A stretch of DNA of 64,000 nucleotides, taken from Bdellovibrionales bacterium. GTDB taxonomy: Bacteria > Bdellovibrionota > Bdellovibrionia > Bdellovibrionales > UBA1609. A program made the position numbers and the translations under genes. The notes under the pieces were generated by a model. The model did not search any database and had not been told where the DNA came from. It saw only the letters and a program-made list of their open reading frames with translations. How positions within the stretch are numbered: position 1 is the stretch's first letter; each line of letters opens with the position of its first letter. The stretch covers positions 1,227,388 to 1,291,387 of the forward strand of contig OZ251471.1 in NCBI GenBank assembly GCA_965242635.1, read 5' to 3'. Shown here piece by piece: positions 1 through 64,000 of this stretch.

Positions 1-172
1 TGGGAGATCGGATCAAGAAATCTCCCCAATTATGATTTTGTAGATGAGATATAACTTCTTTTTCAGCTACTCCAGAATCACGACGTGCATCTCCACTTCC
101 ACTCGGTAAGAGCAGTTTATTTTTTTGCAAGTATTTTTGTATTTGTAAAAGTTCTCTCGGCAACACATTCAT
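1..172 (-). CDS. Partial ORF (first ~57 codons, runs off the window edge); candidate cognate restriction endonuclease of the adjacent methyltransferase
   Basis: The reverse strand reads ATGAATGTGTTGCCG... (MNVLPRELLQIQKYLQKNKLLLPSGSGDARRDSGVAEKEVISHLQNHNWGDFLIRSP) with no stop before position 1. Its ATG overlaps the methyltransferase TGA stop (ATGA), which suggests translational coupling. Function is inferred from position only. Confidence 0.35.
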   Translation of the reverse strand, partial: MNVLPRELLQIQKYLQKNKLLLPSGSGDARRDSGVAEKEVISHLQNHNWGDFLIRSP

Positions 173-1446
173 AAATTTAGCTCCAAAGGGGCGTTTGAAA
201 GACTTTGTTGGCTAAAGAGCAAACGACCACCACAGGCAAAACCAAGCTCTGGCCACTTCATTTGATTAAGCCGATCCACCGCCCGATGAATATCCATACC
301 CAAATCTTTTGGAAAAAGGGCCAAAACAGCCCCATCATAAAAAGTGGACTCATGCGTAAAAAAAGGCCTGGGATTCCGGGTCTTGCCATTGACATATATC
401 CTGGGTCCCCCCCTCTCACAATGCCTTCGGCCCCACTCCCACCAGTTGCTTTCATCAAAAACCCTTATGCGCCGATTCATCAGTTGCTTTTTATAAGGAT
501 AAAGTGCTCTCGCCTTTCTATTGTAAATCATCCGCCGGGTTTTACCTGTCACAGCTGTATGCGAACAAACCATATCCGCATTCCCAAGCTTTTCATTGGT
601 GAAAATATAATCCGCCCCACTCACAGCCCCCACCTTCACATCAAATAAATCAGTCACACGCCCACCACCGGGATTGGGCTTTCCAAACCAAAGCTGACCC
701 TGATGGTGGTTAAACCAATGGCCACCTGAAAGCTCACGATTAAAACAACCTTTTTGCCATCGCCATATCGCACAATTGGGTGCGTAACCCTTAAATACCG
801 GTAGATCCCCAAGCTCTTGGTAATAAGTGACAGTCCCTTGACTGTAAAGCTCGTGATTAAGCCTTTTTGCACTGGTGGCTTTTAAAAAATCCCTTGGTGT
901 GATGAATATCAATTCCCCCCCCTCCCGAAGGTGGGCCATGCTCTTGGCAATAAAAAAAAGATACAAATTGCTCCGGCGGTCAAACCACTCCATCGGCAAA
1001 AGCTTTTTTGTTTCCGGCAATATGTCCTGAAACCGAACATAAGGTGGATTTCCAATAATGGTTTCAAATTGATTTTCCAAAGAGTAAGAAAAAAAGTCTC
1101 CCACTAAAATTTTACGCTCCTCATTTATAAGACTTCGATCCAACTCAATGCCCACCGCCCCTTTTAAATGTTTTAAGAAAGCCCCATTGCCACAGGACGG
1201 CTCCAAAACCGCACCCCTGTTTTGACGAAGAGCAAGCATTTTATGCACGATGGCGTCCGGCGTGAACACCTGCCCATAACAGCGAACATCCAAGGCCCTC
1301 TTTTTATGATTTTTGTTAAGTGGAAACTCCATTTGCTGATTGTCTGTTTTACAAAAAGCCTCTTGAAGTGGCAGAAGGGACCGGTTGTTCAGCTCAGGGT
1401 GAACAACATGCAATTGCCGGGGGCCTCGTTCTCTTTGCGACAACAT
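169..1446 (-). CDS. Type II N6-adenine DNA methyltransferase (gamma class, TaqI/Eco57I-like)
   Basis: The motifs appear in gamma-class order: GQVFTPDAIV (FxTP-type motif X), LEPSCGNGAF (AdoMet motif I) and IIGNPPYV (motif IV, NPPY). The long C-terminal region is consistent with a target-recognition domain. Confidence 0.85.
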   Translation of the reverse strand: MLSQRERGPRQLHVVHPELNNRSLLPLQEAFCKTDNQQMEFPLNKNHKKRALDVRCYGQVFTPDAIVHKMLALRQNRGAVLEPSCGNGAFLKHLKGAVGIELDRSLINEERKILVGDFFSYSLENQFETIIGNPPYVRFQDILPETKKLLPMEWFDRRSNLYLFFIAKSMAHLREGGELIFITPRDFLKATSAKRLNHELYSQGTVTYYQELGDLPVFKGYAPNCAIWRWQKGCFNRELSGGHWFNHHQGQLWFGKPNPGGGRVTDLFDVKVGAVSGADYIFTNEKLGNADMVCSHTAVTGKTRRMIYNRKARALYPYKKQLMNRRIRVFDESNWWEWGRRHCERGGPRIYVNGKTRNPRPFFTHESTFYDGAVLALFPKDLGMDIHRAVDRLNQMKWPELGFACGGRLLFSQQSLSNAPLELNL

Positions 1447-1842
1447 GAAAGCTCCTCAATTTAAGATTTTCTCAAAACCAAAAGTTTTTGTCTACCTTTT
1501 AACATGAATTTGTGAGACCTTGGGTCAGAATTAGGCCTAAAAAACCTGATAAAGGCAACTGAGATTTTGCACTGCATTATTTGGAGATTGGTAAATTTTC
1601 TTTAAATCATATACTTGAATATAGCCTTGTTGTATATAAGGTTTTAAAACTATAACATCCTGTGTCATTCAGCTGTTACAAGACCTTCGGCACAGCTATT
1701 CTATTCAACATTTTATAATTGATCCTGATTTCGCTTTTTAGTCAAGCCTAAAGTCTTGAATCGGTCCCATGAAGAGGCAAGTATTCTTGGTATTGCTTAA
1801 GATTTTCTCAAATTCTGGCTTTTTTGTTCCGATAGGTGATAT

Positions 1843-2304
1843 ATGAAAGCAATCCTCCTTATGGCCATTGTCTCTATTTTTTTAACTGGTTGTGTAACTC
1901 CATATCAAAGTTCCGGTTGGCGAGGTGGATATTCTCACCTTCAGTTGGACAGAAATCTCTTTAGAGTGAGTTTTTCAGGCAATGGCTTCACCAGTATGAG
2001 TAGAGCAATAGACTTTAATCTCTTGAGAAGTGCTGAAATAACTCTAAGAATGGGGTATAAATATTTTCAAATAGTAAAGTCTTATTCTGGACATTCATAC
2101 AGTTCTTACAGGACACCTGCAAGAGCACAAACTTCTTTTTATGGAAACTCTGCAAGCACCACAATAACTGGTGGTAACACCTACTACATTTCAAAACCAA
2201 GCACCTCTCATATTATTATATGTTTTAAAAACCGTCCCAAAGCTGGATTTAGTTATAATGCAAGATTGATTTATAGAACCTTAAAATACAGATATGGTCT
2301 ATAA
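1843..2304 (+). CDS. Putative lipoprotein, function unknown
   Basis: N-terminus MKAILLMAIVSIFLTGC carries a lipobox (LTGC). It lies in an A+T-rich region between the R-M and Mrr genes. Confidence 0.6.
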   Translation: MKAILLMAIVSIFLTGCVTPYQSSGWRGGYSHLQLDRNLFRVSFSGNGFTSMSRAIDFNLLRSAEITLRMGYKYFQIVKSYSGHSYSSYRTPARAQTSFYGNSASTTITGGNTYYISKPSTSHIIICFKNRPKAGFSYNARLIYRTLKYRYGL

Positions 2305-2376
2305 TATATAAAATGCTCTTTGTTTTCGATGAAATAAAGTACCTAAAATGGCTCAGGTAGCTCAAGTATCTCTTTT

Positions 2377-3456
2377 TCATAAGGAGGATTTTTTGCTAAT
2401 ATTCTCATATATTTCTTGGACGGAAATTTTATGGATTTCTTCCCCGGTTTCTTTGTTTAGAATAAACACCTCCCCGTACCTCCATTCCGGTCGTTTATAT
2501 TTTTTTTCAAGAAAATACTCTCGATAATTTTGATTAGGGGAATCAAAAAACAGCCATATAAAAAAATGGACAGTCATACAATACAACTCCAATCTGTCGT
2601 TTATATCTTCTTTAGAATCTGTAGTATAACAGTGGCAACAACAATTATTCGCCCCAAAAAAAGCCAAGTGCACCAATTCACAGTCCACTAAATCACCAGA
2701 GGATTTTAGTTTTTCACAAATTTTAGTTATTCTTTGCATTGTATCAAAATGGGGTGACCCTCTATTAAACATTCCTTCTTTTGTTGGAGTGCTTCTATGT
2801 TCTCCCATCAATTTACAGATCAATCTAAAACTCCCTATAAATTGCCCTTGACAGATCATTTCCATCACATCTCTGGTAAGTAAAAGTATAAACTTTTGCT
2901 TTTCTTTAAAAGAGAACGCAGAGGTTTTTATTTGAGAGCATCTGTCCAAAAAAAAACTATTGACTAACCAATCATATATAGAATCAATAATATCAATATA
3001 TTTATTTATAATTTTTAAACCGTGCTGATTGAAATAAAAAAAATCTTTCTGTCGTTTGCTTTCTAATTTTTCTTTTAAAAATTCTTTTGGGATTTTGTTT
3101 TGGATTTTTTCTTGTAAGCAAGGTATAAAATCCTCTGCTTCTTGGTAAGACCTAAAAGGATATTCAGACAATTTGTAACCCTTATGTTCTATATCAAACA
3201 GTTCTTTCTTGTTTAAACCAGCAAATTCCAACAAGCCGAAAGGAGTAAACCTTTGCTGAAAATTTTTTCCATTTTCCAATAATATCTTTTCTACATTCTT
3301 TTGAAAAGAGGTATATGTTTGCTTGGACATTTTGTCCATTACATTTTGATCAAAAAATACACAAGGTGCGTTTTGTGGTTTCATAGGCACTTTATTAACC
3401 TCAATTATCTTCAAAAAATCCATCGTCAACCGTCTTATATTCAAAAACATCTTCAA
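2377..3456 (-). CDS. Hypothetical protein immediately downstream of mrr, probably co-transcribed
   Basis: A long ORF in a very A+T-rich segment with no recognisable motifs apart from a Cys/His cluster (NNCCCHCY). The longest start overlaps the mrr 3' end by 56 nt. An alternative start, MKPQNAP at 3384, lies 17 nt past the mrr stop. Confidence 0.55.
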   Translation of the reverse strand: MKMFLNIRRLTMDFLKIIEVNKVPMKPQNAPCVFFDQNVMDKMSKQTYTSFQKNVEKILLENGKNFQQRFTPFGLLEFAGLNKKELFDIEHKGYKLSEYPFRSYQEAEDFIPCLQEKIQNKIPKEFLKEKLESKRQKDFFYFNQHGLKIINKYIDIIDSIYDWLVNSFFLDRCSQIKTSAFSFKEKQKFILLLTRDVMEMICQGQFIGSFRLICKLMGEHRSTPTKEGMFNRGSPHFDTMQRITKICEKLKSSGDLVDCELVHLAFFGANNCCCHCYTTDSKEDINDRLELYCMTVHFFIWLFFDSPNQNYREYFLEKKYKRPEWRYGEVFILNKETGEEIHKISVQEIYENISKKSSL

Positions 3457-4291
3457 TCTCTACACCCACATCATATTGATATAAAAGTTCAGTAAGTTTT
3501 TTCCCATCTATTAAAATCAAATTGGAACTGACTTGCTTGGAATAATCTCTCGCCTCTTTAGAAAATTGGGATGTTGTTATAAAAATACCTTTTTCAGAGT
3601 TTTTGCCGGAGAGAGCACCTTGAAATTTTTGTATCTCAGGTCTCCCAACACTGGTAGCTGTATATCTTTTAGCCTGTATATAAATTCTGTCACAACCTAA
3701 AGTGTCCTGAAAAATCACTCCATCCACCCCTTCATCACCTGGCCCTCCTGTATGCTGGAGGTTTCTCTCACCCTCTCCATAACCCATTTTTCTTAAAAGT
3801 TTTAAAACAAGCTCTTCGAAGGATCGAGGATGGATTTTTTTCACTTTATTAAGCAATTCATCCAAAATATCATTCTTTAATTTTTCGAAAGTTTCTTTTA
3901 AAACTTCGATGGGAGGTTGATCTGCAACAGAATACCCTGACGGTGCTGTTAATGGCATAGTTGTTGGGTTTTGGAAAGATCGTCTTAAGTCTTCCCAAGT
4001 CAGAGAATTAGGCTTTGTCTCTAAAAAGTGATAACCATGTTGAGTAATAGAACGACGGCCTCGCCCTTTTTTATCTATGAAACCTGCTTTAAATAAGTGA
4101 GTCATGGCCCAAGTGACTTTGTCATAAACCTCAGTCTTTGTGTTATTTGGCACCCGCTTGCTCATTTGTTCTTCGGTAAGATTAAAATGTTTTCTTATAT
4201 CTTCCTCCACTTTTCGGATAGAGGAGACATCACTTGATGCTATGGATTTAAGAACAGGCAAAAAAAACTCTTGTAGCTTTGGTATACCCAT
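3401..4291 (-). CDS. mrr: Mrr-family restriction endonuclease (type IV-like)
   Basis: The N-terminus is an Mrr_N-type winged helix (MGIPKLQEFFLPVLKSI...VTWAMTHLFKAGFIDKKGRGRRSITQHG). The C-terminus is an Mrr_cat PD-(D/E)xK core (FEELVLKLLRKMGY...GGPGDEGVDGVI...IYIQAKRY). I chose the start at MGIPK; the track ORF extends to 4321. Confidence 0.85.
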   Translation of the reverse strand: MGIPKLQEFFLPVLKSIASSDVSSIRKVEEDIRKHFNLTEEQMSKRVPNNTKTEVYDKVTWAMTHLFKAGFIDKKGRGRRSITQHGYHFLETKPNSLTWEDLRRSFQNPTTMPLTAPSGYSVADQPPIEVLKETFEKLKNDILDELLNKVKKIHPRSFEELVLKLLRKMGYGEGERNLQHTGGPGDEGVDGVIFQDTLGCDRIYIQAKRYTATSVGRPEIQKFQGALSGKNSEKGIFITTSQFSKEARDYSKQVSSNLILIDGKKLTELLYQYDVGVEIEDVFEYKTVDDGFFEDN

Positions 4292-4410
4292 TTTAAGCCT
4301 CCTGGGATTGGTAAGGAGCAAAAATTATTTATTCCGGCGAGCGGGCATTATTAAGCACAAAGAGCTTGAGAGGCTTGCAGAGTTATAAAGCTGGCCAGCC
4401 ACCCCAAATA

Positions 4411-4710
4411 TCAAGAGCCGTTTTTCAGCTTGTTGATTTCTTCCTGAGACAAGCCTGTCACTTTGCAGATAAAACTTAAATCTGCCTTTTCCCTCAGCAT
4501 ATTTGAAGCGACTTGTTGCATGCCTTCTGCTTTGCCTTCATCGCGGGCCAAAGCTTGGATAGCCAGCTGATCCCGTTCGTAGCGTTCCTCAGTCCGCCTC
4601 CTCAAGGCCTCCAGATCACGTGCAGACACATTGTCAAACAAGCCCACTGCTTTTGCCATGTCCTCCCCCTTTGCAGATAGTAATCTTGCCTCCTCACGGC
4701 CGACCCGCAT
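4411..4710 (-). pseudogene. C-terminal remnant of an Rpn-family (YhgA-like) recombination-promoting nuclease / putative transposase
   Basis: The tail ...RDEGKAEGMQQVASNMLREKADLSFICKVTGLSQEEINKL matches the characteristic C-terminal helical tail of Rpn/PD-(D/E)xK 'transposase' proteins. No nuclease core is present upstream. Confidence 0.45.
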
Positions 4711-4979
4711 TCTTTATAAAATAACACCACTGGTCACGCAAGTCAAGCAAATTATTGATGTCTTTCTTAAAACGGTTCAGCCCCACCCTCCCTTTTCCTG
4801 AAAGGTGGTGTATTGACAACATCCTGGCCTGCTATCATAGCCCGGAAAGCCTGGCTGTCTGGCGACTGACTTTCCGACCACAATCAAAAAAATGGCTGGT
4901 CAGAGGGCCAGAATCAGCAAAAAAGTCTCTTTTCGAGACAAAAAATTAAAGGTTTTTTGACTTTTTATTTCAAAAAAGC

Positions 4980-5008
4980 TTGCCGGGCTTCTTTTTTTCT
5001 GGTATAAA
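4980..5008 (+). promoter_or_regulatory. Possible sigma70-type promoter for the 5047-5824 cassette
   Basis: TTGCCG (4980-4985), a 17-nt spacer, then TATAAA (5003-5008), about 40 nt upstream of the first ATG. Pattern match only. Confidence 0.25.
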
Positions 5009-5046
5009 ATCTTTAGATTTAATCCACTTTTAATGGTAAAAAGCCT

Positions 5047-5352
5047 ATGGAATCATTTTGGAAAAGCCTTGCGGAAAATATAGTAAGCTGGACTGTTAAA
5101 ATCGCAGATTTAAAGGTATACTGCCCTGTTTGTGAATCACGCTCAGAATATTTTAAGATAAGCAAGCTTATTAAAAAGATTGCAGAAGATTACAATGTAA
5201 AGGATGAGGAGGCAATTCGGCAGGCACGCACATCGGCAGTATTATTTTTTTCAACCTGTGACTTAAGCTTTGAGAAAGCAGAGAGATTTATTGCCAGTCG
5301 AGCTACTGTTTCTTTATCCAAAAAAACCAGTAAAAACCTCAAGGAGGAATAA
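5047..5352 (+). CDS. Hypothetical small protein (first gene of a coupled 3-gene cassette)
   Basis: A 101-codon ORF with one CxxC (CPVCES). Its stop overlaps the next start (TAATG). Confidence 0.5.
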   Translation: MESFWKSLAENIVSWTVKIADLKVYCPVCESRSEYFKISKLIKKIAEDYNVKDEEAIRQARTSAVLFFSTCDLSFEKAERFIASRATVSLSKKTSKNLKEE

Positions 5353-5597
5353 TGAAAAAAAGAGTCGGTATCACTATTGATCCTCAACAGCGAAAAAAAG
5401 AGTGGGAAAGTCTATACCCAAGCTTAAGAAACTGGCAGATTATAGCTACAGGGTTGACTTATGAGCAAGCTCAGGAGCAGGAATTTTGCTATGTCAGGGG
5501 TAAAGGATTTATAGGCAATGGTGGGGATTATGCTCCAGGTTATGTTTGGAGTGTATATACATTTGAATATTCAGAAGTTGCAGAAAGGAGGGCTTAA
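5352..5597 (+). CDS. Small protein, paralogue A (possible degenerate GIY-YIG-like fold)
   Basis: KRVGITIDPQQRKKEW...GLTYEQAQEQE...GYVWSVYTFEY is clearly paralogous to the next ORF. TAATG overlaps occur on both sides. Confidence 0.6.
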   Translation: MKKRVGITIDPQQRKKEWESLYPSLRNWQIIATGLTYEQAQEQEFCYVRGKGFIGNGGDYAPGYVWSVYTFEYSEVAERRA

Positions 5598-5824
5598 TGG
5601 CTGGCAAGCGGGTTGGTATGACTACTGATTTGGCAGAAAGAAAAACATTCTGGCAGAAAAAATATGGAATCAGGTTTTACGGGTGGGATGTTGTGGAATC
5701 AGGATTGACTTATGAACAAGCTCAAAGCTTGGAAAATGAGTACAGAAAACATGGCTTTGAAGGTGATGCCGGTGGCCCCAAAGTTCCTGGTCCTGTTTGG
5801 AGTGTATACATATTTTATTATTAG
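5597..5824 (+). CDS. Small protein, paralogue B (possible degenerate GIY-YIG-like fold)
   Basis: KRVGMTTDLAERKTFW...GLTYEQAQSLE...GPVWSVYIFYY aligns along its whole length with the 5352-5597 product. Confidence 0.6.
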   Translation: MAGKRVGMTTDLAERKTFWQKKYGIRFYGWDVVESGLTYEQAQSLENEYRKHGFEGDAGGPKVPGPVWSVYIFYY

Positions 5825-5840
5825 CCTCTTCATGCTACGG

Positions 5841-8252
5841 TCAGGTGGTGAGGATGTTGAGGATGCGGCCGGGTTTGTAGATCACTTTTTTAATGGTCCT
5901 GCCCTCAAGTGCGTTTTGAATGCTCTTTTTTGCCCTGGCCTTTTGTAAAACAAGAGCCTCCTCCTCTTTGTTGGAGCAGGAAATGGCCCCTTTGGTTTTG
6001 CCGTTCACCTGCACCCCTATTTCCGTTTCCTTCTCCTCAAAATCCTCTTCCTGCTGAAAAGCCGGCCAAGAGGCCAGCGACACAAAACTTTTCCCCCCCA
6101 AGACAGCCCATATCTCTTCGGCCAAGTGAGGGGCAAAAGGCTGAATCAGCTGGCTCAATGTTTTTAACACTTCGTGGTTTTGAATGTTCTTGCGGTAAAG
6201 GGTGTTTACAAAAATCATAAGCTGGCTTATGGCCGTGTTAAAGTTAAATGTTTCAATGTCTTCCGTCACTTTATTTATGGTGTGGTTGAGAAGAGTGTTC
6301 AGCTCTTCTGTCATCTTCCCTTTTTCCGGTCGCACCTGACCCTTGTCATCAAAGCAAAGTCGCCATATTCTCTGAAGAAAGCGCCGGCTCCCCTCAATAC
6401 CCTGTGAGGACCAGGGTTTGTCTTTCTCCACAGGTCCCAAAAAACTGATATGCACCCGAATGGTGTCGGCCCCGTATTGCTCCCTCAGCAAATCAGGATT
6501 AACAACATTGCCACGGGACTTGGACATCTTTTGGCTGTCCTCCCCCAAAATCATGCCCTGATGCTTAAGCTCTTTAAAAGGCTCTTCATGAGACACCATT
6601 TTACAGTCGTATAAAAATTTTTGCCAAAACCGGGCATAAAGCAGATGCCCCACCGTGTGCTCCGGCCCCCCGACATAAAGATCCACCGGCATCCAGTATT
6701 TTTGTTGTTCAAAATCAAAAGGCTCTTTGTCATTATGAGGATCCGTATAACGCAAAAAATACCAGGAAGAGCCGGCATAACCCGGCATGGTGCTGTCTTC
6801 TCTCTGACCCACCGCCCCCGTTTTGGGATCCGTGTATTTTATAAAGCCCTCTTCTCTTGCCAAAGGAGGCTCCCCCTCCTCAGAAGGAGCGTAGTGGACT
6901 GTCTTGGGCAAAGTCACAGGCAGTTCCCCTTCTGCCACAGCTTTCGCCCCCTCCCTGAAATGCACTATGGGAAAAGGCTCCCCCCAGTATCTTTGTCGGG
7001 AAAACACCCAGTCTTTTAATTTATACTGTGTTTCCCTTTGGCCATACCGGGTTTTTTCCAGCTGATGAATGGTTTTTTCAATCGCCTCTTTGTTGCCAAG
7101 GCCGTTTAAAAACGAAGAATTGATATGAGGGCCGTCCCCGGTCCAAGCTGTGTCCTCTCCGTCAGGTTTTTTTATCACCTGTGTAATGGGGAGATGAAAG
7201 GCCTGGGCAAAGGCAAAATCCCTTTCATCATGGGCTGGCACCGCCATAATGGCACCCGTGCCATAGTCCATTAACACATAGTCCGCCACATAAATGGGAA
7301 TACTCTCTTTGGTGAAAGGGTGCAAAACAAAGGCCCCTGTATCCACCCCGGTTTTGCCTGTCCCCTTTTTTCTTTCCACATCAGACATGTGCCGTGCTTT
7401 TTCCTGATAGCTCCTGACAGCCGGTTTTTGTTTGTCCGTTGTAATGGTTTCCACCAAAGGGTGCTCCGGGGAAAGAACCATAAAAGTCACCCCAAAAAGA
7501 GTGTCCGGACGGGTGGTGAACACCTCAATGGACACCTCTGAATGATTTTTCACAGGGAACAAGATTTTTGCCCCTTCGCTTTTTCCGATCCAGTTTTTTT
7601 GTCCCTCTATGGTTCTCTCCGGCCAATTCAAGTGTTTTAGACTTTCAAGGAGTCTCTCTGCGTATTTTGTGATGGCCAGCATCCACTGCCGGACAGGCTT
7701 TTTGACGACAGGGTGTCCCCCTCTCTCACTTTTGCCATCGATAACCTCCTCATTGGCCAAAATGGTCTTAAGGGCCGGACACCAGTTCACAGGCGTTTTT
7801 TTCCGGTAAGCCAGCTGAGCTTTAAAAAACTTGAGAAATAAAAACTGAGTCCACCGGTAATACTTGGGTGAACAGGTGTTGACCTCCCGACTCCAGTCAA
7901 AACTGTAGCCAAAGGATTTGAGTTGAAGGCGAAAATTTTGAATGGCCTGATGGGTTATAACAGAAGGATGAATACCCGTTTGAATGGCGTATTGCTCTGC
8001 CGGCAGGCCAAAAGCGTCCCAACCCATAGGGTGCAGGACATTAAACCCTCTGGCCCTTTTGTAACGGGCTATAATTTCTGTGGGAGTGTAAGAGGCCAAG
8101 TGACCTATGTGCAGGCCAGAACCCGAAGGATAGGGGAACATGCTGAGAGCGTAAAACTTGGGTTTTTTCCAATCTGTTTCCACCTTCCAGCATTGGCTTT
8201 CCTCCCATTTTTTTTGCCACTTTTTTTCCAAAGCCTTGTGATCAAAAGCCAT
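5841..8252 (-). CDS. leuS: Leucine--tRNA ligase
   Basis: The N-terminus FYALSMFPYPSGSGLHIGHL carries the HIGH motif. KMSKS is present (QKMSKSRGN), and the length is about 800 aa. Confidence 0.97.
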   Translation of the reverse strand: MAFDHKALEKKWQKKWEESQCWKVETDWKKPKFYALSMFPYPSGSGLHIGHLASYTPTEIIARYKRARGFNVLHPMGWDAFGLPAEQYAIQTGIHPSVITHQAIQNFRLQLKSFGYSFDWSREVNTCSPKYYRWTQFLFLKFFKAQLAYRKKTPVNWCPALKTILANEEVIDGKSERGGHPVVKKPVRQWMLAITKYAERLLESLKHLNWPERTIEGQKNWIGKSEGAKILFPVKNHSEVSIEVFTTRPDTLFGVTFMVLSPEHPLVETITTDKQKPAVRSYQEKARHMSDVERKKGTGKTGVDTGAFVLHPFTKESIPIYVADYVLMDYGTGAIMAVPAHDERDFAFAQAFHLPITQVIKKPDGEDTAWTGDGPHINSSFLNGLGNKEAIEKTIHQLEKTRYGQRETQYKLKDWVFSRQRYWGEPFPIVHFREGAKAVAEGELPVTLPKTVHYAPSEEGEPPLAREEGFIKYTDPKTGAVGQREDSTMPGYAGSSWYFLRYTDPHNDKEPFDFEQQKYWMPVDLYVGGPEHTVGHLLYARFWQKFLYDCKMVSHEEPFKELKHQGMILGEDSQKMSKSRGNVVNPDLLREQYGADTIRVHISFLGPVEKDKPWSSQGIEGSRRFLQRIWRLCFDDKGQVRPEKGKMTEELNTLLNHTINKVTEDIETFNFNTAISQLMIFVNTLYRKNIQNHEVLKTLSQLIQPFAPHLAEEIWAVLGGKSFVSLASWPAFQQEEDFEEKETEIGVQVNGKTKGAISCSNKEEEALVLQKARAKKSIQNALEGRTIKKVIYKPGRILNILTT

Positions 8253-8266
8253 GTTTCACCTGAATA

Positions 8267-9712
8267 TTATAAAAAGCTTTTGTAATTTTTTATGGTGAAA
8301 GGCTCAAAGTCCTTTAACTGGGACTGGACCTGTTTCGCATTGGTCAGGATGAGAGTTTGTATTTGATCTGTTTTCAGATGTTTTTTTATGGCCTTGTTTA
8401 CCTCCTCCAAAGTGAGACCTTCCAGTTTTTTAAAAAACTGATCAACATAAGTGTAAGGAATCCCCTGGCTGTTGAGGTAAAGCAAATACCCTGCAAAACT
8501 GTCGACAGTGGACACCTCTGTAATAAAGCTGTTTTTTAAAAGTTGTTTGGCTTTTTTCAGTTCCTCCCCTGTAATGCCGTTTTTGTGAAAATCCTCTATT
8601 ACACCCATCATTTCCAACAAGCCCGTCCCCAACTTGTTGTTTCTGACGGCCATGCCGGCTTTAAAGGCCCCCAATTCTTTTTTGGCAGAAAAAACAGAAT
8701 ATACATGGTAGGTCAGGCCCTGTTGTTCCCGAATGCGGGTGGATAGCCTTGAACTGGAAGAGTGGCCCAAAATCACATTGCCCGACATGAGGGCCAAAAA
8801 GTCCGGGTGCGATCTTTTGACAGATATATGCCCCATTCTGATCTCTGACTGAATGGCAGAAGGCTGATCCACAATCAACAGGTTCTTTTTTGCCGACTTG
8901 ATTTTAAGCACCTTTGGCTGTTTTGTCTGATCTTTTACATCCGTTCCGGCTTTCCACTGACCAAAGAGGCTCTCCAATTGAGCGACAATATCTTCCGGGT
9001 GTCGCCCAGCCACAGTCATAACAGCATTCTGAGGATGAAGACGACTCTCGTAAAATTTTTTGATGTCCTCAAGCTTGAGAGTGGCCAGACTTTTCAGACT
9101 CCCGTTCACATAAAAGCCATAAGGGTGCGGTTCATACAGGTACTGGTTAAAAACGCGGTTGGCATAAAAAGAAAAGCTCTCCGGGCTTCTTCTGGCCCAG
9201 CCGAGGGCTTTCTCCTTTGCTCTTTGAAATTCCTCCTCAGAAAAAGCCGGTGTTTGGATAATTTCAGAAAAAATTTTCAACAGGTCCTTGTGCAGATAAG
9301 GAAGAGTGCCAATGGAGAAAGCCAGACCGTCACGGGTCAGATTATAGGCAAACCCAGCCCCCAACACTTCCAGGTCCTCTGTCACTTTTGTGGCTGAACG
9401 GTTTTTTGTGCCCTTGTCCATAAGCTCCGCCAGCAGGTAAGTCAGGCCCTCCTTCCCTTGCGGATCCGGCCCGGTTTTAAACAAAATGTCAAAAGTCAGG
9501 GAAGGCAAAGCCTCTTCCTTTATCAGCAAAACCTCCATCCCATTGGAAAGGCGGTGCTGGGTGTAAGAATAAGGTTTATAATGAACAGACCTGCACATAA
9601 TCTCTCTCCCATAAGCCACATACAAACAGGTGACCACAACCACAGCCAAAAGACAGAAAAATACCCAAAAGGGGGCCCTTCGCAAAAGATAAGGCATGCT
9701 TTTATGTCCCAT
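8267..9712 (-). CDS. M16-family peptidase-like protein (no obvious HxxEH motif; probably the non-catalytic partner)
   Basis: It has an N-terminal TM/signal segment and M16 N+C domain-like organisation. It is adjacent to the HxxEH-bearing paralogue. Confidence 0.8.
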   Translation of the reverse strand: MGHKSMPYLLRRAPFWVFFCLLAVVVVTCLYVAYGREIMCRSVHYKPYSYTQHRLSNGMEVLLIKEEALPSLTFDILFKTGPDPQGKEGLTYLLAELMDKGTKNRSATKVTEDLEVLGAGFAYNLTRDGLAFSIGTLPYLHKDLLKIFSEIIQTPAFSEEEFQRAKEKALGWARRSPESFSFYANRVFNQYLYEPHPYGFYVNGSLKSLATLKLEDIKKFYESRLHPQNAVMTVAGRHPEDIVAQLESLFGQWKAGTDVKDQTKQPKVLKIKSAKKNLLIVDQPSAIQSEIRMGHISVKRSHPDFLALMSGNVILGHSSSSRLSTRIREQQGLTYHVYSVFSAKKELGAFKAGMAVRNNKLGTGLLEMMGVIEDFHKNGITGEELKKAKQLLKNSFITEVSTVDSFAGYLLYLNSQGIPYTYVDQFFKKLEGLTLEEVNKAIKKHLKTDQIQTLILTNAKQVQSQLKDFEPFTIKNYKSFL

Positions 9713-9796
9713 TTCCAGTAAACCTCCCTGCCAGCTTGAGGAACCGGGAAACTTTAACCACTATCGATAAAACAGACAAGGGGCAGGAGCTTTTTT

Positions 9797-11434
9797 TCAT
9801 AATATTTTTTCCGGCACAAGCTGAACCACAGACACTTTTTTGTCATTTAAGTAAAGTCGGGCGTTTTCCCGAATACTCTCCGCTGTCACATTTTCATACT
9901 CGCTCAGAGAATGAAACAACTGCCGGTGATCGCCAAAATAAGCTGTGTAATGGGAAAGGGAGTTGGCTTTTCCGGAAAGCGATTTAACTGCAGAAACATA
10001 ATCATTCATAATCATTCGGGCACTTTTAAGCCTTTCTTTTTCACTGATGTCCGAAGTCCTGGCTTTTTGTATCTCCGCCATAATCAGTTTTTGAGCTTTG
10101 TTCAAATCCCCTGTGGGAGTCATTTTCACCACCACCAAAAAGATACCTTCGTCTTTCATATCATAGTAAAAACCGCCAACAGACAGAGCCAGCTTGTGCC
10201 GGTATACCAAGAGCTTGTGCAAACGGCTGGATTCCCCACGGGTCAAAACCTGATTCAGCACATCCAAAGGGTAATATTTTTTGTCACCGGCCTTGGGGCC
10301 TCTGTAAGCCAGAACAAGAGTGGGGGCATGAATGGCCCTTTTTATTCGAATGTTTCGGGGTTGGGTTTGTGCCGACACTTTATGAGTAACAGCGGGAGGA
10401 AGTTCTGAAGGCTTTAAGGCACCGTAGTATTTCTGAATCCACTTTTTGGCTTTTTTGGAATCAAAGTGCCCGGCCAAAGTGAGAATGGCGTTATTGGGGG
10501 CATAATGGGTCTGGTAAAACTTTTGACAGTCGGTCAGTGTCATGGTCTCCAGATCTTTCATCCACCCAATAATAGGCCTTCCATAAGGGTGGGAGGGAAA
10601 AATCAGTTTCATCAGAGGTTCCAAAAACTCGTTGGGGTTGTTGTCGGTTCTCATTCTTCGCTCTTCTTTTACCACTTCTATTTCCTTGTTCAGGTTTTTT
10701 TGGTTCAGCTGAAGACTGTTCAGCCGTTCCGCCTCCATCTTCAGCACGGTTTTTAATTCATGGCTGGGAAGCAGAACATGGTAGGCTGTCAGGTCCCGGT
10801 TGGTCCAGGCATTGTTTCTGGCCCCCATGGATTCCAGTTTTTCTTCATACTCCTCCCCGGTGTATTTTTTGGTGCCTCTGAACATCATGTGTTCAAACAA
10901 ATGGGCCAGTCCGGTTTTGCCCTCCACTTCATCTTTGGAGCCGGTTTTGATCATGAGCTGATGATACACCTGAGGCACACGAGGATCCTCATGCAACAAA
11001 ACAGTCAGCCCGTTTTTAAGAGAATACTTTTCCACTTCCAAGTGGATAAGACCCTGTTCTTTTGAATTGGTTTGGGCTGTTACATCAGTGGTTTTGTCTG
11101 CTTGTATTTGTTTCATCCCGGTTTGGTCCTTTTGTGTCCCCTCTTGTGCGGGCTGGTTTGTTGTATCTGTCCCACTTTCCGCCACACTTTCAGGGCCTGA
11201 TCCTGAGCTTTTTTTTTCTGTCAGGGGGGAGGAAAAAGCCCTTATACTGATCGTGTTTGAAAATTCATGGTTCAAATTTCCCGGACAGGAGGGAAAAACC
11301 TCACAAGCGACACCTTTTTCAAAAGGCAGACCCCTCGGGGCAGGTTCTGCCTGCCCCGTGCCAGTTTGGTTTAAAGAAAACACAAGTGACCCTGTGTAGA
11401 CAAGCCAACTCACAGTCCATAAAAAAAAAGGCAT
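9797..11434 (-). CDS. M16-family zinc peptidase (pitrilysin-like)
   Basis: HLFEHMMFRGTKKY is the HxxEH zinc motif. I chose the start at MPFFLWTVSW (signal-like). The track ORF extends to 11530 but overlaps the upstream lipoprotein gene. The N-terminal region reads through interspersed element copy A. Confidence 0.85.
   Translation of the reverse strand: MPFFLWTVSWLVYTGSLVFSLNQTGTGQAEPAPRGLPFEKGVACEVFPSCPGNLNHEFSNTISIRAFSSPLTEKKSSGSGPESVAESGTDTTNQPAQEGTQKDQTGMKQIQADKTTDVTAQTNSKEQGLIHLEVEKYSLKNGLTVLLHEDPRVPQVYHQLMIKTGSKDEVEGKTGLAHLFEHMMFRGTKKYTGEEYEEKLESMGARNNAWTNRDLTAYHVLLPSHELKTVLKMEAERLNSLQLNQKNLNKEIEVVKEERRMRTDNNPNEFLEPLMKLIFPSHPYGRPIIGWMKDLETMTLTDCQKFYQTHYAPNNAILTLAGHFDSKKAKKWIQKYYGALKPSELPPAVTHKVSAQTQPRNIRIKRAIHAPTLVLAYRGPKAGDKKYYPLDVLNQVLTRGESSRLHKLLVYRHKLALSVGGFYYDMKDEGIFLVVVKMTPTGDLNKAQKLIMAEIQKARTSDISEKERLKSARMIMNDYVSAVKSLSGKANSLSHYTAYFGDHRQLFHSLSEYENVTAESIRENARLYLNDKKVSVVQLVPEKIL
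11241..11376 (-). repeat. Interspersed modular element, copy A (full length, in frame in the 5' part of the M16 peptidase ORF)
   Basis: The gene-sense strand reads TTAAACCAAACTGGCACGGGGCAGGCAGAACCTGCCCCGAGGGGTCTGCC TTTTGAAAAAGGTG...GAAATTTGAACCATGAATTTTCAAACACGATCAGTATAAG. The hairpin module is near-identical to copy B. Confidence 0.85.
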
Positions 11435-11447
11435 GATACAAGTGCTC

Positions 11448-12191
11448 TTATTGGGTTTTTGGTTCTTCGGGGTTGGGGTTAGAGGCAGGGTTGGGATCAG
11501 GTTCAGAGGCAGGGTTGGAGTTAGAGGCAAGGTTGGGATCAGGATCAGAGGCAGGGTCGGGATCAGAGGCAGGGTCGGCTGGAGGAGTTATTTTTTCATA
11601 AGGCCCCTGAGCCTCCACCAATTCCAGGGCCTCCGGAGAACAGGGGGAAACAGGATATACAGCAGGCGTCAACAGGCCCCCTATGCCACTGATATTGTAA
11701 TGGGCCGGTTGTGTGAGAGCCACCTCCAAAGAGCGAACCTCCTCGCATTTGGCTGACTTGCAAACGCCCACCGCCACAGGAAAAGCACTGGCCGGCACCT
11801 CCACACATCCTTCACTGACCTGCATGTCTATAATGAAGTGGGTTAAGGTCACAGGGCCGTATTTCGTGGGTGGAATAATATAGCCTTCCCCTGTTTTCAG
11901 GCTTTGCAGGTAAAGGGAAGCCCCTGACACTTCAGTTCCATCATACTCCTGAAAATCATTGGTAAAAGTGTAAAAAGATTCTTCTGCCGGCATTATGTCG
12001 CCTGTGGCTGGATCGGCAGGAGGATCCTGGGTGGAATCCTGTCTGGAAACATGGGGCTGGGATTCACATGCCAGCAGAAAAATAAAGATATATCCCAAGT
12101 AAAAGGCCTTGGCCTTTATTTTGTGGTTGAGGCCAAGTGCTTTTAAAGCCCCTTTGAGGAGCATACTTATGTGATTTGTCATAATTTCCAT
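11448..12191 (-). CDS. Putative lipoprotein with a C-terminal Asp/Asn-Pro low-complexity tail
   Basis: ...YIFIFLLACESQ carries a lipobox (LLAC). The tail is DPASDPDPASDPDPNLASNSNPASEPDPNPASNPNPEEP. The start is uncertain (M at 12191 or 12182; the track ORF extends to 12254). Confidence 0.6.
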   Translation of the reverse strand: MEIMTNHISMLLKGALKALGLNHKIKAKAFYLGYIFIFLLACESQPHVSRQDSTQDPPADPATGDIMPAEESFYTFTNDFQEYDGTEVSGASLYLQSLKTGEGYIIPPTKYGPVTLTHFIIDMQVSEGCVEVPASAFPVAVGVCKSAKCEEVRSLEVALTQPAHYNISGIGGLLTPAVYPVSPCSPEALELVEAQGPYEKITPPADPASDPDPASDPDPNLASNSNPASEPDPNPASNPNPEEPKTQ

Positions 12192-12461
12192 CCTTTCTTT
12201 AGAGATCCGTGGCTGAAATAAAAAAACTTCATTTGTTGACAATAAACCAGTCAAAGATGAAAAACAAGCTTTATTTCACCCAAAAGGCATGGTATCCTCC
12301 AAAATCACCGAATCAGGGCCTGCCAAGCCGGATTTTATCAAACTTTAGTCCTGATTCAGGCGGATTTTGACTTTCAGAGTGTAAAAAGTGAGCAAAAACC
12401 AGGCTTTTGCCTGATTTGGCTATCGTAACTTTCAGGGGTTTTTTATAAAAAATCAAGGGTT

Positions 12462-13829
12462 ATGTCCATGAGCACACATTTTGACCTTATTATAAGAGGG
12501 GGCAAGGCCCTGCTCTCCCATCCCCAAAACCCCCATACTTTGGTGGAAGAGAGTGTGGATATAGGGATTAAGGCCGGCCGGATAGCCAAAACAGGCTCTC
12601 TCAGCCGGGCCACAGCGGATACTGTTTTTAAGGCTGAGGGCTTGTATATTTTGCCGGGGCTGATAGACACGCAGGTGCATTTTCGGGAGCCCGGCGGGGA
12701 GCATAAAGAGGATCTGGCGTCCGGCAGTCGCTCTGCCTTGTTGGGAGGCCTGACCGCTTTTTTTGATATGCCCAACACCCGGCCCCCCACGGTGACGGCA
12801 GGAGCTTTGGACGACAAAATCCAAAGAGCCAGTGGCCGATCTTACTGTGATTTTGCCTTTTTTGTGGGTGCTCAGCCGGAAAATCTCTCCTCTTTAAAGG
12901 CTTTGGCTCACAAGGAGCATTGTCCAGGGGTCAAGATCTTTATGGGCTCCTCCACCGGAACTCTTCTTCTGCATAAAGAGGAGGACATAGACCATGTTTT
13001 GCACCATGTTCCAGTGCCTGTGGCAGTGCATAGCGAGGATGAAGAACGACTGAGGGAAAGAAAGAAGCTGGCTCTGACGGAACCAGGGAAAGTGGAGCTT
13101 CATCCCAAGTGGCGGGATCCGGAGTGTGCTTTAAGGGCCACCCAAAAAATAATCCGCTTGTGTCGAAAAAACAAAAGGCGGGCACATATTTTGCATGTCA
13201 CCACAGAAGAGGAAATGGCCTTATTGGCTCAAAATCAGGCATACGCCACAGTGGAGGTGACACCACAGCACTTGAGCCTTAAGGCCCCGGAGTGCTATGA
13301 GCATTTGGGCACAAGAGCACAGATGAATCCTCCCATAAGGGAGGAAAGACATCAAAAGGCCCTTTGGCGGGCAGTGGAATCAGGTGTGGTGACCATGTTG
13401 GGATCCGACCACGCCCCTCACACTTTGGAGGAAAAACAAAAAGTGTATCCACATTCTCCGGCTGGCATGCCGGGGGTACAAACCCTTTTGCCGGTGATGC
13501 TAAACCATGTTCATAGTCAAAAGCTCAGTTTAAAGAGGCTGGTGGAGTTATTGGCCGTAAACCCTCATCGCGTTTACGGACTGAAAGACCAAGGCCTGCT
13601 GAAAGAGGGTTTTAAAGCCAATGTAACTGTTGTGGACCTGAAAAAGAGGCAAAAAATCAAAAGCCAGTGGCTGGCCTCCAAGTGTGGATGGTCCCCTTTT
13701 GAAGACTGGGATATAACAGGCTGGCCGGTGGCGGTTTTGCTTAACGGGGAATGGGCCATGAGGGAAAGCGAAATCCTCGGCGGTCCCAAAGGCCAGGGCC
13801 TTGTGTTCACCCGTCCCTCCATTCTCTGA
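12462..13829 (+). CDS. pyrC: Dihydroorotase (amidohydrolase superfamily)
   Basis: GLIDTQVHFREPG metal-binding motif, later ...VAVHSEDE... and GSDHAPH, about 450 aa in total. Confidence 0.88.
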   Translation: MSMSTHFDLIIRGGKALLSHPQNPHTLVEESVDIGIKAGRIAKTGSLSRATADTVFKAEGLYILPGLIDTQVHFREPGGEHKEDLASGSRSALLGGLTAFFDMPNTRPPTVTAGALDDKIQRASGRSYCDFAFFVGAQPENLSSLKALAHKEHCPGVKIFMGSSTGTLLLHKEEDIDHVLHHVPVPVAVHSEDEERLRERKKLALTEPGKVELHPKWRDPECALRATQKIIRLCRKNKRRAHILHVTTEEEMALLAQNQAYATVEVTPQHLSLKAPECYEHLGTRAQMNPPIREERHQKALWRAVESGVVTMLGSDHAPHTLEEKQKVYPHSPAGMPGVQTLLPVMLNHVHSQKLSLKRLVELLAVNPHRVYGLKDQGLLKEGFKANVTVVDLKKRQKIKSQWLASKCGWSPFEDWDITGWPVAVLLNGEWAMRESEILGGPKGQGLVFTRPSIL

Positions 13830-13917
13830 TATTTTGTCATTTTACATGTGTGTAAATTTTATATCCCTTAAGGCTACCCACCTTGACAAAAGTCCTGTTT
13901 TCCCTTATAAAAAGAGC

Positions 13918-15570
13918 ATGATACAAAAAAGCAAGTCAGCACTCTTTTTTCTTGTCACAGCCTGGTCCTTTTGCCTCCATGCCGTGGAACCACAAAATCT
14001 TTTTCCTCCCATAATGGAAAAAGAAAAGAGCCGGTTTCTCAACGGGGAGGGCCGGGTGCACCCTCATATTGTCACCACCACAGGTCTGGCCCTGTTGGCT
14101 CAAAAATATTATAAGGGGGATATCCCCAAGGCCCGTAACAGAGGGCGAATGATACTTCAGGCCTATGGCCAAAATCCGGAGCTGTTGTTTTGGTTTCCCG
14201 TGGACATGGACTCCAAAACTTTTTTTAAAAAACAAAGACGGCTTTACAATGAGGATGACACATTAAAGGAAATATACCGCCACCCTGAGGGGCAGGCCCG
14301 CTATGCCAGCCAATGGCATAAAAATGACATGTATTCGGCTTATGAAGAGGGGCTTTTGCTGTTAAAGATCCCCAAAATCTCTTTGTTGTTTCCGGAAGGA
14401 CAGCCCTTTCCCAATCAGTTAAGCCTGCTTTTGCCGGTGATGACAGGAAATATATTTACAAATATCCAAAGGGCCATTTCCACCTACCCTGAAAAAGCTC
14501 TTTTCAGGCACCTGGGCTGGACCACTTCTCCTTTATTGCATTCGGCCAGAACATGGCAGAACGAGAGAAGATTCTTTGTGGATCGAAAGGGGCAGGTGAG
14601 GCCGGAGTGGCAGGACACGGCGGGGCAAATCCAATACGCCAGACAACACACCGAAGGAAGTATGCAAAGAGCCTGGGAAAAACAACTGTATGTCTTTGGA
14701 GAAAGCCCGGCCCTCAACTGGCGTCCCTCTTTTTTTGTTTCCGCCGATCAGGCGGAAGAGATAATAACCAGTTTTTTGGATGACAACAAACACCTTAAAC
14801 TTCAGTATAGGGGGACCTGGATCGGTGATACTCTTTATGCCGTTAAACACACCGCTGGAGATTTAAACCAGGCCTTTAAAAATTCCCTGTATCTTCCCTC
14901 TCATCTTCAACAGGCTCTTGATTGGCATAGATACGCTGGTTCTGTGGAGGATCGAAAAAGAGATCAGGATTTTATCAGAAAGAATCCGGGTATGCCGGGT
15001 CTTTTAAAGTTGGCCCGTTTTCATTATAAAGGACAGCCCATAAAGGCTTATCGAAATGCTCTGGCCATTTTTAAAGGAGATAAAAAAAAACTGCAAGAGC
15101 AAACAGGCTATCTCCCTTTTTATAACCATGTGGAAACCTTTGGAACAAATAACACCATCCCTTTTTATGAAAGAGACAAAAAAAACCTGATTCAGGAAAA
15201 AGGCAGGCTTAATTCCCTTTACAGGGGCCTTAAGGGCTATGTTCGATTTGCCAATGAGTACTATGCAGGAGATATGCACACTGCTTATTATAATGCAAAA
15301 GCTGTTTTGGAAAACCGGTTTTCAGAAAATGGATGGATTTTATTTCCCGGCACCACCACTGAATTTCAGGAAATGGCACAACATGAAAAATCTTATGGAA
15401 ACAAGGTGACCGGTTTAAAGGTCCGGTTGGTGGAATCCTTTATGAAAGCCAATAATCTGATTTCCCATTACAAAGGGGACATGGAGGCAAAAGTCCATGC
15501 CTTTTTAAAAATAAAAGAAGCAGAAAAAATAAAACACAGTGCCCTTTGCGAAAACAGGGGTTTTATTTAA
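13918..15570 (+). CDS. Secreted hypothetical protein with a 7-fold internal motif
   Basis: It has a signal-like N-terminus (MIQKSKSALFFLVTAWSFCLHAVEP) and the recurring motif [YH]-x-G-[DS]-[MLI]-x-x-A-[YFW]. The track ORF starts at 13801, inside the pyrC 3' end. Confidence 0.6.
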   Translation: MIQKSKSALFFLVTAWSFCLHAVEPQNLFPPIMEKEKSRFLNGEGRVHPHIVTTTGLALLAQKYYKGDIPKARNRGRMILQAYGQNPELLFWFPVDMDSKTFFKKQRRLYNEDDTLKEIYRHPEGQARYASQWHKNDMYSAYEEGLLLLKIPKISLLFPEGQPFPNQLSLLLPVMTGNIFTNIQRAISTYPEKALFRHLGWTTSPLLHSARTWQNERRFFVDRKGQVRPEWQDTAGQIQYARQHTEGSMQRAWEKQLYVFGESPALNWRPSFFVSADQAEEIITSFLDDNKHLKLQYRGTWIGDTLYAVKHTAGDLNQAFKNSLYLPSHLQQALDWHRYAGSVEDRKRDQDFIRKNPGMPGLLKLARFHYKGQPIKAYRNALAIFKGDKKKLQEQTGYLPFYNHVETFGTNNTIPFYERDKKNLIQEKGRLNSLYRGLKGYVRFANEYYAGDMHTAYYNAKAVLENRFSENGWILFPGTTTEFQEMAQHEKSYGNKVTGLKVRLVESFMKANNLISHYKGDMEAKVHAFLKIKEAEKIKHSALCENRGFI

Positions 15571-15576
15571 GGGGGT

Positions 15577-16587
15577 GTGATGCGTTGGGATTTTCCTCTG
15601 GCTTTTTGGCTTTTTGTTCCCTGGTCGGCCCTGGTTCTTTATTATTTTTTAAAGGGCCGGCGAAAAAAGAGCACCTTTCGGATAAGTGCCCTGCCAACAG
15701 AGCACCGGGCATGGCGGTCCCGTCTGAAGGAGCTCCCTGACATATTGCAACTGACGGTGTTGTTCATTTTAATTCTGAGTCTGGCCCGACCCCAAAGTGT
15801 GGATAGCCACATCGACCGGAGCGTCGAGGGGATAGATATTGCCATTGTGCTGGATATTTCTGATTCCATGCTGGTGGAGGATATGGAACCGGGCAATCGC
15901 ATCGATTCCGCCAAACAGGTAATTAAAGATTTTATCAGCGGGCTGGTATCCGACAGGGTGGCCCTGATCGTGTTTTCCGGCGAATCCTATACCAGAGTGC
16001 CTTTGACACTGGATTACGGGGTGTTGTTTCACAGTATAGATGAAGTGCGAGTGAGTCATTATGACCCTCACATTAAAAAAGGGACGGCTATCGGGGTGGC
16101 TTTGGCCAATGCCGTGGCCCGGCTGAGAAAGTCCCAGGCCAAAAGCAAGGTCATGGTGTTTTTAACTGATGGGGAGGACAATGTGGGGGTGATCACCCCC
16201 CAGACCGCTTTGGATATAGTCAAACAATACAAGATAAAGGTTTATACCATAGGTGTGGGGGGGGCACCTGGCCCGGCCCGCATTGGTCGGGAGATAAAGG
16301 ATCAGACAGGCCGTAAACATATTTTGTATCAAAGTCTTGAAACCAAAATCAATGAGGCCCTGTTAAAAAAGATAGCGGAGGAAACGGGGGGAAAATACTT
16401 CCGGGCCAATAACAAAAAGACTTTGGAGTTTATTTTTTCAGAGATCAGCCGGCTGGAAAAAAGCCCCGTGACAGCCACCCATTTAAAGCAGTATAAAGAG
16501 CTTTTTCCCGGCTTTTTGGAGAAGGCGGTTTTGCTTTATCTGCTCTCTCTTTTGCTGTCCTTTTCTTTTTTTTGGAAAGTGGTTTGA
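15577..16587 (+). CDS. VWA domain-containing membrane protein (BatA-like)
   Basis: An N-terminal TM segment is followed by the MIDAS-type motif DIAIVLDISDSM, later VMVFLTDGEDN, and a C-terminal TM segment. Confidence 0.8.
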   Translation: MMRWDFPLAFWLFVPWSALVLYYFLKGRRKKSTFRISALPTEHRAWRSRLKELPDILQLTVLFILILSLARPQSVDSHIDRSVEGIDIAIVLDISDSMLVEDMEPGNRIDSAKQVIKDFISGLVSDRVALIVFSGESYTRVPLTLDYGVLFHSIDEVRVSHYDPHIKKGTAIGVALANAVARLRKSQAKSKVMVFLTDGEDNVGVITPQTALDIVKQYKIKVYTIGVGGAPGPARIGREIKDQTGRKHILYQSLETKINEALLKKIAEETGGKYFRANNKKTLEFIFSEISRLEKSPVTATHLKQYKELFPGFLEKAVLLYLLSLLLSFSFFWKVV

Positions 16588-16614
16588 TTTTTGAACCGAC
16601 CCGGCCTATACTCT

Positions 16615-16677
16615 CTGGACCAGGCCATGTGCTGGACCAAGCCATGTGCTGGACCAAGCCATGTGCTGGACCAGGCC
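16615..16677. repeat. 17-bp tandem repeat (about 3.6 copies)
   Basis: CTGGACCA(G/A)GCCATGTG is reiterated head to tail in the batA-ftsH intergenic region. Confidence 0.9.
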
Positions 16678-16862
16678 CTTGGAAAAATTATACTGATTAA
16701 GGTGTGAAAATCCCAGCTTTTAAGGAATTTATGGCTGTGGGGCCAAAAAACAGGAACAAAAAAGGGGGGTTGTGGTAGCTTTTACTCCCTGAACCAAGCC
16801 CTGTGATCTTAAAGAAAGCATGGTTTTCAGACAAAGACCTTAAAAAAACAGGAACAAAAAAA

Positions 16863-18902
16863 ATGAACAAGCAACAGAAAATCAGACCCAGCAGAAAAAA
16901 AACCAGTGGCAAAAAAGTGTTTTTGTTGTGGCTGGCTTTTTTGTTGAGTGGGTTGATTTTTTTTCGGATTTATGAACTGAGGCAAAAAGCTTATGCACCG
17001 GACTTTAATTACCCCCGGTTTGTGGAAGCTCTTGCCAATGAGGAGATAAAAAAAGACTCCGTGATTTTTAACACCAGCAAGCAGGAGATCGCCGGGGAGC
17101 TGACAGAGGCCGGGGCAGAAAAACACAAAGGGGCCAAGTTCCGCATTCAGGGCAATGTGTCGGAAAAAGGTTTTGAACTGTTGAGGGAGAAGGGCATCAC
17201 CCCGGATTATGTCAATACGGATAACTCCCTTTTGCTTTCCTTGTTGCTTAACTGGCTTCCTGTTTTGTTTTTTATCGGCATTTTTATTTTTATTATGCGC
17301 CAGATGCAAATGGGCGGCGGACGCATTCTTTCGTTTGGAAAAAGCAAAGCCCGTCTTATCTCCGACCGGAAGAAGGCCACCTTCAAGGATGTGGCGGGGG
17401 TGGAGGAAGCCAAAGAGGAATTAAAGGAGATAGTGGAATTTTTGAAAAACCCCAAAAAATTCACCCGCCTGGGGGGGCGTATCCCCAAAGGGGTTTTGTT
17501 GATTGGTGCCCCCGGCACAGGCAAGACCCTGCTGGCCAAGGCGGTGGCGGGCGAGGCGGATGTGCCTTTTTTTACCATTTCCGGTTCTGATTTTGTGGAG
17601 ATGTTTGTGGGTGTTGGGGCCTCCCGTGTGCGGGACCTGTTTGTGGAAGGCAAGAAAAATGCCCCCTGTGTGATTTTTGTGGATGAGATTGATGCCGTGG
17701 GCCGGCACCGGGGCTCTGGCATGGGGGGAGGCCATGATGAAAGAGAACAGACTTTAAATCAGCTTTTGGTGGAGATGGACGGCTTTGAAAGTCAGGTGGG
17801 CATCATTTTGATTGCGGCCACCAACCGCCCGGATGTATTGGATCCGGCCCTCCTCAGGCCCGGACGGTTTGACCGGCGGGTGGTGGTGAATGTGCCCGAC
17901 TTAAAAGGCCGGCAGGAGATTTTAAAAGTGCATACCCGTAAAGTCCCTCTGGCCCCTCATGTGGATTTGGAAAAAATAGCCAGAGGCACTCCGGGGTTTT
18001 CTGGAGCGGACCTGGAAAACCTGATAAATGAGTCTGCCCTCATGGCGGCCCGATTTGACAAGGATCAGATTGAAATGCAGGATATGGAGCGGGCCAAGGA
18101 CAAAGTCATCATGGGCCGGGAGAGACGGTCCATGGTGATCAGTGAAAAAGACAGGGAGCTGACCGCCTACCATGAGGCGGGCCACACCTTGGTGGGGAAA
18201 AAGCTCCCCAACCTGGATCCGGTGCATAAGGTGACCATCATTCCCCACGGCATGGCCCTGGGTCTGACACAGACTTTACCCAAGGAGGATACTCTCAACT
18301 TAAGCAAAAGCAAGGCGGAGAACACTTTGGCCTTTTTGTTTGGCGGAAGAGCGGCGGAGGAGCTGATATTCAAGGATTACACCACAGGAGCGGGAAATGA
18401 TATTGAAAAAGCCACAGAGCTGGCACGTCGGATGGTATGCGAGTGGGGCATGAGTGAAAAGTTGGGCCCTCTGGCTTTGGAAAAAAGAGGGGGGCCGGTG
18501 TTTTTGGGCATGCAGTATTCCCGTGGCCGGGAATACTCAGAGGACAAAGCCAGAGAAGTGGACCAGGAAATACAAAGGCTCATCAGAACAGCCCATCAGC
18601 AGGCCATGGATATTTTAAAAGGAAACAAGGACATTCTGGATGTTATGGCTCAGGCTTTGTTGAAATATGAAACCATTACGGGTGAGGAAGTGGATATGAT
18701 AGTTCAGGGGAAGGGGCTTGAGGCTTTGGCCGAAAACAGAAAAGAAAGGGATGTTCAGCTGGCCAAAGAGAGAAGAAAACAAAAAGTGGAGAAGGCACGA
18801 GCCATGCAGAAAAAAGTGCGGGCGAGGCAGAGGAAGAACAAAACCGCTTTGGGGAAAGCGACTTCTCCTGTGGGCCAGCCCATATCGGAACCGGTGACAT
18901 GA
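16863..18902 (+). CDS. ftsH: ATP-dependent zinc metalloprotease FtsH
   Basis: Walker A GAPGTGKT, Walker [13 protein letters not shown] region, and the zinc motif HEAGH. I chose the start at MNKQQK. Confidence 0.95.
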
Positions 18903-18914
18903 TATGATGACACA

Positions 18915-18988
18915 GGTGGCGTGGCCGAGTGGTCAGGCGACGGACTGCAAATCCGTTTACGTCGGTTCAATTCCGGCCGCCACCTCCA
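18915..18988 (+). tRNA. tRNA-Cys (GCA)
   Basis: A manual cloverleaf fits: acceptor GGTGGCG/CGCCACC, anticodon arm ACGGA-CTGCAAA-TCCGT, T arm GTCGG-TTCAATT-CCGGC, discriminator T, and an encoded CCA. Confidence 0.9.
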
Positions 18989-19160
18989 TTATGGTAAAGA
19001 GTTACAATCAGAGGGAGGGTCGCGGCGAAAAGTAACCCGCTTTGCGGGCGGTTCAATTCCGGCCGCCACCTCCATTATGGTAAAGAGTTACAATCAGAGG
19101 GAGGGTCGCGGCGAAAAGTAACCCGCTTTGCGGGCGGTTCAATTCCGGCCACCACCTCCA
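18964..19160 (+). repeat. 86-bp tandem repeat that reiterates the 3' 25 nt of tRNA-Cys (3 copies of the tRNA end, 2 spacers)
   Basis: GGTTCAATTCCGGCCGCCACCTCCA occurs at 18964, 19050 and 19136 (the third copy has one G>A change). The copies are separated by identical 61-nt spacers containing the hairpin ACCCGCTTTGCGGG. Confidence 0.9.
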
Positions 19161-19179
19161 TATAACGAGAAGGCATATA

Positions 19180-20145
19180 ATGAAAATAGTGTTGGCAGGG
19201 GGAAGGGGCTTTCTGGGGCAGGAGCTGGTCAAATCTTTTGCAAAAGATTCGGCCCAAAAGCATGATTTGGTTGTGTTGAGCCGGGGGGGCTCTCTTTCCG
19301 GCCCGGCCCGTCTTGTGCCCTGGAATGCCCGCACTCTCAGCGAATGGGCCAGAGAAGTGGATGGGGCGGATGTGATCATCAATCTCACTGGTCAAAGTGT
19401 AAAATGCCTTTATACCGACAAAAACCTTAAGGCACTGAGGGACTCCCGCATTCTTTCCACGCAAGTGATTGGCCAGGCCATTCGGCAGGCTCAAAAGCCC
19501 CCGGCTCTTTGGATTCAAATGAGCACAGCCTCCATTTATGCCCATAGTTTTGATCGTCCTCAGGATGAGGAAACAGGCCAAACAGGGGAAACAGAGGATA
19601 CGCCCATAACATGGAAAAAAATAGCCCGGTTGGCAGAGGACTGGGAACAGGCCTCACTTTCCTCTCAGGTGTCAGCCACCCGGAAAGTCCTCATCCGTTC
19701 TGGTGTGGTTATGGGTCTTAACAAAGGGGGGGCGTTTGATATTTTTTTAAACTTAAGCCGTTTTGGTCTGGGGGGGCCGGTGGCCGGCGGAAGGCAGATG
19801 GTTTCCTGGATTCATTCAGCGGATTTTGTGAGGGCCATTCGTTTCCTAATGAATGACAAGGCGATAGAAGGGCCGGTGAATGTGTGCTCGCCTTATCCTT
19901 TGCCTCAGGCTGAGCTTATGAAAATTTTAAGGGAAAGCGTGGGTATGAAATGGGGACTTCCTGCCACAAAGTGGATGGTTCAGCTCTCTGCTTATTTGAC
20001 GGGTATTGACCCGGAGCTTTCCTTAAAAAGCCGTTATGCCGTGCCGAAGGTTTTGCTGAAAAGTGGTTTTTCTTTTTCTTTTCCCAAGTGGCAGGAGGCT
20101 CAGGCCGATCTCGTCGATCGATGGAGGAAAAACAGATCCCACTAA
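19180..20145 (+). CDS. SDR-family epimerase/oxidoreductase (YfcH / TIGR01777-like with a DUF1731-type C-terminus)
   Basis: MKIVLAGGRGFLGQ is a Rossmann GxxGxxG motif. Length and C-terminal region are typical of the family. Confidence 0.75.
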   Translation: MKIVLAGGRGFLGQELVKSFAKDSAQKHDLVVLSRGGSLSGPARLVPWNARTLSEWAREVDGADVIINLTGQSVKCLYTDKNLKALRDSRILSTQVIGQAIRQAQKPPALWIQMSTASIYAHSFDRPQDEETGQTGETEDTPITWKKIARLAEDWEQASLSSQVSATRKVLIRSGVVMGLNKGGAFDIFLNLSRFGLGGPVAGGRQMVSWIHSADFVRAIRFLMNDKAIEGPVNVCSPYPLPQAELMKILRESVGMKWGLPATKWMVQLSAYLTGIDPELSLKSRYAVPKVLLKSGFSFSFPKWQEAQADLVDRWRKNRSH

Positions 20146-20170
20146 ACCACACTGAAAAAGGGTTCCTGGG

Positions 20171-21259
20171 TCAGGCAGATTTTTGCTTTTGCCCGCTTGT
20201 ATCCTTCAGTATTGTGGACAAGTGGGTGGTCCACTTTGTGATTTCATAAAGGCATTTTGCCGGCAGATTTTTGTCTGCTATCCCCATAAAAGCCCCTGTA
20301 ATATTTTTTGAGCTGTCAAATATGGGGACAAGGGTGATATGCTTGGGCAGTTTCTCAAACCCCCAGGGACGAAAAAACTTTTTGTGTTGCTCATTGTCTA
20401 TAATAAAGCCGTGGTAAGGGCTTCTGGAATGAACGATCATGCGGAACACAGAGGGCTTGTCTGTTTTCATTGGTGTGGCAGGGCCTTCCATGGAATCACT
20501 CCATTCCTGGGGCTTGAATTCCCTGTTTTTAAAGGAAAACACTATCACTCCCGTAAAATATTTTTCCGCCAGTTTAAAGACCTGAGCAAAGGATTCATGC
20601 TCCTGGATATTTATCTGTGGTGAGGAACCAATGGTGGTTTTGATAAAAGTATTGAGCAAAGAGGTGGACTTGGAAAGCAAATCTGCTTTTGAGTGCTCTT
20701 CCTTTGAACTCTGTTGAGGGGGTGCTTTGGCCCTCGTGGGCGGGGGACTTTTTGTGTGCTTCCGGCTGGTTTTATGGTCTGACCAGGCCTGGATTTTGTT
20801 CCAGAACAGGCTCATGTTTTTGGGCGAGACCAAAACAGGCACAATGGAGTTATCCTCTGTTTTTTCCGGCCGGGCCAAACAGCCGGCAAACAAAATATTG
20901 TCCCACTCATAAAGGGGCAGAAAGGTCTCACTCCATTCTGCCCGATCCCGAACCCGATTCCAAAGCTCCTGATTTATGGTAATATTGTGAAAAAACGAAT
21001 CTGTAAGAAAGGGAATCTGATAGCAGTTTAAGGCCCATTCCATATATTGATCCATGCTGATTTTGTTGCTTTTCACCGCGTAAACGGCAAAACTGTCCGT
21101 TTTGGCCGAATTTTGCCATTCATTATAGTCCGATTCGGAAAGATGAAACCGGGCCTGCCATTCTCTGTCCATAAAATGCTCCAGATTAAATCTCCAGTAT
21201 ATAATTCTGTTCGGAAAATCCGGGGACTTTCTTAAATGAGCTTGTTTTTTTATGGCCAA
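20171..21259 (-). CDS. Hypothetical protein; the N-terminal part resembles a T2SSE_N/MshEN-type domain
   Basis: YMEWALNCYQIPFLTDSFF...LPLYEWDNILFAGCLARP fits the GspE-N pattern (..lpfvd....lPl.....l.vA..dP). The match is weak and the start is uncertain (TTG at 21259). Confidence 0.5.
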   Translation of the reverse strand: MAIKKQAHLRKSPDFPNRIIYWRFNLEHFMDREWQARFHLSESDYNEWQNSAKTDSFAVYAVKSNKISMDQYMEWALNCYQIPFLTDSFFHNITINQELWNRVRDRAEWSETFLPLYEWDNILFAGCLARPEKTEDNSIVPVLVSPKNMSLFWNKIQAWSDHKTSRKHTKSPPPTRAKAPPQQSSKEEHSKADLLSKSTSLLNTFIKTTIGSSPQINIQEHESFAQVFKLAEKYFTGVIVFSFKNREFKPQEWSDSMEGPATPMKTDKPSVFRMIVHSRSPYHGFIIDNEQHKKFFRPWGFEKLPKHITLVPIFDSSKNITGAFMGIADKNLPAKCLYEITKWTTHLSTILKDTSGQKQKSA

Positions 21260-21277
21260 TGGGCTTAATTATAGTGT

Positions 21278-22447
21278 ATGCACCTTTTACTGGACAAAAG
21301 CCGGGTTTATCTGGATTACAATGCCACCACCCCTCCTGCTGAGTTTTTGAGCCATCGTCTTCCGGAGTGGCTGACTTTGTGGGGAAACCCCAGCTCTGTG
21401 CACCAGAATGGACAAAAGGCCCGCTCTTTATATTGGGAGGGCAAGGCCCGGCTGGCTCAGTTCCTGGCCTGTCATCCTGGACAGCTGACCGCCACCAGCG
21501 GGGGCAGTGAAGCCAATAATATGGCCATCAAGGGCCTTTATGACAAATATTTCCCAAAAACCCCAAAGAGAACCGAAATTATCCTCTCCGCCGTGGAGCA
21601 CCCCAGCGTCCACACCCCCTTAAAGACCTTGAAGGCAAAAGGCATGCATCTTAAATATATCCCTGTGTCTCTGAAAGGGGAGTTGGATCTGTCTTTTTAT
21701 GAATCCGCTTTGAGCGAAAAAACTTTTATGGTGTGTGTGATGTATGCCAACAATGAGACGGGGAATATTTTTCCCATAGCCCGTATGGCCCACAAGGCCC
21801 GAAAGGCCGGGGCCTTTTTTCACTGTGATGCTGTGCAGGCTTTGGGCAAAGTTCGCTTTAATTTGCATCAGTTGGAGGTGGATACGGCCAGTTTTTCGGC
21901 ACATAAGTTTTATGGGCTTAAGGGCACAGGGGCTTTGTATTGCCGAAAGGGTCTCCTGCCGGCCTCTCTGATTGAGGGCGGGCCACAAGAAAGAAGGTGC
22001 CGGGCGGGCACAGAGAATGTCCTTGGCATGGCCTCCTTTGGTGCCGTGGCGGAAAAAGGGCCGGAGATTTTGGATATTTTTCGAAGTTTAAACCAATTAA
22101 GAGATGACATGGAAAAACAGGTTTTATCGGCTGTGCCGGGGGCCAGGGTTTTGGGGCAGGAGGGAAAAAGGCTCAACAACACCTCCTGTATTTGCGTGCC
22201 GGGGGTGGAGGGGGAGACTCTTTTAATGAACATGGACTTAAAGGGCTATTCTTTCAGTGTCGGCTCGGCCTGCCATTCGGGAAGCCTTAACCCCAGCTCA
22301 GTTTTAATGGCTATGGGCCTGAGTGAGAGGGAGGCCCGCTCCTCTTTTCGCATCAGCCTGGGCATAGGCACCACAAAAGAGGACATGGATTCTTTTGTGC
22401 CGGACCTTTTGTCTGCCATAAAGCGGGTTCAGTCTCTTGCTCCTTAA
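21278..22447 (+). CDS. Cysteine desulfurase (NifS/IscS class V aminotransferase)
   Basis: SFSAHKFYGLKGTGALY contains the PLP lysine. SVGSACHSG contains the active-site Cys. Confidence 0.9.
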   Translation: MHLLLDKSRVYLDYNATTPPAEFLSHRLPEWLTLWGNPSSVHQNGQKARSLYWEGKARLAQFLACHPGQLTATSGGSEANNMAIKGLYDKYFPKTPKRTEIILSAVEHPSVHTPLKTLKAKGMHLKYIPVSLKGELDLSFYESALSEKTFMVCVMYANNETGNIFPIARMAHKARKAGAFFHCDAVQALGKVRFNLHQLEVDTASFSAHKFYGLKGTGALYCRKGLLPASLIEGGPQERRCRAGTENVLGMASFGAVAEKGPEILDIFRSLNQLRDDMEKQVLSAVPGARVLGQEGKRLNNTSCICVPGVEGETLLMNMDLKGYSFSVGSACHSGSLNPSSVLMAMGLSEREARSSFRISLGIGTTKEDMDSFVPDLLSAIKRVQSLAP

Positions 22448-22535
22448 AAAAAAATTTACAGTTTTTGTGAGGCTTAGCCGATAGGCATGTGATACCTGCC
22501 AAAAAACAGGCCTTTTTAGCATAGGAGGGGGAAAA

Positions 22536-23510
22536 ATGAGCTTTGGATTGAGCTTTGCCATTCAACAGTGGACACTTTTTAGGGGCCGGCCTATAGCAAA
22601 AGGCTTGTTCTTCACGGTTTTGTGTTTACCCTTGTCAGGGTTTGCTGACTCCACAGCCTGGGGCCAGGGACCTTTGGACTCGCCCATAAACTATTCCCCG
22701 GAATTGGATAAAGAGATTCTTAAAAAACCCGCCAAAGGCCTGATATTGGCCTTTAAGGTGTGGCCTTTGAGCGAACAGGATAAAATGGCTCTTCTTAAAA
22801 AGACCAAACCCTTAAAACTCAAAGAAAAAGTCCAGTACCCACGCTTTAAAACTTATGTGTTTGAATGGGAGGAGTGGCATGAAAAAGCCCATGCCCAAAA
22901 AGCCTGCGAGGTTTTTTCCGATTTTCCCGGACTGGATTACTGTGAACCGGATCTTTTGCAAAAACCCAATACCGGCATGATACGAAAAAAAAAGTCCAAA
23001 ACAGCCAACAGAAAAGCCCACAGCAACACATTGGAAAAAATAGGTACAAAATGGAGCAAAGAATTGGGAACCACGGCAAAAGAACCCCAATCAGATATAA
23101 AGCTTAACCCTCCAGAGACTTTTCCGGCCGATCAGTCCGGGGATATCCGTTCCTGCAAAATTGTTTCCTCTGAATTGAATTTGCTGGAAGGGCAGTTATC
23201 TGATTACTGGGCACAGGAGATGATCGGATCCGATCTTATGCGAGAGGAGCTAAAGCTCCAGCCCCCTGTCAAGAAACACCTTGTGGCGGTGTTTGACACC
23301 CCTCATTACTCCAGCCGGCATGATATAGCCAGTAAACATATCATTTCACATAAGGGAAAACAGGCAGTCCTGCCAGACATAGGTGACAGCATCACCAGTT
23401 TTGATCACACACTCAGCAGTTACGGTTTAGGACACAGTGACTATCTTTTGAAAACAGCCAAAAAGAGGTGCCTGCCTCCCTCTGCCAGCCCAGGGGGTGC
23501 GGTGCGATGA
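22536..23510 (+). CDS. Secreted protein carrying the N-terminal (Asp, probable His) part of a subtilase S8 domain
   Basis: It has a signal-like N-terminus. DYWAQEMIGSDLMREEL...HLVAVFDT is the S8 Asp motif context, and GLGHSDYLL is a possible His motif. It ends ...PPSASPGGAVR, and its TGA overlaps the next ATG (ATGA). Confidence 0.55.
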   Translation: MSFGLSFAIQQWTLFRGRPIAKGLFFTVLCLPLSGFADSTAWGQGPLDSPINYSPELDKEILKKPAKGLILAFKVWPLSEQDKMALLKKTKPLKLKEKVQYPRFKTYVFEWEEWHEKAHAQKACEVFSDFPGLDYCEPDLLQKPNTGMIRKKKSKTANRKAHSNTLEKIGTKWSKELGTTAKEPQSDIKLNPPETFPADQSGDIRSCKIVSSELNLLEGQLSDYWAQEMIGSDLMREELKLQPPVKKHLVAVFDTPHYSSRHDIASKHIISHKGKQAVLPDIGDSITSFDHTLSSYGLGHSDYLLKTAKKRCLPPSASPGGAVR

Positions 23511-24976
23511 AGGCTTTAAGACTGTTGCCAATGATGTTTTTTTTGTTGTCGCCGGTGCTTTTCCATGAGCCGGCTCAAGCTGGATTTGTCAAAAAGAAAA
23601 CCAGACCAAAGGTAAAGCCGGAAACCTGGCGGGTCCCTTCCCCTCCCATAAAAACACCCTCCCAATCACCCATCGTGGCCTCCACCAATCCCTATCAGCA
23701 GTGCCGGGCCACTGTTATGCCCTCCTTTATCAGCCATTCCATGGGTATGGATGAAACCGGTTACCGTTCTTTCAAAGCTCTCTCCCCGCCTTCCATTTTG
23801 GTCCATGCGGCCGGTAACTCTCATCCTCAGCCATTATCCTCAGCCGAAAATAAAGCCAGCCGGGATTATAATGCCATTATTGTGGGCTCCATGTCTCCTG
23901 AAGGGGTGCGGAGCAGTTTTTCACAGGAAGGGGAGGCCGTCACCATCATGGCCCCTTCTGATCATTATCTCACTTCTGCCACCTCCACAGGGCATTATCG
24001 AAAATATAGTGGCACAAGTGGAGCCACCCCTTTGGTGACAGGCAGTCTGGCCGGTTTTGAGTGGATGGCCGGCTACCATCCCACAGCGGAGGAGGCCAAA
24101 ACTTTATTGGAAAAAACAGCCATCCCCACCCCTTATTCCAAAGACAAGCCCCGAAAAAATGGAGCGGGCATGGTCAACGCCTACAAACTGGCTATGGTGG
24201 GAAAACAGTTAAAACAAGCTTGTGGAAAAAACATATCCTGCTTTAAGGACCTGATAAAAAAAGACGACATTTATCAATTTCCTGAAGACGAGGCTGTGAT
24301 TGAGGCTTTGGACAAGGCTTTCCCTTATTGTTCCTCCACCTGCACAGCAGAGGAATTGAAAACCGAATCTTCATGTGCGGATAAAGCCCAGGCCTTTAAA
24401 GATTTAAGGAAACAGGCTTTCTTAAACCCTCAGAACAAAGCCCTTTGGAAAAAGATGGCCTGTGTGTATGCTCAAGGGGGTTTTGGCAAAAACACAGCTT
24501 TTGCTCTAAACATTTACAACACTCTTTCCGGCCGTCCCAACAGAGATCCTATTGGGTCCAGTGGCGGTTATCTGGCCGATATTTATTGTCAAAAAGATGA
24601 GGACTGTGCTTTGGCGACACCTTGCTCTGAAAAACCCGGCTCCAGATTACAAATCATGAGCAGGAGCTTTGTTGAACGCCATTATCTCCAATGTTTGGAG
24701 CAAAACAGGAAATACCCTCTTTGCAACGGCAAATGCCGGTGCGGTTCTCAGGAAAGTATAACAGAACCCCTGTCTTCTCCTGCCAAACCAGGTTCTGAGG
24801 ATGAAAAGAGAAAAAGAAGGGTTCAAAGTACTACCACATACAGTGTGGCCTGTATAAATTTCCAATGTATTAAGGGTATGAAAGTAGAAATAAGCGACAT
24901 GCCTGCTGAGCCTCCGGCCCCTAAACAGAAGGCGGAACCACCGGCCAATCCTACTGGCGGAGGGGCTGTGCGATAG
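23504..24976 (+). CDS. Secreted protein carrying the C-terminal (Asn, Ser) part of a subtilase S8 domain plus a Cys-rich extension
   Basis: It has its own signal peptide (MKALRLLPMMFFLLSPVLFHEPAQAG). The S8 motifs are ISHSMGMD (INMSLGG-like), ILVHAAGNS (oxyanion Asn) and SGTSGATPLVTGSLAG (catalytic Ser). It ends ...PPANPTGGGAVR. Confidence 0.65.
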   Translation, partial: AMKALRLLPMMFFLLSPVLFHEPAQAGFVKKKTRPKVKPETWRVPSPPIKTPSQSPIVASTNPYQQCRATVMPSFISHSMGMDETGYRSFKALSPPSILVHAAGNSHPQPLSSAENKASRDYNAIIVGSMSPEGVRSSFSQEGEAVTIMAPSDHYLTSATSTGHYRKYSGTSGATPLVTGSLAGFEWMAGYHPTAEEAKTLLEKTAIPTPYSKDKPRKNGAGMVNAYKLAMVGKQLKQACGKNISCFKDLIKKDDIYQFPEDEAVIEALDKAFPYCSSTCTAEELKTESSCADKAQAFKDLRKQAFLNPQNKALWKKMACVYAQGGFGKNTAFALNIYNTLSGRPNRDPIGSSGGYLADIYCQKDEDCALATPCSEKPGSRLQIMSRSFVERHYLQCLEQNRKYPLCNGKCRCGSQESITEPLSSPAKPGSEDEKRKRRVQSTTTYSVACINFQCIKGMKVEISDMPAEPPAPKQKAEPPANPTGGGAVR

Positions 24977-26792
24977 CCGGTCCCCGTCTCACCAGAATAA
25001 GCAGAAGGCAGACCCATAAAAACACCTGATTGATATAATAGCCATAAGAAACAAAAAATGCAGAAGGTTGATTGTCTTTTGAGTAAAGGGGTATCTCTTC
25101 CCACCCGCTTTGCACACCAAAGTCCTTAAAAACCAGTATATCCCCTTTGGCGGACACAATGGCAGAAGGCCCGGAGTTGGCCCCGCGAATCAAAGGCCGA
25201 CGCATCTCCACAGCCCGACTCAAAGTCATATAAGCCAGCTGATAAGGCTCCTGCCACCGGCCAAAGTAAGCGTCGTTGGCGACATTTACTATCAGATCCG
25301 CCCCTTCCCTCACCAAATCCCGCGTCACATGGTCAAAAAGGCCCTCATAACAGATATGAAAGCCCAGTCTCCATTGGCTTAGAGGGGCTGTTTTATATTT
25401 TCCAGTCCCTTTTTTAAAGATTTTGCTTTGCTCCCCAAAGAGCCATCTATCCATAAAGGGAAACCACCTGGCCCCCGGAGTGTATTCCCCTATGGGGGTC
25501 AAAAGCCCTTTGTCGTAAGGTGGCTGAACAAGCCCTCCCTCTTTATCAAAGACAAAAATGGAATTGGTGTATGTTTTTTCTGCTGGATCCGCTTTGTCTG
25601 TTTTAACAGGTTCAGGTGTTTTTATATGCCGGCCCCTGGCCGACACCACCAGGGCTGTGTCAAAAACCCGGACCCATTTTTGTATGAGGTCCTGTCCTCT
25701 TTCAGCGGCTTCAAGGTGGATGGGATAAGGGTAAGCCCCTTCCGGCCACAGAATAAAGTCCGGTTTAAGGGCCTGGCCCTCAGCCAAAGTGGATGTTTGA
25801 GCCTTTGAGGTTGAAGGGGGCGAGGAGACTTGAGGATAAAAGTGTTTTGAAGTTGCTTGCAGTAGTTTGGACATGACAAGCGGGCGGGATTCTTTGTCAT
25901 CCTGTTGATGATTTTCGATATTGGGTTGAATCATCAGAACATGAACTTTTTGATCCGTTTCCGGCAGGCGGTTTTTTAAATACCCCCCACAGCCATTCAA
26001 ACCCACCATTAACAAAAGCCAGCCAGCAAAGAGAACTATACTAATCCTGTTTGAAAATGCATGTTTCATATTTGCCTTGTGAGAGGGAAACAGCCCAAAA
26101 ACAGCACCCTTTTCAAAAGGCAGACCCCTCGGGGCAGGTTCTGCCTGCCCCGTGCCAGTTTGGTTTAAATAGTGGTGTCTAAAAAAGGGGCACTTCCTCA
26201 AAAACAAAGGTTTTTCACGAGCCATCCCCAAATAAAGCCACAGGAATATCAGATTGGAAAACAAAGTCAGAGTGTTTAAAAACCGAAAGCCCCATATTTC
26301 CGCTGTTTGTGCCATGGGCCATTTTGCGTAAAAGTACATATAGCCCAGGTGCCAGTCAAAAATCATGGGAACATATTCTGTGCTCAGGCCAAGCAGGACA
26401 GGCAATAAAAACAAAACAGACAAAGCACTGGCGAAGTCTTGTGTTCGGAGGGCTTTTCGGAAAAAAAACCACAATAAAAGAGAAAGAGGGATATGGAGAT
26501 TGGCCACAGAGCAAAAGACCAAAAAAAGAACAAGGGCCTGATAGAGGGGGAATTCCATTTCCATCAGTGTGCCCGGAAGATAACCAAATCCAATCAGAGT
26601 GAGCATGAACTGGCAAAGCCAGCTTCCTGTGATTAAAGGCCCCAACTTTTCTGTTTTAAGGGCAAACAGCCAAAGGGGCACATAACAAAAAAACAGGGCG
26701 TAAGGGGGAAAAGGGATATAGCTGGTCCCGATAAAAAAGCCGGAGAGCAAAGGCCAAAAAAAGGACTTTTGTGTTATACGGCGAAAAATCAT
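24951..26792 (-). CDS. lnt: Apolipoprotein N-acyltransferase
   Basis: A polytopic N-terminal region is followed by a CN-hydrolase domain with ILWPEGAYP and HICYEGLF motifs. It contains element copy B in frame. Confidence 0.85.
   Translation of the reverse strand: MIFRRITQKSFFWPLLSGFFIGTSYIPFPPYALFFCYVPLWLFALKTEKLGPLITGSWLCQFMLTLIGFGYLPGTLMEMEFPLYQALVLFLVFCSVANLHIPLSLLLWFFFRKALRTQDFASALSVLFLLPVLLGLSTEYVPMIFDWHLGYMYFYAKWPMAQTAEIWGFRFLNTLTLFSNLIFLWLYLGMAREKPLFLRKCPFFRHHYLNQTGTGQAEPAPRGLPFEKGAVFGLFPSHKANMKHAFSNRISIVLFAGWLLLMVGLNGCGGYLKNRLPETDQKVHVLMIQPNIENHQQDDKESRPLVMSKLLQATSKHFYPQVSSPPSTSKAQTSTLAEGQALKPDFILWPEGAYPYPIHLEAAERGQDLIQKWVRVFDTALVVSARGRHIKTPEPVKTDKADPAEKTYTNSIFVFDKEGGLVQPPYDKGLLTPIGEYTPGARWFPFMDRWLFGEQSKIFKKGTGKYKTAPLSQWRLGFHICYEGLFDHVTRDLVREGADLIVNVANDAYFGRWQEPYQLAYMTLSRAVEMRRPLIRGANSGPSAIVSAKGDILVFKDFGVQSGWEEIPLYSKDNQPSAFFVSYGYYINQVFLWVCLLLILVRRGPAIAQPLRQ
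26036..26169 (-). repeat. Interspersed modular element, copy B (full length, in frame inside lnt)
   Basis: The terminal and hairpin modules (about 26107-26169, ~60 bp) are nearly identical to copy A, and the remainder is diverged. It is translated as LNQTGTGQAEPAPRGLPFEKGAVFGLFPSHKANMKHAFSNRISI. Confidence 0.85.
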
Positions 26793-26818
26793 TGATCTTT
26801 TTCTTTAAAAACGGTTTT

Positions 26819-27604
26819 TTATTTCACAGGTTTGAAATGTTTTTGAATTTGTTTTCGGCTTTCCTCTGCCAGCTCATGGCTGGTTTTGTCGCTGGAATCA
26901 ACAGGTGGCAAAAACAAAATTTCGGCCTCCAGGGATTTCAGCTGAAGGAGCTTGAAAAGATGCTGAACAAAACCAAGGCGATCATCATACCAGCAGACAA
27001 AATCCCTGTTTTTAAGGCTTAAGGGTTCACCCTCTATTTTTTTGTAGTTGATACAAACAGGCAGGACTTGAGTCCCTGCCTGTTTGCTGGTGGCAAAAAA
27101 AAGAGGGTGGAAAGATTTTATCTCTGAGCCATCTGTGCTGGTGCCTTCCGGGAATAAAATCAGGTTCAGCCCGTTTTTTAAAATGGTTGTGGTGTCTCTC
27201 AGCTCTTTTCTTATATTTTTTAAGTTTCTTTTTTCCACAAAGTAAGCCCCACCGGCACTGATTATCAGGTTTAAAAAAGAATCACTTTCCTTAAGCTCCA
27301 TGTAGGAGATAAAACGGCCATGATTTATAAATTTATACAGCAGGATAATATCCAGATAACTGACATGGTTGGCTGTAATCAAATAGTTTTGATTTTTTTT
27401 GATCTGCTCCAGTCCTTTTGTTTTTACCTGACACCCCAAAGCCCGGACCATTATCGAGCTTAAAAGATGAGAAAAAGAGGAGAGTTTTTTTTGCCGGCGG
27501 ATTTTATCTCTTGTAATCAGGCGAATGAGGACACTAAAGCATGTCAGCATAAGTATCAGGAAGATAAAACATGATAGACGATAAATTAGACGAAACTTTT
27601 TCAT
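26819..27604 (-). CDS. 1-acyl-sn-glycerol-3-phosphate acyltransferase family protein
   Basis: It carries the HX4D motif (ITANHVSYLDIILL) and FPEGTST, with an N-terminal TM segment. Confidence 0.8.
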   Translation of the reverse strand: MKKFRLIYRLSCFIFLILMLTCFSVLIRLITRDKIRRQKKLSSFSHLLSSIMVRALGCQVKTKGLEQIKKNQNYLITANHVSYLDIILLYKFINHGRFISYMELKESDSFLNLIISAGGAYFVEKRNLKNIRKELRDTTTILKNGLNLILFPEGTSTDGSEIKSFHPLFFATSKQAGTQVLPVCINYKKIEGEPLSLKNRDFVCWYDDRLGFVQHLFKLLQLKSLEAEILFLPPVDSSDKTSHELAEESRKQIQKHFKPVK

Positions 27605-27629
27605 TTGTCTGATCCTCCTGACAAACTTG

Positions 27630-30600
27630 TTAATAAAGTTGAATTTTTTGCCGGCCCAATGTTTTTTGGATATTCTCCAAAAAGGAGGAGCTCAAAGTCA
27701 CCCCATGAAAAGTGCCTGATTTCAGGCACACGGTTTTGGCAGGGCTTTTTAATTTCACATTAAAATACAAAGGCACATTTCCGCTGTATTGGCTTAATAA
27801 CTCCTTAAGCTGAGCCATTTTGTCTTTTTCTGTCTCGTCCAGCTTTAAAATCAAACCACGGGAACGTCCGTTCAGCCGGCTCTCCACCCCTTCCACTTCC
27901 CGTGCCAAAAGCTTGCCATTTTTTTCCAAATCCCCTTTGATCACCAAAGGTTCACCCATCCGGCGAAGATTCTGCTCAAACTGGAGATACACATCCGCAA
28001 AAAAAACCACCTCCATGCCCCCGGTGCCATCCTCTATCCGTGTGAAAGCCATGGTGTGTCCTTTTCGTGTCCGAATCTCACGAAACTCACTGATGATGCC
28101 CCACACGCAGACCCCTGTTTTTTCCATATCACTTTTAAGGGAGGCTATGGGTGTACAGCCCCCCACCTTCATAAAAGACTGTAAGTGATCCATAGGGTGG
28201 CCACTCAGGTAAAAACCCATCACAGATTTTTCATAGTCCAAAAGTTGGGACCTCGACCACTCTACTTGTTTCTTATACATAAAGCCAGTGGATTTTTTTT
28301 GAGAACCAAAAAAGTTGATTTGCCCTGACTCCTTTTCCTCTTTCTTTTTTTCCACCTGCTCCACCAGAGCCTCGTAGTTGGTCAGTATTTCCTGCCGGTT
28401 CATTTCCATGCCGTCAAAGGCCCCGGCCTTGGTCAAGGCCTCCACACATTTTTTGTTTATTTTTTTTGTATCCACCGATTCAAAAAAGTGCTGAACAGAA
28501 GTAAATTTTCCAGAGGGCAGGGCTCGGCGGGTACGAACAATATGATCCGCCACCAAACGGCCCACCCCCTTAATGGCCCCCAGAGAAAAATAAATACGGC
28601 CCTTGACGGGGGCAAAAAAATACTCAGAGTGATTGATATGGGGGGGCATTATTTTGATACCATGTTTTTTGGTGTCCCTCATATAGGTCACCACTTTGTC
28701 TGTGTTGTTTCTTTCCACAGAAAGCAAAGAGGCAAAAAACTCCACCGGGTAATATCTCTTGAGCCAGGCTGTCTGGACCGCCAGCACACAATAAGCGGCG
28801 GCATGGGATTTGTTAAACCCATATTTTGCAAACTCAGCCACCAAATCAAACAGCTTTTCCGATTTTTTGGGATCGTATCCATTTTGAACCGCCCCTTCCA
28901 AAAAGCGGTTTTTTTGTTTTTTCATCACAGCTGTTTTTTTCTCCCCCATAGCCCGTCTTAAAACATCCGCCTCCCCATAGCTGTAGCCGGCTATTTTGGC
29001 CGCAATCAGCAAAACCTGCTCCTGATACACAATAATCCCGTAAGTTTCCCTTAAAACAGGCTCCATTTCATCAAACAAATACTCCACCCGGACCTTGCCT
29101 TTTTTTCTGTTCAGATAAGAGGGTATCATCTCCATGGGACCGGGCCTGAAAAGGGCATTGAGGGCCACGATGTCCTCAAAGCAGGAAGGTTCTGCTTTGA
29201 TAATCACATCCGTAATACCCTCCCCCTCAAACTGAAACACCCCTTTGGTGTCCCCTTTACGCATAATTTCATAAATGCCTTTGTCATTGAGGGAAATATC
29301 CCGGACAGAAAGTTTTTTGCCTTCGCTTCGTTCAATCATACGAAAGGCCGACTCTATTTGAGTGAGTGTTTTGAGACCCAGAAAATCAAATTTGACCAGG
29401 CCTATTTTTTTGGCATGATTTAAATCGCATTGGATCACATTCTCACCCTCTTTTCCGCGATAAAGGGGTGCGAAGTGAATAATGGGATGATCCGCTATAA
29501 TCACCCCGGCCGCGTGAATGCTCACATGGCGAATCAAACCTTCAATCCGGCGGGCCAGCTGAATCAGATTATCCACTTCAGGATCTGATTCCATCAGATC
29601 CTTTAAAGTTAAGTTCTCCTCCATGGCCTCTTTTAAAGTCACCTCCAGTCGATCCGGTATCAACCGGACCACCTGATCCACATCGGGGTAGCTCATGCCC
29701 AAAACACGGCCCACATCCCGCACTGCCGCACGAGCCTGAAGCCGTCCATAAGTCATCACCTGTGCCACATAATCCTTGCCGTATTTGGCACTCACATATT
29801 CAATGACACGATTTCTGTGTTCCTGACAAAAATCAATGTCAAAATCAGGGAGGGAGATTCTCTCCGGATTTAAAAACCTCTCAAACAACAGATTATACGG
29901 CATGGGATTCAGATCAGTGATCTTTAAGCACCAGGCCACAAGGGAGCTGGCCCCCGATCCCCGCCCCGGCCCAACAGGGATGTTTTCCTTTCTGGCCCAA
30001 TGAACAAAATCATGCACAATCAAAAAATAATCCGCAAAACCCATGTCATTTATGATTTTCAGCTCTTTATTCAGTCGCTCTTCGTATTTTTGCCTTAACT
30101 CCCCGATTTTATCCTGTTCAGAAAAGCCCTCTGCTTTGTCCTGCCAACGGTCTTCAAGCCCTTTAAAACTGAGGGCTTTTAATTGCTCCCTCGCACTTTT
30201 TCCCTCCTCTTTTATACTGATCTTGTTTGACTCCTGCCCCGAGGACTCTGCCTGTGCCCCAAAGCCAGTTTGGTTTAACTTGGGCAGATGATACAGAGGC
30301 CGGCCCCCTTTTTTCAGCTGAAAGTGCAGTTGACAGCGGGACACTATCTCCCCCACATTACTTAAAGCCTCCGGCTGGTCCTTAAAAAGCTCTCTCATTT
30401 CCTGAGAGCTTTTAAAATAAAACTGGTTTGATTTTAACTTAAACCGCTCCGGGTCCCGTATTGTTCTGTTGGCACCAATACAAAACAAAATATCCTGAAC
30501 AGTGGAATCCGCTTTATTCAGATAGTGCACATCGTTACCCACTGTGAGAGCTGTGCCTGTTGTTTGGCCAGTGGAGATCAAAAATTGATTAAACCTCTCC

Positions 30601-31199
30601 TCTCCCGGAAGACCCATCCGATTAAGTTGAAGGTAAAGCCGGTCCCCGTAAATGTTTTTTAGTTTTTTGATCAGATCCAAAGCCTGTTCCGGCCCTTTTT
30701 TAAAAAAAGTCCTGTTCAGCACACCATTAAGCCCTCCCGTTAAAGCGATAACAGATTTGCTGTATTTTTCAAGGGTGTTCCACTCCACTCTGGGCACATA
30801 ATAAAAACCTTTCTGACAGGCTATCGTATTGATATGGCAGAGGTTTCGGTAGCCTTTTATGTCCTGGGCCAAAAGGACTATGGAGGATGTTTCTGCATGA
30901 AAGGCATGGGCTGAAGAGTAATGCCTGTTCCCTGAGGAGGAGAGTAAATAAATCTCCAAGCCCAAAACAGGGTTAATGCCTTTTTCACGAGCTTTAAAAT
31001 AAAGATCAAAGACACCAAACATATTGCCGTAATCTGTAATGGCCACGGCAGGCTGTTTGTCCTCAAGGCATTTTTTCACCAAGCCGGACACAGTGCAGGA
31101 GGATTTTAAAAGGGAGTAATGGGTGTGCACATGCAGGTGCGAAAAAGGGGGCGATGCTTGAGACAAAGAGTTTTTTTTGGTGTTGGGATTTTTTGTCAT
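27630..31199 (-). CDS. dnaE: DNA polymerase III alpha subunit
   Basis: PHP N-terminus (FSHLHVHTHYSLL), polymerase core (GPGRGSGASSLVAWCLKITDLNP; LPDFDIDF), HhH and OB regions, 1189 aa. It contains element copy C in frame. Confidence 0.97.
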   Translation of the reverse strand: MTKNPNTKKNSLSQASPPFSHLHVHTHYSLLKSSCTVSGLVKKCLEDKQPAVAITDYGNMFGVFDLYFKAREKGINPVLGLEIYLLSSSGNRHYSSAHAFHAETSSIVLLAQDIKGYRNLCHINTIACQKGFYYVPRVEWNTLEKYSKSVIALTGGLNGVLNRTFFKKGPEQALDLIKKLKNIYGDRLYLQLNRMGLPGEERFNQFLISTGQTTGTALTVGNDVHYLNKADSTVQDILFCIGANRTIRDPERFKLKSNQFYFKSSQEMRELFKDQPEALSNVGEIVSRCQLHFQLKKGGRPLYHLPKLNQTGFGAQAESSGQESNKISIKEEGKSAREQLKALSFKGLEDRWQDKAEGFSEQDKIGELRQKYEERLNKELKIINDMGFADYFLIVHDFVHWARKENIPVGPGRGSGASSLVAWCLKITDLNPMPYNLLFERFLNPERISLPDFDIDFCQEHRNRVIEYVSAKYGKDYVAQVMTYGRLQARAAVRDVGRVLGMSYPDVDQVVRLIPDRLEVTLKEAMEENLTLKDLMESDPEVDNLIQLARRIEGLIRHVSIHAAGVIIADHPIIHFAPLYRGKEGENVIQCDLNHAKKIGLVKFDFLGLKTLTQIESAFRMIERSEGKKLSVRDISLNDKGIYEIMRKGDTKGVFQFEGEGITDVIIKAEPSCFEDIVALNALFRPGPMEMIPSYLNRKKGKVRVEYLFDEMEPVLRETYGIIVYQEQVLLIAAKIAGYSYGEADVLRRAMGEKKTAVMKKQKNRFLEGAVQNGYDPKKSEKLFDLVAEFAKYGFNKSHAAAYCVLAVQTAWLKRYYPVEFFASLLSVERNNTDKVVTYMRDTKKHGIKIMPPHINHSEYFFAPVKGRIYFSLGAIKGVGRLVADHIVRTRRALPSGKFTSVQHFFESVDTKKINKKCVEALTKAGAFDGMEMNRQEILTNYEALVEQVEKKKEEKESGQINFFGSQKKSTGFMYKKQVEWSRSQLLDYEKSVMGFYLSGHPMDHLQSFMKVGGCTPIASLKSDMEKTGVCVWGIISEFREIRTRKGHTMAFTRIEDGTGGMEVVFFADVYLQFEQNLRRMGEPLVIKGDLEKNGKLLAREVEGVESRLNGRSRGLILKLDETEKDKMAQLKELLSQYSGNVPLYFNVKLKSPAKTVCLKSGTFHGVTLSSSFLENIQKTLGRQKIQLY
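30211..30279 (-). repeat. Interspersed modular element, copy C (short form: both termini plus the hairpin module, in frame inside dnaE)
   Basis: The gene-sense strand reads GTTAAACCAAACTGGCTTTGGGGCACAGGCAGAGTCCTCGGGGCAGGAGTCAAACAAGATCAGTATAAA, translated as LNQTGFGAQAESSGQESNKISI. Confidence 0.8.
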
Positions 31200-34100
31200 G
31201 GTTTTTTCCTTTTTTTAAGGGCCTGACGGACCTTGGTGGAAATATCCTGAATCACAGCGTATCCGCAAGGTGCGTAGACCAATGTCAACAAAGTGCCACT
31301 AATCAGCCCCCATGTTAAGGACAAAGTGATGGGGATCAGCACCGAATCATGACCACCAAGGCCATAAGCGGTGGGAAAGAGGCCCAAAACCGTTGTGATG
31401 GTGGTGATAAGGATGGGGCGAAGCCGTGCCGTGGCAGAACGGGCCAGTATTTTATTGAGATCCTGGTCTTTTGATTCCCGTCTTGTCTTTTCAATAAAGC
31501 TGATTAGAATAATGGCCGAATTGATAACCACCCCCGAAAGGCCCACAGCACCAATAAGAGCAAAAAAGGAGAGGGGCCGGGTATGTGCCAAAAAAGACCA
31601 GCCAATCCCCACAAAACCCAGAAAAACATGGCTCAAAATAAGCAAAGACACGGAAAAGGAGTTAAACATCAACAGGAGCACTGCAAAGATACCAAACACC
31701 ACCACCATCATGGCCTTGAGGAGCGACTGAAAAGACTCCTCCGTGCTCTCCTGTTCCCCCACCTGTTTATAGAGAACGGAAGGGTATTTTTTCATTACAC
31801 TTTGCAGTTTTTTTTGTATCTGTGTGTTGGCGGTCAGGCTGGTGGTTCGGTTAAGATCCACATCCGCGTAAAAAGTGACAGAGGGCATAAAAGCATAATG
31901 TTTTTTTATTTCCGGTCCCTGGTTTTTTCTTTTCCATGTGACCACTTTGTCCAAAGGCACCAATTGGCCCTCTGATCCCATGACCAAGATATATCTCAGG
32001 AGATCAATTTGGGATCGCCCTTTGTTGTCGTATTTCACCCGGATATAAAAACTCTCCCCTGTATCTGTTATTTCTGCCACGATCCGGCCATGCAGGGCGG
32101 TTTTCAGAGCCTCCCCCACGGCGGTTCTGCTCACACGCAGGCGGGCGAGGCTTTTGGTGTCCGGGTAAACGGCGTATTCAGGGCCGGAATATTCCCGGCT
32201 GTCCTCCATGTTCAAAAGCCCTTCAACAGAAGAGAGAATCTGCGACACCTCCTCTGCCCCAGCCTTTAGCTCTTTCCTGTTTTGCGAAAACAAAATCAGC
32301 TCCACGGGCCTTCCCACCGGTGGCCCAAGGGCAAAGGCCTCAAACCTCAGTTTTTTAAAAGAGGAGGCATTCACAGTTCTCAGTTTTTTAAGAATGTCCC
32401 TGTGGTTCCATACACGTGCCATGTTTTGCCTCACTTCCACTGTTAAAGAACCCTTTCCTCTCAGGCTGTCAATAAAACCAAAGCTCTGCTGGATATGTTC
32501 CTCTCCCATGACCCATCGCATTTCTTTTTGCAGGTGGGAAAATCGTTTTTCCATCTTCTTAAGGGAGAGATGTTTTTCCATTTCAAAAAAAGCCATATAT
32601 CTTTCCACATTTTCCTTTGGAAAAAGAATAAACTGATTTTTAAAAACACCCACGCTGAGGCTGAGAGCCACAACACACGCAATCACAAAAAGGGAGAGGT
32701 ATTTTCTCTCCAAGACCTTGAGCATAAACATTTCAAAGTGGATCCTCATTTTTATGCCTATGGCGGACCATTTTTGTTGCCCGGATGTTTGAGACTTACG
32801 GCTCTTTTTCATGGTCCAACTCAACCGACAGGGCAAAAGGAAAAAAGCCTCCAGCAGGCTCATCAGGAGAGCTATGCTTACCACAATGGGAATCCAGCGC
32901 ACAAATTGCCCCATAACCCCTTTGGTGATCAGCATGGGCAGAAAGGCCAGGATGGTGGTGGCGGTGGTGGCACAAAGCGGACGACAAAGATCCAGGACAG
33001 ATTGAAGAGCACTGGCACCAGAGGGAAGGCCCTCCCCTCTGAGCCGGGCATAATGTTCACTTATGACAATGGAGTTATCCACCAGCATACCTATACAGAT
33101 CACAAAAGCACACATGGTGATAACATTAAAGGTGACACCGAGGGAGGAGATGAGGGCGACTGTGCTTAAAATAGAAAAAGGGAGGCTTAGTGCCGACATG
33201 GCCCCCAGCCACCCTGGCAGGCAAAGCCATAAAATCAGCAAAACCAGCAGGAGGCCAAACAGAGCATTATAGCTGACAATACTCAGCCTTTCCCTGGTTT
33301 TTTCTGACTCATCAAAAAGAGTGAGGATTTTTAAATCGGGGCCGATACTTTTTTGATGTTCTTTCAAGAAATTTTTAATCTGCTGAATGGTTTTAATGGT
33401 GTCTGTGTTTTCTTTCCTTGTTATCTCCATTAAAACTGCCGGCTGGTCATGAACAAAAAAAGAGGCATATTGCTCTTCCTCCCCATCGTGGACAGTAGCT
33501 ATATCTTTTATATGAATCCGTTTTTCTGAAAAATTGGATCGGATGATGATGCTTTCCAGCTCAGGGGTTTTTTTGATTTTGCCAAAAAGCCGGACAGCAT
33601 GTTGTGTTTGATCATCCTTGATAAGACCGGCGGAGATATTGTTAGAAAAAGCCCGAACAGCCTTAAGCACCTCTGGGAGGCTTATGGCATGGTGCCGGGC
33701 TTTTTGGGCATTAAGCCAAATCTGATACTCTCTTTTTTGAAAGCCTGTCATTTTGACATGGGCCACATTGGGAATATTTTGCAAAAGGAGCTGGAGGGCA
33801 TGGGCCTTGCGGTTTCTTTTGGGGTCGGGTCCCACGAGGGCCATGTGCATTATGGGTATCTCTTTGGCTTTTTCATGATGGATCATGGGGCTTTCCAGCA
33901 GATTGGCCGGCAGATCGGGGACACTTTGAACGGCCCTGTGAACCTCTGTGACAGTGTGTTCTGTGTCTGTGTTGTCCAGATCCAAATACAGCTTAATCTG
34001 ACTCAGGCCGGGGGAGGAGATGGAGTGGCTGTGCCGGACACCTCCAATGTTTTTCAGTTTTCGCTCCAGCTTGTCGGTGATTTGTTCCTCTATCTCTTCG

Positions 34101-34270
34101 GAGGAGGCACCGGGGTGCTGGGTGGTGATCATCACACGGGCAAAGTCCACGGGCGGACGGGCCTCTCTTCTGAGACCCATAAGGCCGGTTATCCCTGCCA
34201 TAAGCCCGGCGGTCAGAATAACCCAAGTCAGTTTATAGTGCTGAATAAAGTAGTCCAATAAGCTTTTCAT
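31196..34270 (-). CDS. RND-family efflux transporter permease (AcrB/AcrD/AcrF-like)
   Basis: About 1020 aa with 12-TM/2-loop organisation and typical N-terminal and TM4 regions. Its stop overlaps the dnaE start (ATGA). Confidence 0.88.
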   Translation of the reverse strand: MKSLLDYFIQHYKLTWVILTAGLMAGITGLMGLRREARPPVDFARVMITTQHPGASSEEIEEQITDKLERKLKNIGGVRHSHSISSPGLSQIKLYLDLDNTDTEHTVTEVHRAVQSVPDLPANLLESPMIHHEKAKEIPIMHMALVGPDPKRNRKAHALQLLLQNIPNVAHVKMTGFQKREYQIWLNAQKARHHAISLPEVLKAVRAFSNNISAGLIKDDQTQHAVRLFGKIKKTPELESIIIRSNFSEKRIHIKDIATVHDGEEEQYASFFVHDQPAVLMEITRKENTDTIKTIQQIKNFLKEHQKSIGPDLKILTLFDESEKTRERLSIVSYNALFGLLLVLLILWLCLPGWLGAMSALSLPFSILSTVALISSLGVTFNVITMCAFVICIGMLVDNSIVISEHYARLRGEGLPSGASALQSVLDLCRPLCATTATTILAFLPMLITKGVMGQFVRWIPIVVSIALLMSLLEAFFLLPCRLSWTMKKSRKSQTSGQQKWSAIGIKMRIHFEMFMLKVLERKYLSLFVIACVVALSLSVGVFKNQFILFPKENVERYMAFFEMEKHLSLKKMEKRFSHLQKEMRWVMGEEHIQQSFGFIDSLRGKGSLTVEVRQNMARVWNHRDILKKLRTVNASSFKKLRFEAFALGPPVGRPVELILFSQNRKELKAGAEEVSQILSSVEGLLNMEDSREYSGPEYAVYPDTKSLARLRVSRTAVGEALKTALHGRIVAEITDTGESFYIRVKYDNKGRSQIDLLRYILVMGSEGQLVPLDKVVTWKRKNQGPEIKKHYAFMPSVTFYADVDLNRTTSLTANTQIQKKLQSVMKKYPSVLYKQVGEQESTEESFQSLLKAMMVVVFGIFAVLLLMFNSFSVSLLILSHVFLGFVGIGWSFLAHTRPLSFFALIGAVGLSGVVINSAIILISFIEKTRRESKDQDLNKILARSATARLRPILITTITTVLGLFPTAYGLGGHDSVLIPITLSLTWGLISGTLLTLVYAPCGYAVIQDISTKVRQALKKRKKP

Positions 34271-34356
34271 TTTTTATGGCCGGTATGAGTTCCGATCAAA
34301 GTGGCTTGGTTCATGGTTACGATCAGGGAAGAAAGCTCGTGATCGAAAATGCCCTC

Positions 34357-34443
34357 TGGTGCCCCGGGGGAGACTTGAACTCCCACGACCTTTCGGCCAT
34401 ACGATTTTGAGTCGCACGCGTCTGCCAATTCCGCCACCGGGGC
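34357..34443 (-). tRNA. tRNA-Leu (CAA), type II with a long variable arm
   Basis: The reverse strand reads GCCCCGGTGGCGGAATTGGCAGACGCGTGCGACTCAAAATCGTATGGCCGAAAGGTCGTGGGAGTTCAAGTCTCCCCCGGGGCACCA. The anticodon loop is CTCAAAA. Confidence 0.9.
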
Positions 34444-34487
34444 TTTATTTCCTTAACCTTTTTATACTTTTGAGCGAGAAAAAGCAA

Positions 34488-34606
34488 CTATATTGATTGT
34501 GTTTGAAAATTCATGGCTCAAATTTCCTCGACAGGGCGAAAAAACCCCACCAGCGACACCTTTTTCAAAAGGCAGAACCTGCCCCCCCAAGCCAGTTTGG
34601 TTTAAA
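34488..34606 (-). repeat. Interspersed modular element, copy D (intergenic, upstream of tRNA-Leu; shortened hairpin module)
   Basis: It shares both termini and the core module with copies A, B and E. The LNQTG frame stays open (track ORF 34462-34650). Confidence 0.85.
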
Positions 34607-34956
34607 AGCTTTTTTTGGGCCTCATGGGGGTGACAGGTCAACTTGGACATGGTGAGGGACCTCCTGGATATGCTTTTCTTTGGGCCTCATGGGGGGACAG
34701 GTTCAGCAGATCTCTCAGCAGATCTCTCAGGATCGAAAATTGCAGGAGATCGGCCCAAAAAGGAAAAAAATTTCACTACTGTCAAAAAAAAAGACAGTTT
34801 TGGCTTTTTTGGGCTTTCCCGCTGGCCGGCATGGGGCATAAAAATTCTTAATGATTTCAATAAGATACAATAAAAAATTCCTTTTCCGGCAAAAATGTTG
34901 TGGATTTTGCAAGTATATTGGGCAGAAACCAATTTTTTTCAGGAGGTAAACAAAAA

Positions 34957-36027
34957 ATGCAAAAAACTATTATCCTTTTAATGGGATGTCTTTTTTCTCT
35001 GTCCATGTGGGCAGAAGAAGGTCCTGTTATTACAGAACAAGCGGAGGCTATTGCCCAGTCTGAGGCAGAGCCGAAGGTGGTGATTTTAAACAACCAGCAG
35101 GTGGATCAGAAGTCCGCCCATGATCAAAAGGCTCAGGTGTCCAATCAGCCTGTGGTCCGGGTTATGGGGACTCCCGTTTCCATGACTTATGCGGCTGAGT
35201 TGAAAAAGTCCCGTCAGGACGCAGAACTTCAGACAGAACAAAAAATTGTGGAAAAACTGGAAAGCTCCAGGCTCAGGGACGAGCAGGAGCGCCTTAACAA
35301 GTTGTTTGTTTCCAAAACCGGAACACTTGTTTCTTCCAAAACCGTGGCTGTGGCTCCGGAAAGCCATGCCATTCAGGCCACAACTGTTTCCACCATCAGT
35401 GATTCTACAGAGGAAAAGATTTACGCTGGAATCCAGGTGGGTCAGTCTTCCAACTTCACCAATGTTAAAAACCTGACTTCTTATGGAAGTTTTGGTGCCT
35501 CTGCGGGTGTGATCAGCAGAGCTGGTTTGATTTTGGAAAGTTCTGTTTTCTTTTCACAGCACCAGTTGGATCACTCCAATGATTACAACAACAACATGGA
35601 CAACCTGGGTGTGTCCAACATAACAGACTTATACCAAGTATCTGGTTTGCTGGCTCTGAAATACACACCTTCTTCCAGCCGGTTCAAGCCTTATGTGGGT
35701 GCCTTTGTGGCCTATAACTACTGGATGTATCAGGCGGATTCAGATTATATTTGTGATTATTACAGCAGTAAAAGCTGTGGTGATTACACCAAATCGGATG
35801 GTGTGGATATAGGGCCTGTTGTGGGTATGGACTTTTTTCTAAACAACAAAGTGTCTTTGGGCTTTAACATGATGGTGAGCGTAAGAAACATATACAACAA
35901 CCGCTCTGACAAATATGAAGCCCATGAGTATGCGTATGACCCTTATCATTACGAAGACGAGAGCTATATCAAAATGGAAGAGACCCATTGGCTTATTGCC
36001 TCCTTAAATGCCAAACTGTATTTCTAA
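34957..36027 (+). CDS. Putative outer-membrane beta-barrel protein
   Basis: An AGGAGG-like SD precedes the ATG. It has a signal peptide (MQKTIILLMGCLFSLSMWA), an alternating aromatic/Gly-rich C-terminal half, and a terminal ...LNAKLYF. Confidence 0.6.
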   Translation: MQKTIILLMGCLFSLSMWAEEGPVITEQAEAIAQSEAEPKVVILNNQQVDQKSAHDQKAQVSNQPVVRVMGTPVSMTYAAELKKSRQDAELQTEQKIVEKLESSRLRDEQERLNKLFVSKTGTLVSSKTVAVAPESHAIQATTVSTISDSTEEKIYAGIQVGQSSNFTNVKNLTSYGSFGASAGVISRAGLILESSVFFSQHQLDHSNDYNNNMDNLGVSNITDLYQVSGLLALKYTPSSSRFKPYVGAFVAYNYWMYQADSDYICDYYSSKSCGDYTKSDGVDIGPVVGMDFFLNNKVSLGFNMMVSVRNIYNNRSDKYEAHEYAYDPYHYEDESYIKMEETHWLIASLNAKLYF

Positions 36028-36052
36028 GAACTCTTGTCTCTTCCTGTATCGG

Positions 36053-36085
36053 GAGCCGGCTGTTTTCAGCCGGCTCTTTTTTTTT
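36053..36085 (+). terminator. Rho-independent terminator
   Basis: A perfect 9-bp stem (GAGCCGGCT / AGCCGGCTC) with a 6-nt loop is followed by T9. Confidence 0.75.
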
Positions 36086-36233
36086 GGCCTTTTGACCTGT
36101 TTTTCGCTGTTTTTGGGATTTTTAACCTGTTTTTTGCTTGATTTGGGATAAAAAACGGCGTAAAATGGCCTGATATGTATAAAAATTAGGTTTTTTCTTA
36201 ATTTTTGGGTAAAAACCGGTGTTCAATGGTCAC

Positions 36234-39200
36234 ATGATGTATAAAAAACGAATTATTAAACTGCCAGAAAATAGCCATACTTTCCTGTTTGGTGTGCGGG
36301 GGAGTGGCAAAACCGCTCTTTTAAACAGGAGATTTCCCTCTCCAAAGTCACTCCATATTGATCTGTTGGATGAATCCCTTTATCAAAGCCTGCTTTCTGA
36401 TGTGGCTCAGTTTTATGAAACAGTCAGTGCTTTTAAAGAGGGTGGTGTGATTATTGTGGATGAAATTCAAAAAATGCCACGGCTTTTAAATGAGGTGCAC
36501 CGCCTTATTGAAGAATCCTCCAGAGGGGAGGCCCCTCCCCGCCAGTTTATTCTGACTGGTTCCAGTGCAAGAAAGCTCAAAGCTCCTGGGGTAAACTTAT
36601 TGGCAGGACGAGCTGGTAAAACAACCCTTCATCCTTTTGTTCCGGAAGAGTTGGGCGAAGACTTTAATTTAAACAGTGCTTTACAGTATGGCCTCTTGCC
36701 GATTGTGTGGTCTCATCACGACCGGGAATTCAAATTAAAAGCTTATGCTGAGGAGTATTTAAAAGAGGAAATTCAGGCCATGGCTTTAGTGAGAAATTTG
36801 CCCGATTTTGCCCGATTTTTGGAAGTGGCTGGCCTCTATCATGGCCAGGCGGTAAATATGAGTGCCATTTCAAGGGAATGCCAAACTCCGCAAAAAGCCG
36901 TGCGGGATTATTTTTCCATATTGGAAGACACCCTGCTGGGTTTTTTTCTGCCTGCTTACACCCCACGGCTACAGTTAAGAGAGAGAAAACACAAAAAATT
37001 TTATTTTATTGATCCAGGATTGGCACGCACGCTAAGAAAAGACTTTGGACCTGTGTCCCATACAGAGAAAGGCTCTCTTTTTGAAGGGCTGACAGCTCAA
37101 ATTTTAAGGGCTTACAGGGATTATAACTCTCTTTTTGAAGAGATGTTTTACTGGTCTCCGGTGGATTCTCAAAAAACAGAGGTGGATTTTCTGTTAAGAA
37201 AGGGAGAGGATTTAACGGCCATTGAAGTCAAAGCCCGAAGCCAAATATCCTCTTCAGAGTGTAAAGGTCTTAAAGCCATTCAAAAACTCAAGGCGGTAAA
37301 AAAAAGAATTTTGGTTTATATGGGGTCAGCTGTAAGAAGAACAGAAGATGGCATTGATATATGGCCTTTTGATTTTTTTTGCCAAAACCTGAAGGAAGGC
37401 CATTTTAATGTTCCGGTGGTTGGGACAAAGAAAAGCAAAAAAAGCCCTGATCCTGTTTTAGCTGTCCCTTCCAAGATTCTCACTCCCAAAGAATTACAGA
37501 TTCCCCCTCCAGCCGATGAGAAAAAATTTGAAGAGTTATGTCTTGATTTATATAGACAGGAATTTGGAGGATCTGCTCAACTACATGGCAGAAAAGGCCA
37601 AAAACAACATGGGGTGGATATTGTTATTCAGCACGAATTGGCAAACAGTATAGTCAACATAGGTGTCCAGTGCAAAAAAAGAGAGCAGAAAAATGGAAAA
37701 ATCACAGAAAAAGAACTATTGCAGGAAGTGGAAAAAGCCAAAAATCTCAAACCAGCTTTGAATAAATTTATTTTGGCCACCACCTGCCAAAGAGATGCCA
37801 ATATCCAAAAAACAGCCTGGCAACTTACAACAGAACATAAAAAAGACAACCTTTTTTCTGTAGAAATACACAGCTGGGATGAAATCAAAGAACTTTTAGA
37901 TAAATACCTTGAAATATATCAAAAATACTATGGTAATGTAGTTTTAAAAACAGAGTCAAACAAACAGCAATCTACAGACAAAGTAGTCCCTGCTTTTAAT
38001 GCAGAAATCATAAAAAAGATAAAAAATGACAGTCACCATGCAGAGCTTAAAATGATACACAGCTTACTCAACAAAAAGCCCAAAACAGCTCTTGATTTAT
38101 TGGAAAAATTTAAACAAGATTTGGATAAATTAAATGACAAAGTAAAATACAAAGTTTTAATCTATATGGCTGATGCAAAACACAGAATGAAGGATGAAAA
38201 AACAGCTTTTGATTTGACTATTGACGCTTTGGAATTCAATAATAAGGATGAAAATGCTCTTATAAATTGTGCTTTCGCTTATTTGATGAAAGGTGATTTG
38301 GAAAAATCCAAAAAATATCTCGAAAAAACCAGAGCACTCAACCCTCGAAAAACAGAAGCCTATAACCTGGATATTCAAATCCAATTTAGCGAAGGAAAAA
38401 GTATCAAAGAAATTGTGGCAAACCTGCCTGAAGATATAAAAAATCAAGCTCAAATAGCTCAATTACTGGCTGGTTTCAGTATAAATCAAAAAGATTACAA
38501 ATCAGCAGAAAAATGGGCAAAGATTTTTTACACTAAAATTGATCAAAAAAACCTTATGGAACTCTCCACTTATGCTGATCTTATGCTGAAAATCATCACA
38601 AAAGATCCCAATATCTATAAAACAAGAGAAATCACCAATCATCAGTATCAAAGTGAGCTTAAAGAAATTGTCTCTCTATATAAAAAAATATTTTCAGAAA
38701 GTGAATACAATGAAATAAGAGAGATTAATGCCAACTTATATGTAAATTATGCCATAGCTTTGGAAATGAAAGGGGAACTGGATAAGGCTATAGATATACT
38801 AAAAAAAGGTGAAAATCTTTTTCCTGAAGATTATAACTTAAAGCACCTTCTTATTCATGGTTTTTTAAAGAAAAAGGCCAAAAATAGCAAAGTGATGATT
38901 CAAGATCAAAAGCCCGATCTTTATCACAGCCAAATTTTTACATTATCCAAAACAGAAGATTGTAATGATATTGTGGATATAATAAATAAAATCCCGGAAG
39001 AAAAAAGAAACGCGTTTGCGTGGAGCGTACTGGCAGATATCAAATTTTTTAATGAAAATAGCCCAAACGAAGGTATTGAGATTTTGCAAAAAACCAGCCG
39101 TTTAAAGCACTTTAACATTGATGATCAATTTATAATAAAAGAAGCACTTATAGATAAATTTATAAAAATGGATCAAGCAGAAAAAGCAGATCAGGAGCTG

Positions 39201-41390
39201 AATGATTTGTGCAAACTAAGCCCTGAAAACCCTATAATACCTGTTATAAAATCAAAAATATATGCTCTTAAAGGTGACACTGAAAAACAAAACCAGTGCT
39301 TGGAAAAAGCTCTTGAGATGGTTCCGGATAATCCCGATAATGAGTGGTTTCTCTACTTTTTGGCTAAAGAACTTTATAACTGCAAAATGTATGCAGAATG
39401 TGAACCTCTTTTTGAAAATCTTATAGAAAATAACCTGTATAATCCGGATATTTTTACTCTTTTGCATATTTATTTTGAAAATGGTCAAAACCAAAAAGCC
39501 ATAAAATTGGCAGAAACTTTGAATAAAAAATTTCCTCATCGGCTGGATCCTGTTAATATCCTGTTTCTTATTTATGAAGACCTTGGAGATAGAGAAAAAG
39601 CCATTAAATACTATGAGGATTTTATGAAACACAATCCTCAAAATGAATTGATCAAAATAGAACTGGCTTTGGCTTATATAAGAAATGAACAATCAGATAA
39701 AGCCAAAGCATTATTAAACAAACCTTTTAACCTCAACCTGTTATCCATAAATGAGACAGGCCGGCTTGCCAGTGTTTACAGCCACACCGGCCAGTTAAAG
39801 AAAGCTTTGGATATTTTATACCAAAGTATCCGAAAACACCCTTCCAATAAAGATCTGCAACATCTCTACTCAGGTTTATATCTTTTTGGAGAAAAAAAAG
39901 AAAAAATATTTTTATCTCCATCAGAAAAAGTAGCTATAGATTGTTATTTAAAAATTCAAGAAGTAAAAACTGCTGAAACAACAGATTTCACTATTGAAAA
40001 ATCAGCAGATATATATGCCCCAGATCACCCTTTTGCTCAAAAATTTTTAGGCAAAATTAAAGGTGATACAGTTCAGCATGAACACAAACAATATAAAATT
40101 TTGGAAATAAAAAATAAATACCTTCATAAACTTCATGAGATTATGAGCAATGCCGAAAAAAGATTCCCTGTCGACCCTTTTATCAAAACGGCTATTTTGC
40201 CAAAGTTGGCTGAAAAAGAAGATATAGCTCAAGCTCTTAAACCAATGATCCCGGATACCACTCAGCAAAGAGAAAAGGTGTTTCAGTATTATAAACAGGG
40301 AAGAATGACTATTGGTTCTATGTCGCGTATTATCGGCCTGCATCCTATTGAGATGATAGCTACTCTAAGTAATAAGTCCTCAGAGCACAAGTTTATATCC
40401 TCCTTTGTGGGTTTGAAAAATTATAAAACCTCACAGGAAAATCTTAATAAAACCATGGATATTATTATGGATATTTCCTCTCTTTTTACAATGCATGTGA
40501 TAAAAATGGAAAAATATTTTGAAGAAAGCTCTTTTAATCTTTGTATATGCCCATCCACTATAGAGTCTATAAGAAACCTGATACAAAAAATGAAACAACA
40601 TTCTCAAGATGGATTGCTGACAGGTGGTTGGGACAAGCAGGGTAAACTCATCACCAGCCATACCCCGCCGGAAATTGTCCAAAAAAACCTGCATTTTCTG
40701 GAACATATAATAAAATGGGCTAAAGAAGTTTGTGCCATAAAACCTGTACCCGTGGATTATGTAATGAACCGTGATAAAAAATCAAAGTTGATCCCTGCAA
40801 TAGGAAAAGAATTTTTAGACCCTTTATTATTCGCTCATAATAAAAAAAATACCGTTCTTTTATCTGAAGATGGAGTATTGGGTGCTTTATCCAAAAATAA
40901 AAATGAACTTAATGTTCTCAGAGTGCGTCTATGGGACATAATACATCACTTTAAAAATCAGTCGATTATAAATGAGAAACAGGCTGTTCATTTCACAGCA
41001 GAACTGATTAAGCTAAACCAAGTGTATATTCCAGTGGACCATAAATTATTACTTGTTTTATTAAAATCAGCCAATTATTCCATTACTGATATTGATTTTC
41101 AGAGGGGCTTGTACTTTATGGGGCCTGTTTCCAATCTACATGGAGTGATTGAGGTTTTATCCCAGTTCCTTAAAGAGCTGTTTCAAGAACCAGCCCTTTT
41201 GCTGTATCAAAAAGAGCAAATCACCCAGGAAGTATTAAATAAGGCTTACTTGGGAAGGAGGGGGATTGCCCCCCTTGATGTAGCAAGCAGGATCAAGCAA
41301 TCAGTTCAGGCTAAAACCATTTTACTGCCATTTCATCAAAAAGCGATAGAAAACAGCATTGATTACTGGTTAAAAAACAAAATATATTGA
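36234..41390 (+). CDS. Giant multidomain protein: AAA_14/DUF4143-type ATPase + Mrr-like REase + TPR-like array + GreA/B-C-like + PIN-like
   Basis: Residue numbers count from the track ORF start at 36219. Walker A GVRGSGKT (aa 25-32). Walker B VIIVDEIQ (77-84). DUF4143-type EVDFLL..AIEVK (321-338). FEELCLDLY..HGVDIVI..GVQCKK (437-487). Helical repeats (~600-1225). VAIDCYLKIQE..PFAQKFLGKIKGDTVQ..YKILEIKNKYL (1238-1302). IIMDISSL / STIESI / DPLLFAH..VLLSEDGVL (1415-1553). The start could be GTG 36219 or ATG 36234/36237. Confidence 0.8.
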   Translation: MMYKKRIIKLPENSHTFLFGVRGSGKTALLNRRFPSPKSLHIDLLDESLYQSLLSDVAQFYETVSAFKEGGVIIVDEIQKMPRLLNEVHRLIEESSRGEAPPRQFILTGSSARKLKAPGVNLLAGRAGKTTLHPFVPEELGEDFNLNSALQYGLLPIVWSHHDREFKLKAYAEEYLKEEIQAMALVRNLPDFARFLEVAGLYHGQAVNMSAISRECQTPQKAVRDYFSILEDTLLGFFLPAYTPRLQLRERKHKKFYFIDPGLARTLRKDFGPVSHTEKGSLFEGLTAQILRAYRDYNSLFEEMFYWSPVDSQKTEVDFLLRKGEDLTAIEVKARSQISSSECKGLKAIQKLKAVKKRILVYMGSAVRRTEDGIDIWPFDFFCQNLKEGHFNVPVVGTKKSKKSPDPVLAVPSKILTPKELQIPPPADEKKFEELCLDLYRQEFGGSAQLHGRKGQKQHGVDIVIQHELANSIVNIGVQCKKREQKNGKITEKELLQEVEKAKNLKPALNKFILATTCQRDANIQKTAWQLTTEHKKDNLFSVEIHSWDEIKELLDKYLEIYQKYYGNVVLKTESNKQQSTDKVVPAFNAEIIKKIKNDSHHAELKMIHSLLNKKPKTALDLLEKFKQDLDKLNDKVKYKVLIYMADAKHRMKDEKTAFDLTIDALEFNNKDENALINCAFAYLMKGDLEKSKKYLEKTRALNPRKTEAYNLDIQIQFSEGKSIKEIVANLPEDIKNQAQIAQLLAGFSINQKDYKSAEKWAKIFYTKIDQKNLMELSTYADLMLKIITKDPNIYKTREITNHQYQSELKEIVSLYKKIFSESEYNEIREINANLYVNYAIALEMKGELDKAIDILKKGENLFPEDYNLKHLLIHGFLKKKAKNSKVMIQDQKPDLYHSQIFTLSKTEDCNDIVDIINKIPEEKRNAFAWSVLADIKFFNENSPNEGIEILQKTSRLKHFNIDDQFIIKEALIDKFIKMDQAEKADQELNDLCKLSPENPIIPVIKSKIYALKGDTEKQNQCLEKALEMVPDNPDNEWFLYFLAKELYNCKMYAECEPLFENLIENNLYNPDIFTLLHIYFENGQNQKAIKLAETLNKKFPHRLDPVNILFLIYEDLGDREKAIKYYEDFMKHNPQNELIKIELALAYIRNEQSDKAKALLNKPFNLNLLSINETGRLASVYSHTGQLKKALDILYQSIRKHPSNKDLQHLYSGLYLFGEKKEKIFLSPSEKVAIDCYLKIQEVKTAETTDFTIEKSADIYAPDHPFAQKFLGKIKGDTVQHEHKQYKILEIKNKYLHKLHEIMSNAEKRFPVDPFIKTAILPKLAEKEDIAQALKPMIPDTTQQREKVFQYYKQGRMTIGSMSRIIGLHPIEMIATLSNKSSEHKFISSFVGLKNYKTSQENLNKTMDIIMDISSLFTMHVIKMEKYFEESSFNLCICPSTIESIRNLIQKMKQHSQDGLLTGGWDKQGKLITSHTPPEIVQKNLHFLEHIIKWAKEVCAIKPVPVDYVMNRDKKSKLIPAIGKEFLDPLLFAHNKKNTVLLSEDGVLGALSKNKNELNVLRVRLWDIIHHFKNQSIINEKQAVHFTAELIKLNQVYIPVDHKLLLVLLKSANYSITDIDFQRGLYFMGPVSNLHGVIEVLSQFLKELFQEPALLLYQKEQITQEVLNKAYLGRRGIAPLDVASRIKQSVQAKTILLPFHQKAIENSIDYWLKNKIY

Positions 41391-41478
41391 TCTACTGAAA
41401 TAAAGGCAAACCATTGTTTTCTTGTATGCTGTTGCCATTGGGTCTTTCTCTTTTTTTGCCACCCGTTCAGTTGCTTGG

Positions 41479-41994
41479 TTACAGGTGTGTGACTTTTATG
41501 GTTTCTTTGTTCCATTTTTTTGCAAGATACTCCACAATCAGTCGCCGATGGCAATGTTCAGGTTCATGTTCACTGCAGAGAAGACACCCCTGGTGCAGTG
41601 TGGTTTTTATACCCTGATCCTCAATTCGTCTTTGTTCCATAAGTCTCATGAATTTGTCCTCATAAATATTCCAATCCCCTTTATTCTTTTTGTATTCATC
41701 CAAAATGTCTTTTGTCGGAGCCATATCAGGAATATGAATGTAATCCATATTCACCAGTTGTTTTAAAAAAAATATAAGATCATTTTTTTTCGAAAACCCG
41801 GCCAGCTGAGACACATTATTCAGACGCACATCCACCACCCTCTTTGCCCCAGACCTTTTCAGTTTTTCGAAAAAATCCTTTGCGGTCTTTTTTGCAAAGC
41901 CAATGGTATAAATTTCAATAGTTTTCAAATCCCCTGCTCCTGTTATTGTGATAAAGTTCCCTTGTTTAAAGGGGATGAGTGTCCCCTCTTTCAT
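41479..41994 (-). CDS. DUF488 family protein (paralogue 2)
   Basis: IYTIGFAKKTAKDFFEKLKRSGAKRVVDVRL...CLLCSEHEPEHCHRRLIVEYL is the DUF488 signature. The start is uncertain (track ORF extends to 42039). Confidence 0.7.
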   Translation of the reverse strand: MKEGTLIPFKQGNFITITGAGDLKTIEIYTIGFAKKTAKDFFEKLKRSGAKRVVDVRLNNVSQLAGFSKKNDLIFFLKQLVNMDYIHIPDMAPTKDILDEYKKNKGDWNIYEDKFMRLMEQRRIEDQGIKTTLHQGCLLCSEHEPEHCHRRLIVEYLAKKWNKETIKVTHL

Positions 41995-42640
41995 CAAAAA
42001 CAACTCCTGACAGATCCGGCTGAATCCCTCTGACAGCATAAGAGGATTCTTTATAAGTATAGGCTATTTTTTGGGCCTGCCGGTCATAAGCCTCTTCAAC
42101 ACATTCTTTCTCTGTCCTGAACATATCAGGGTAAAGCCTGAATTTATCCATCAATGCTTTTTCCATTTCCTGATTCGTCCTGACAGAACCATCAGCAAAT
42201 ATATGTTTGATTTTCTCTTCTGAAAACCCGGTTTTATATGATAATTCACGGCAAACCAGAATCATCCGATGGCATTGCAATGGGTCTTTTTCGGAACACA
42301 TAAGTGCCATATTATGGGTTTCCAGTTTATTCCTGATCCGGTTCAGAGCAGATTGAAACCCTGATAATCGGGCCACCTGCCGGTATTGCAATTTCCCTTT
42401 GTTATCATAACAGTCGGGATGGCTGATTCGGCCTCCCAGCTCATGACCCATAAAAGAGTAAACAATGTCATTTTTATTTAACTCCTGTTCTATATTTTCC
42501 CTGTTAAACATCCTGCTGTATTTGCTGTAAGGTTGTGATCGAACATCCCCTATCTCCCGGACGGAGTGTTTGTTCAAAAGTTCAATAAAACTTTTTAAGG
42601 TGTGTGTGGAATGACCTATGGTGAAAAGAGTGTACTTCAT
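41966..42640 (-). CDS. DUF488 family protein (paralogue 1)
   Basis: MKYTLFTIGHSTHTLKSFIELLNKHSVREIGDVRSQPYS...ALMCSEKDPLQCHRMILV is the DUF488 signature. Confidence 0.78.
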   Translation of the reverse strand: MKYTLFTIGHSTHTLKSFIELLNKHSVREIGDVRSQPYSKYSRMFNRENIEQELNKNDIVYSFMGHELGGRISHPDCYDNKGKLQYRQVARLSGFQSALNRIRNKLETHNMALMCSEKDPLQCHRMILVCRELSYKTGFSEEKIKHIFADGSVRTNQEMEKALMDKFRLYPDMFRTEKECVEEAYDRQAQKIAYTYKESSYAVRGIQPDLSGVVFDERGDTHPL

Positions 42641-42765
42641 ATATTTATTCTCCTTTGAAAGAGCAAAATCTGATCCTTTTATATACACACCTAAAACGGC
42701 GAATCTTTAATGATACTTGCCACAAATTTATAGCAATGATCTTCAAATTTTTCTGCTGAATAAAG

Positions 42766-43656
42766 TTAAGGGTTTGTGTGCTCCAAAAATTTAAAAACCC
42801 CGTAGCCGGCTTTTTTGCTCTCAGGATCATGAAGATACTCTATGGGAAGGATCTGCCATGCCTCATGAGAGGTGTGCCGGGCAAAATTATAGGTTTCCAC
42901 CAGAAAAAGGTAGACGGAAACCGCTTTTCGCTCTTTTAAGCTTTCCTTTTCTGTTTCAAACCGGCACCTGTAACCAATGACAAATTTCGCTCCATGAGGT
43001 TGAAAAAAATTGCTCGCCCATTTTTCCACCTTATCCATCATGGTTTCCGGTTCCAAAGTTAAAGAGCTTTTGTCCAAAACAACAGATTCTTTTCGGGCCC
43101 AAGCCTCAGCAAAGCTTTGGCAATATTCCTCAGAAGTTCTGTCTTTTCTCATATCTTCCGGCTCTTTGGAAGGGGGCAGAGGTGGGCTTTTTTCATGGCT
43201 CATAAAAATGCCATAACCTTCTGCCAAAGGCCCCTTTTCTGTTGCAGAAAGCTCCTCCGCTGATTCCTTGATATGGGATATGGGGATAATGGACCACCTT
43301 CTCTCTCTTATCATGACAGCCAGTTCCTGGTCTGCCACCAAAAACAAAGTGACAAAAATGTCCTCCAAAACCCCTTTTTGGGTCACAGTTTGAAACTGGC
43401 AGGTGTATTGGGCCAGTATATTTTCCTCTGGTGGATAATTTTCCTTTTTTAGGCTTAAAGAACCGGGCCTGTAGGAATGGGAAAGATCTTTGGCATACTG
43501 AAGGGCAAACCGCTGGCAGTAGTCAGAAGGGGTGAGGGAGGGGCCTTGGCTTTCTTCTGTGGAAGAGGATACATCCCCTGCCGGAGGTGCTTTCTTTTCA
43601 GCCCCCGCTCCGAAAAAAGAATAAAAAAACAAAAAGCAAAAGATATATTTGTTCAT
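42766..43656 (-). CDS. Secreted hypothetical protein with a two-fold internal duplication
   Basis: It has a signal-like N-terminus (MNKYIFCFLFFYSFFGAGA). Two similar halves each start around [DE]YCQ.FA..[YW]A. The track ORF starts at 43692. Confidence 0.5.
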   Translation of the reverse strand: MNKYIFCFLFFYSFFGAGAEKKAPPAGDVSSSTEESQGPSLTPSDYCQRFALQYAKDLSHSYRPGSLSLKKENYPPEENILAQYTCQFQTVTQKGVLEDIFVTLFLVADQELAVMIRERRWSIIPISHIKESAEELSATEKGPLAEGYGIFMSHEKSPPLPPSKEPEDMRKDRTSEEYCQSFAEAWARKESVVLDKSSLTLEPETMMDKVEKWASNFFQPHGAKFVIGYRCRFETEKESLKERKAVSVYLFLVETYNFARHTSHEAWQILPIEYLHDPESKKAGYGVFKFLEHTNP

Positions 43657-43756
43657 TGTTGGACACTGTATCAGAAAATAGGCCAGAATCAAGCCCTAAA
43701 CCCAAATTTTTCCAAATAAAGGCAGGAAAAGTATTGTGCCTGGCCTGGCCTTTATG

Positions 43757-44425
43757 CTATCCTGATGGGGGGGCGGTGGCATTGGAGGGGACGGGCCACT
43801 CACACTGTTTATTGGTATTGCCGGCATTCCAGGCCTTATAAACAGTGGATTCTTTTGAGCAGTTGCTTTCAGCTAAATCCACATAAGTCGTGCTCTTTCT
43901 GCAATATACTTGATACTCCGTGGGATCTTTGGCATTGACCAAAGCCACAATCTGATGCTTGTCTCCACCGATTTTTTTCTTGATGCTCAGGCAAAAATAC
44001 CCTGAAGCAGTGGTGCCCACCACAGTCTCGCACTTGTTATCCGTATCTTCTGTGGCAATGGGGCAGGTGTAATTTATTTTTTTCAAAGCCTTCTCCATGG
44101 ACACAGTGCCCGTGGTGGTGGTGGCCGTGGTGGTGCCCGCCACAGCTATCGCTTTGCAGGGGTAGTGATTATGGCTGGTATCTGTGCAGGGCTTCTTACG
44201 ACAGACCTGACCGTCTGATTTTAACTGTCCGATAAACCATCCACCGGAAGACTTGGTGCAGGCACTGAAAGCGTTCACAAAGAGTTTGGCGGAGTCCTTA
44301 AGGCTCTGGCATTCCGCCTTGTCCATGTATTTTCCATATTGATGGGTCCCCACCCCCGTCACAATGGCCATAACCGCCACTGTTATCAAGACCTCCATCA
44401 AAGATACACCACGATTTGTTTTCAT
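43757..44425 (-). CDS. Type IV pilin-like protein (prepilin N-terminal cleavage/methylation domain)
   Basis: MKTNRG/VSLMEVLITVAVMAIVTGVG is a class III signal peptide with Glu at +5. The C-terminal globular part is Cys-rich. A GGGGGAG SD lies upstream of this ATG. Confidence 0.75.
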   Translation of the reverse strand: MKTNRGVSLMEVLITVAVMAIVTGVGTHQYGKYMDKAECQSLKDSAKLFVNAFSACTKSSGGWFIGQLKSDGQVCRKKPCTDTSHNHYPCKAIAVAGTTTATTTTGTVSMEKALKKINYTCPIATEDTDNKCETVVGTTASGYFCLSIKKKIGGDKHQIVALVNAKDPTEYQVYCRKSTTYVDLAESNCSKESTVYKAWNAGNTNKQCEWPVPSNATAPPSG

Positions 44426-44580
44426 AACTCCCCCATGCCTGTTTTCCATAAACCACCTCCCTGTAAAACAACCTCTCTGCCCCAAAATATATCAAAAAAA
44501 AGCAGGAATCAAGCTGGAATCCAAGCTCTGCCCGAAAAAATCCCCAAAAACAGCTTGATTTTGAGAAAAAAGCCGGTATA

Positions 44581-46806
44581 ATGAACAGCATGGCCCTGCC
44601 TCAGAAAAAGGATTTTGCACTGAAAGCCCCGCCCCGGACGGCCCTTGACTTGGCTGATCTGAATATCCGTATTCAAAAATATTACCCCTCTGCCGACTTA
44701 AGCCTCGTTAAAAAAGCCTACACTTTGGCAGAAAAGGCCCACACCGGGCAATACCGAAAAGACGGCACGCCCTTTATGTCCCATCCCCTGTCCGTGGCCT
44801 GCATTCTGGCCGATCTGAAAATGGACCTCTATACCATCGTCACAGGCCTCCTCCATGATGTGGTGGAAGACACATCAGTGAATTTAAGTGAAATCCGGGG
44901 GCAGTTTAATGACACGGTGGCTTCTCTCGTGGACGGGGTGAGCAAAATCAACCGGATTGAGTTTCAAAGCAGGCAGAAAAAAAACAGCGAAAACATGCGA
45001 AAAATGATTGTGGCCATGTCCCGCGATGTGCGGGTCATATTGGTGAAACTGGCCGATCGCCTCCACAATATGAGAACCCTCATTCATCTTCCACCGGAAA
45101 AACAAAGAAAAGTGGCACGGGAGACCCTGGATATTTATGCCCCACTGGCCGGAAGGCTTGGCATCCACTCCATTAAAGTGGAGCTGGAGGACCTGGCTTT
45201 TGAGCACTCCGACAAAGAGGCCTTTTTATCCCTTGTCCAACAAATGGACAGCGAAAAAAAAGAAAGAACCTCATACATCAAGGAAGTCATCCCCATCTTA
45301 AAAAAAGAAATTGCAGAGCAGATGAACATCCAGCCCACCATTCAGGGCCGGCCCAAAAATCTTTACTCCATTCATCAAAAAATGCTCAGTCAGAATGTGA
45401 GCTACGATCAGGTGCACGATGTGCTGGCCTTCAGAATATGTGTGGAAAAGCTGGAAGAGTGCTATAAAATTCTGGGGCTTATTCACTCCCTTTATAAACC
45501 CATCCCCGGACGATTTAAAGACTATATTGCCATCCCCAAACAAAATGGCTACCAAAGCCTTCACACCACCATTATAGCGGAAAAAGGCAAAAGGGTGGAG
45601 GTGCAAATCAGAACCAAAGAGATGCACCTTATGGCAGAAAGGGGCATTGCGGCCCACTGGCAATACAAAACAGAATCATGGAACAAAACAACCGGTGCGG
45701 ACCAAAAGGCCATAAAACAGGTTAACTGGCTTAAGGACTTGGTGCTTTTGCATCAGCAAAACAGCCACTCCGGCGAGTTTTTGGAATCCGTCAGAATGAA
45801 CCTGTTTGATTCGGATATTTACACCTTCACGCCGGAAGGGGAGGTGAAAGCCTTTCCCAAAGGAGCCACCCCCATCGATTTTGCCTACGGCATCCACACC
45901 GACTTGGGTCGCCGTATCACAGGGGCCAAAGTGCATGGGAGGCTTGTGCCCCTGAAATACCACCTGAAAAACGGGGATCGGGTGGAAGTGATCACAGACA
46001 AAAATCAAAGCCCCTCCAAAGAATGGCTAAAACACTGTGTCACCTCCAAAGCCAAGTCCCGCATCAAGGCTTTTTTAAAGCAGGAAAGCCGGGCCCAAAA
46101 TGTGCAAATAGGGCAAAAACTTATGGAAAAGGAATGCAAAGCCCGTGGACAAAAAATGGAAGACATCTTAAGTGCCCCGGTGACCGCCAAATACATGCGG
46201 GAGAAGGGACTTAACACCAGAGAGGAGCTCTTTATCCTCCTGGGCTATGGCAAAGTGCTGAGTCGGGAGCTTTTGGATATTCTGGCCCCGACAAAAAACG
46301 AAAGAGACGAAAGCCCCACACAGGCTATACCCCTGACTTTGAAAAAAGAAAAGCCCTCTCATTTTTGCCCGGTGATAGTGGAGGGCATGGGAAATATCAT
46401 GGTGCAGTTTGCCCGTTGTTGCCGGCCCCTGCCCGGTGACCATATCACCGGTTTTATCAGCCGGGGCCGGGGCATTGTGGTGCATCGTCAGTCATGCAAG
46501 CCTCTTCTCTCTCTCAATTCCGAACGGTTTGTGGAGGTGGAGTGGAACCCCGGCCACAAAGGCAAACACAAGCATATAGTTGGCATAAAAGTGCTCTCCC
46601 CTGATGTGCCGGGGGTCTTGAACAGTGTGTCCGCTGTTTTTGCCGATCAAAATGTCAACATTCTCAATATCAAAGTCAGCAACACCAAAGAGATGAAGGC
46701 CCTTTCGCTCTTTCAGGTGGAGGTTCAGGATCTGCAACAGCTGGAAACACTTGTCCGCTCCTTAAAGTCCCTCAAGAACATCATCAGTGTGTGCCGGGAG
46801 GAATAA
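44581..46806 (+). CDS. rel: Bifunctional (p)ppGpp synthetase/hydrolase (RelA/SpoT homologue)
   Basis: An HD hydrolase domain (HPLSVACILA...LLHDVVEDT), a synthetase domain (..YIAIPKQNGYQSLHTTI), and TGS and ACT-like C-terminal regions. Confidence 0.95.
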   Translation: MNSMALPQKKDFALKAPPRTALDLADLNIRIQKYYPSADLSLVKKAYTLAEKAHTGQYRKDGTPFMSHPLSVACILADLKMDLYTIVTGLLHDVVEDTSVNLSEIRGQFNDTVASLVDGVSKINRIEFQSRQKKNSENMRKMIVAMSRDVRVILVKLADRLHNMRTLIHLPPEKQRKVARETLDIYAPLAGRLGIHSIKVELEDLAFEHSDKEAFLSLVQQMDSEKKERTSYIKEVIPILKKEIAEQMNIQPTIQGRPKNLYSIHQKMLSQNVSYDQVHDVLAFRICVEKLEECYKILGLIHSLYKPIPGRFKDYIAIPKQNGYQSLHTTIIAEKGKRVEVQIRTKEMHLMAERGIAAHWQYKTESWNKTTGADQKAIKQVNWLKDLVLLHQQNSHSGEFLESVRMNLFDSDIYTFTPEGEVKAFPKGATPIDFAYGIHTDLGRRITGAKVHGRLVPLKYHLKNGDRVEVITDKNQSPSKEWLKHCVTSKAKSRIKAFLKQESRAQNVQIGQKLMEKECKARGQKMEDILSAPVTAKYMREKGLNTREELFILLGYGKVLSRELLDILAPTKNERDESPTQAIPLTLKKEKPSHFCPVIVEGMGNIMVQFARCCRPLPGDHITGFISRGRGIVVHRQSCKPLLSLNSERFVEVEWNPGHKGKHKHIVGIKVLSPDVPGVLNSVSAVFADQNVNILNIKVSNTKEMKALSLFQVEVQDLQQLETLVRSLKSLKNIISVCREE

Positions 46807-46833
46807 AAACCACAAACAGGAGCAGAAAAAATA

Positions 46834-47958
46834 TTGGGCATAAAAAACAAAGCCAAATCCTGGCTCGCAGAAGGGCTGATCACAAAAGAACAAATGGAGG
46901 CCATTTGCCGTTATGAAAAAGGCTCCCGGCCCGGTCTTGCCACCAGTCTTTATGGTTTTTTGTTGGTGGCGGTTTTTTCTGCCAGCCTGGGTTTGATTGC
47001 CCTGATATCGGCCAACTGGTCCTCCATCCCCGCCGGCCTCAAACTGACAGTCTATTTTGCTCTGCTCGGGGGCCTTGGCCTTTATGGCCTGAAACTTAAG
47101 GGGCTTAAAGCCAAGAGCTTTGATTTTTGGTTTGAGGCTCTTTTGGCTTTTTTGATGATCCTCAGTGTGGCCGGCATTGGCCTGATAGCACAGATCTATC
47201 ATATCCGGGGGGAATCTTACAACACTTTGTTCTTTTGGTCTTTTATCACTTCCGGCCTGGTTTTTATCTCCCGTGGCTCTTTTCCCTTTTATATCTGGTT
47301 TGGAAGTTTATACACAGCCACCGCCCTTTATACGGTTGAGGTGGTGCAAAATGATCATATTCTGCTCAAGCTGGTTTTGCTCCAGCCCCTGTTGTTTATT
47401 TTCCTGTTTCTGATGTGTCATAACCCGAAATGTGTCCGGGTCTTCCCCTCCCTTCGAATCAAGAGACAGGTGTTTGGGGAGGTGGCTTTATTGACCGGGC
47501 TTTTGAGCCTTGTGGTGTTTCACACAGTCCCCCGCGACATTCAAATCGTGAAGTGGGATGTTTTTGTGCTGGGGGCTTTGTGCTTTTTGTTTCTTGTGGC
47601 TCTTTATTTCAGTGGTTTCAGAAAAGTTCAAAAACATTTTTTGACCGGGCTGTTGAGCCTGTTTGTGTTGTTTTATTTTATGGCCTTGAGCTTGCATCTT
47701 GACAAATTGCACCTGATGATTTTCAGTGTGCTTTTTTTGGGGCTTGGAGCTTGTTTTTTTGCCAGCCTGGGAAAAAAACAGCTTTTCACTTTTTTTGTAT
47801 TTGCCCTTCTGTTGAGAATTTTGTTTTTCTATATAGCTCTTTTCAAAAGTCTGACTGTGACGGGCCTTGTTTTACTGCTCTTCAGTCTTGTGCTTTTTGT
47901 GGTGATAAAATGGCTGATACCCAAGTATGCCCCCCGTGTCGGAGGGGGACAAAGTTGA
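46834..47958 (+). CDS. Polytopic membrane protein (DUF2157-like)
   Basis: The N-terminus WLAEGLITKEQMEAI is followed by about 10 TM segments. It uses a TTG start. The 3' end lies in a 35-bp interspersed repeat. Confidence 0.6.
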   Translation: MGIKNKAKSWLAEGLITKEQMEAICRYEKGSRPGLATSLYGFLLVAVFSASLGLIALISANWSSIPAGLKLTVYFALLGGLGLYGLKLKGLKAKSFDFWFEALLAFLMILSVAGIGLIAQIYHIRGESYNTLFFWSFITSGLVFISRGSFPFYIWFGSLYTATALYTVEVVQNDHILLKLVLLQPLLFIFLFLMCHNPKCVRVFPSLRIKRQVFGEVALLTGLLSLVVFHTVPRDIQIVKWDVFVLGALCFLFLVALYFSGFRKVQKHFLTGLLSLFVLFYFMALSLHLDKLHLMIFSVLFLGLGACFFASLGKKQLFTFFVFALLLRILFFYIALFKSLTVTGLVLLLFSLVLFVVIKWLIPKYAPRVGGGQS

Positions 47959-48034
47959 CGCCACTTTCGTCTCTGAACATGGTTCTGTGCAAGCCTTGAG
48001 GAAATAACAGTCTCCAAAAAAGGGGGATAAAATT

Positions 48035-48541
48035 ATGAAATACACCACATGGATAAAGACAAAGGGCCTGACCTGGTTCGCTTTTATGTTCCCTTTCGTG
48101 GTTTTGCTGGGATGGGCGATCCTGAATGAATACCATATCAGGACCAGCCACACCCTTGTATTGCCAGTGGAAGGTCATGATCCCAGAGACCTTATCTCCG
48201 GGCATTACTTAAGTTACAGGATAAAGTACGGCCTTAAGTGCCCCAAAAGCCCCCGGACAAAAAGGACAAGGGCTTATATCTGTTTTCAGCCGGAAAAATA
48301 TCTTGTCACAGGCCGAAAGCCCAAAAACTGCCGGCTTTTTATCAAAGGGGAATGTGTTTTTGAGGAATTTCAGGCGGGAGCAAGTCGCCTTTATATACCG
48401 GAAAAAAAGGCCCAAAAAGCTTTGAGGCTTTTTGGGGAGGCACAGAAGAAACAGGTGAAACTGGCCGTCACCTCAAAGGGCTTGACCCGAACCACAGATA
48501 TCCTGGTGGAGGGGGAGTCTTTACTGAAAAAACTGAAATAA
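48035..48541 (+). CDS. GDYXXLXY domain-containing protein
   Basis: An N-terminal TM segment is followed by PVEGHDPRDLISGHYLSYRIKY, a variant GDYxxLxY motif. Pairing with a DUF2157-like gene is typical. Confidence 0.65.
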   Translation: MKYTTWIKTKGLTWFAFMFPFVVLLGWAILNEYHIRTSHTLVLPVEGHDPRDLISGHYLSYRIKYGLKCPKSPRTKRTRAYICFQPEKYLVTGRKPKNCRLFIKGECVFEEFQAGASRLYIPEKKAQKALRLFGEAQKKQVKLAVTSKGLTRTTDILVEGESLLKKLK

Positions 48542-48572
48542 AATCACCATCTCCTTTATAAACTGTGTGAAA

Positions 48573-48836
48573 TTATTTAGAAGATCTGTAGATATTTGTT
48601 CTGTGTCCCACCTTATAAACCATAACCACCAAGTCTTTTGTTAAAATTTGATATATTATTCGGTATTTTCCCACTCTTATCCTGTAAAGGTTTGCTCCAA
48701 TTATCTTTTTTGAGCCTTTATAAGGATCCTTTCCCAATTTTTGAATAGCCTGTATCAGTCGTTTATTGGTTTGTTTATCATAAAATGAGAGATCTTTTTG
48801 GACAGATTTTTTGATCTGTATTTTATATTTTGTCAT
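48573..48836 (-). CDS. Type II toxin, RelE/ParE family
   Basis: MTKYKIQIKKSVQKDL...NLYRIRVGKYRIIYQI...VVMVYKVGHRTNIY matches the family consensus. It overlaps the upstream antitoxin ORF by 14 nt. Confidence 0.8.
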   Translation of the reverse strand: MTKYKIQIKKSVQKDLSFYDKQTNKRLIQAIQKLGKDPYKGSKKIIGANLYRIRVGKYRIIYQILTKDLVVMVYKVGHRTNIYRSSK

Positions 48837-49056
48837 TGTCTTTAAGATTTTGAACAAAATCACCAAAGCTTACAGAAGATTCTTTTTTTCTCTTTTTGAA
48901 GGTGTTTATATCCTCTGTATTTTCCTCTAAAGACTCTTTTATAATCTCTTCGGCTAAATCAGACATGGAAAGTTCTCTTAAAGCCGATTGTAGTTTTAAA
49001 GCTCTATGTGTTTCTGGCTGAAGATAAATTGCAGAGATTTTTCTTTTTGTTTTCAT
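48823..49056 (-). CDS. Type II antitoxin (ribbon-helix-helix-like)
   Basis: A small ORF upstream of the toxin. KISAIYLQPETHRALKLQSALRELSMSDLAEEII resembles an RHH motif. Confidence 0.65.
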   Translation of the reverse strand: MKTKRKISAIYLQPETHRALKLQSALRELSMSDLAEEIIKESLEENTEDINTFKKRKKESSVSFGDFVQNLKDNDKI

Positions 49057-49073
49057 AATGAACCATTTTTAAA

Positions 49074-49149
49074 TGGAGCGGGAGACGGGCCTCGAACCCG
49101 CAACCCTCAGCTTGGAAGGCTGATACTCTGCCAGTTGAGCTACTCCCGC
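49074..49149 (-). tRNA. tRNA-Gly (UCC)
   Basis: The reverse strand reads GCGGGAGTAGCTCAACTGGCAGAGTATCAGCCTTCCAAGCTGAGGGTTGCGGGTTCGAGGCCCGTCTCCCGCTCCA. The anticodon loop is CTTCCAA. Confidence 0.9.
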
Positions 49150-49160
49150 AAGTTTTAAAA

Positions 49161-49455
49161 CCACCAACTACTCCCGCATTGTTTGTCCAAGATAAGCGTC
49201 CAATCCTCTCAGGATTGTCCGCCCCGTGCCAAGGACTCCCCCAGGTCGCCCTTATCACGGGGAACTGCATCTCAAGCCACCGAAAACCACAATACTCCAC
49301 CAACTACTCCCGCATTGTTTGTCCAAGGTAAGCGTCCAATCCTCTCAGGATTGTCCGCCCCGTGCCAAGGACTCCCCCAGGTCGCCCTTATCACGGGGAA
49401 CTGCATCTCAAGCCACCGAAAACCACAATACTCCACCAACTACTCCCGCATTGTT
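49161..49455. repeat. 136-bp tandem repeat (2 full units plus a partial third) abutting the 5' side of tRNA-Gly
   Basis: The unit start CCACCAACTACTCCCGCATTGTTTGTCCAAG recurs at 49161, 49297 and 49433. Each unit begins with CTACTCCCGCA, the complement of the first ~11 nt of tRNA-Gly. Confidence 0.9.
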
Positions 49456-50077
49456 TTAGATAGTGGCCCGCGAAAAACCCTTATTTTTGAGTCTCTTGTG
49501 TCCAAGGTCCGCCCCGTTTCGGGACGGAATACCTTGGACCCTCACGGCACGGACCTTGAACACAAATGCTTTCAGCAAGTCCCTTTTTCAGGCCACATCC
49601 CCGCCGCCCCTGCCCGGTGGAAAGGGGGCACGGCACCACGAACAACAAACTGAATGGCGGAGAAGCTTCTTTTTGCATAGCAGGCTTGAACCTTCACCGC
49701 GTCCCTTTTGCCTGTTGGCACAATAAATGCACCTGAAGACGGACCTTGGCCACTCATAATGGATGACCTGACCACTGGACCATATTAGCAGTAGTGCCCG
49801 AAAAGTCAAGTTTTTCCCGAATCCCCGGCAAAACAGGGCCCAAAAAAAGCCCGACTCAAAAAAAATCTGCCAAAAAGTGCAAACCAACAGCCAAAAATCG
49901 TAAAAAACCAGAAAAAAGTCGCAGACCGACAGGCAAAAAGTCCCAAACCGACAGGCAAAAGGTCGCAAACCGACAAAAAAAATAAAAAAAAGTTTAAGTT
50001 TTTTGAGAACCCGCCGATGAATCAGTTTATATGTTCGTCACCCATTTATAACCACAAACCAAAAAAGGAGGTTGGAA

Positions 50078-51079
50078 ATGAAAGAAAAAAAGCCGTTGGG
50101 AACACTTTTTTCCGTGAATTTACGGGAATGCTGGGAACAAGAGGACGAGGATTTTACCCCCTGGCTGGCTAAGCCGGAGAACTTAAATCTTCTGGGAGAA
50201 GCTATTGATATGATGGATCTGGAGCTGGTGGGGAGAGAACACCCGGTGGGTAAATATAGTGCGGATATTCTGGCCAGAAGGACCGATTCTGAGGAAGAGC
50301 ACTTGGTGGTGATTGAAAATCAGCTGGACAAAACCAATCACAAACACTTGGGGCAACTTCTGACTTACGCCAGCGGGCTTAAGGCCAAAGCCCTCGTGTG
50401 GGTGGCCAAAAAAATGGAGGATGAGCACAAAAAGGCCCTGGACTGGCTGAATGAAAACTCCTCTTCTGACATTGCCTTTTTTGGCCTGGAGATGGAGCTT
50501 TGGCGAATAGGGGACTCTTTACTCGCACCCAAATTCAATGTGGTCTCCCAACCCAACGGTTGGGCCAGAACTATCCAAAAAACCAGTAGTAGAAACCCTG
50601 CATTGGATAAAAACCGGTTGGAATTTTGGACTGAATTTGTGGAGTATATGAGACGCAAAGGAACACTCCTGAGGTTGAAAAGCCCAACATCAGAGCACTT
50701 GTACGGTTTTGGAATAGGTCATGCTGGTTTTAGAATTCGCCTGACCACCAATTCAACAGCAAAGTGCTTGGGCTGTGAGCTCAGAATCACCCATGAAAAA
50801 CGGGACCACTTTTTTAACGCTTTTAAGCAGGAAAAGGAGCTTATTCAAAAAGAGCTAAACGTCTCTCCTGATGAGCTGAATTGGAATGATACGCCTGAGG
50901 GTAGTAATGTCATCGTTCAATACAGGGAGGGTGATTTTCAAAATCGGGAGGAGTGGCCACAGCTTTTTGCCTGGTTTAAAGAAAGAGCAGAGGCTTTTTA
51001 TAAAACCTTTTCCAAACAGATTCAAGATATGGATCGCACCCCAACTCCAAATCGTCCGCGAAGTGAAGAGGCCGCATAA
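50078..51079 (+). CDS. DUF4268-like protein with an N-terminal PD-(D/E)xK (NucS-like) nuclease-fold region
   Basis: AGGAGG SD upstream. The pattern ...FTPWLAKPENLNLLGEAI...GKYSADILAR...LVVIENQLDKTNHKHLGQLLTYASGL...ALDWLNE...FFGLEMELWRIGDS matches what I remember for this family. Confidence 0.6.
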   Translation: MKEKKPLGTLFSVNLRECWEQEDEDFTPWLAKPENLNLLGEAIDMMDLELVGREHPVGKYSADILARRTDSEEEHLVVIENQLDKTNHKHLGQLLTYASGLKAKALVWVAKKMEDEHKKALDWLNENSSSDIAFFGLEMELWRIGDSLLAPKFNVVSQPNGWARTIQKTSSRNPALDKNRLEFWTEFVEYMRRKGTLLRLKSPTSEHLYGFGIGHAGFRIRLTTNSTAKCLGCELRITHEKRDHFFNAFKQEKELIQKELNVSPDELNWNDTPEGSNVIVQYREGDFQNREEWPQLFAWFKERAEAFYKTFSKQIQDMDRTPTPNRPRSEEAA

Positions 51080-51500
51080 AGAACAGGAAGCTTTGAGTAA
51101 AGGGGCCACCTAAAGCCCCTTTATCAGGTTACATGAAAGAAAATGCCTGCATAAAAAACAGGAAACTTTGAGTAAAGGGGCGGCCACCTGAAGCCCCTTT
51201 GCCAAGTTGCCTGAAAGGAATGGCCACAGCTTTTTGCATGGTTTAAAGAAAGAGCAGAGGCCTTTTATAAAACCTTTGGTGACCGTAAAAAAATATGGAC
51301 TTGAGTGAAGAGGCCGCATAAAGAACAGGGAGCTTTGAGTGAAGGAGCCACCTGAAGCCCCTTTGCCAAGTTGCCTGAAAGGAACAGGACAAGCTTTTTA
51401 CATGGTTTAAAGAAAGAGCAGAGGCCTTTTATAAAACCTTTGGTGCCTGTATAAAAACCGGGAGCTTGAAGGAAGAGGCCACCTGAAAAGGGCTTGGGAC
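50953..51500 (+). repeat. Tandem ~165-bp segmental repeats: the 3' end of the 50078-51079 gene plus its downstream sequence, reiterated about 3 times with decay
   Basis: GGCCACAGCTTTTTGC(C/A)TGGTTTAAAGAAAGAGCAGAGGC(T/C)TTTTATAAAACCTT occurs at about 50955, 51222 and (diverged) 51388. GAAGAGGCCGCATAAAGAACAGG.AGCTTTGAGT occurs at about 51066 and 51308. Confidence 0.85.
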
Positions 51501-51528
51501 TTTGTGGCCTGAAGAGGGCCTGAAAGAA

Positions 51529-51614
51529 TGGTGGAGAGGGTAGGATTCGAACCTACGTAGGCAAAAGCCAACGGGTTTACAGCCCGCCCCCTTTAACCAC
51601 TCGGGCACCTCTCC
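51529..51614 (-). tRNA. tRNA-Tyr (GUA), type II
   Basis: The reverse strand reads GGAGAGGTGCCCGAGTGGTTAAAGGGGGCGGGCTGTAAACCCGTTGGCTTTTGCCTACGTAGGTTCGAATCCTACCCTCTCCACCA. Confidence 0.9.
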
Positions 51615-51679
51615 TTAACTTTTTGACACACAAAGAAAATCCGCCGGGCCTGATCTTTACAAAACCCCCCAAAATAAAA

Positions 51680-51755
51680 TGGAGCTGAGTAAGGGAGTCG
51701 AACCCCCAACCTGCTGATTACAAATCAGCTGCTCTACCAGTTGAGCTAACCCAGC
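51680..51755 (-). tRNA. tRNA-Thr (UGU)
   Basis: The reverse strand reads GCTGGGTTAGCTCAACTGGTAGAGCAGCTGATTTGTAATCAGCAGGTTGGGGGTTCGACTCCCTTACTCAGCTCCA. The anticodon loop is TTTGTAA, and the T stem has two G-U pairs. Confidence 0.85.
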
Positions 51756-52053
51756 CCATCAGTCGGCCTGTGAAAAAGTCTCTTAAACAACCAGATTCCC
51801 ACGAAGCACACTTTGTGTCCTTCACGGGAATGACCCCCGTGTCGGGAAGGGGACAAAGTTGACGCAACTCCCTCCTCCAATCGTGACTCCGTGCCAAGCT
51901 ACCAAGAGATTCCCGCTTTCGCGGGAATGACGGTCCCTGGGGACTTTAAAAAAAGTTGCCTTTGCTCAACTTTCCAGATCAAAGATACACCTGACGGCCA
52001 CTTTTGTCAAGCGATCTCTCACACCAAAACCCCCTGAAAAAAGCCATCCAAAC

Positions 52054-52146
52054 CAAACAACCCCGCAAACCGACCAGCAAACAACCCCGCAAACAACCCC
52101 GCAAACCGACCAGCAAACAACCCCGCAAACCAACAGGCAAACGGCC
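52054..52146 (+). repeat. A/C-rich tandem repeat (units CAAACAACCCCG / CAAACCGACCAG)
   Basis: CAAACAACCCCGCAAACCGACCAG is reiterated about 3 times. It is related to the CAAACCGACAGGCAAAA units at 49915-49975. Confidence 0.85.
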
Positions 52147-52420
52147 ATTTTATCCTCAAGAAAACAAACAGACTCCCGCTTTCGCGGGAATGACGACAGA
52201 GGTGCAAACCAAAAACAGGCCCTTTACAGCCCCTGAAACAAATTCCCCCTTTTTTACTTGACAAGCCAAATTCCCATGCTATTATAGTAGGAAAAGGTAA
52301 ATTTTTCCTGTTAATCTGTCCAGCAGTAACAGGGTTTTTCAGGGGCGATTATTATAGAGGCACGAAAAGGGTTTTTCGCTGGCCCAAGTGAAGGACAGAC
52401 AACTCATTATGAGAGGAATT

Positions 52421-52735
52421 ATGGACTTGCATACGGCTTTGATGACTGCTGTTGCTCTTATGGCCATCCTGACAGGGCTGGGCTTTGTTTTTAATTTGCT
52501 GTTGGCCCCCGTCAGAGAAAATCAGGAACGGCTCCAGGAAAGTCAGCATCGGCTTCAGGAAAACCAGCAAACGACCGCCAAACGGCTGGGCCATCTGGAA
52601 AAGCGTATGGATCATCTGGAAAAGCGTATGGATCATTTGGAACAGGGCTTTTCATCTCTTAATGCCAAGATGGATCAGCTCCTGTCCCGCATACCTCCAT
52701 TGAGTCCGGAACATACGGCCAAAGCCCCTTCATAA
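52421..52735 (+). CDS. Small membrane-anchored coiled-coil protein (hypothetical)
   Basis: A TM segment (ALMTAVALMAILTGLGFVFNLLL) is followed by heptad-like ...RLGHLEKRMDHLEKRMDHLEQGF. The repeated peptide is encoded by a 21-bp tandem duplication. The start is uncertain (track ORF starts at 52388). Confidence 0.4.
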   Translation: MDLHTALMTAVALMAILTGLGFVFNLLLAPVRENQERLQESQHRLQENQQTTAKRLGHLEKRMDHLEKRMDHLEQGFSSLNAKMDQLLSRIPPLSPEHTAKAPS

Positions 52736-52747
52736 AGGATTATCATC

Positions 52748-53503
52748 TTGCAGGTTCAAACACCCAAATTCAGTGGCCCTTTGGACCTCCTCCTGCAACT
52801 CATCCGCCGGGAGGAGATGGATATCTTTGACATTGATATTCATAAAATCACAGAACAATATTTAAACTCCATTACAGCCTCTTTTCCTGATTTGGATTCG
52901 GCCGGGGACTTTATAAGAATGGCGGCCCTCCTTATTTATATAAAGTCCAAAAGCCTCTTTCCCTCCCCTCCGGATCCAGAAGAAGTGGAACCAGAGGCGG
53001 ATCTGGAAAAAGCCTTAAAGCTCAGCCTTGTCCAAATGCAGGCGGTGCAGAAAACAGCCACCGCCCTTTACCAAAACCGCATGCTTTTAAACAGGGATGT
53101 GTGGAAGGCCGGGGCACCGGAACACATGTCCTCCCTCTTCCCTCCGGGTTTTTTAAGCCTTAAGGCCCAATTAAAAAAACAGCCTCTGCTGGCCCTTCTT
53201 CGTGCCCACAAAAGGGTGTTCCAAAAAACTCAAGCCCCAGACCCTTTAAGCCAGAAAGAGCCAGAACCATCCCTTTCCGACTGCCTCCGTGCCCTCCGTC
53301 GCCACCTTATCCCCCGTGCCCAATTAAAAATGAGCGAGTTGGCAGGCCCAAAAAGCCCCCAAACTCTGATAACTTTTCTGGCTCTGCTGGAGCTTAGCCG
53401 ATGGGGTGTGGTCTCCCTCTCACAAAAAAAAGAGTATTCAGATATTGCCATCACCGTCAAAAAGAGTTTTAATGACCAGGACCTTCACTTTATTCAGGAA
53501 TAA
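52748..53503 (+). CDS. scpA: Segregation and condensation protein A
   Basis: FSGPLDLLLQLIRREEMDIFDIDIHKITEQYL is the characteristic ScpA N-terminus. TTG start. Confidence 0.85.
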   Translation: MQVQTPKFSGPLDLLLQLIRREEMDIFDIDIHKITEQYLNSITASFPDLDSAGDFIRMAALLIYIKSKSLFPSPPDPEEVEPEADLEKALKLSLVQMQAVQKTATALYQNRMLLNRDVWKAGAPEHMSSLFPPGFLSLKAQLKKQPLLALLRAHKRVFQKTQAPDPLSQKEPEPSLSDCLRALRRHLIPRAQLKMSELAGPKSPQTLITFLALLELSRWGVVSLSQKKEYSDIAITVKKSFNDQDLHFIQE

Positions 53504-53509
53504 AGCCAC

Positions 53510-54265
53510 ATGAAAGAAAAACTGTCCCTGACGGATCTTCAGTCCATACTGGAAAGCCTGCTTTTCACCTTGGGTCGACCTTTGTCCCTTCAGGAGCTTT
53601 CACAGGCCTTGAAGGTGGAACAGGTGCCAACCAAAAAAATAAAACAGGCTTTGTCCCTTTTGAGGGCACAGTATCAGGAGTCCCACCGGGGGATGGAGCT
53701 AAAAGAGGTGGCCGGGGGGTGGCAGATCAGAACCAAAGAGGAAAACAAAGACTACATTCGTCGTATGATTAAGGGCCGGCTGTTTCAGCTTTCGGCCCCG
53801 GCCCTTGAGGTCTTGGCCATAGTGGCTTACAGGCAACCCTGCAAAAAAATGAACATAGACGAAGTCCGCGGAGTGGAGTCAGGTCATTTGCTCAAGACCC
53901 TTATGGAAAAAGGGCTGGTTTGCTTTGGATCCAGGAGTCAGGACCCCGGACGCCCCCTCACTTACAAAACCACTCCCCGATTTCTGGAGGTCTTTGACTT
54001 AAAGAGTTTAAAAGACCTTCCGGACTTAAATGATATTCAGGACCTGCTGTCGTCTGAAATAGAATCTCAAAACGAGGGCTTGGAAACCCTGTTAAACCAT
54101 GTTAAAGATCCGCTCAAGGCCTCTCAGGGGCAAAAGAGGATCACTCAGGAGCTTAAGATGGTTTCAGAGGAAATAAACGCCATAAAACCCATCCGACACA
54201 GTGCCCCTTTTTTAAAAAAGCCGGTCGCTTCACCACCACAGGAATCAGATAAAAAGAGCTTATGA
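53510..54265 (+). CDS. scpB: Segregation and condensation protein B
   Basis: ILESLLFTLGRPLSLQELSQAL...GGWQIRTK...LEVLAIVAYRQP form tandem winged-helix motifs. It lies immediately after scpA. Confidence 0.85.
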   Translation: MKEKLSLTDLQSILESLLFTLGRPLSLQELSQALKVEQVPTKKIKQALSLLRAQYQESHRGMELKEVAGGWQIRTKEENKDYIRRMIKGRLFQLSAPALEVLAIVAYRQPCKKMNIDEVRGVESGHLLKTLMEKGLVCFGSRSQDPGRPLTYKTTPRFLEVFDLKSLKDLPDLNDIQDLLSSEIESQNEGLETLLNHVKDPLKASQGQKRITQELKMVSEEINAIKPIRHSAPFLKKPVASPPQESDKKSL

Positions 54266-54918
54266 AAAGAAAAACCAAAAAAATCTCTTTTTGGAAAGCA
54301 CAAAGGGAAAATAAAATCAGCCGTTTTATTTTAAAGCTCCTGCTCTCTCTTTTTGTGCTCTATCACCTCTCCATGATTTTTATCTCTCCCAACACAAGGT
54401 CCCTGGCACATGAAGCCCTTATGCCTTATTTTACTTTTTATGCCTCTGCCCTGTCCTTAAACAACGCGTGGGATTTTTACGCACCCAACCCCACTTACTA
54501 TTACTACCTGGAATATGAAGTGATTGATTCCAAAGACAAAGTGGCCACTTTTCGCTGGCCTCCCAAGAGAAAAGAGTCCCAACTCATTTATCTGAACCAC
54601 AATCGCCTGCTTTACCATGCCCGGTTCTTTATCATGGCCGGTCCTCAAAACATCCGGCGGTATCTTATCCCCTATTTTTGCCGACAGCACCCCTTCGCTG
54701 ATGAAATCACTTTAAAAATCATGTTTGAAAACCGGCCCCACTTCAAAAAGGCCAGGACCTTTCGATCTGATTTCTTTTCCGCAGAAAACTTGGAAAACAT
54801 GAAAATGTGGTCCAACATCCACGCCAGGTGCAAAAAACAAAAGAAAGCCAGAAAAATAAACAGTGAAGACCCTTCTTGGGATTCACCGGCAGAGGAGAGT
54901 CGGGATAATGAGAGCTGA
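54262..54918 (+). CDS. Hypothetical membrane protein upstream of, and probably partnered with, the HTTM protein
   Basis: ATGA overlap with the scpB stop. One N-terminal TM segment (FILKLLLSLFVLYHLSMIFI). Confidence 0.55.
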   Translation: MKRKTKKISFWKAQRENKISRFILKLLLSLFVLYHLSMIFISPNTRSLAHEALMPYFTFYASALSLNNAWDFYAPNPTYYYYLEYEVIDSKDKVATFRWPPKRKESQLIYLNHNRLLYHARFFIMAGPQNIRRYLIPYFCRQHPFADEITLKIMFENRPHFKKARTFRSDFFSAENLENMKMWSNIHARCKKQKKARKINSEDPSWDSPAEESRDNES

Positions 54919-54976
54919 AAAACTGCCCTGTTAAAAGGTATTAAACCTGTAAAAGAGCATAAAGGAGACAAGAGTC

Positions 54977-55909
54977 ATGATAAAATGGATAAAAAACAGT
55001 ACTCTTTTAGGTGCCCAAAAGTGGGATGGCTTTTGGTTTAAGCCTGTGGACACTCTTTCTCTTTCCTGTTTTCGATTTTGTTTTTGCTCTGTCCTGCTGG
55101 TGATGTATCTGATCCGCTTCTCCTCCATCCATCTCTTCTTTCATGAATCCGGTCTGATGAGCGGGAAAGAGGCCCTGGCCCTTAAAAAATTTATAAACAA
55201 GGACATGGCTTTTGACTTTGTGCTCTCATCAGACATGTGGGTTTCTTTTTGTTATTTGTTGTTCATTGTTGTTTTGTTTCTGATGGCTTTGGGGCTGGCC
55301 AATCGTTTTGTGGTCATGGTGGCTTTTGTTCTACATGTCTTGTTTTTGCAAAGAAACCCAAGCATTGTCTTTGGTGCGGATGTGGTGGCCACTTTCTGGC
55401 TTTTTTATTTGATATTTGCCAACTCCAACAAACAGATACGGTGGGTGCATTATTTTTTAAACCGCCAAAGGGGGCTTGTCTCTGAAAGAGCGGAAAAAGG
55501 GGACTGGCTGAACACCATGTCACTTCGTTTTATACAGATACAGTTATGTGTGATCTATATGTTTTCCGGCCTGGAAAAACTGAAAGGGGGTTCCTGGTGG
55601 GAGGGCACAGCTATATGGGAGGCCCTTTCTTTTTACGATTTCGCCATTATGGATTTCTCCTTTTTGCTGTCCTGGCCCCTGCTCTCTGCTTTTCTGACGG
55701 CTTTCACCTTGCTGTTTGAAATTTATTTTCCCATTTTGGTATGGACCTCAAAATTAAGGAAAGTGGTCCTTTTGGCCGGCCTCGCCCTCCATATTGGCAT
55801 TGCCTTAAGCCTTAACCTCCACTTTTTCTCCCTCATCATGCTTTCGGCCTATATCCTGTTCATCCCCTCAGAGGCTTTGAGAAGGGGCCTGAAAAAGCTC
55901 AAGCTCTGA
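54977..55909 (+). CDS. HTTM (vitamin K-dependent gamma-carboxylase-like) domain membrane protein
   Basis: WDGFWFKPVDTLSLSCFRFCF.. is the typical HTTM N-terminus. The protein is polytopic. Confidence 0.7.
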   Translation: MIKWIKNSTLLGAQKWDGFWFKPVDTLSLSCFRFCFCSVLLVMYLIRFSSIHLFFHESGLMSGKEALALKKFINKDMAFDFVLSSDMWVSFCYLLFIVVLFLMALGLANRFVVMVAFVLHVLFLQRNPSIVFGADVVATFWLFYLIFANSNKQIRWVHYFLNRQRGLVSERAEKGDWLNTMSLRFIQIQLCVIYMFSGLEKLKGGSWWEGTAIWEALSFYDFAIMDFSFLLSWPLLSAFLTAFTLLFEIYFPILVWTSKLRKVVLLAGLALHIGIALSLNLHFFSLIMLSAYILFIPSEALRRGLKKLKL

Positions 55910-56248
55910 TTCATCGGCTCTGAAAAAGGTCTTTTTTCGAGCCAGATTCCCGCGGGACTCCACTGCCTTCATTTTGAGAAGTTGACCAAAAAATTCGGTA
56001 AAAATTCGGATTTCCGAATTTTTTCGTCTCAAAACCCCCTTTTTGGCCCTCCATTCGCCCTCTCCCTTTTGCATTCACTTTTTATGTGTGCCCATCAAAG
56101 CGGGGGAACTTCAACCACGACCACTCTGGTTAAACGACACCAGGTGGCTGGCAAAAGCCCCCCGCCTTGAAGGGCCTGAAGGCAAAAAGTGGGGGCCATA
56201 AAGGCCTCAAAAAAAATGTTTAACAGGAACACCAAAAAAGGAGGAACC

Positions 56249-56566
56249 ATGAAGGAAAAAAAAGTGTCAAAAAACCGGCACAACAAGTCCGGAAAAAAAC
56301 GGCAGAAAACACAAACAGAGAACAGAAAAAAACAAAGAGGCCAGGGCCTGATTGAGTATTTAATTCTGGTGGCCCTTATGGGGGTGGCCACCATTGGAGT
56401 GATAAGGGTGCTGAATCAAACCATCAAGTCCCGGTTTGCTTCGGCTGTGTATGCTCTTCAGGGAAAACCCAAGAAAGTCCGGATGGAGAGATTAAAAGAG
56501 CAGGATTATCAAAAGAGCGACTTGGGTAACTTTATGAACGGGGCCGCCAGCAAGAAGAAAAAATAA
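56249..56566 (+). CDS. Flp-family (type IVb) pilin with a long Lys-rich leader
   Basis: AGGAGG SD upstream. ...QRGQG/LIEYLILVALMGVATIGV is the Flp G/xxxxEY processing motif followed by a hydrophobic helix. The track ORF starts at 56189. Confidence 0.65.
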   Translation: MKEKKVSKNRHNKSGKKRQKTQTENRKKQRGQGLIEYLILVALMGVATIGVIRVLNQTIKSRFASAVYALQGKPKKVRMERLKEQDYQKSDLGNFMNGAASKKKK

Positions 56567-56590
56567 GCCCCAAAAACAAGGTAAAGGAAA

Positions 56591-57154
56591 ATGTTTTGTT
56601 CAAAAGATATTAAAAAACAGGGTGCGTCCCAAAAGAAAGGGGGTCCATTATTGTCATTGGTGCTGTGGTTTATCAAACACAGGACGCACCCCCGCTTTGC
56701 GGGTAAACGGACCAAGTGGTCCAATCGAAGAACCTTATTTCGTCTTGCCACCCGCTTTGCGGGTAAATGGGCCAGATGCCCCGATCGGAGGGTTTCCGGT
56801 CAGGCCCTGCTGGAGGCTTTGGTATCACTGCCTTTGGTCAGTGCCTGTTTTATACTGTGCCTTTTGTTTTTTCATGTTTTTACGCAAACTCTTTATATGG
56901 ACCATCAGCTTTATCAGTCTCTTGTTTGTCTGGCTGAGGGAAAACCAAAAGCCACTTGTGAGAAAGCTCTTCAGAAGAAAATAAAGTCTTTTCTTTGGAC
57001 AGGAAAACTAAACCACTTAAAGCTTAAAAAGAGAGAGGAAAAATGGAGTGGTCAATTTACATGGGAGACGGGGTTTTGGAAAATCCCCTTTCAACAAACC
57101 CTGAGTCAACAAACGCTGAGTCAACAAACCCTGAACAGGGGGGCTTTGTTGTGA
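56591..57154 (+). CDS. TadE-like protein; the 5' part reads through two hairpin-repeat copies
   Basis: RRVSGQALLEALVSLPLVSACFIL is a TadE-type N-terminal motif. No in-frame start codon lies closer than the ATG at 56591. Confidence 0.5.
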   Translation: MFCSKDIKKQGASQKKGGPLLSLVLWFIKHRTHPRFAGKRTKWSNRRTLFRLATRFAGKWARCPDRRVSGQALLEALVSLPLVSACFILCLLFFHVFTQTLYMDHQLYQSLVCLAEGKPKATCEKALQKKIKSFLWTGKLNHLKLKKREEKWSGQFTWETGFWKIPFQQTLSQQTLSQQTLNRGALL

Positions 57155-57864
57155 TTCCCACAAAACAAAGAGGGTATATTATGAGCCTGCTTTTGCTGAG
57201 TCTTCCAGTGTTTGCCGGTGCTTTAATGGTTTTGACAGCCCTGATCTTTTGTATCCGAAACCATGATCGGGCACAAAGCTATTGTTTCAAGCAAAGCCTT
57301 GGGGCACAGGAAAACCTGAAAACAGCTTTAAGGGATTTGCTTAAGCTTAACCCAAAGGCCAAAAAGTTAAGGCAAAAGCAAAAAAGACTGACCAGGCTTT
57401 ATCGAAAAGCTTTGTCCATAGGTGAGCCGATCTCCATTTCGGTCTTAAAGGCCCGTCTCCTCTTCCTGAAAAAACAAAGAATCCTTTTGGACACAAGGCA
57501 AAAACAGATTTTAACCCAAAGCCGGCAATATGTGACAAAGGCTTATGCTGACTTCAAAAAAATAAAGAGCTTTGGTGCTCAACAAATAAACAAAGCTCAT
57601 CATCGCCCTTACCCGCTGGCGGTGTCCGCTCACCCCAAAGGGGGCCTGGCACCTGTGTATCGCCCTTTAAGTCGCTTTTCCGCAAATCAGGCTCTCTCCT
57701 TTTCATGGAAAATACCTTTGGATTATTCTTTGCCCATGTGGCTGAGAAAAGTGTTTTTTGAGCAAAAGCTCTCTTCTTACCAGTGTTCTGCCACTATCAA
57801 AAAACATGGTCTTAAGTGGAAAGTTGTGCTCACCTCCCTTCACAGAAAAGGAGCTTTCTTATGA
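57151..57864 (+). CDS. Putative Tad-type pseudopilin / pilus assembly protein
   Basis: The GTG start overlaps the upstream TGA (GTGA). KQRGYIMSLLLLSLPVFAGALMVLTALIF is a TadE/TadG-like N-terminus. The track ORF starts at 57043. Confidence 0.45.
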   Translation: MIPTKQRGYIMSLLLLSLPVFAGALMVLTALIFCIRNHDRAQSYCFKQSLGAQENLKTALRDLLKLNPKAKKLRQKQKRLTRLYRKALSIGEPISISVLKARLLFLKKQRILLDTRQKQILTQSRQYVTKAYADFKKIKSFGAQQINKAHHRPYPLAVSAHPKGGLAPVYRPLSRFSANQALSFSWKIPLDYSLPMWLRKVFFEQKLSSYQCSATIKKHGLKWKVVLTSLHRKGAFL

Positions 57865-58049
57865 AACAGCAAAGAGGGGGGACACGGAAAGTGAAAAGCC
57901 ACAAAACAAAAGGGCAGGTGCTGTTGGAGACGATATGGCTTGTTTTGTTTGCCTTTGCTTTTTTGACCATGCTGAGCCACTTATACAAAGAGGGAAAAAA
58001 GGAAATTGAAATGATCCGGATAAAACAAAGCCAACCAAGATCAAAATAA
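57861..58049 (+). CDS. Small TadE-like protein
   Basis: ATGA overlap with the upstream stop. KGQVLLETIWLVLFAFAFL is the relevant motif. Confidence 0.4.
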   Translation: MKQQRGGTRKVKSHKTKGQVLLETIWLVLFAFAFLTMLSHLYKEGKKEIEMIRIKQSQPRSK

Positions 58050-58061
58050 CAGGAGGAAAAA

Positions 58062-58562
58062 ATGACTCAATTCAAATGGAACACTTGGATCAGGGAAAAC
58101 AAAAAAACCTGTCAGATATGGGCTGTTTTGATTTTGACAGCCTTTGTGGCCACTTTTGGGCAAGGCGGGAACCAGAAAACAAACAAAGCCCTGTCCCAAA
58201 AAAACATAGACACCTATATTCCGGAAGGCTTTGTGCTGGTGCCAGTGGAATTGAGCAACAGCCTCTCTCTCACCGGTCTTTTGGCGGACAGGGGGGTGGT
58301 GGATCTTTATACCGGGGATCCGGCCCGGAGGAGGGCAGAAAAAGTGGCCGAAGGGATAAAAATTATCCGCTCCCCCCGTGATCCCTCTTTTTTTGCTGTT
58401 CTGGCTCCAGAGGCTCAAGCCCCCTTTCTCATTCAACGATTTCAGGCTTTTCATGCTGTGATTCAAAACCCTTTGCACAAAAAAAAATCCCATATTCGCC
58501 CTTTGAGGGGAAAAAACCGCCGATCCATTGTCATAGAACTTGAAAGTGCCCTGAATTTATGA
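58062..58562 (+). CDS. Possible CpaB/RcpC-like Flp pilus assembly protein (short)
   Basis: An N-terminal TM segment is followed by ...IPEGFVLVPVEL...VDLY.. . The resemblance is weak and rests largely on context. Confidence 0.35.
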   Translation: MTQFKWNTWIRENKKTCQIWAVLILTAFVATFGQGGNQKTNKALSQKNIDTYIPEGFVLVPVELSNSLSLTGLLADRGVVDLYTGDPARRRAEKVAEGIKIIRSPRDPSFFAVLAPEAQAPFLIQRFQAFHAVIQNPLHKKKSHIRPLRGKNRRSIVIELESALNL

Positions 58563-58608
58563 TTGTGTTGTGTGGGGAAAAATGAGAGACCACTAAAGGG
58601 GGAAAAAC

Positions 58609-59733
58609 ATGTGTTCCCGGCTTGATTTATTGATTCTTAAAATCCTGGACCGGACAGGCAAAAGCCTGTTTAAGCTTTTGTCCCGTATCCCGTCCTTATC
58701 AGCTTTGTCTGTGGCTCTTTCAGGCCCTTTTTTTTGGCTGTTGTCTTACGATTCTTTTGCCTCTCTTCCCAATGCTGTTTTGATTCGTGCACCCAACACA
58801 CCAGCGAAAGAGTTTTCCGCTTATGCGGAAACAGAGCCTGTCAAAACCTATATTCAACATCGATTGGACAAGATCAAAAAAACCCCACGACCCTTGAATC
58901 TGCGGTCTCTTTTGAAACAGGCTCAGATGGACTTTTTGTCTCATGAGCCGGCTCATTCCAAAAAAAGTTTTCAGGCCATTTTCGAGCATATCCATGCTTT
59001 TGACTGGAACGAGGAGGAGAGAAAAATTATTTTCTACAGCCTTTTTCGCTTGGCTCAGCTGGAAAAAGACCCAAAAAAGCAGACTCTTTTACTGAAGGAG
59101 GCTTTGGCTTTCAGCATGGATCTTAAAGTGGATAAAGGTCTTTTTCCCCCTCCTGTGACAAGTCGTTATGAGCAGATTAAAAAATCGGCTGATTATGTGT
59201 CCGTGAACTTAAAGAAAATTTTTCCACAGCATCCTGTGGTTATCCTCAATGGTCGTGTGTATTCCCATCAGGAAAGCCCTGTTTTGCCTTATGGCCTTTA
59301 CAGGGTCAATGCATTAAGTGCCTCCCATAAATCCTGGACCAAAGTGCTCTCCCTTTCCCGGTTGATGGTGACCAACCCCGGCAGGAAAGCCCTGGTGGGA
59401 GGTGATTGCCGTAACCCGACTCTCACAGACCAGGACTTAAAGGGTCAGAACCTGCTGATTTTGTTTCCCAACTTTTGTGTATGGAGTTCGGCTGTTCAGC
59501 TGGCCAAAGCACAAAAAAAAGAGCTTTTGCCTGTAAAGGTTCAGATGGCAGAGAATTTAAAAGAGCCTGAGGAGGACCAGGGGCATTGGGAGGAATGGCT
59601 GTGGCTGGGGGTGGCTGTGGTGGGAGGGGCCACTGCCCTTTGGGCCTTGACCCGGAACGGGCAAAAAGAACAACAGAGATCGCCAAACCCCCCGGAAGAA
59701 AATCCTGCCCCCACAGTCAAAATAGGTTTTTAA
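58609..59733 (+). CDS. Hypothetical protein with a C-terminal TM anchor
   Basis: A 374-codon ORF following the Tad-like genes, with the TM segment WLWLGVAVVGGATALWAL near the C-terminus. Confidence 0.45.
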   Translation: MCSRLDLLILKILDRTGKSLFKLLSRIPSLSALSVALSGPFFWLLSYDSFASLPNAVLIRAPNTPAKEFSAYAETEPVKTYIQHRLDKIKKTPRPLNLRSLLKQAQMDFLSHEPAHSKKSFQAIFEHIHAFDWNEEERKIIFYSLFRLAQLEKDPKKQTLLLKEALAFSMDLKVDKGLFPPPVTSRYEQIKKSADYVSVNLKKIFPQHPVVILNGRVYSHQESPVLPYGLYRVNALSASHKSWTKVLSLSRLMVTNPGRKALVGGDCRNPTLTDQDLKGQNLLILFPNFCVWSSAVQLAKAQKKELLPVKVQMAENLKEPEEDQGHWEEWLWLGVAVVGGATALWALTRNGQKEQQRSPNPPEENPAPTVKIGF

Positions 59734-59920
59734 GCCAAACTGGCTTTGAAAAAGGTGCCGCTTGTAGGGTTTTTTCCTCTTATCCGGAAAATTTGAATCA
59801 TGAATTTTCAAACAAGATCGGTATAAGCCAAACTGGCTTTGAAAAAGGTGCCGCTTGTAGGGTTTTTTCCTCTTATCCGGAAAATTTGAATCATGAATTT
59901 TTCAAACAAGATCGGTATAA
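59729..59920 (+). repeat. Interspersed modular element, copies E1+E2 (head-to-tail dimer, 93-bp period, lacking the hairpin module)
   Basis: TAAGCCAAACTGGCTTTGAAAAAGGTGCCGCTTGTAGGGTTTTTTCCTCTTATCCGGAAAATTTGAATCATGAATTTT(T)CAAACAAGATCGGTATAA occurs twice. The two units share the junction TAA. Confidence 0.9.
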
Positions 59921-59947
59921 ACCGAAAAAAGGGCCGACCAAAGAAAT

Positions 59948-60994
59948 TCACTTCGTCCTGCCACCCGCTTCGCGGGCACTTGTCTTGTTTTTAATACATA
60001 AGAGCCGTTCGCTGACAGTCCATTTTTTTCCCAACAGAAAAAAGCTGAAATTTTTTTGTTTTCGGGCAAGTTGTTTTAATATCTCTTTTATATGCCCCAG
60101 GTTGTAACGCCAACACCCTTTTCTCCTTAAGTAACAGGCCATAATTTTGGCCTGATCCTCAGGCAGAAGCTTTAAAAGCCTGTCTCTTCTGAGAGCCGGG
60201 CCTTCCACCAAACCACCGGGCTTTTGTGTGGGGTCGGAAAGTGGAGGCAAAAGTGACAGCTCCTTGGAATGGGCCAGCAAGCTTAGAGAGCGTGACAGGG
60301 CTTTTAAAGCTCCGGGTTTTTTTGCTGAAAGTTCCGTGAGCCACTTATGGCGAATCCAGTTTCTTAAACTTTTTTCTGTTGATTTGTTGCTGGGGTCCTC
60401 ACACCACTTGAGCCGGGTTTTAAGAGCGTAGTCTTTGATCTGAGAGCGGCTGTTTTCTATCAGGGGCCTCAGCAGGCGGCCTCTTTTAAACTGCATGGCC
60501 TTTAAGCCCCAAGGGCCTGTGCCCCGGATCAGACGCAGGAGGCGTGTTTCCAGCAGATCGTCTGCCGTATGAGCCAAAACCATCCAGTGAGCTTTGGACT
60601 GTTTAAAATACTTTAAAAACACCTGATAGCGAAAAGCCCGCAGATCCGCTGAACTCTTGGGCTTTGGTCCCTGGGGCAGGGCCGTCAGCCGGCGGTCACC
60701 GCCCTTGGAGGGGCTGTTGGAATAAAAAGGCAGGTGGTTTTTCCGGCAAAAACTTTGCACCAGCTTTAGAGCTTTATCCTGAAAAGCCCTTTGTTTTTTA
60801 TCCTCTGAGCCATGGTGCACATGCACCACAGAAAGCTTGAGTTTAAGGGGACGGCCAAGCGACCACAGAACATGGAGCAAAGTCATGGAATCCAGGCCCC
60901 CTGACACCCCCACCAGCAAATGCTGATTTTGTATGCGACAGGCCCTTAAGCTTTTTAACACTGCATGAAACAAAAAATGGTTGGACTTTTTCAA
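59948..60994 (-). CDS. tilS: tRNA(Ile)-lysidine synthase
   Basis: PP-loop LLVGVSGGLDSMTLLHVL. The last ~10 codons lie in a hairpin repeat (CCACCCGCTTCGCGGGC). Confidence 0.85.
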   Translation of the reverse strand: MKKSNHFLFHAVLKSLRACRIQNQHLLVGVSGGLDSMTLLHVLWSLGRPLKLKLSVVHVHHGSEDKKQRAFQDKALKLVQSFCRKNHLPFYSNSPSKGGDRRLTALPQGPKPKSSADLRAFRYQVFLKYFKQSKAHWMVLAHTADDLLETRLLRLIRGTGPWGLKAMQFKRGRLLRPLIENSRSQIKDYALKTRLKWCEDPSNKSTEKSLRNWIRHKWLTELSAKKPGALKALSRSLSLLAHSKELSLLPPLSDPTQKPGGLVEGPALRRDRLLKLLPEDQAKIMACYLRRKGCWRYNLGHIKEILKQLARKQKNFSFFLLGKKWTVSERLLCIKNKTSAREAGGRTK

Positions 60995-61124
60995 CTGCTC
61001 CTCCCTCCTGTCACTTCCTTATAGATCACATTGCAGGGCATGTTTATCCCCCAATGGGTTTCTTTTTTAATTGCCTTTTCCCATTTTTGATTATACAGTC
61101 CGTCCTGAACAAAGGCAATTCAGG

Positions 61125-61171
61125 CTAAACCAAACTGGCTTGGGAACAGGCAGGAAAGGGGCAGGATGCGT
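61125..61171 (+). repeat. Interspersed modular element, copy F (truncated: left terminus plus a partial hairpin module), flanked by 7-bp direct repeats
   Basis: CTAAACCAAACTGGCTTGGGAACAGGCAGGAAAGGGGCAGGATGCGT is flanked by ATTCAGG at 61118-61124 and 61172-61178. Confidence 0.6.
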
Positions 61172-61852
61172 ATTCAGGAAAGGGCTTTTTTGGGCAAAAC
61201 CTTCAGGCCCAAGACCCATTTTTACCTGTCCTCCAACAAAAAGCTGTTGACTGTCCTCACCCCCTGGGGGCAGGAGTCCACCTCCCCTGAAAATGTGTTC
61301 GAAAATCTGGAAAGCCTTTACAGCCGTTTGTCTGAAGACAGGGAAAGCACACACCCTTTTCCCAAACTGATGAGCTTAAACTCTGTCCAAAACGACATGC
61401 GAACGGCTGTCATGCAGATCAATCAGGATATTTTCAGTCAGGTCAATCAGGAGGAATACGCTATGGGCTTTGAGCTGTTTTTCCTGAGCATAGTGGAGAA
61501 CACCTTAAGCTTTATTCAAATAGGCCAGCCCTTTGTCCTGATAGATCGCCCCTCTTCGGGCTTGAGAAGCGTGGGGCAAATAATGGATATATCGCTTAAC
61601 CACTTTGCATCCCCTCAGGCTCTGCCCCCTCTCCCTCACCGGCTTTTGGGCATACATGAGGATATTTCCTTTTCCTCTTTTTGCTTTCGGTTTCATCCTG
61701 AAGACAGGCTCGTTTTACTGAGCCGAAACAGTATTCCCGCCTCCTGGTTCAGCTTAAACAGGGAAGAGAGAATAAAGGATAAGCTCAGCCAGAAGGCGGT
61801 GGAGGACCAGGCTCAAACCCCCTTTTGGCTGGCCACAGTGGACTTGACCTGA
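61166..61852 (+). CDS. Hypothetical protein (faint PP2C/SpoIIE-like pattern)
   Basis: A 228-codon ORF whose ATG lies inside repeat copy F. Confidence 0.45.
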   Translation: MRIQERAFLGKTFRPKTHFYLSSNKKLLTVLTPWGQESTSPENVFENLESLYSRLSEDRESTHPFPKLMSLNSVQNDMRTAVMQINQDIFSQVNQEEYAMGFELFFLSIVENTLSFIQIGQPFVLIDRPSSGLRSVGQIMDISLNHFASPQALPPLPHRLLGIHEDISFSSFCFRFHPEDRLVLLSRNSIPASWFSLNREERIKDKLSQKAVEDQAQTPFWLATVDLT

Positions 61853-61916
61853 AAAGACTTTGGGCTTTATACTGCCTCTTGCCCTAAAGTCCAACTCCAA
61901 AAAAGGAGCATAGACC

Positions 61917-62549
61917 TTGTTGACAGATCAATTATTGAATCTTTCCTCCATAGCCCATGAGATTGTGCTGTGGTTTTTGATTGTATTGAGTGTTTTGTCT
62001 CTGGCCGTTATACTGGAGCGATTTTTCCTGCTCAAGAATTTTCTTTCGGAGACGAGCCTTATTTTATCGGAGATCACCTCTGCCCTGGAAAGTGGCCGGA
62101 ACTCTCACATGAAGTTGGTATACGACAAATACAGCCTTTTGCCGGCCGGTAAACTCCTGCAAAAAGCCTGGGAGCACATTATTGAAAAACGGGACCGGGG
62201 CCTGGAGGAAATGATGAATGCTCATTTGCTGGCTCTCAAGCCTCAAATGGAAACGCGTCTTGGCTTTTTGGCCACAGTGGGATCCAACGCCCCCTTCATT
62301 GGCCTTTTGGGCACCATTTTTGGTGTTATGGAGGCTTTTTCCGCTCTTGGCTCCAGCACCGGTTCTTCGGCTGTGGTTATGGCCGGCATATCCAAAGCCT
62401 TGGTGGCCACCGCCTTGGGGCTGATTGTGGCCATCCCCGCCATCACCGCGTATAATTTTTTGCAAAAACAATTAAAAATGATTTTTCATAACATGGAATC
62501 CTCAAAAGAAACTCTGCTGTCTTTTGCCAAAAATTGCCACAGCAAGTAA
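61917..62549 (+). CDS. MotA/TolQ/ExbB proton-channel family protein
   Basis: It has 3 TM segments and ...GSNAPFIGLLGTIFGVMEAF is the family signature. Confidence 0.85.
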   Translation: MLTDQLLNLSSIAHEIVLWFLIVLSVLSLAVILERFFLLKNFLSETSLILSEITSALESGRNSHMKLVYDKYSLLPAGKLLQKAWEHIIEKRDRGLEEMMNAHLLALKPQMETRLGFLATVGSNAPFIGLLGTIFGVMEAFSALGSSTGSSAVVMAGISKALVATALGLIVAIPAITAYNFLQKQLKMIFHNMESSKETLLSFAKNCHSK

Positions 62550-62571
62550 CCGCCCATGAAAAGGCTTTAAT

Positions 62572-62982
62572 ATGTCCAGTAAACTTATAGAGGACAACAA
62601 ACCCATAGCTGAGATCAATATTATCCCTTTTGTGGATATTATTTTGGTCATTTTGATTATTTTTATGGTCACAGCCCCTTTTATCATAAAGACCGGGTTC
62701 TCCCTGAATTTGCCCAAGGCGGATTCGGCTGGTTCTCTCAGCCAATCCACCATAAACATTACTATTGCCGTGGATGGCCGGGTTTTGCTGAACGGGGAGG
62801 TGTTGGATCCGGAGCAACTGAAGAGTGCACTTTCAAAAGAGGCTGTGGATACAGACACCACACAGGTGATTATTTCTGCGGATCAAAATGTTTTGCATGG
62901 AAAAGTGATCTCCGTCATCAACGAGATAAAGTCTTTGGGTTTAAAAAAAGTGGCCATCGCCGCCCGAAAAGAAAAACCCTGA
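62572..62982 (+). CDS. ExbD/TolR biopolymer transport protein
   Basis: EINIIPFVDIILVILIIFMV is the signature TM segment with the conserved Asp. About 135 aa. Confidence 0.85.
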   Translation: MSSKLIEDNKPIAEINIIPFVDIILVILIIFMVTAPFIIKTGFSLNLPKADSAGSLSQSTINITIAVDGRVLLNGEVLDPEQLKSALSKEAVDTDTTQVIISADQNVLHGKVISVINEIKSLGLKKVAIAARKEKP

Positions 62983-62993
62983 TCCTTTTTGGC

Positions 62994-64000
62994 TTAAGGC
63001 CAATACGACAAAACCTGTTTCACTATATCGGGGGCCAAAAGCCCTTCTTTTTTATACAAATGAGAGGCTTTACAGGCACTTCGGCCAAAGTCCGCGGACA
63101 CAGCCAAAGAACGCATATCCACTTTCACCCCTTTGAGCTGAAGGCTTTGTGCCACAAAGGCCCCCATACCTCCTGTCAGACGATGGTCTTCCACGCTCAG
63201 CAGGCGAAAATTGGTTTCCCTGAGGCAGGACAACAAAATGTCCATATCAGGTTTATTTATACTGGAGGCATTGACCACCAGGACTTTCCAGCCCTTTTTT
63301 GTGAGAGTGTGGCCAGCCAGCAGGGCCTCCTTCAGCAGAGGGCCTTCGGCCCACAGGGTCAGGGCCCTGGTTTTTCCCTCCCCGCCGGAATAAATCAGCT
63401 GTGCCCGCCCCAATTTATAATCATAGCCTTCCGGAAGATAAGAGCAAGGAAAAGTTTCTCTTCCCATAAAGAAAATCCGGGTCCTGGGGGTTTTGCCCGC
63501 TTTATAAGCTGAGGCAAAGGACTGAACCGCCTCTGTCATCAGGGAAAAAGCCTCTTCGCTGGAGCTTAAGACATACACATCCGTCATGGGCAAGGCCCCG
63601 GTTTGTGCGAGATAGCTCAAGCACTGGTGGGAGGCCCCATCGCCGGCGTCTGTCAGGCCCAGGTGAGAAAACACCCCTATCACCGGGGCCTGGGACAAAT
63701 TGGCCATAAACAAAGGCAAGGCCCCTTTGGTGACGGCAAACTGGGTAAAGGTATCCACCACGGGAATAAAGCCCTGTTTGGAAAAGCCAGTCGCCACCGA
63801 TATCATATTGGCTTCCGCCACCCCCATATCAAAGGAATATTCGGGAAATTTTTTTCGAAAAGGCAAAACGCCTGTGGAGCCTTGCAGATCAGAGCTTATG
63901 GATATCACCGGCCAATTTTTTTTCTCCCGGCAGTAAATGAGGGCTCGCCCAATCCCAGCTTGCACCTTGGCTTGTTGGCTTTTCTCAAGCCAAAAAGCCG
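62994..64000 (-). CDS. Transketolase family protein, C-terminal (pyrimidine-binding + C-terminal domain) subunit; the 5' end lies beyond the window
   Basis: ISSDLQGSTGV...FDMGVAEANMISVATGFSKQGFIPVVDTFTQF. The frame stays open from 63965 to the window edge. Confidence 0.8.
   Translation of the reverse strand, partial: AFWLEKSQQAKVQAGIGRALIYCREKKNWPVISISSDLQGSTGVLPFRKKFPEYSFDMGVAEANMISVATGFSKQGFIPVVDTFTQFAVTKGALPLFMANLSQAPVIGVFSHLGLTDAGDGASHQCLSYLAQTGALPMTDVYVLSSSEEAFSLMTEAVQSFASAYKAGKTPRTRIFFMGRETFPCSYLPEGYDYKLGRAQLIYSGGEGKTRALTLWAEGPLLKEALLAGHTLTKKGWKVLVVNASSINKPDMDILLSCLRETNFRLLSVEDHRLTGGMGAFVAQSLQLKGVKVDMRSLAVSADFGRSACKASHLYKKEGLLAPDIVKQVLSYWP

Follow-up and report, generated by a model that had tools for sequence, protein, structure and literature searches.

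A probable read-through insertion of a TA-targeting MITE in the lnt gene of an uncultured Bdellovibrionales bacterium

The gene for apolipoprotein N-acyltransferase (lnt) of a Bdellovibrionales bacterium very probably contains one in-frame insertion of a TA-targeting MITE (positions 26037-26167 of the window) that is read through, providing Lnt with 43 extra loop residues and leaving the enzyme likely functional. The window is the whole 64,000-nucleotide stretch analyzed here (G000:C1:1227388-1291387), and the host genome (G000) is a single contig of 1,998,056 bp with 44.7% G+C. A sensitive blastn search of this genome with three consensus queries found the repeat family in 174 non-overlapping places covering 15.9 kb in total. 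The family includes 93 end-to-end copies, whose median identity to the consensus is 94.7%. Copy B, the one within lnt, is listed in Table 1 together with its parts and with other family members in the window.

We propose that the MITE integrated at a TA in the part of lnt that encodes the cytoplasmic H6-H7 loop. As the net insertion of 129 bp is a multiple of three and the element has a sole stop-free frame on the strand of the gene, a ribosome would read straight through it. Lnt would thereby be extended on its cytoplasmic face by 43 residues, mostly disordered, with a net positive charge and presumably translated in vivo, and activity would probably be kept, the insert being far from the periplasmic active site. 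Insertions of this kind have occurred in two dozen or more further genes of the genome, selection having spared only open-frame insertions at permissive sites, i.e. loops, linkers and N-termini.

Table 1 Members of the repeat family in the window, parts of the copy in lnt, and the lnt gene itself (positions are those of the window)
Feature	Position	Strand	Remarks
Copy A, 131 bp, V2 core, 36-nt module as in copy B	11243..11373	+	In frame near the N-terminus of an M16 peptidase ORF (P0125; PF00675, PF05193)
lnt, apolipoprotein N-acyltransferase, 613 aa	24951..26792	-	Host of copy B, in the cytoplasmic H6-H7 loop
Copy B, complete 131-bp MITE, V1 core and 36-nt module	26037..26167	+	94.7% identity to the V1-long consensus
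Left TA of the putative target-site duplication, copy B	26037..26038	.	TA beside ~90% of family copies; single TA at empty paralogous sites
Left terminus of copy B, TATACTAATCCTGTTTGA (consensus TATACTGATCTTGTTTGA)	26037..26054	+	18-mer also ends other MITE families in G011 and G014
Optional 36-nt GC-rich hairpin module GGCAGACCCCTCGGGGCAGGTTCTGCCTGCCCCGTG, within the right terminal repeat	26119..26154	+	Encodes TGQAEPAPRGLP; 9-bp GC stem in mRNA fold
Right terminus of copy B, CCAGTTTGGTTTA, 13 nt	26155..26167	+	
Right TA of the putative target-site duplication, copy B	26166..26167	.	Same basis as the left TA (family flanks, empty paralogous sites)
65-bp family derivative in dnaE	30213..30277	+	Both termini and hairpin-like interior, core deleted; net insertion 63 bp
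Diverged family copy, ~75% identity	34486..34579	+	Genome positions 1261873-1261966
Head-to-tail dimer of two short units with one common TA	59731..59918	-	Period 93 bp

The insertion in lnt and its likely effect on the enzyme

A 51-nt string, GGCAGACCCC...GGTTTAAA, occurs in exactly two places in the window (11325-11375 and 26119-26169) and was not found in shuffled sequences (0 occurrences). These places belong to copies A and B, of which the latter had been reported in a preliminary description as a full-length element of ~134 bp, in frame in lnt. The copy is indeed complete and in frame, with boundaries TATAC...GGTTTA, and its length is 131 bp with both TA dinucleotides counted, which leaves a net insertion of 129 bp (43 codons). 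Translated from the minus strand, the copy corresponds to Lnt residues 209-252, LNQTGTGQAEPAPRGLPFEKGAVFGLFPSHKANMKHAFSNRISI. The TA duplication at the lnt site itself is presumed, being deduced from other copies of the family.

In an end-to-end alignment of copies A and B, each of 131 bp, the left termini agree at 18/20 positions, the cores at 35/53 and the right parts at 58/58, which bears out the earlier impression of a near-identical hairpin half beside a diverged core. The identity of that half holds, but it is not a single unit, since it is made up of an optional 36-nt module followed by the 13-nt right terminus. The two copies share a perfect right part and only 66% of the core because a V2 core (copy A) and a V1 core (copy B) are joined to a common 36-nt module, i.e. 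the family is a mosaic. A promoter and terminator scan of the lnt copy found no such site within the element, and an Rfam search of positions 25900-26300 with E-values up to 10 gave chance-level matches only. The lnt-sense RNA fold of copy B has a z-score of only -1.15, its sole strong feature being the GC stem of the module.

The Lnt ORF scores 179.9 bits against TIGR00546 (cut-off 132.9) and 56.2 bits against CN_hydrolase, while the LNT_N domain was undetected in it. Since the N-terminal part is interrupted by the insert, the match to TIGR00546 begins only at residue 249. When 17 Lnt sequences are aligned, the insert is located between FLNTLTLFSNLIFLWLYL (H6) and VLFAGWLLLMVGLNG (H7), a segment of variable length, and it is absent from all 16 homologues aligned with the window protein, even from the nearest two (64% and 59% identity). 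H7 is the helix that leads into the CN-hydrolase domain, and the preliminary description had correctly placed the insert directly before it. That Lnt is ~100 aa longer than the E. coli enzyme was also noted there; the length of 613 aa is right, but the element accounts for only 43-44 residues, the rest being lineage-specific loops common to the orthologues.

[quoted passage not shown] By this topology the H6-H7 loop and the insert face the cytoplasm, which answers the question raised earlier about the side of the membrane, and the net charge of +3, as read from the sequence of the insert, fits a cytoplasmic location. The AlphaFold2 model of Lnt has a mean pLDDT of 76.6, with values below 50 at residues 195-239 and a continuous helix at 237-275, indicating that the insert is probably a floppy loop whose last residues extend H7. 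TM-scores of the model, normalised by target length, are 0.74-0.80 against full-length Lnt structures and 0.76-0.80 against 5n6m, 5xhq and 6q3a. The catalytic triad, E351/K428/C481, is invariant, and the protein also has the other invariant motifs. Lnt with the insert most likely stays functional.

It is unlikely that the insertion inactivated or crippled the window lnt, leaving the gene to drift into a pseudogene and N-acylation to the paralogue. This second full-length lnt (G000:C1:1553442-1555094; 586 aa, 43% identical, with an intact triad and without a copy of the element) could mask a loss of function. Orthologues of both genes lie on one contig of a sister genome (P0002, P0067) and, when the same two genomes are compared, the window lnt shows 70% identity to its orthologue as against 81% for the paralogue. 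Such faster divergence would leave some room for weaker constraint, but we see no sign of decay in the sequence. The ORF is uninterrupted, and it deviates from the alignment at 0 of the 112 columns that are highly conserved in the other 16 sequences, the lowest count of the set. Moreover, the loop that received the insert was already variable in length across the family and lies on the opposite side of the membrane from the active site. Two lnt genes are also kept in several other genomes of the clade and, as the pair is common to sister genomes, the duplication is older than the insertion. The preliminary description had named a disrupted lnt accompanied by a second intact gene as the finding that would speak against it. 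The second gene is there, but the window ORF is undisrupted and retains its triad. We therefore keep to an insertion that is very probably read through in a gene still likely to work.

Length classes of the element and its reading frames in host genes

Complete copies have TATACTGATCTTGTTTGA at the start and CCAGTTTGGTTTA at the end, and occur in discrete lengths of 95, 113, 131 and 149 bp. The length classes differ by an internal GC-rich hairpin module of 0, 18, 36 or 54 nt, situated between TTTTCAAAA and CCAGTTTGGTTTA, inside the right terminal repeat. With the TA duplication taken into account the net insertions are 93, 111, 129 and 147 bp, all of them multiples of three. The modules are nested quasi-palindromes: the 18-nt form is GGCAGACC followed by CTGCCCCGTG, the 36-nt module is the 18-nt form with the addition of CCTCGGGGCAGGTTCTGC, and the 54-nt module is the 36-nt form with the addition of CAGAACCTGCCCCGAGGG. 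The last of these is the exact reverse complement of 18 nt (CCCTCGGGGCAGGTTCTG) in the 36-nt module spanning its insertion point. This nested pattern suggests slippage or template switching in the hairpin, in a series that may be either growing or decaying.

The module sequence is the same across the core subfamilies, and the commonest 36-nt module is found in 11 copies, including copies A (V2) and B (V1). Sorted by exact module length (0, 18, 36 and 54/55 nt), subfamily V1 is represented by 37, 6, 14 and 2 copies, V2 by 1, 5, 8 and 1, and V3 by 4, 2, 3 and none. Six further copies have off-size modules, namely two of 37 nt and one of 39 nt in V1, one each of 1 nt and 19 nt in V2, and one of 40 nt in V3. 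Module-wise evolution, as suspected from copies A and B, is thus found throughout the family: the 0-, 18- and 36-nt states are found with every core, and the 54/55-nt form with V1 and V2. RNAalifold analysis of 83 distinct copies with the module removed gave energies of 0 and -3.4 for the two strands and no conserved structure for either, so the core of the element is not a structured RNA.

The consensus has exactly one stop-free frame per strand, an arrangement that arises in ~10% of shuffled sequences. Of the 93 complete copies, 27 are located within long ORFs, defined by a length of at least 150 aa and by 15 or more residues on either side of the insert. Seventeen of these copies have the orientation seen in lnt, all of them in the NQTG...SNKISI frame, and the other 10 are in the opposite orientation. 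At least 11 host genes have Pfam identities. Hosts confirmed by Pfam, in which the insert falls between or outside domains, include GcvP, NnrE/NnrD (YjeF_N/Carb_kinase), a MenD-like TPP enzyme, an FAD oxidase and CcsA; the GcvP ORF has a second, partial copy as well. When the insert region of Lnt was searched against a database of 5.8 billion proteins, nine proteins were found, all encoded by the host genome, and this search added SucA, the M16 peptidase of copy A and a chorismate-binding enzyme to the list of hosts.

The recurrence of one peptide frame in 17 genes raises the question of whether the encoded segment of 31-49 aa is useful and has been kept for a function, e.g. as an interaction, membrane-association or degradation tag. 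That every size class preserves the frame, with an open frame on both strands, would be in line with this, the latter property having the frequency in shuffled sequences given above. The three core subfamilies encode quite different peptides, however, and the opposite orientation encodes an unrelated one; 66/93 complete copies are outside long ORFs. The element peptides have no match in Pfam, the segment is predicted to be disordered in the Lnt model, and in the search of 5.8 billion proteins the peptide was found in no genome other than that of the host. A selected peptide function is accordingly very improbable, and we regard the segments as tolerated read-through of a mobile element.

The four size classes in multiples of three, the module steps of 18 nt (6 codons) and the presence of a stop-free frame on each strand are also the basis of a more tentative reading. 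It is possible, if doubtful, that the family is adapted to life inside genes, its coding-compatible design having been selected as a means for a MITE to persist in a 2-Mb predator genome densely packed with genes. If this were true, essential proteins, Lnt, DnaE, GcvP and SucA among them, would steadily acquire new loops from the family.

Transposition signature and distribution of the family

The termini of the element are imperfect inverted repeats of ~22 bp, with 16/21 positions matching between left and right when a 1-nt gap is allowed. They are conserved in the family, in which the interior is variable, and a TA is present on each side in ~90% of copies. The flanks of copies were joined and searched against the host genome. 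Two copies, at 242999 and 1224147, have empty paralogous sites with a single TA, at 1858154-1858246 and 1001924-1002038, respectively. A third copy (1099012) lies within a V3 copy, having entered it at a TA. Together with the head-to-tail dimer, whose two units have one TA in common, these sites show that the target TA is duplicated. The repeat has a length of 95-149 bp, is present in many copies and encodes no transposase, its sole open frames being the read-through frames without a Pfam match. It is a MITE, i.e. a non-autonomous DNA transposon that targets and duplicates TA.

Spread by recombination or gene conversion among hairpin-bearing sequences, in the manner of REP/BIME repeats and not by cut-and-paste transposition, would account for the mosaic of core subfamilies and module states and for the failure to find a cognate transposase, but it is hardly credible in view of the precise pairs of filled and empty sites with a 2-bp TA duplication, the nested insertion, the conserved termini, and other MITE families of the genus that combine the same 18-nt terminus with unrelated interiors.

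A strict TA target and a 2-bp TA duplication characterize the IS630/Tc1-mariner-type transposons and their MITE derivatives, and both features are shared by the repeat described here. We infer that the mobilising transposase is IS630/Tc1-like and acts in trans. Among inverted pairs of MITE termini located 40-6000 bp apart in the host genome, none encloses a transposase ORF or bounds a long element, and that genome yielded no autonomous element whose ends match.

The host genome has a resident, active-looking IS630-family insertion sequence. It is flanked by TA, encodes a DDE_3 transposase of 343 aa and is present as eight near-identical copies plus a relic. The terminal repeats of this element, TTAAAAAGGCCATAAGTATTCCGATAATA, and the ends of its relic are unrelated to those of the MITE, which speaks against either as the autonomous partner. 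Among 15 genomes of the genus, DDE_3 transposases were found in the host genome only; none was detected in the 14 others, though two of these carry MITEs with the same terminus.

The complete element was looked for in 30 related genomes and not found. One of the relatives (G001) has a 95-bp copy that is 74% identical, and the sister genome encoding the closest Lnt has a right-end fragment of the element between exbB and exbD. In each of two others (G011 and G014), the 18-nt left terminus recurs without mismatch at 40 or more places and encloses other interiors, e.g. in a 74-bp element of G011 with perfect terminal repeats TATACYGATCYTGTTT. This sharing of the terminus by elements with other interiors indicates that it marks a genus-wide MITE superfamily. 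The family that includes copies A and B has undergone a burst in the host species. The insertion in GcvP is not visibly common to other genomes of the genus, and searches of metagenome contigs gave 0 matches to the empty lnt site and no close relatives of Lnt.

Relation to known repeats

The closest parallels in behavior are the Rickettsia palindromic elements RPE-1 to RPE-10 (Ogata et al. 2000, 2002), as far as these are summarised in PMC10969869. Going by that summary, they are likewise short repeats (~100-150 bp) of a small genome with many in-frame insertions in unrelated housekeeping genes, and their read-through yields additional peptide segments, located where the fold is not disturbed (PMC10969869). 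They differ in that their hosts are Alphaproteobacteria and not Bdellovibrionota. Compared with the RPEs as presented in that summary, the repeat described here has a clear TA duplication and terminal repeats, mostly intergenic copies and a stepwise 18-nt hairpin module. The comparison concerns behavior only, and we do not claim membership in RPE-1 to RPE-10 by sequence.

In anatomy, the family resembles the Correia elements (CREE/nemis) of Neisseria, which are MITEs of ~100-155 bp with terminal inverted repeats and a TA target, exist in discrete lengths determined by an internal segment, reach >100 copies in a ~2-Mb genome and have no known cognate transposase (PMC2649163). In contrast to the repeat described here, Correia elements lie mostly upstream of genes and exert their effects via promoters, IHF sites and RNase III; when they insert into a coding sequence, it is usually disrupted (PMC2649163). 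In-frame read-through is frequent in the present family, and neither promoter nor terminator was detected in the lnt copy. As CREE have been reported in Neisseria only (PMC2649163), and as the likeness is one of anatomy alone, membership is not claimed here either. Intragenic ERIC, the QMITE1 of Coxiella and the MITEs of Anabaena also have open frames and form in-frame fusions with host ORFs, but they represent other families and hosts, with far fewer genes per genome reported (PMC10969869).

The repeat is a new family with a known kind of behavior, RPE-like and Correia-like, and involves no new principle. It extends the RPE-like read-through of selfish repeats in essential genes from Rickettsia to an uncultured, small-genome lineage of Bdellovibrionales, with a transposition signature (TA duplication, terminal repeats and empty sites) that is clear in this family. 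Since gene callers and domain models are disturbed by the inserts, the repeats need to be taken into account when protein lengths in this clade are interpreted. The inserts also show where membrane-bound and soluble enzymes are permissive to insertion, in the present case at the cytoplasmic H6-H7 loop of Lnt.

Additional features of Lnt

The source genome (G000) has a second lnt paralogue encoding a protein of 586 aa, 43% identical to the window Lnt, and two lnt genes per genome were seen repeatedly in the small-genome Bdellovibrionales clade. Two more low-confidence, lineage-specific loops are found in the periplasmic domain of the window Lnt (residues 323-340 and 392-403); they are without relation to the repeat, are in part common to the closest orthologue and make up much of the remaining excess length of this protein compared to E. 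coli Lnt.

Element copies in GcvP and a resident IS630-family insertion sequence

The glycine dehydrogenase (GcvP) gene of G000 carries a complete 113-bp copy of the element and, approximately 200 bp downstream in the opposite orientation, a second, partial copy. Both are located in the linker joining the two halves of the protein; GcvP length ranges from 956 to 1150 aa across the genus.

An IS630-family insertion sequence (~1.15 kb, TA on its flanks, 343-aa DDE_3 transposase) is present in G000 as eight near-identical copies and one decayed copy. Fourteen further genomes from the same genus were searched for DDE_3, and none gave a match.

Positions of the features discussed in this part (G, genomes; L, single loci)
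Feature	Position	Remark
Window lnt	24951-26792	minus strand
Second lnt paralogue	G000:C1:1553442-1555094	
Complete element copy in gene for GcvP	G000:C1:1593490-1593602	
IS630-family copies	G000:C1:406264-406695 and seven further places	loci L050-L053, L064-L067
IS630-family relic	G000:C1:581881-582291	decayed copy
74-bp MITE, terminus TATACTGATCTTGTTTGA	L059:1457-1530	G011; perfect terminal repeats
Tandem 18-nt units	L045:1501-1590	G009
Solo right-end fragment	L049:8015-8056	sister genome

Related sequences in sister species and age of the family

The 18-nt terminus TATACTGATCTTGTTTGA is matched exactly in other MITE families of sister species, with unrelated interiors, at no fewer than 40 places in G011 and at least 40 in G014. 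In G009, the 18-nt unit GGGGCAGGTTCTGCCATC, similar to the hairpin module of the element, occurs five times in tandem, and these units are probably coding, as GAGSAI repeats. In the sister genome encoding the closest Lnt, the right end of the element is present on its own as a fragment, TTTTCAAAAGGCAGAACCTGCACCCCAAGCCAGTTTGGTTTA, in the exbB-exbD interval, and the element family is therefore older than the split of the two species.

What the first reader, a model, noticed from the sequence alone, without database searches (positions are those of the whole stretch)
30211..30279. A 69-bp interspersed repeat is inserted in frame inside dnaE (RPE-like behaviour)
Seen directly: 30211-30279 carries both termini (gene-sense TTAAACCAAACTGGC... 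and ...CAAACAAGATCAGTATAA) and the GC-rich hairpin module of an element. Longer versions of that element lie at 11241-11376, 26036-26169, 34488-34606 and 59729-59920. In dnaE it is translated as ...LPK-LNQTGFGAQAESSGQESNKISI-KEEGKSAREQLKALSFKGLEDRW without breaking the 1189-codon frame. The insertion lies after the PHP domain, where E. coli DnaE (from memory: ...[27 protein letters not shown]) has only a short linker. All three genic copies (dnaE, lnt, M16 peptidase) share one orientation and one reading frame (LNQTG...). The intergenic copies keep that frame open too. Established knowledge: Rickettsia palindromic elements are the classic case of repeats that colonise ORFs in frame. Inference: an analogous, apparently modular family (terminus / hairpin / core / terminus) operates in this unrelated genome, and essential proteins tolerate it.
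Basis: partly seen in the sequence, partly recalled or inferred. Interest (0 to 1): 0.72.

Follow-up and report, generated by a model that had tools for sequence, protein, structure and literature searches.

The report
In-frame mobile repeat inside dnaE
A 61-bp remnant of a small mobile DNA repeat recently jumped into the gene for the main replication polymerase of an uncultured Bdellovibrio-like bacterium, where it is read through as 21 extra amino acids in a floppy surface loop. Relatives of this repeat sit in frame in many other housekeeping genes of the same bacterial group, as is known from Rickettsia.

Summary
dnaE (27630-31199, minus strand, 1189 codons) carries an exact 63-nt (21-codon) insertion, N309-I329. 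It consists of a 61-nt element body (30215-30275) plus one copy of a TA target.

The closest relative (DnaE 89% identical) has the clean empty site CCC AAA TTA AAA GAA. The element is an internally deleted member of a repeat family with six other copies or remnants in the window. Relatives of the family occur in at least three other genomes of the clade.

A profile of the encoded peptide finds it inside about 20 unrelated proteins, including Obg, PMM, PrmC, a TPP enzyme, a helicase and a Cas12a-like protein. It is always preceded by L, I or V (xTA codons), which fits TA targeting.

The insert lies in the PHP-palm linker, predicted coil with pLDDT below 50.

New finding: the same TA of dnaE is occupied in two other lineages by old, decayed copies. 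The window copy has intact termini and is younger than the split from its sister. That makes at least three independent hits.

Corrections: the insert is 63 bp, not 69. Its "hairpin" is degenerate. Terminal inverted repeats are weak. The 3n lengths and open frames are not intrinsic to the family. The transposase is unknown.

Verdict: an RPE-like or MITE-like case in a new lineage.

The parts
27630..31199 (-). dnaE (DNA polymerase III alpha), 1189 codons, host gene
   Evidence: ORF list and translation. Pfam domains PHP, DNA_pol3_alpha, finger, HHH_6 and OB. About 8000 homologues found.
30213..30277 (+). Element E in dnaE. TA (30213-30214), then a 61-nt body (30215-30275), then TA (30276-30277). 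Net insertion is 63 nt, encoding N309-I329 on the minus strand. The element's left-to-right orientation is on the plus strand.
   Evidence: Empty site in L118 is CCC AAA TTA AAA GAA. The filled site is CCC AAG TTA [AAC...AGT ATA] AAA GAG. Termini match the family consensus 18/18 and 15/15. TA-to-TA distance is 63.
11243..11373 (+). Copy A, 129 nt TA-to-TA, full version with core and a 9-bp GC hairpin. It lies in frame near the N-terminus of the M16 peptidase gene model (9797-11434, minus strand).
   Evidence: The 545-aa gene model that includes the element is on record. The true start codon is not verified.
26037..26167 (+). Copy B, 129 nt, in frame inside lnt (24951-26792, minus strand), in a variable loop between transmembrane segments.
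   Evidence: TIGR00546 lnt scores 179.9 bits against a cut-off of 132.9. Orthologue P0162 of the sister genome lacks the peptide.
34489..34604 (+). Copy C, 114 nt, intergenic, next to tRNA-Leu (34357-34443). It has a shortened hairpin module. Annotators call a 62-aa ORF on it (P0121).
59731..59919 (-). Copies D1 (94 nt) and D2 (93 nt), a head-to-tail pair sharing one TA (59824-59825). This is the basic version without the hairpin module. It sits between convergent genes. The stop codon TAA of ORF 58609-59733 is formed at the element end.
   Evidence: (D8).
61126..61163 (-). Solo remnant of the right terminus plus hairpin-module debris.
   Evidence: nhmmer E = 0.05.

Best explanation
The segment is a short, internally deleted copy of a non-autonomous transposable repeat (MITE-like, roughly 55-130 bp, or longer where the minisatellite has expanded).

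How it inserts. The element inserts at TA dinucleotides in T-rich/A-rich context, and is flanked by TA on both sides.

Why the frame stays open. When the TA occupies positions 2-3 of an xTA codon (Leu, Ile or Val), and the element enters with its right end first relative to the gene, that codon is preserved. The element is read in its one hydrophilic, stop-free frame (N-Q-T-G ... S-N-K-I-S-I). The final ATA (Ile) is completed by the second TA, and the host frame resumes.

What happened in dnaE. A 61-nt derivative landed this way in the TTA codon of L308, after this lineage split from its closest sequenced relative. It added 21 Gly/Ser/Gln/Glu-rich residues to the disordered linker between the PHP and palm domains.

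Why it persists. It is translated, costs little there, and purifying selection removes insertions that break frame or fold. The same filter, probably with a target preference, explains why the identical TA has been hit independently in at least two other lineages.

Shown: the insertion, its boundaries, family membership, the empty site, its recency, recurrence at the site, and in-frame copies in many proteins.
Inferred: transposition by a trans-acting transposase (most likely a DDE enzyme that duplicates TA), that the peptide is retained in the protein, and that it is neutral.
For: - Insertion and boundaries: filled versus empty site.
- Recency: the insert's 33 terminal nucleotides all match the family consensus. 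Four-fold degenerate sites of dnaE differ by 36% from the sister genome L118. That implies about 0.25 substitutions per site per lineage, so an insert older than the split would keep 33/33 with probability about 3e-4.
- TA flanks on every complete copy, and one TA shared in the tandem pair. Flanks are T-rich on the left and A-rich on the right.
- The residue before NQTG in 20-plus host proteins is L, I or V.
- The LNQTG frame is open in all six window copies, while four of the six frames carry stops.
- Family-wide in-frame copies occur in PGM/PMM (two copies), Obg, PrmC, the UPF0004 domain, a TPP enzyme, HisKA, a C5-methylase, a ResIII helicase, a VCA0040-like membrane protein and a Cas12a-like protein.
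- DNA-level copies with the same termini occur in other genomes.
- Location: a linker not aligned to E. coli alpha residues 276-295. The AlphaFold model shows coil at 289-335 with pLDDT below 50 at 310-331.
- No terminator-like site or stable fold in the dnaE copy. No Rfam family at or above its gathering score anywhere in the window apart from five tRNA genes.
- Recurrence: the same TA is occupied in L119/L120 (insert starts AACCGCACTGG / AACCGACCGGG) and in L121/L122 (ends SNQPNP / QQSSI). These copies are decayed and carry internal duplications. The tree gives (P0001,P0002), (P0003,P0004) and (P0008,P0015) each 100% bootstrap.
Against: - Terminal inverted repeats are poor. Only an 8-bp perfect subterminal pair, TTTGAAAA/TTTTCAAA, was found. 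By my own manual alignment the outer 11 nt match about 6/11. The dnaE copy has lost the inner pair.
- No partner transposase was found. The IS5-like elements seen in relatives have unrelated ends.
- A true TA duplication cannot be distinguished from insertion next to a TA without duplication.
- The host genome beyond the 64-kb window could not be retrieved. Copy number and orientation or frame bias are therefore not measured genome-wide.
- Most extra genic copies were found through a search with the LNQTG-frame peptide, which is an ascertainment bias.
- No transcript or protein data exist.
- The start codon of the M16 gene is unverified.
Confidence: 0.8

Rival explanations
1. One ancient insertion into dnaE in the common ancestor of the clade, inherited by the window genome and by P0003/P0004 (and perhaps P0008/P0015). 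It was then removed precisely in P0002 and in most other lineages.
For: All occupied sites use the same TA, orientation and frame. The inserts in the window and in L122 are both short forms, 63 and 60 nt. The four genomes P0001-P0004 form one 100% clade.
Against: The window copy matches the present-day family consensus at 33/33 terminal positions. The L121/L122 copies are heavily decayed, with shared derived changes (N to Y). Neutral divergence is 36% to the sister genome and 55-60% to L121/L122. This scenario needs many independent exact deletions that restore TTA AAA.
Confidence: 0.1
2. The element is mobilised by a single-strand HUH/Y1 transposase (IS200/IS605- or RAYT-type). It would insert 3' of a (T)TA target without duplication and use subterminal hairpins rather than terminal inverted repeats.
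For: True TIRs are weak. There is a strong GC hairpin 12-15 nt from the right end in copies A and B, and a small hairpin at the right tip. A 121-aa Y1_Tnp gene lies in a relative's locus, L119 23372-23737. Four of five window loci have the same element orientation.
Against: The 93-nt basic copies lack the GC hairpin yet are multi-copy and occur in tandem. There is no left-end hairpin. The flanks look symmetric (T-rich, TA, A-rich), as expected for a dimeric DDE enzyme. No family copy was detected in L119, the only fetched locus that carries a Y1 gene.
Confidence: 0.2
3. The extra 21 residues are a functional, selected linker extension of DnaE, or a domesticated peptide module, rather than a tolerated passenger.
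For: The same loop has been lengthened repeatedly and the old inserts are retained and even expanded: 20-88 extra residues in P0003, P0004, P0008 and P0015. The peptide motif is recognisable across many proteins.
Against: The sister genome and most clade members do without it. The old inserts evolve fast and by internal duplication, as unconstrained low-complexity sequence does. The segment is predicted disordered. The peptide matches no Pfam or NCBIfam model.
Confidence: 0.07

Closest known systems
Rickettsia palindromic elements (RPE-1 to RPE-10; Ogata et al. 2000 and 2002, as summarised in PMC10969869)
   Same: A short multi-copy repeat with one stop-free frame, inserted in frame into many unrelated housekeeping genes. 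It encodes a conserved peptide placed in positions compatible with the fold. Copies are both genic and intergenic. The hosts have small (about 2 Mb) genomes.
   Different: The host phylum is unrelated (Bdellovibrionota-like). No NCBIfam or Pfam model of any kind matches the peptide. Whether those libraries hold RPE domain models is only my recollection. The elements here are shorter (55-129 bp against about 100-150 bp). They have clear TA flanks and an L/I/V-NQTG junction rule. A variable or minisatellite region lies next to one end. The same dnaE codon has been hit repeatedly.
TA-duplicating bacterial MITEs, such as Neisseria Correia elements, cyanobacterial Nezha and other IS630/Tc1-derived MITEs (from my own knowledge; reviews PMC2229807, PMC3184786, PMC10969869)
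   Same: Size, copy number and TA on both flanks. Tandem copies share one TA. Internally deleted derivatives keep both ends. Occasional in-frame genic copies occur.
   Different: Those families have clear terminal inverted repeats of 20 bp or more and usually a known parent IS. Here only an 8-bp subterminal inverted pair is perfect, and no parent element was found.
Coxiella burnetii QMITE1 and QMITE2 (PMC5896051)
   Same: MITEs of an intracellular bacterium that overlap ORFs, supply stop codons or C-terminal extensions, and sometimes lie in frame in the middle of ORFs. Here, copy D supplies the TAA of ORF 58609-59733.
   Different: QMITEs are 150-400 bp with direct repeats of variable sequence. 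Their mid-ORF in-frame cases are mostly in hypothetical proteins, not in essential enzymes such as DnaE or Obg.
Porphyromonas gingivalis MITE containing a minisatellite (PMC4596501)
   Same: A MITE whose interior holds a variable-copy short tandem repeat. Here, 15-nt CGGTTTGCGACCCGT units sit next to the right end (L121 around 21350-21450, six full units plus the copy that runs into the right end), read as RKPT-type peptides in P0150.
   Different: A different sequence family. The minisatellite variant was seen only in relatives, not in the window.

Membership tests
[quoted passage not shown] | Small (under about 500 bp), lacks a transposase gene, multi-copy and interspersed | tested here: met
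   TA-to-TA lengths are 55-129 bp. There are 6 copies plus 1 remnant in 64 kb, and further copies in other genomes.
[quoted passage not shown] | Target-site duplication flanking each copy | tested here: inconclusive
   TA is present on both sides of every complete copy. The empty site has a single TA. However, a TA belonging to the element itself cannot be excluded.
[quoted passage not shown] | Terminal inverted repeats | tested here: inconclusive
   Only an 8-bp perfect subterminal pair, TTTGAAAA/TTTTCAAA, was found. By manual alignment the outer 11 nt match about 6/11. The dnaE copy has lost the inner pair.
[quoted passage not shown] | A related autonomous IS with the same ends in the genome | not testable with these tools
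   The host genome was not retrievable. IS5-like elements in relatives have unrelated ends.
Rickettsia palindromic elements (RPE) | Sequence or peptide homology to an RPE family | tested here: not met
   The element peptides hit no NCBIfam or Pfam model at E up to 10. That NCBIfam contains the TIGRFAM RPE domain models is from my memory.
Rickettsia palindromic elements (RPE) | In-frame insertion into many unrelated protein-coding genes with a conserved encoded peptide | tested here: met
   There are 33 profile hits, of which about 20 are internal to proteins of different Pfam families. In the window these are dnaE, lnt and M16.
Rickettsia palindromic elements (RPE) | Insertion at surface or loop positions compatible with the fold | tested here: met
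   Tested for DnaE only. The insert lies between E. coli alpha residues 275 and 296, in predicted coil with pLDDT below 50. In Lnt it lies in a length-variable loop.
IS200/IS605-derived elements (PATE) and REP/RAYT systems | Subterminal hairpins at both ends, specific 4-5-nt target on the left flank, no duplication, Y1 transposase in the genome | tested here: inconclusive
   A right-end GC hairpin is present only in some copies, and there is no left hairpin. The left flank is YTA. A Y1_Tnp gene was seen only in a relative's locus that carried no copy of the family.
Intein, self-splicing intron or translational bypass insert | Removal of the segment from the protein or RNA (splicing motifs, ribozyme structure) | tested here: not met
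   The segment is only 63 nt. No Rfam family reaches its gathering score anywhere in the window except five tRNA genes. No stable fold is predicted. The frame is open and there are no intein motifs in the 21 residues. Experimental retention was not tested.

The most novel reading that the evidence does not exclude
A previously undescribed RPE-like repeat family in an uncultured Bdellovibrionota-like clade has a built-in junction rule: a TA in an xTA codon yields L/I/V-NQTG...SNKISI. It has struck the very same codon of the essential replicase gene dnaE at least three separate times. The old inserts were retained and expanded. This would make the PHP-palm linker of DnaE a natural, recurrent landing pad, and the family a tractable system for studying how mobile DNA creates protein length variation. 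At the extreme, the peptide or the linker extension may be selected.
Probability: 0.3. Interest if true: 0.7.

Novelty: new member of a known kind. Interest (0 to 1): 0.5.

Why it matters
In-frame colonisation of essential genes by selfish repeats is textbook for Rickettsia but rarely documented elsewhere. This is a clean case in a different phylum, and it has three useful properties.

- An exact empty site in a sister genome.
- A simple mechanistic rule that explains how the frame is preserved: a TA within an xTA codon, plus one stop-free hydrophilic frame.
- Parallel hits at one codon of dnaE in three lineages of different ages. Together these give a natural time series, from a pristine 21-residue insert to decayed and internally duplicated inserts of 20-88 residues.

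The case is useful for studying how proteins acquire loops. It also bears on annotation: several intergenic copies are currently called as 46-72-aa "genes". And it can help in finding the unknown transposase.

Tried and rejected
None had a left terminus within 300 nt.
- The look-up of encoding contigs has no record of the host genome. A whole-genome census was therefore impossible.
- The search for homologous proteins with the peptide profile returned only five short ORFs. It missed Lnt and M16, although both are in the collection. I treated that result as a lower bound and replaced it with the exhaustive HMMER scan.
- The metagenome scan with a 22-base gapped core pattern gave four chance hits and no element.
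- I first thought P0003/P0004 (LYRLDT / LYQIDP) carried the element in the opposite orientation. The DNA shows the same orientation with point changes, AAC to TAC and so on.
- I first thought all copies were multiples of 3. D1 is 94 nt, and intergenic copies in relatives are 109 and 55 nt. I dropped the idea.
- Candidate parent elements were rejected. The IS5-like elements in L122 and L128 have unrelated TIRs. A solo perfect left terminus at L122:4032 is followed by unrelated sequence and a 972-aa ORF with no Pfam hit.
- An attempt to define the IS5-like insertion in cas3 by comparing L128 with L129 failed, because the two sequences have diverged.
- An RNA-structure role for the dnaE copy was rejected.
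Full report
**Observation**

The minus-strand ORF 27630-31199 is an uninterrupted 1189-codon dnaE. Pfam assigns it PHP, DNA_pol3_alpha, finger, HHH_6 and OB domains. It contains ...YHLPK-L-NQTGFGAQAESSGQESNKISI-KEEGKS....

The two terminal motifs are strongly over-represented in the window. The right end matches 7 times against 0.91 expected, and the left end 6 times against 0.04 expected. They bound longer copies at 11243-11373 (A), 26037-26167 (B), 34489-34604 (C) and a head-to-tail pair at 59731-59919 (D1, D2). A right-end remnant lies at 61126-61163.

**Exact boundaries and the empty site**

A protein search placed the organism among uncultured Bdellovibrionales/Oligoflexia-labelled genomes of about 1.3-2.3 Mb. 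The closest DnaE (P0002, 89% identical) lacks the peptide.

Its DNA (L118) reads CAT CTA CCC AAA TTA AAA GAA GAG. The window reads CAT CTG CCC AAG TTA [AAC CAA ACT GGC ... ATC AGT ATA] AAA GAG GAG.

The insertion is therefore exactly 63 nt, or 21 codons (N309-I329). It is a 61-nt body (30215-30275) with TA on both sides (30213-14 and 30276-77). The 69-bp span of the finding includes host codons L308 and K330.

**What the element is**

Every complete copy in the window and in relatives is flanked by TA, usually in a T-rich/TA/A-rich context. The tandem pair shares a single TA.

The basic version (D, 93 nt) has an 8-bp perfect subterminal inverted pair, TTTGAAAA/TTTTCAAA. By my own manual alignment its outer ends are only weakly complementary.

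Copies A and B carry an extra 36-nt GC-rich segment with a perfect 9-bp stem, between the inner repeat and the right tip. Copy C has a shortened version.

In a related genome the same position holds 15-nt tandem units, six full ones in a row at L121 around 21350-21450.

The dnaE copy keeps both tips. It lacks the 66-nt core and retains only a degenerate piece of the GC segment. Its peptide GAQAESSGQ resembles GQAESSRQ in copy P0124. Its predicted fold is no better than shuffles, and it contains no terminator-like site.

I therefore read it as an internally deleted, non-autonomous transposable element of MITE type. The TIR criterion is only weakly met, and the transposase is unidentified. IS5-like elements in relatives have unrelated ends. 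A Y1 transposase gene in one relative's locus, which carried no copy of the family, keeps an HUH mechanism open as a rival.

**How the frame is preserved**

Of the six frames, only LNQTG...SNKISI is open in all six window copies. The opposite-strand frame, ILIVFEN...PVWFK, is open in some copies. The others carry stops.

In dnaE the TA is at positions 2-3 of TTA (L308). The element then begins AAC CAA ACT GG and ends ...AGT A, which the second TA completes to ATA (Ile).

This predicts that the residue before NQTG must come from an xTA codon. In the 20-plus proteins found with the peptide it is L, I or V (KLNQTG, KINQTG, QVNQTG, and so on).

Genic copies necessarily add multiples of 3: 129, 129 and 63 nt here, and 93, 126, 111 and 93 nt in relatives. 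Intergenic copies do not follow this rule: 114, 93, 94, 93, 109 and 55 nt. In a related genome the intergenic copies carry stops in the LNQTG frame. Openness and 3n length are therefore outcomes of selection on genic copies, not intrinsic design.

**Family-wide behaviour**

An exhaustive HMMER scan of 1.84 billion representative proteins with the peptide profile gave 33 hits. About 20 of them are internal to longer proteins of unrelated families:

- PGM/PMM (two copies)
- Obg
- PrmC
- the UPF0004 domain
- a TPP enzyme
- HisKA (three copies)
- a C5 DNA methylase
- a ResIII helicase
- a VCA0040-like membrane protein
- a 1406-aa protein next to Cas12a, Cas4 and Cas1

DNA of three of these loci shows bona fide elements with the same termini and TA flanks. 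The loci come from at least three other assemblies.

In the window, Lnt (TIGR00546 above cut-off) and the M16 peptidase carry full copies in the same frame. Both gene models that include the element are the ones on record. The Lnt orthologue of the sister genome lacks the peptide, and the site is a length-variable loop.

The M16 start codon remains unverified. In more distant relatives a decayed copy lies just upstream of, or overlapping, the start of the orthologous gene.

The peptide matches no Pfam or NCBIfam model. This is RPE-like behaviour, not RPE membership.

**Position in DnaE**

The insert falls between segments that align to E. coli alpha residues up to 275 and from 296 on, which is the PHP-to-palm linker. 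An AlphaFold2 model (mean pLDDT 70.8) shows coil from 289 to 335, with pLDDT below 50 at 310-331.

**Recurrent use of the same site (new)**

The same TA is occupied in four other DnaE genes.

- L119 and L120 (P0008 and P0015) begin TTA AACCGCACTGGATTTGAAG and TTA AACCGACCGGGGTTTGAG.
- L122 (P0004) begins TTA TACCAAATTGAC and ends AGT AGT ATC AAA. L121 (P0003) ends S-N-Q-P-N-P.

All are in the same orientation. All are decayed, and three are expanded by internal duplications.

A neighbour-joining tree gives (P0001,P0002), (P0003,P0004) and (P0008,P0015), each at 100% bootstrap. The first two pairs are also joined at 100%.

Four-fold degenerate sites of dnaE differ by 36% between the window and L118, and by 55-60% from L121/L122. 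The window insert matches the family consensus at all 33 terminal positions. It is therefore much younger than the split from P0002 (probability about 3e-4 otherwise).

The most economical history is three independent gains: P0001, the P0003/4 ancestor, and the P0008/15 ancestor. The alternative, one ancient gain with many exact losses, I rate at about 0.1. Few sites in an essential enzyme tolerate 20 or more extra residues. AAATTAAAAG is also an ideal T/A-rich TA target. Selection and target preference together can explain the coincidence.

**Comparison with known systems**

In-frame MITE insertions are documented for Rickettsia RPEs (44 insertions in R. conorii genes), for Coxiella QMITEs, and for ERIC, BOX and Anabaena MITEs (PMC10969869, PMC5896051, PMC2229807, PMC3184786). 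A MITE with an internal minisatellite is known in P. gingivalis (PMC4596501).

I found no description for this clade. The finding is therefore a new member of a known kind. The useful extras are an exact empty site, a simple junction rule and parallel hits at one dnaE codon.

**Limits**

One collection scan was wasted on too short a pattern. Copy number and orientation or frame bias are therefore not measured genome-wide. Most extra genic copies were found with a frame-specific probe, which biases the sample. Retention of the segment in mRNA and protein is inferred only from the open frame.

Noticed in passing
window 18963-19161 (next to tRNA-Cys 18915-18988): The last 26 nt or so of tRNA-Cys, plus about 60 nt downstream, are repeated head to tail. 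There are two full 86-nt units and the start of a third. This looks like stacked attachment-site scars of integrative elements.
   Followed up: no
window 49161-49456 (next to tRNA-Gly 49074-49149) and 50916-51457 (next to tRNA-Tyr/Thr 51529-51755): A 136-nt tandem repeat at 99-100% identity (two units plus the start of a third). Separately, interleaved 111-nt and 81-nt repeat families lie beside tRNA genes. Neither is related to the dnaE element.
   Followed up: no
window 52054-52149, 16615-16677 and 11470-11577: Short-period tandem repeats. One is a 12-nt repeat (CAAACAACCCCG / CAAACCGACCAG). One is a 17-nt repeat (CTGGACCAGGCCATGTG). One has an 18/24-nt period inside ORF 11448-12254 and encodes a Pro/Thr/Leu-rich repeat.
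   Followed up: no
L130 980-9351: A related contig carries a Cas12a (Cpf1) gene, followed directly by a second 1406-aa gene with no Pfam hit, then Cas4 and Cas1. The second gene carries a 93-nt element copy in frame (8242-8337).
   Followed up: partly
L128 17610-21215 compared with L129 15491-18139: cas3 is intact (882 aa) in one assembly. In a related one it is split by an IS5-family element (DDE_Tnp_1, TIR GGCTTTGTTGCACTTAAGG). The same IS end also occurs at L122 around 3900.
   Followed up: partly
L121 around 21350-21450: Six full tandem copies of the 15-nt unit CGGTTTGCGACCCGT run directly into a right terminus of the element family. This is a minisatellite variant. It is translated as RKPT-type repeats in proteins such as P0150.
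   Followed up: partly
DnaE orthologues P0016 and P0037, residues just before the conserved YExRLE motif: P0016 reads ...CQDLESNKISINQEERQRY. This contains the element's terminal peptide SNKISI at a second variable spot of the same linker. It could be another old insertion or a coincidence. The DNA was not fetched.
   Followed up: no
window 34489-34604 and proteins P0121-P0125: Intergenic copies of the repeat are annotated in public records as 46-72-aa proteins. These are almost certainly spurious gene calls.
   Followed up: partly
L119 1876-3116: Phosphoglycerate kinase is called as two adjacent ORFs (237 and 171 aa) in one relative. This may be a frameshift, a pseudogene or another small insertion.
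   Followed up: no
window 58609-59733 and L121 2423-3367: In two cases the TAA stop codon of a gene coincides with the TA plus A at the right end of an element copy. Insertion at a stop codon in this orientation regenerates TAA and leaves the protein unchanged.
   Followed up: partly

What the first reader, a model, noticed from the sequence alone, without database searches (positions are those of the whole stretch)
36219..41390. One ~1720-residue ORF fuses an ATPase, two restriction-endonuclease-fold modules, a TPR array, a GreA/B-C-like domain and a PIN-like domain: candidate single-polypeptide conflict system
Seen directly: an uninterrupted 5.17-kb ORF in a visibly A+T-rich island (about 36.1-42.7 kb), entered just after a strong terminator at 36053-36085. 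Residue numbers count from 36219. (i) aa 7-392 is an AAA_14-type P-loop ATPase (GVRGSGKT; VIIVDEIQ) followed by a DUF4143-type PD-(D/E)xK-like module (EVDFLL...AIEVK). (ii) aa ~436-560 looks like an Mrr_cat core (FEELCLDLY...HGVD467IVI...GVQ484CK486K). (iii) aa ~600-1225 is a helical, TPR-like repeat region. (iv) aa 1238-1302, VAIDCYLKIQEVKTAETTDFTIEKSADIYAPDHPFAQKFLGKIKGDTVQHEHKQYKILEIKNKYL, fits the GreA/GreB C-terminal pattern (compare E. coli GreA ...[23 protein letters not shown]...[33 protein letters not shown], quoted from memory). (v) aa ~1410-1560 shows PIN-like acidic residues (IIMD1418ISSL; STIE1449SI; D1534PLLFAH...LLSED1551GVL). Established knowledge: NTPase + TPR sensor + nuclease effector is the logic of STAND/Avs-type antiphage proteins, and the GreA/B C-domain docks on RNA polymerase. 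I recall a TPR + GreA/B-C + PIN combination being catalogued in silico in surveys of NTP-dependent conflict systems, but this needs checking. As far as I know it has not been characterised experimentally, and not with this ATPase and Mrr-like N-terminal extension. Inference: a nucleotide-gated sensor, possibly RNAP-associated, with DNase and RNase effectors. By eye the first ~1.2 kb (the ATPase part) is more G+C-rich than the remainder, which suggests a recent fusion of a DUF4143-ATPase gene to a REase-TPR-GreC-PIN gene.
Basis: partly seen in the sequence, partly recalled or inferred. Interest (0 to 1): 0.86.

Follow-up and report, generated by a model that had tools for sequence, protein, structure and literature searches.

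The report
ATPase-fused TPR–GreA/B-C–PIN defence protein
This 1,723-residue gene is a real member of a catalogued family of predicted RNA-polymerase-watching antiphage proteins (one relative is experimentally validated), and its one new feature is a permanently attached ATP-driven nuclease partner that related bacteria encode as the gene immediately upstream.

Summary
The ORF (36219-41390, +) is real and uninterrupted, and all six domain calls hold up. They are AAA_14 ATPase + DUF4143 REase, an Mrr-like REase, a TPR array, a GreA/B-C domain (sub-threshold in Pfam, confirmed by structure) and the dedicated Pfam "PIN-TPR-GreABC" domain. Residues 433-1723 match "REase+TPR+GreAB-C+PIN", a very common architecture of the TGP conflict systems catalogued by Kaur et al. 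2021. One TGP protein (Agp of E. coli Bab/Agp) has since been shown to mediate abortive infection, so "uncharacterised" is outdated.

The ATPase is the new part. In a clade of small-genome Bdellovibrionales MAGs, 13 of 14 assessable loci carry this Orc1/Cdc6-like AAA+-REase (PADLOC candidate PDC-S01). It is either the gene immediately upstream or fused, and fused and split forms interchanged at least four times. TGP relatives in other phyla lack it, and the 2021 catalogue does not list it.

"Recent fusion" is refuted. The fusion is shared by relatives with only 51-61% core identity, and the GC step occurs in every relative, split or fused.

Verdict: a new variant of a known kind. It is probably an antiphage sensor-effector, and the ATPase's role is unknown. 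Interest is moderate.

The parts
36051..36088 (+). Intrinsic terminator of the upstream gene, which sets the left boundary of the transcription unit
   Evidence: 12-bp stem with 8 G-C pairs, 4-nt loop and a T-run
36138..36166 (+). Sigma-70-like promoter match upstream of the ORF (weak evidence)
   Evidence: TTGATT-17-TAAAAT, 9 of 12 matches. Such matches in the region are not enriched over shuffles
36219..41390 (+). Whole ORF, 1723 codons from the GTG at 36219. The likely true start is the ATG at 36234, giving 1718 aa
   Evidence: The identical database protein P0001 is 1718 aa and starts MMYKKR, and homologues start MIYKKR
36276..36713 (+). AAA+ P-loop ATPase core (Pfam AAA_14). Walker A is GVRGSGK31T and Walker B is VIIVD81E82IQ
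   Evidence: AAA_14 E 4.6e-17. Both motifs are >=97% conserved in 136 relatives. Best fold matches are Orc1/Cdc6, RuvB and RFC
36714..37058 (+). Helical lid plus winged-helix-like region of the ATPase module (N-terminal part of Pfam DUF4143)
   Evidence: DUF4143 spans aa 183-339. The AlphaFold2 model aligns to Orc1/Cdc6-DNA complexes over ~340 columns
37059..37397 (+). PD-(D/E)xK nuclease domain of DUF4143, with E321-V-D323 ... E336-V-K338
   Evidence: DUF4143 E 3.4e-29, with weak NERD and UPF0102 hits. The EVDF and A.E.K motifs are conserved
37398..37514 (+). Fusion linker (aa 394-432). It corresponds to the ATPase C-terminal tail and the start of the TGP gene in split relatives, and is predicted to be disordered
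   Evidence: pLDDT <50 at model residues 401-414. Junction comparison with split and fused relatives
37515..37946 (+). Mrr-like restriction-endonuclease domain, the variable N-terminal effector position of TGP proteins. Key residues are E438, D467, Q484 and K486
   Evidence: Mrr_cat 30.4 bits, above the gathering score of 21. E, D and Q-C-K are invariant in 32 relatives down to 17% identity. The same domain heads NACHT and AAA_16 proteins
38016..39893 (+). TPR array (aa ~600-1225), with a hypervariable or mosaic middle segment at aa ~801-1050 (nt ~38619-39368)
   Evidence: TPR_14, TPR_19, TPR_2, TPR_12 and others. Lowest clade-wide identity falls in aa 801-1000. Mosaic pattern against P0002 and P0003
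39918..40118 (+). GreA/GreB C-terminal-like (FKBP-like) domain, the predicted RNA-polymerase docking module
   Evidence: PF01272 E 0.002, 18.5 bits (below the gathering score), covering the full profile. Foldseek matches GreA 9a7t_B, 2pn0_A and Gfh1 2f23_A/3aoh_X with probability 1.00 and rmsd 2.3-3.2 A
40119..40418 (+). Helical connector with weak UPF0175/HTH-like similarity
   Evidence: UPF0175 E 0.0012, below the gathering score. Helices at model residues 73-157
40419..40898 (+). PIN nuclease domain of the TGP-specific family (PF20698). Acidic residues are D1418, D1534 and D1551
   Evidence: PF20698 53.7 bits, above the gathering score of 27.8. D1551 is invariant, and D1418 and D1534 are >=90% conserved. 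Fold matches to the PAE2754, SMG6 and EST1A PIN domains
40899..41387 (+). C-terminal all-helical domain conserved in the family, function unknown
   Evidence: pLDDT 95-98 helices. Conserved across TGP relatives

Best explanation
**What it is.** The gene encodes a TPR-GreA/B-C-PIN (TGP) conflict protein of the common REase+TPR+GreAB-C+PIN architecture. It is covalently fused at its N-terminus to an Orc1/Cdc6-like AAA+ ATPase that carries its own PD-(D/E)xK nuclease (AAA_14+DUF4143, PADLOC candidate PDC-S01).

**Shown here**
- Membership of both families.
- Intact catalytic motifs in the ATPase and all three nuclease domains.
- In one clade of Bdellovibrionales, the ATPase and the TGP gene form a conserved two-gene cassette that has repeatedly switched between split and fused forms.

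**Inferred by homology to Agp of Bab/Agp and from the Kaur et al. model**
- The protein is an antiphage sensor-effector.
- The GreA/B-C domain docks at the secondary channel of RNA polymerase and reports phage takeover of transcription.
- The PIN domain cuts RNA.
- The TPR array, whose middle segment is hypervariable, mediates recognition or self-assembly.
- Activation releases the Mrr-like DNase, giving abortive infection or destruction of phage DNA.

**Inferred from the partnership only**
- The ATPase-nuclease is a physically associated subunit. It adds an ATP-dependent step at the DNA, such as gating, DNA sensing or loading.
- It is the slowly evolving constant part. The TGP core is the fast-evolving part.
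For: - **Domains and folds:**
- **Catalytic residue conservation:**
  - REase E/D/QxK are invariant in 32 sequences down to 17% identity, and the PIN aspartates are conserved.
  - Walker A and B and the DUF4143 EVD...ExK motif are conserved in 136 ATPases.
- **Family literature:**
  - The constant TPR+GreA/B-C+PIN core with variable N-terminal effectors, REase included, is described in PMC8195603.
  - Bab/Agp gives an Abi phenotype against T5 and Drexlerviridae phages. It is lost with GreA/B-C mutants S628L and L634P and with PIN mutant D762N.
- **Partnership with the ATPase:**
  - Of 14 assessable Bdellovibrionales loci, 3 are fused and 10 have the ATPase gene ending 25-222 nt upstream on the same strand.
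  - Independent gene calls confirm this for P0006 and P0010.
  - Seven full-length fused proteins at 39-100% identity appear in the protein database.
  - Fused forms occupy at least four separate places in the tree.
  - The fused linker is colinear with the ATPase tail plus the TGP N-terminus.
  - There is no in-frame Met between aa 381 and 612, so the fusion is obligate.
- **Rates:** ATPase mean p-distance is 0.30 against 0.49 for the core. Query versus P0002 is 91% against 61%.
- **Context:** defence-island neighbours at homologue loci include type I and type III R-M, ThsB-TIR, SocA, AbiE, RES-Xre and CBASS.
Against: - No experiment exists on this protein or on any ATPase-linked relative.
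- The only PDC-S01 representative tested that I found was not among the four candidates reported to protect E. coli against T4, T5 or T7. The ATPase family therefore has no validated defence role.
- Very similar ATPase paralogues (61-73% identity) are standalone genes in housekeeping neighbourhoods, several per genome. They intermingle with TGP-linked ones in the tree, so the ATPase is not dedicated to TGP.
- One clade member (P0008/L014) has no adjacent ATPase. TGP proteins in all other phyla sampled also work without one.
- In Bab/Agp the PIN mutant also destabilised the protein, and no Bab-independent activity of Agp was found. RNA cleavage and RNAP docking remain models.
- The mirror-tree correlation (r = 0.83) would also arise from shared species phylogeny.
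- The window's own neighbours are only weakly defence-like (a DUF488 pair).
Confidence: 0.62

Rival explanations
1. STAND/Avs-like machine. The N-terminal NTPase is the central switch. The TPR array binds a specific phage protein. Ligand binding drives ATP-dependent oligomerisation, which activates the REase and PIN effectors. The GreA/B-C domain is an accessory or a second sensor.
For: - Foldseek finds NLRC4 and Avs4 among lower-ranked matches to the ATPase module (ranks 23-27).
- The Aravind laboratory labels AAA_14+DUF4143-type proteins 'nSTAND3+REase-DUF4143'.
- The same Mrr-like domain heads NACHT and AAA_16 proteins.
- The mid-TPR segment is hypervariable and mosaic, as expected for a ligand sensor.
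Against: - NACHT and nSTAND models score 13-14 bits, far below their thresholds.
- The best fold matches are Orc1/Cdc6, RuvB and RFC.
- The domain order is NTPase-REase-effector-TPR, not effector-NTPase-sensor.
- The NTPase is a separate polypeptide in most relatives and is absent from TGP proteins in other phyla. These include the functional Agp.
Confidence: 0.2
2. Two independent genes that merely travel together. The PDC-S01-type ATPase-nuclease and the TGP protein are separate single-gene systems sharing a mobile cassette. The fusions are neutral read-through accidents with no functional coupling.
For: - PDC-S01 is reported as the fourth most common (candidate) defence gene in prokaryotes and is a single-gene candidate.
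- Standalone paralogues exist in the same genomes.
- TGP systems are described as mostly standalone.
- One clade member lacks the ATPase.
Against: - Position, strand and spacing are the same in 10 split loci.
- There are at least four independent fused/split transitions, each keeping both halves intact with conserved catalytic motifs at 39-61% core identity.
- None of the other neighbours is conserved.
- Repeated retention of a fusion between unrelated toxic nucleases is unlikely if it were neutral.
Confidence: 0.12
3. Not immunity. The protein is a housekeeping or addiction module acting on the cell's own stalled RNA polymerase. It could perform transcription-coupled clearance or quality control, or behave as a toxin-like selfish element that stabilises the island.
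For: - The GreA/B-C fold belongs to housekeeping transcript-cleavage factors.
- The ATPase part is highly conserved, and some paralogues lie among housekeeping genes.
- Over-expression of Bab/Agp is lethal.
Against: - There is no synteny between genomes.
- The gene is present or absent, and sometimes duplicated, within close relatives.
- The sensor region evolves fast and is mosaic.
- Homologue loci have defence-island contexts.
- A family member has a demonstrated Abi phenotype.
Confidence: 0.06

Closest known systems
TPR-GreA/B-C-PIN (TGP) conflict systems, REase+TPR+GreAB-C+PIN architecture (Kaur, Iyer, Burroughs & Aravind 2021, eLife, PMC8195603; Pfam PF20698)
   Same: Residues 433-1723 have the same domains in the same order: an N-terminal REase effector, a TPR array, GreA/B-C and the family-specific PIN. 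The catalytic residues are conserved. The core evolves fast, as that paper describes.
   Different: - The catalogue describes mostly standalone genes with few conserved neighbours. Its source table has no DUF4143 entry and no Bdellovibrionales member.
- Here an AAA_14+DUF4143 ATPase-nuclease is a conserved upstream partner or is fused.
Agp of the Bab/Agp abortive-infection system, E. coli ECOR25 (Ibarlosa et al. 2024, bioRxiv 10.1101/2024.11.07.622273)
   Same: It has the same TPR-GreA/B-C-PIN core. It is the only experimentally studied member, and its antiphage activity depends on the GreA/B-C domain.
   Different: - Agp (1094 aa) carries an N-terminal amyloid motif that signals to a separate pore-forming protein, Bab.
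- The window protein instead carries an enzymatic Mrr-like REase in that position, plus the ATPase module.
- I did not look for a Bab-like gene or an amyloid motif here. Direct sequence comparison with Agp was not possible with the tools.
PDC-S01 (PADLOC candidate): AAA_14 + DUF4143 ATPase-PD-(D/E)xK proteins
   Same: Residues 1-392 match PDC-S01 models (E 1e-45) and both Pfam domains, with intact Walker and nuclease motifs.
   Different: - PDC-S01 is defined as a single-gene candidate with no validated function.
- Here it is tied to, or fused with, a 1300-residue TGP protein.
Avs/STAND antiviral ATPases such as Avs4 (PDB 8dgf)
   Same: Overall vocabulary: an NTPase, TPR-type repeats and nuclease effectors. 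The same Mrr-like domain heads NACHT and AAA_16 proteins. There is a weak fold match to Avs4 and NLRC4.
   Different: - The ATPase is Orc1/Cdc6/RuvB-like by fold and fails the STAND Pfam models.
- The domain order differs.
- The ATPase is ancestrally a separate protein.
GreA, GreB and Gfh1 transcript-cleavage and inhibitor factors
   Same: The C-terminal globular domain fold that docks on RNA polymerase is present.
   Different: The N-terminal coiled-coil finger that reaches the polymerase active site is absent. The domain is embedded in a 1700-residue protein, between the TPR array and the PIN domain.

Membership tests
TPR-GreA/B-C-PIN (TGP) systems | Family-specific PIN domain (Pfam PF20698) with conserved acidic residues | tested here: met
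   53.7 bits against a gathering score of 27.8. D1418, D1534 and D1551 are conserved. PIN fold matches.
TPR-GreA/B-C-PIN (TGP) systems | GreA/GreB C-terminal-type domain immediately upstream of the PIN region | tested here: met
   The Pfam hit is below threshold (18.5 against 26.9 bits) but covers the full profile. The AlphaFold2 model matches GreA, GreB and Gfh1 C-domains with probability 1.00 and rmsd 2.3-3.2 A.
TPR-GreA/B-C-PIN (TGP) systems | Long TPR array preceding GreA/B-C, with a variable effector or adaptor domain at the N-terminus | tested here: met
   TPR families span aa 609-1222. The Mrr-like REase at aa 433-576 corresponds to the catalogued 'REase+TPR+GreAB-C+PIN' architecture.
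TPR-GreA/B-C-PIN (TGP) systems | Usually a standalone gene without conserved partners (descriptive, not strictly defining) | tested here: not met
   A conserved upstream or fused AAA_14+DUF4143 ATPase is present in 13 of 14 clade loci. This is the respect in which the gene is a variant.
TPR-GreA/B-C-PIN (TGP) systems | Antiphage (Abi) activity and RNA-polymerase engagement | not testable with these tools
   Shown only for Agp, by genetics. No biochemical evidence of RNAP binding exists for any member.
AAA_14 + DUF4143 ATPase-nuclease (PDC-S01) | AAA_14 P-loop domain with Walker A and B, followed by a DUF4143 PD-(D/E)xK domain | tested here: met
   AAA_14 64.3 bits and DUF4143 104 bits, both above their gathering scores. 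PDC-S01 E 1e-45. Motifs conserved.
Mrr_cat restriction endonuclease fold | PD-(D/E)xK core with a D ... (Q/E)xK catalytic motif | tested here: met
   30.4 bits against a gathering score of 21. D467 and Q484-C-K486 are invariant across 32 relatives. The alpha/beta core is modelled at pLDDT >90. No dedicated fold search of this domain alone was run.
STAND NTPases (NACHT / NB-ARC / Avs) | STAND-type NTPase module recognised by family models | tested here: not met
   NACHT scores 13.6 bits (gathering score 26.7). nSTAND3 gives no hit for the query and 12.9 bits for paralogue P0083. Top fold matches are Orc1/Cdc6, RuvB and RFC, with NLRC4 and Avs4 only at ranks 23-27.
STAND NTPases (NACHT / NB-ARC / Avs) | Tripartite order: effector, then NTPase, then repeat sensor, in one polypeptide | tested here: not met
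   The order here is NTPase, REase, REase effector, TPR, GreA/B-C, PIN. The NTPase is a separate gene in most relatives.

The most novel reading that the evidence does not exclude
The fusion is a natural 'Rosetta stone'. It would show that the very common but functionally unvalidated PDC-S01 ATPase-nucleases can act as ATP-gated DNA-engaging subunits of an RNA-polymerase-surveillance immune complex. In this reading the protein performs transcription-coupled restriction:
- GreA/B-C recognises a phage-hijacked or stalled polymerase.
- PIN cuts the transcript.
- The Orc1/Cdc6-like AAA+ module loads on the template at that site and licenses the two PD-(D/E)xK nucleases to cut the DNA.
Probability: 0.15. 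Interest if true: 0.75.

Novelty: new variant of a known kind. Interest (0 to 1): 0.5.

Why it matters
TGP proteins are widespread, yet only one has been studied, and how it senses infection is unknown. PDC-S01-type ATPase-nucleases are reported as the fourth most common candidate defence gene in prokaryotes and have no demonstrated function.

A lineage in which the two are an obligate pair, repeatedly fused, gives a concrete and testable hypothesis for both: that they interact physically, and that ATP-dependent DNA engagement is coupled to polymerase surveillance. It also supplies matched natural split and fused versions for biochemistry.

The finding does not reveal a new kind of system. The core architecture, the predicted mechanism and the defence role were already published.

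Tried and rejected
- **Recent fusion inferred from GC.** Rejected. The ATPase is 3-8 GC points above the core in all 13 relatives, split or fused, and the fusion is shared at 51-61% core identity.
- **DUF488 pair (41479-42688, PADLOC PDC-M45C/B) as partners.** Rejected. Neither they nor any other window neighbour occurs at any of about 100 homologue loci.
- **Length class of ATPase homologues (~385 vs ~440 aa) as a proxy for TGP linkage.** Rejected. Some linked ATPases are short (L009, L022), and the classes intermingle in the tree.
- **TGP-linked ATPases as a distinct clade.** Not supported by the NJ ordering.
- **The ATPase C-terminal tail in split loci is a degenerate duplicate of the TGP 5' end.** This would explain split/fused switching. 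It is only suggestive: summed shuffle z = 3.0, clear in 3 of 8 non-independent loci.
- **Searches that led nowhere:**
  - The 32-sequence alignment was too diverse for the locus scan.
  - The exact database copy P0001 had no contig on record.
  - The 2020 eLife paper does not mention GreA; the term matched 'great'.
  - A literature search for AAA_14 returned noise.
  - A sequence search of the N-terminal 595 aa against PDB found nothing.
  - Viral contigs hold only the Mrr-like domain in other proteins.
  - PADLOC v2 has no model for the TGP core.
- **Island boundaries.** No flanking direct repeats were found.

Full report
**Observation**

The window holds one uninterrupted ORF at 36219-41390 on the + strand, 1723 codons with no in-frame stop. 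It follows a strong intrinsic terminator at 36051-36078.

Base composition falls from about 0.44 G+C in the first 1.2 kb of the ORF to about 0.31 in the remainder. The window as a whole is 0.45.

The likely true start is the ATG at 36234. The identical database protein (P0001, 1718 aa, from a 2.0-Mb contig) and all homologues begin there.

**Domains**

- AAA_14: E 4.6e-17.
- DUF4143: E 3.4e-29.
- Mrr_cat: 30.4 bits, above its gathering score of 21.
- Many TPR families over aa 609-1222.
- GreA_GreB C-terminal domain: only 18.5 bits, below the threshold of 26.9, but it covers profile positions 2-76 of 77.
- Pfam PF20698, 'PIN domain associated with the TPR-GreAB-C-PIN system': 53.7 bits.

I tested the weak GreA/B-C call by structure. 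An AlphaFold2 model of aa 1228-1723, built on 52 homologues, has mean pLDDT 91.
- Its first domain matches the C-domains of GreA, GreA/B and Gfh1 with Foldseek probability 1.00 and rmsd 2.3-3.2 A over about 76 residues.
- A later domain matches PIN domains: PAE2754, SMG6 and EST1A.

A model of aa 6-600 has pLDDT 88.
- Its best fold matches are archaeal Orc1/Cdc6 bound to DNA, RuvB and RFC subunits. NLRC4 and Avs4 appear only lower down.
- It shows a disordered linker before a well-folded Mrr-like domain.

Catalytic motifs are conserved.
- The Mrr-like E, D and QxK residues are invariant across 32 relatives down to 17% identity, and the PIN aspartates are conserved.
- Walker A and B and the DUF4143 EVD...ExK motif are conserved in 136 ATPase relatives.

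**What is already known**

The constant core of TPR, GreA/B-C and this PIN, with a variable N-terminal effector, was described by Kaur, Iyer, Burroughs and Aravind in 2021 (PMC8195603).
- Their source table lists 'REase+TPR+GreAB-C+PIN' as a very common architecture, with 906 string occurrences.
- They proposed that GreA/B-C docks on the polymerase secondary channel, that PIN cuts the extruded transcript, and that the N-terminal effector is a back-up suicide arm.

A 2024 preprint shows that Agp, a TGP protein of E. coli ECOR25, forms an abortive-infection system with the pore-former Bab. It acts against T5 and some Drexlerviridae phages.
- Activity is abolished by two GreA/B-C point mutations modelled on GreA-RNAP contact mutants.
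- Activity is also abolished by a PIN active-site mutation, which however lowers protein level as well.

Residues 433-1723 of the window protein are therefore an ordinary member of a known family that has one experimentally studied member.

**What is new**

I searched a large protein collection with the non-ATPase part.
- It returned about 37 close relatives (36-57% identity) and many distant ones.
- Most are about 1300 aa and lack an ATPase.
- Seven (P0001-P0004, P0012, P0018, P0025) carry AAA_14+DUF4143 at the N-terminus.

Gene contexts for two unfused relatives showed an AAA_14+DUF4143 gene directly upstream on the same strand.

A scan of one genome per species gave 78 loci. I scored them with an HMM built from the fused N-termini.
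- Among 14 assessable loci of the Bdellovibrionales clade, 3 are fused and 10 have the ATPase gene ending 25-222 nt upstream.
- Only L014 (P0008) lacks it.
- None of the full-length relatives from other phyla (20-31% identity) has such a gene within 8 kb.

A junction-spanning query against 1.84 billion representative proteins found only one other sequence that crosses the junction (P0200). The fusion is therefore confined to this clade.

The 2021 source table contains no DUF4143 entry in the TGP section and no Bdellovibrionales TGP.

**Fusion history**

In a neighbour-joining tree of the core, the query, P0002, P0003 and P0004 form a fused clade. P0012, P0018, P0025 and the truncated P0037 are fused leaves nested among split forms. 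This implies at least four split/fused transitions, with the caveat that the tree has no bootstrap.

The fused linker is colinear with the ATPase C-terminal tail followed by the TGP N-terminus of split relatives.

There is no in-frame Met between aa 381 and 612, so the window protein cannot easily be made as two parts.

That inference fails on two counts.
- The ATPase part is 3-8 GC points richer than the core in all 13 relatives, split or fused.
- The fusion predates divergence to 51-61% core identity.

**Nature of the ATPase**

It matches the PADLOC candidate PDC-S01 (E 1e-45).
- This is a single-gene candidate made of an ATPase fused to a PD-(D/E)xK domain. It is reported as the fourth most common defence candidate in prokaryotes and is still awaiting validation.
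- One representative was among eight candidates tested in E. coli and was not among the four reported as protective.

The ATPase part is much more conserved than the core.
- Mean p-distance is 0.30 against 0.49.
- Query versus P0002 is 91% against 61%.

More than a hundred relatives at 61-89% identity exist, several per genome. Some are standalone genes in housekeeping neighbourhoods, and they intermingle with TGP-linked ones in a tree.

ATPase and core distances correlate across linked pairs (r = 0.83, 0 of 2000 permutations). Shared species history would give the same result.

STAND family models do not reach threshold.

**Context**

Homologue loci sit among type I and type III restriction-modification, ThsB-TIR, SocA, AbiE, RES-Xre, CBASS and transposase genes.

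Nothing is syntenic between genomes, and none of the window's neighbours recurs at any homologue locus.

The relatives come from MAGs labelled Bdellovibrionales, with chromosomes of 1.4-2.5 Mb. Public sources name these proteins only 'hypothetical protein' or 'ATP-binding protein'.

**Mechanism**

The best-supported reading is an antiphage sensor-effector of the TGP type.
- *Shown:* family membership, intact active sites and the conserved partnership.
- *Inferred by homology:* docking on RNA polymerase through GreA/B-C, RNA cleavage by PIN, DNA cleavage by the Mrr-like effector, and an abortive-infection outcome.
- *Inferred from anatomy only:* the Orc1/Cdc6-like ATPase-nuclease is a physically associated, ATP-dependent DNA-engaging or gating subunit.

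The mid-TPR segment (aa 801-1050) is the least conserved part. It is mosaic between the query and its nearest relative, which fits a recognition surface.

The rivals are set out with their tests in the structured fields:
- a STAND-like ligand-gated oligomeriser;
- two independent genes sharing a cassette;
- a non-immune polymerase-clearance or addiction module.

**Verdict**

The thing itself is a new variant of a known kind.

Its value lies in linking two widespread but poorly understood defence-associated families through a recurrent natural fusion. The core architecture, its predicted mechanism and a defence phenotype were already published.

Noticed in passing
window 41479-42039 (-) and 41966-42688 (-): Two overlapping DUF488 genes converge on the big ORF. 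They match PADLOC candidate components PDC-M45C (E 1e-66) and PDC-M45B (E 4e-65). No PDC-M45A match was found in the adjacent ORFs. They are absent from all homologue loci, so they are a separate candidate system.
   Followed up: partly
window ~38619-39368 (aa ~801-1050 of the ORF): Mosaic TPR segment. The query is 14-36% identical to its nearest relative P0002 here, against 58-96% elsewhere. Yet it is 45-55% identical to the more distant P0003 in the same stretch. This suggests cassette replacement or strong diversifying selection. Clade-wide, aa 801-1000 is the least conserved stretch.
   Followed up: partly
L010 ~7720-8060; L019 ~6520-6860; L002 ~7680-8040: In split loci the ATPase C-terminal tail (…IKESIF-LKPS-IIxPSxNKKQLEEY…) resembles the TGP 5' end (…KENIIMSLKPSDFQIPPPENEEQFE…), including in-frame residues upstream of its Met. 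It looks like a degenerate junction duplication. That could drive split/fused switching by deletion between the copies. Support is weak: summed shuffle z = 3.0, clear in 3 of 8 loci.
   Followed up: partly
L009 3-3578 (-); L008 and L020 (same chromosome, OZ241967.1): Some genomes carry two copies of the system. L009 has a second, fused copy in divergent orientation about 3 kb from a split copy. One chromosome carries both a fused (L008) and a split (L020) paralogue.
   Followed up: partly
L085 6001-7197; L086 6001-7149: Standalone paralogues of the ATPase (72-73% identical to the fused ATPase) lie next to housekeeping genes (guaA/guaB, radical SAM) or toxin-antitoxin genes. There are several copies per ~2-Mb genome. 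The ATPase family is expanded in this lineage independently of TGP.
   Followed up: partly
window 40218-40376 (aa 1334-1386): A helical module between GreA/B-C and PIN has weak similarity to UPF0175 and HTH_28 (E 0.0012, below threshold). It is not mentioned in the parts of the family description that I read. It may be a small DNA- or RNA-binding or connector domain.
   Followed up: no
window 34357-34443 (-): tRNA-Leu(CAA) lies 1.8 kb upstream of the ORF, near where G+C begins to fall. It is a possible integration landmark for the A+T-rich segment, but no flanking direct repeats were found.
   Followed up: no
window 34900-36027 (+): A 375-aa ORF between the tRNA and the big gene has only weak outer-membrane beta-barrel similarity (OmpW and OMP_b-brl_2, E ~0.003). 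It ends at the strong terminator.
   Followed up: no
protein P0025, residues ~430-470: One fused homologue has a ~27-residue insertion that repeats the 'FEK' start of the REase domain (…MKFEKPYPKETIKTKRIAWAPVDGMQFEKLCLDLY…). This is another sign of junction instability.
   Followed up: no
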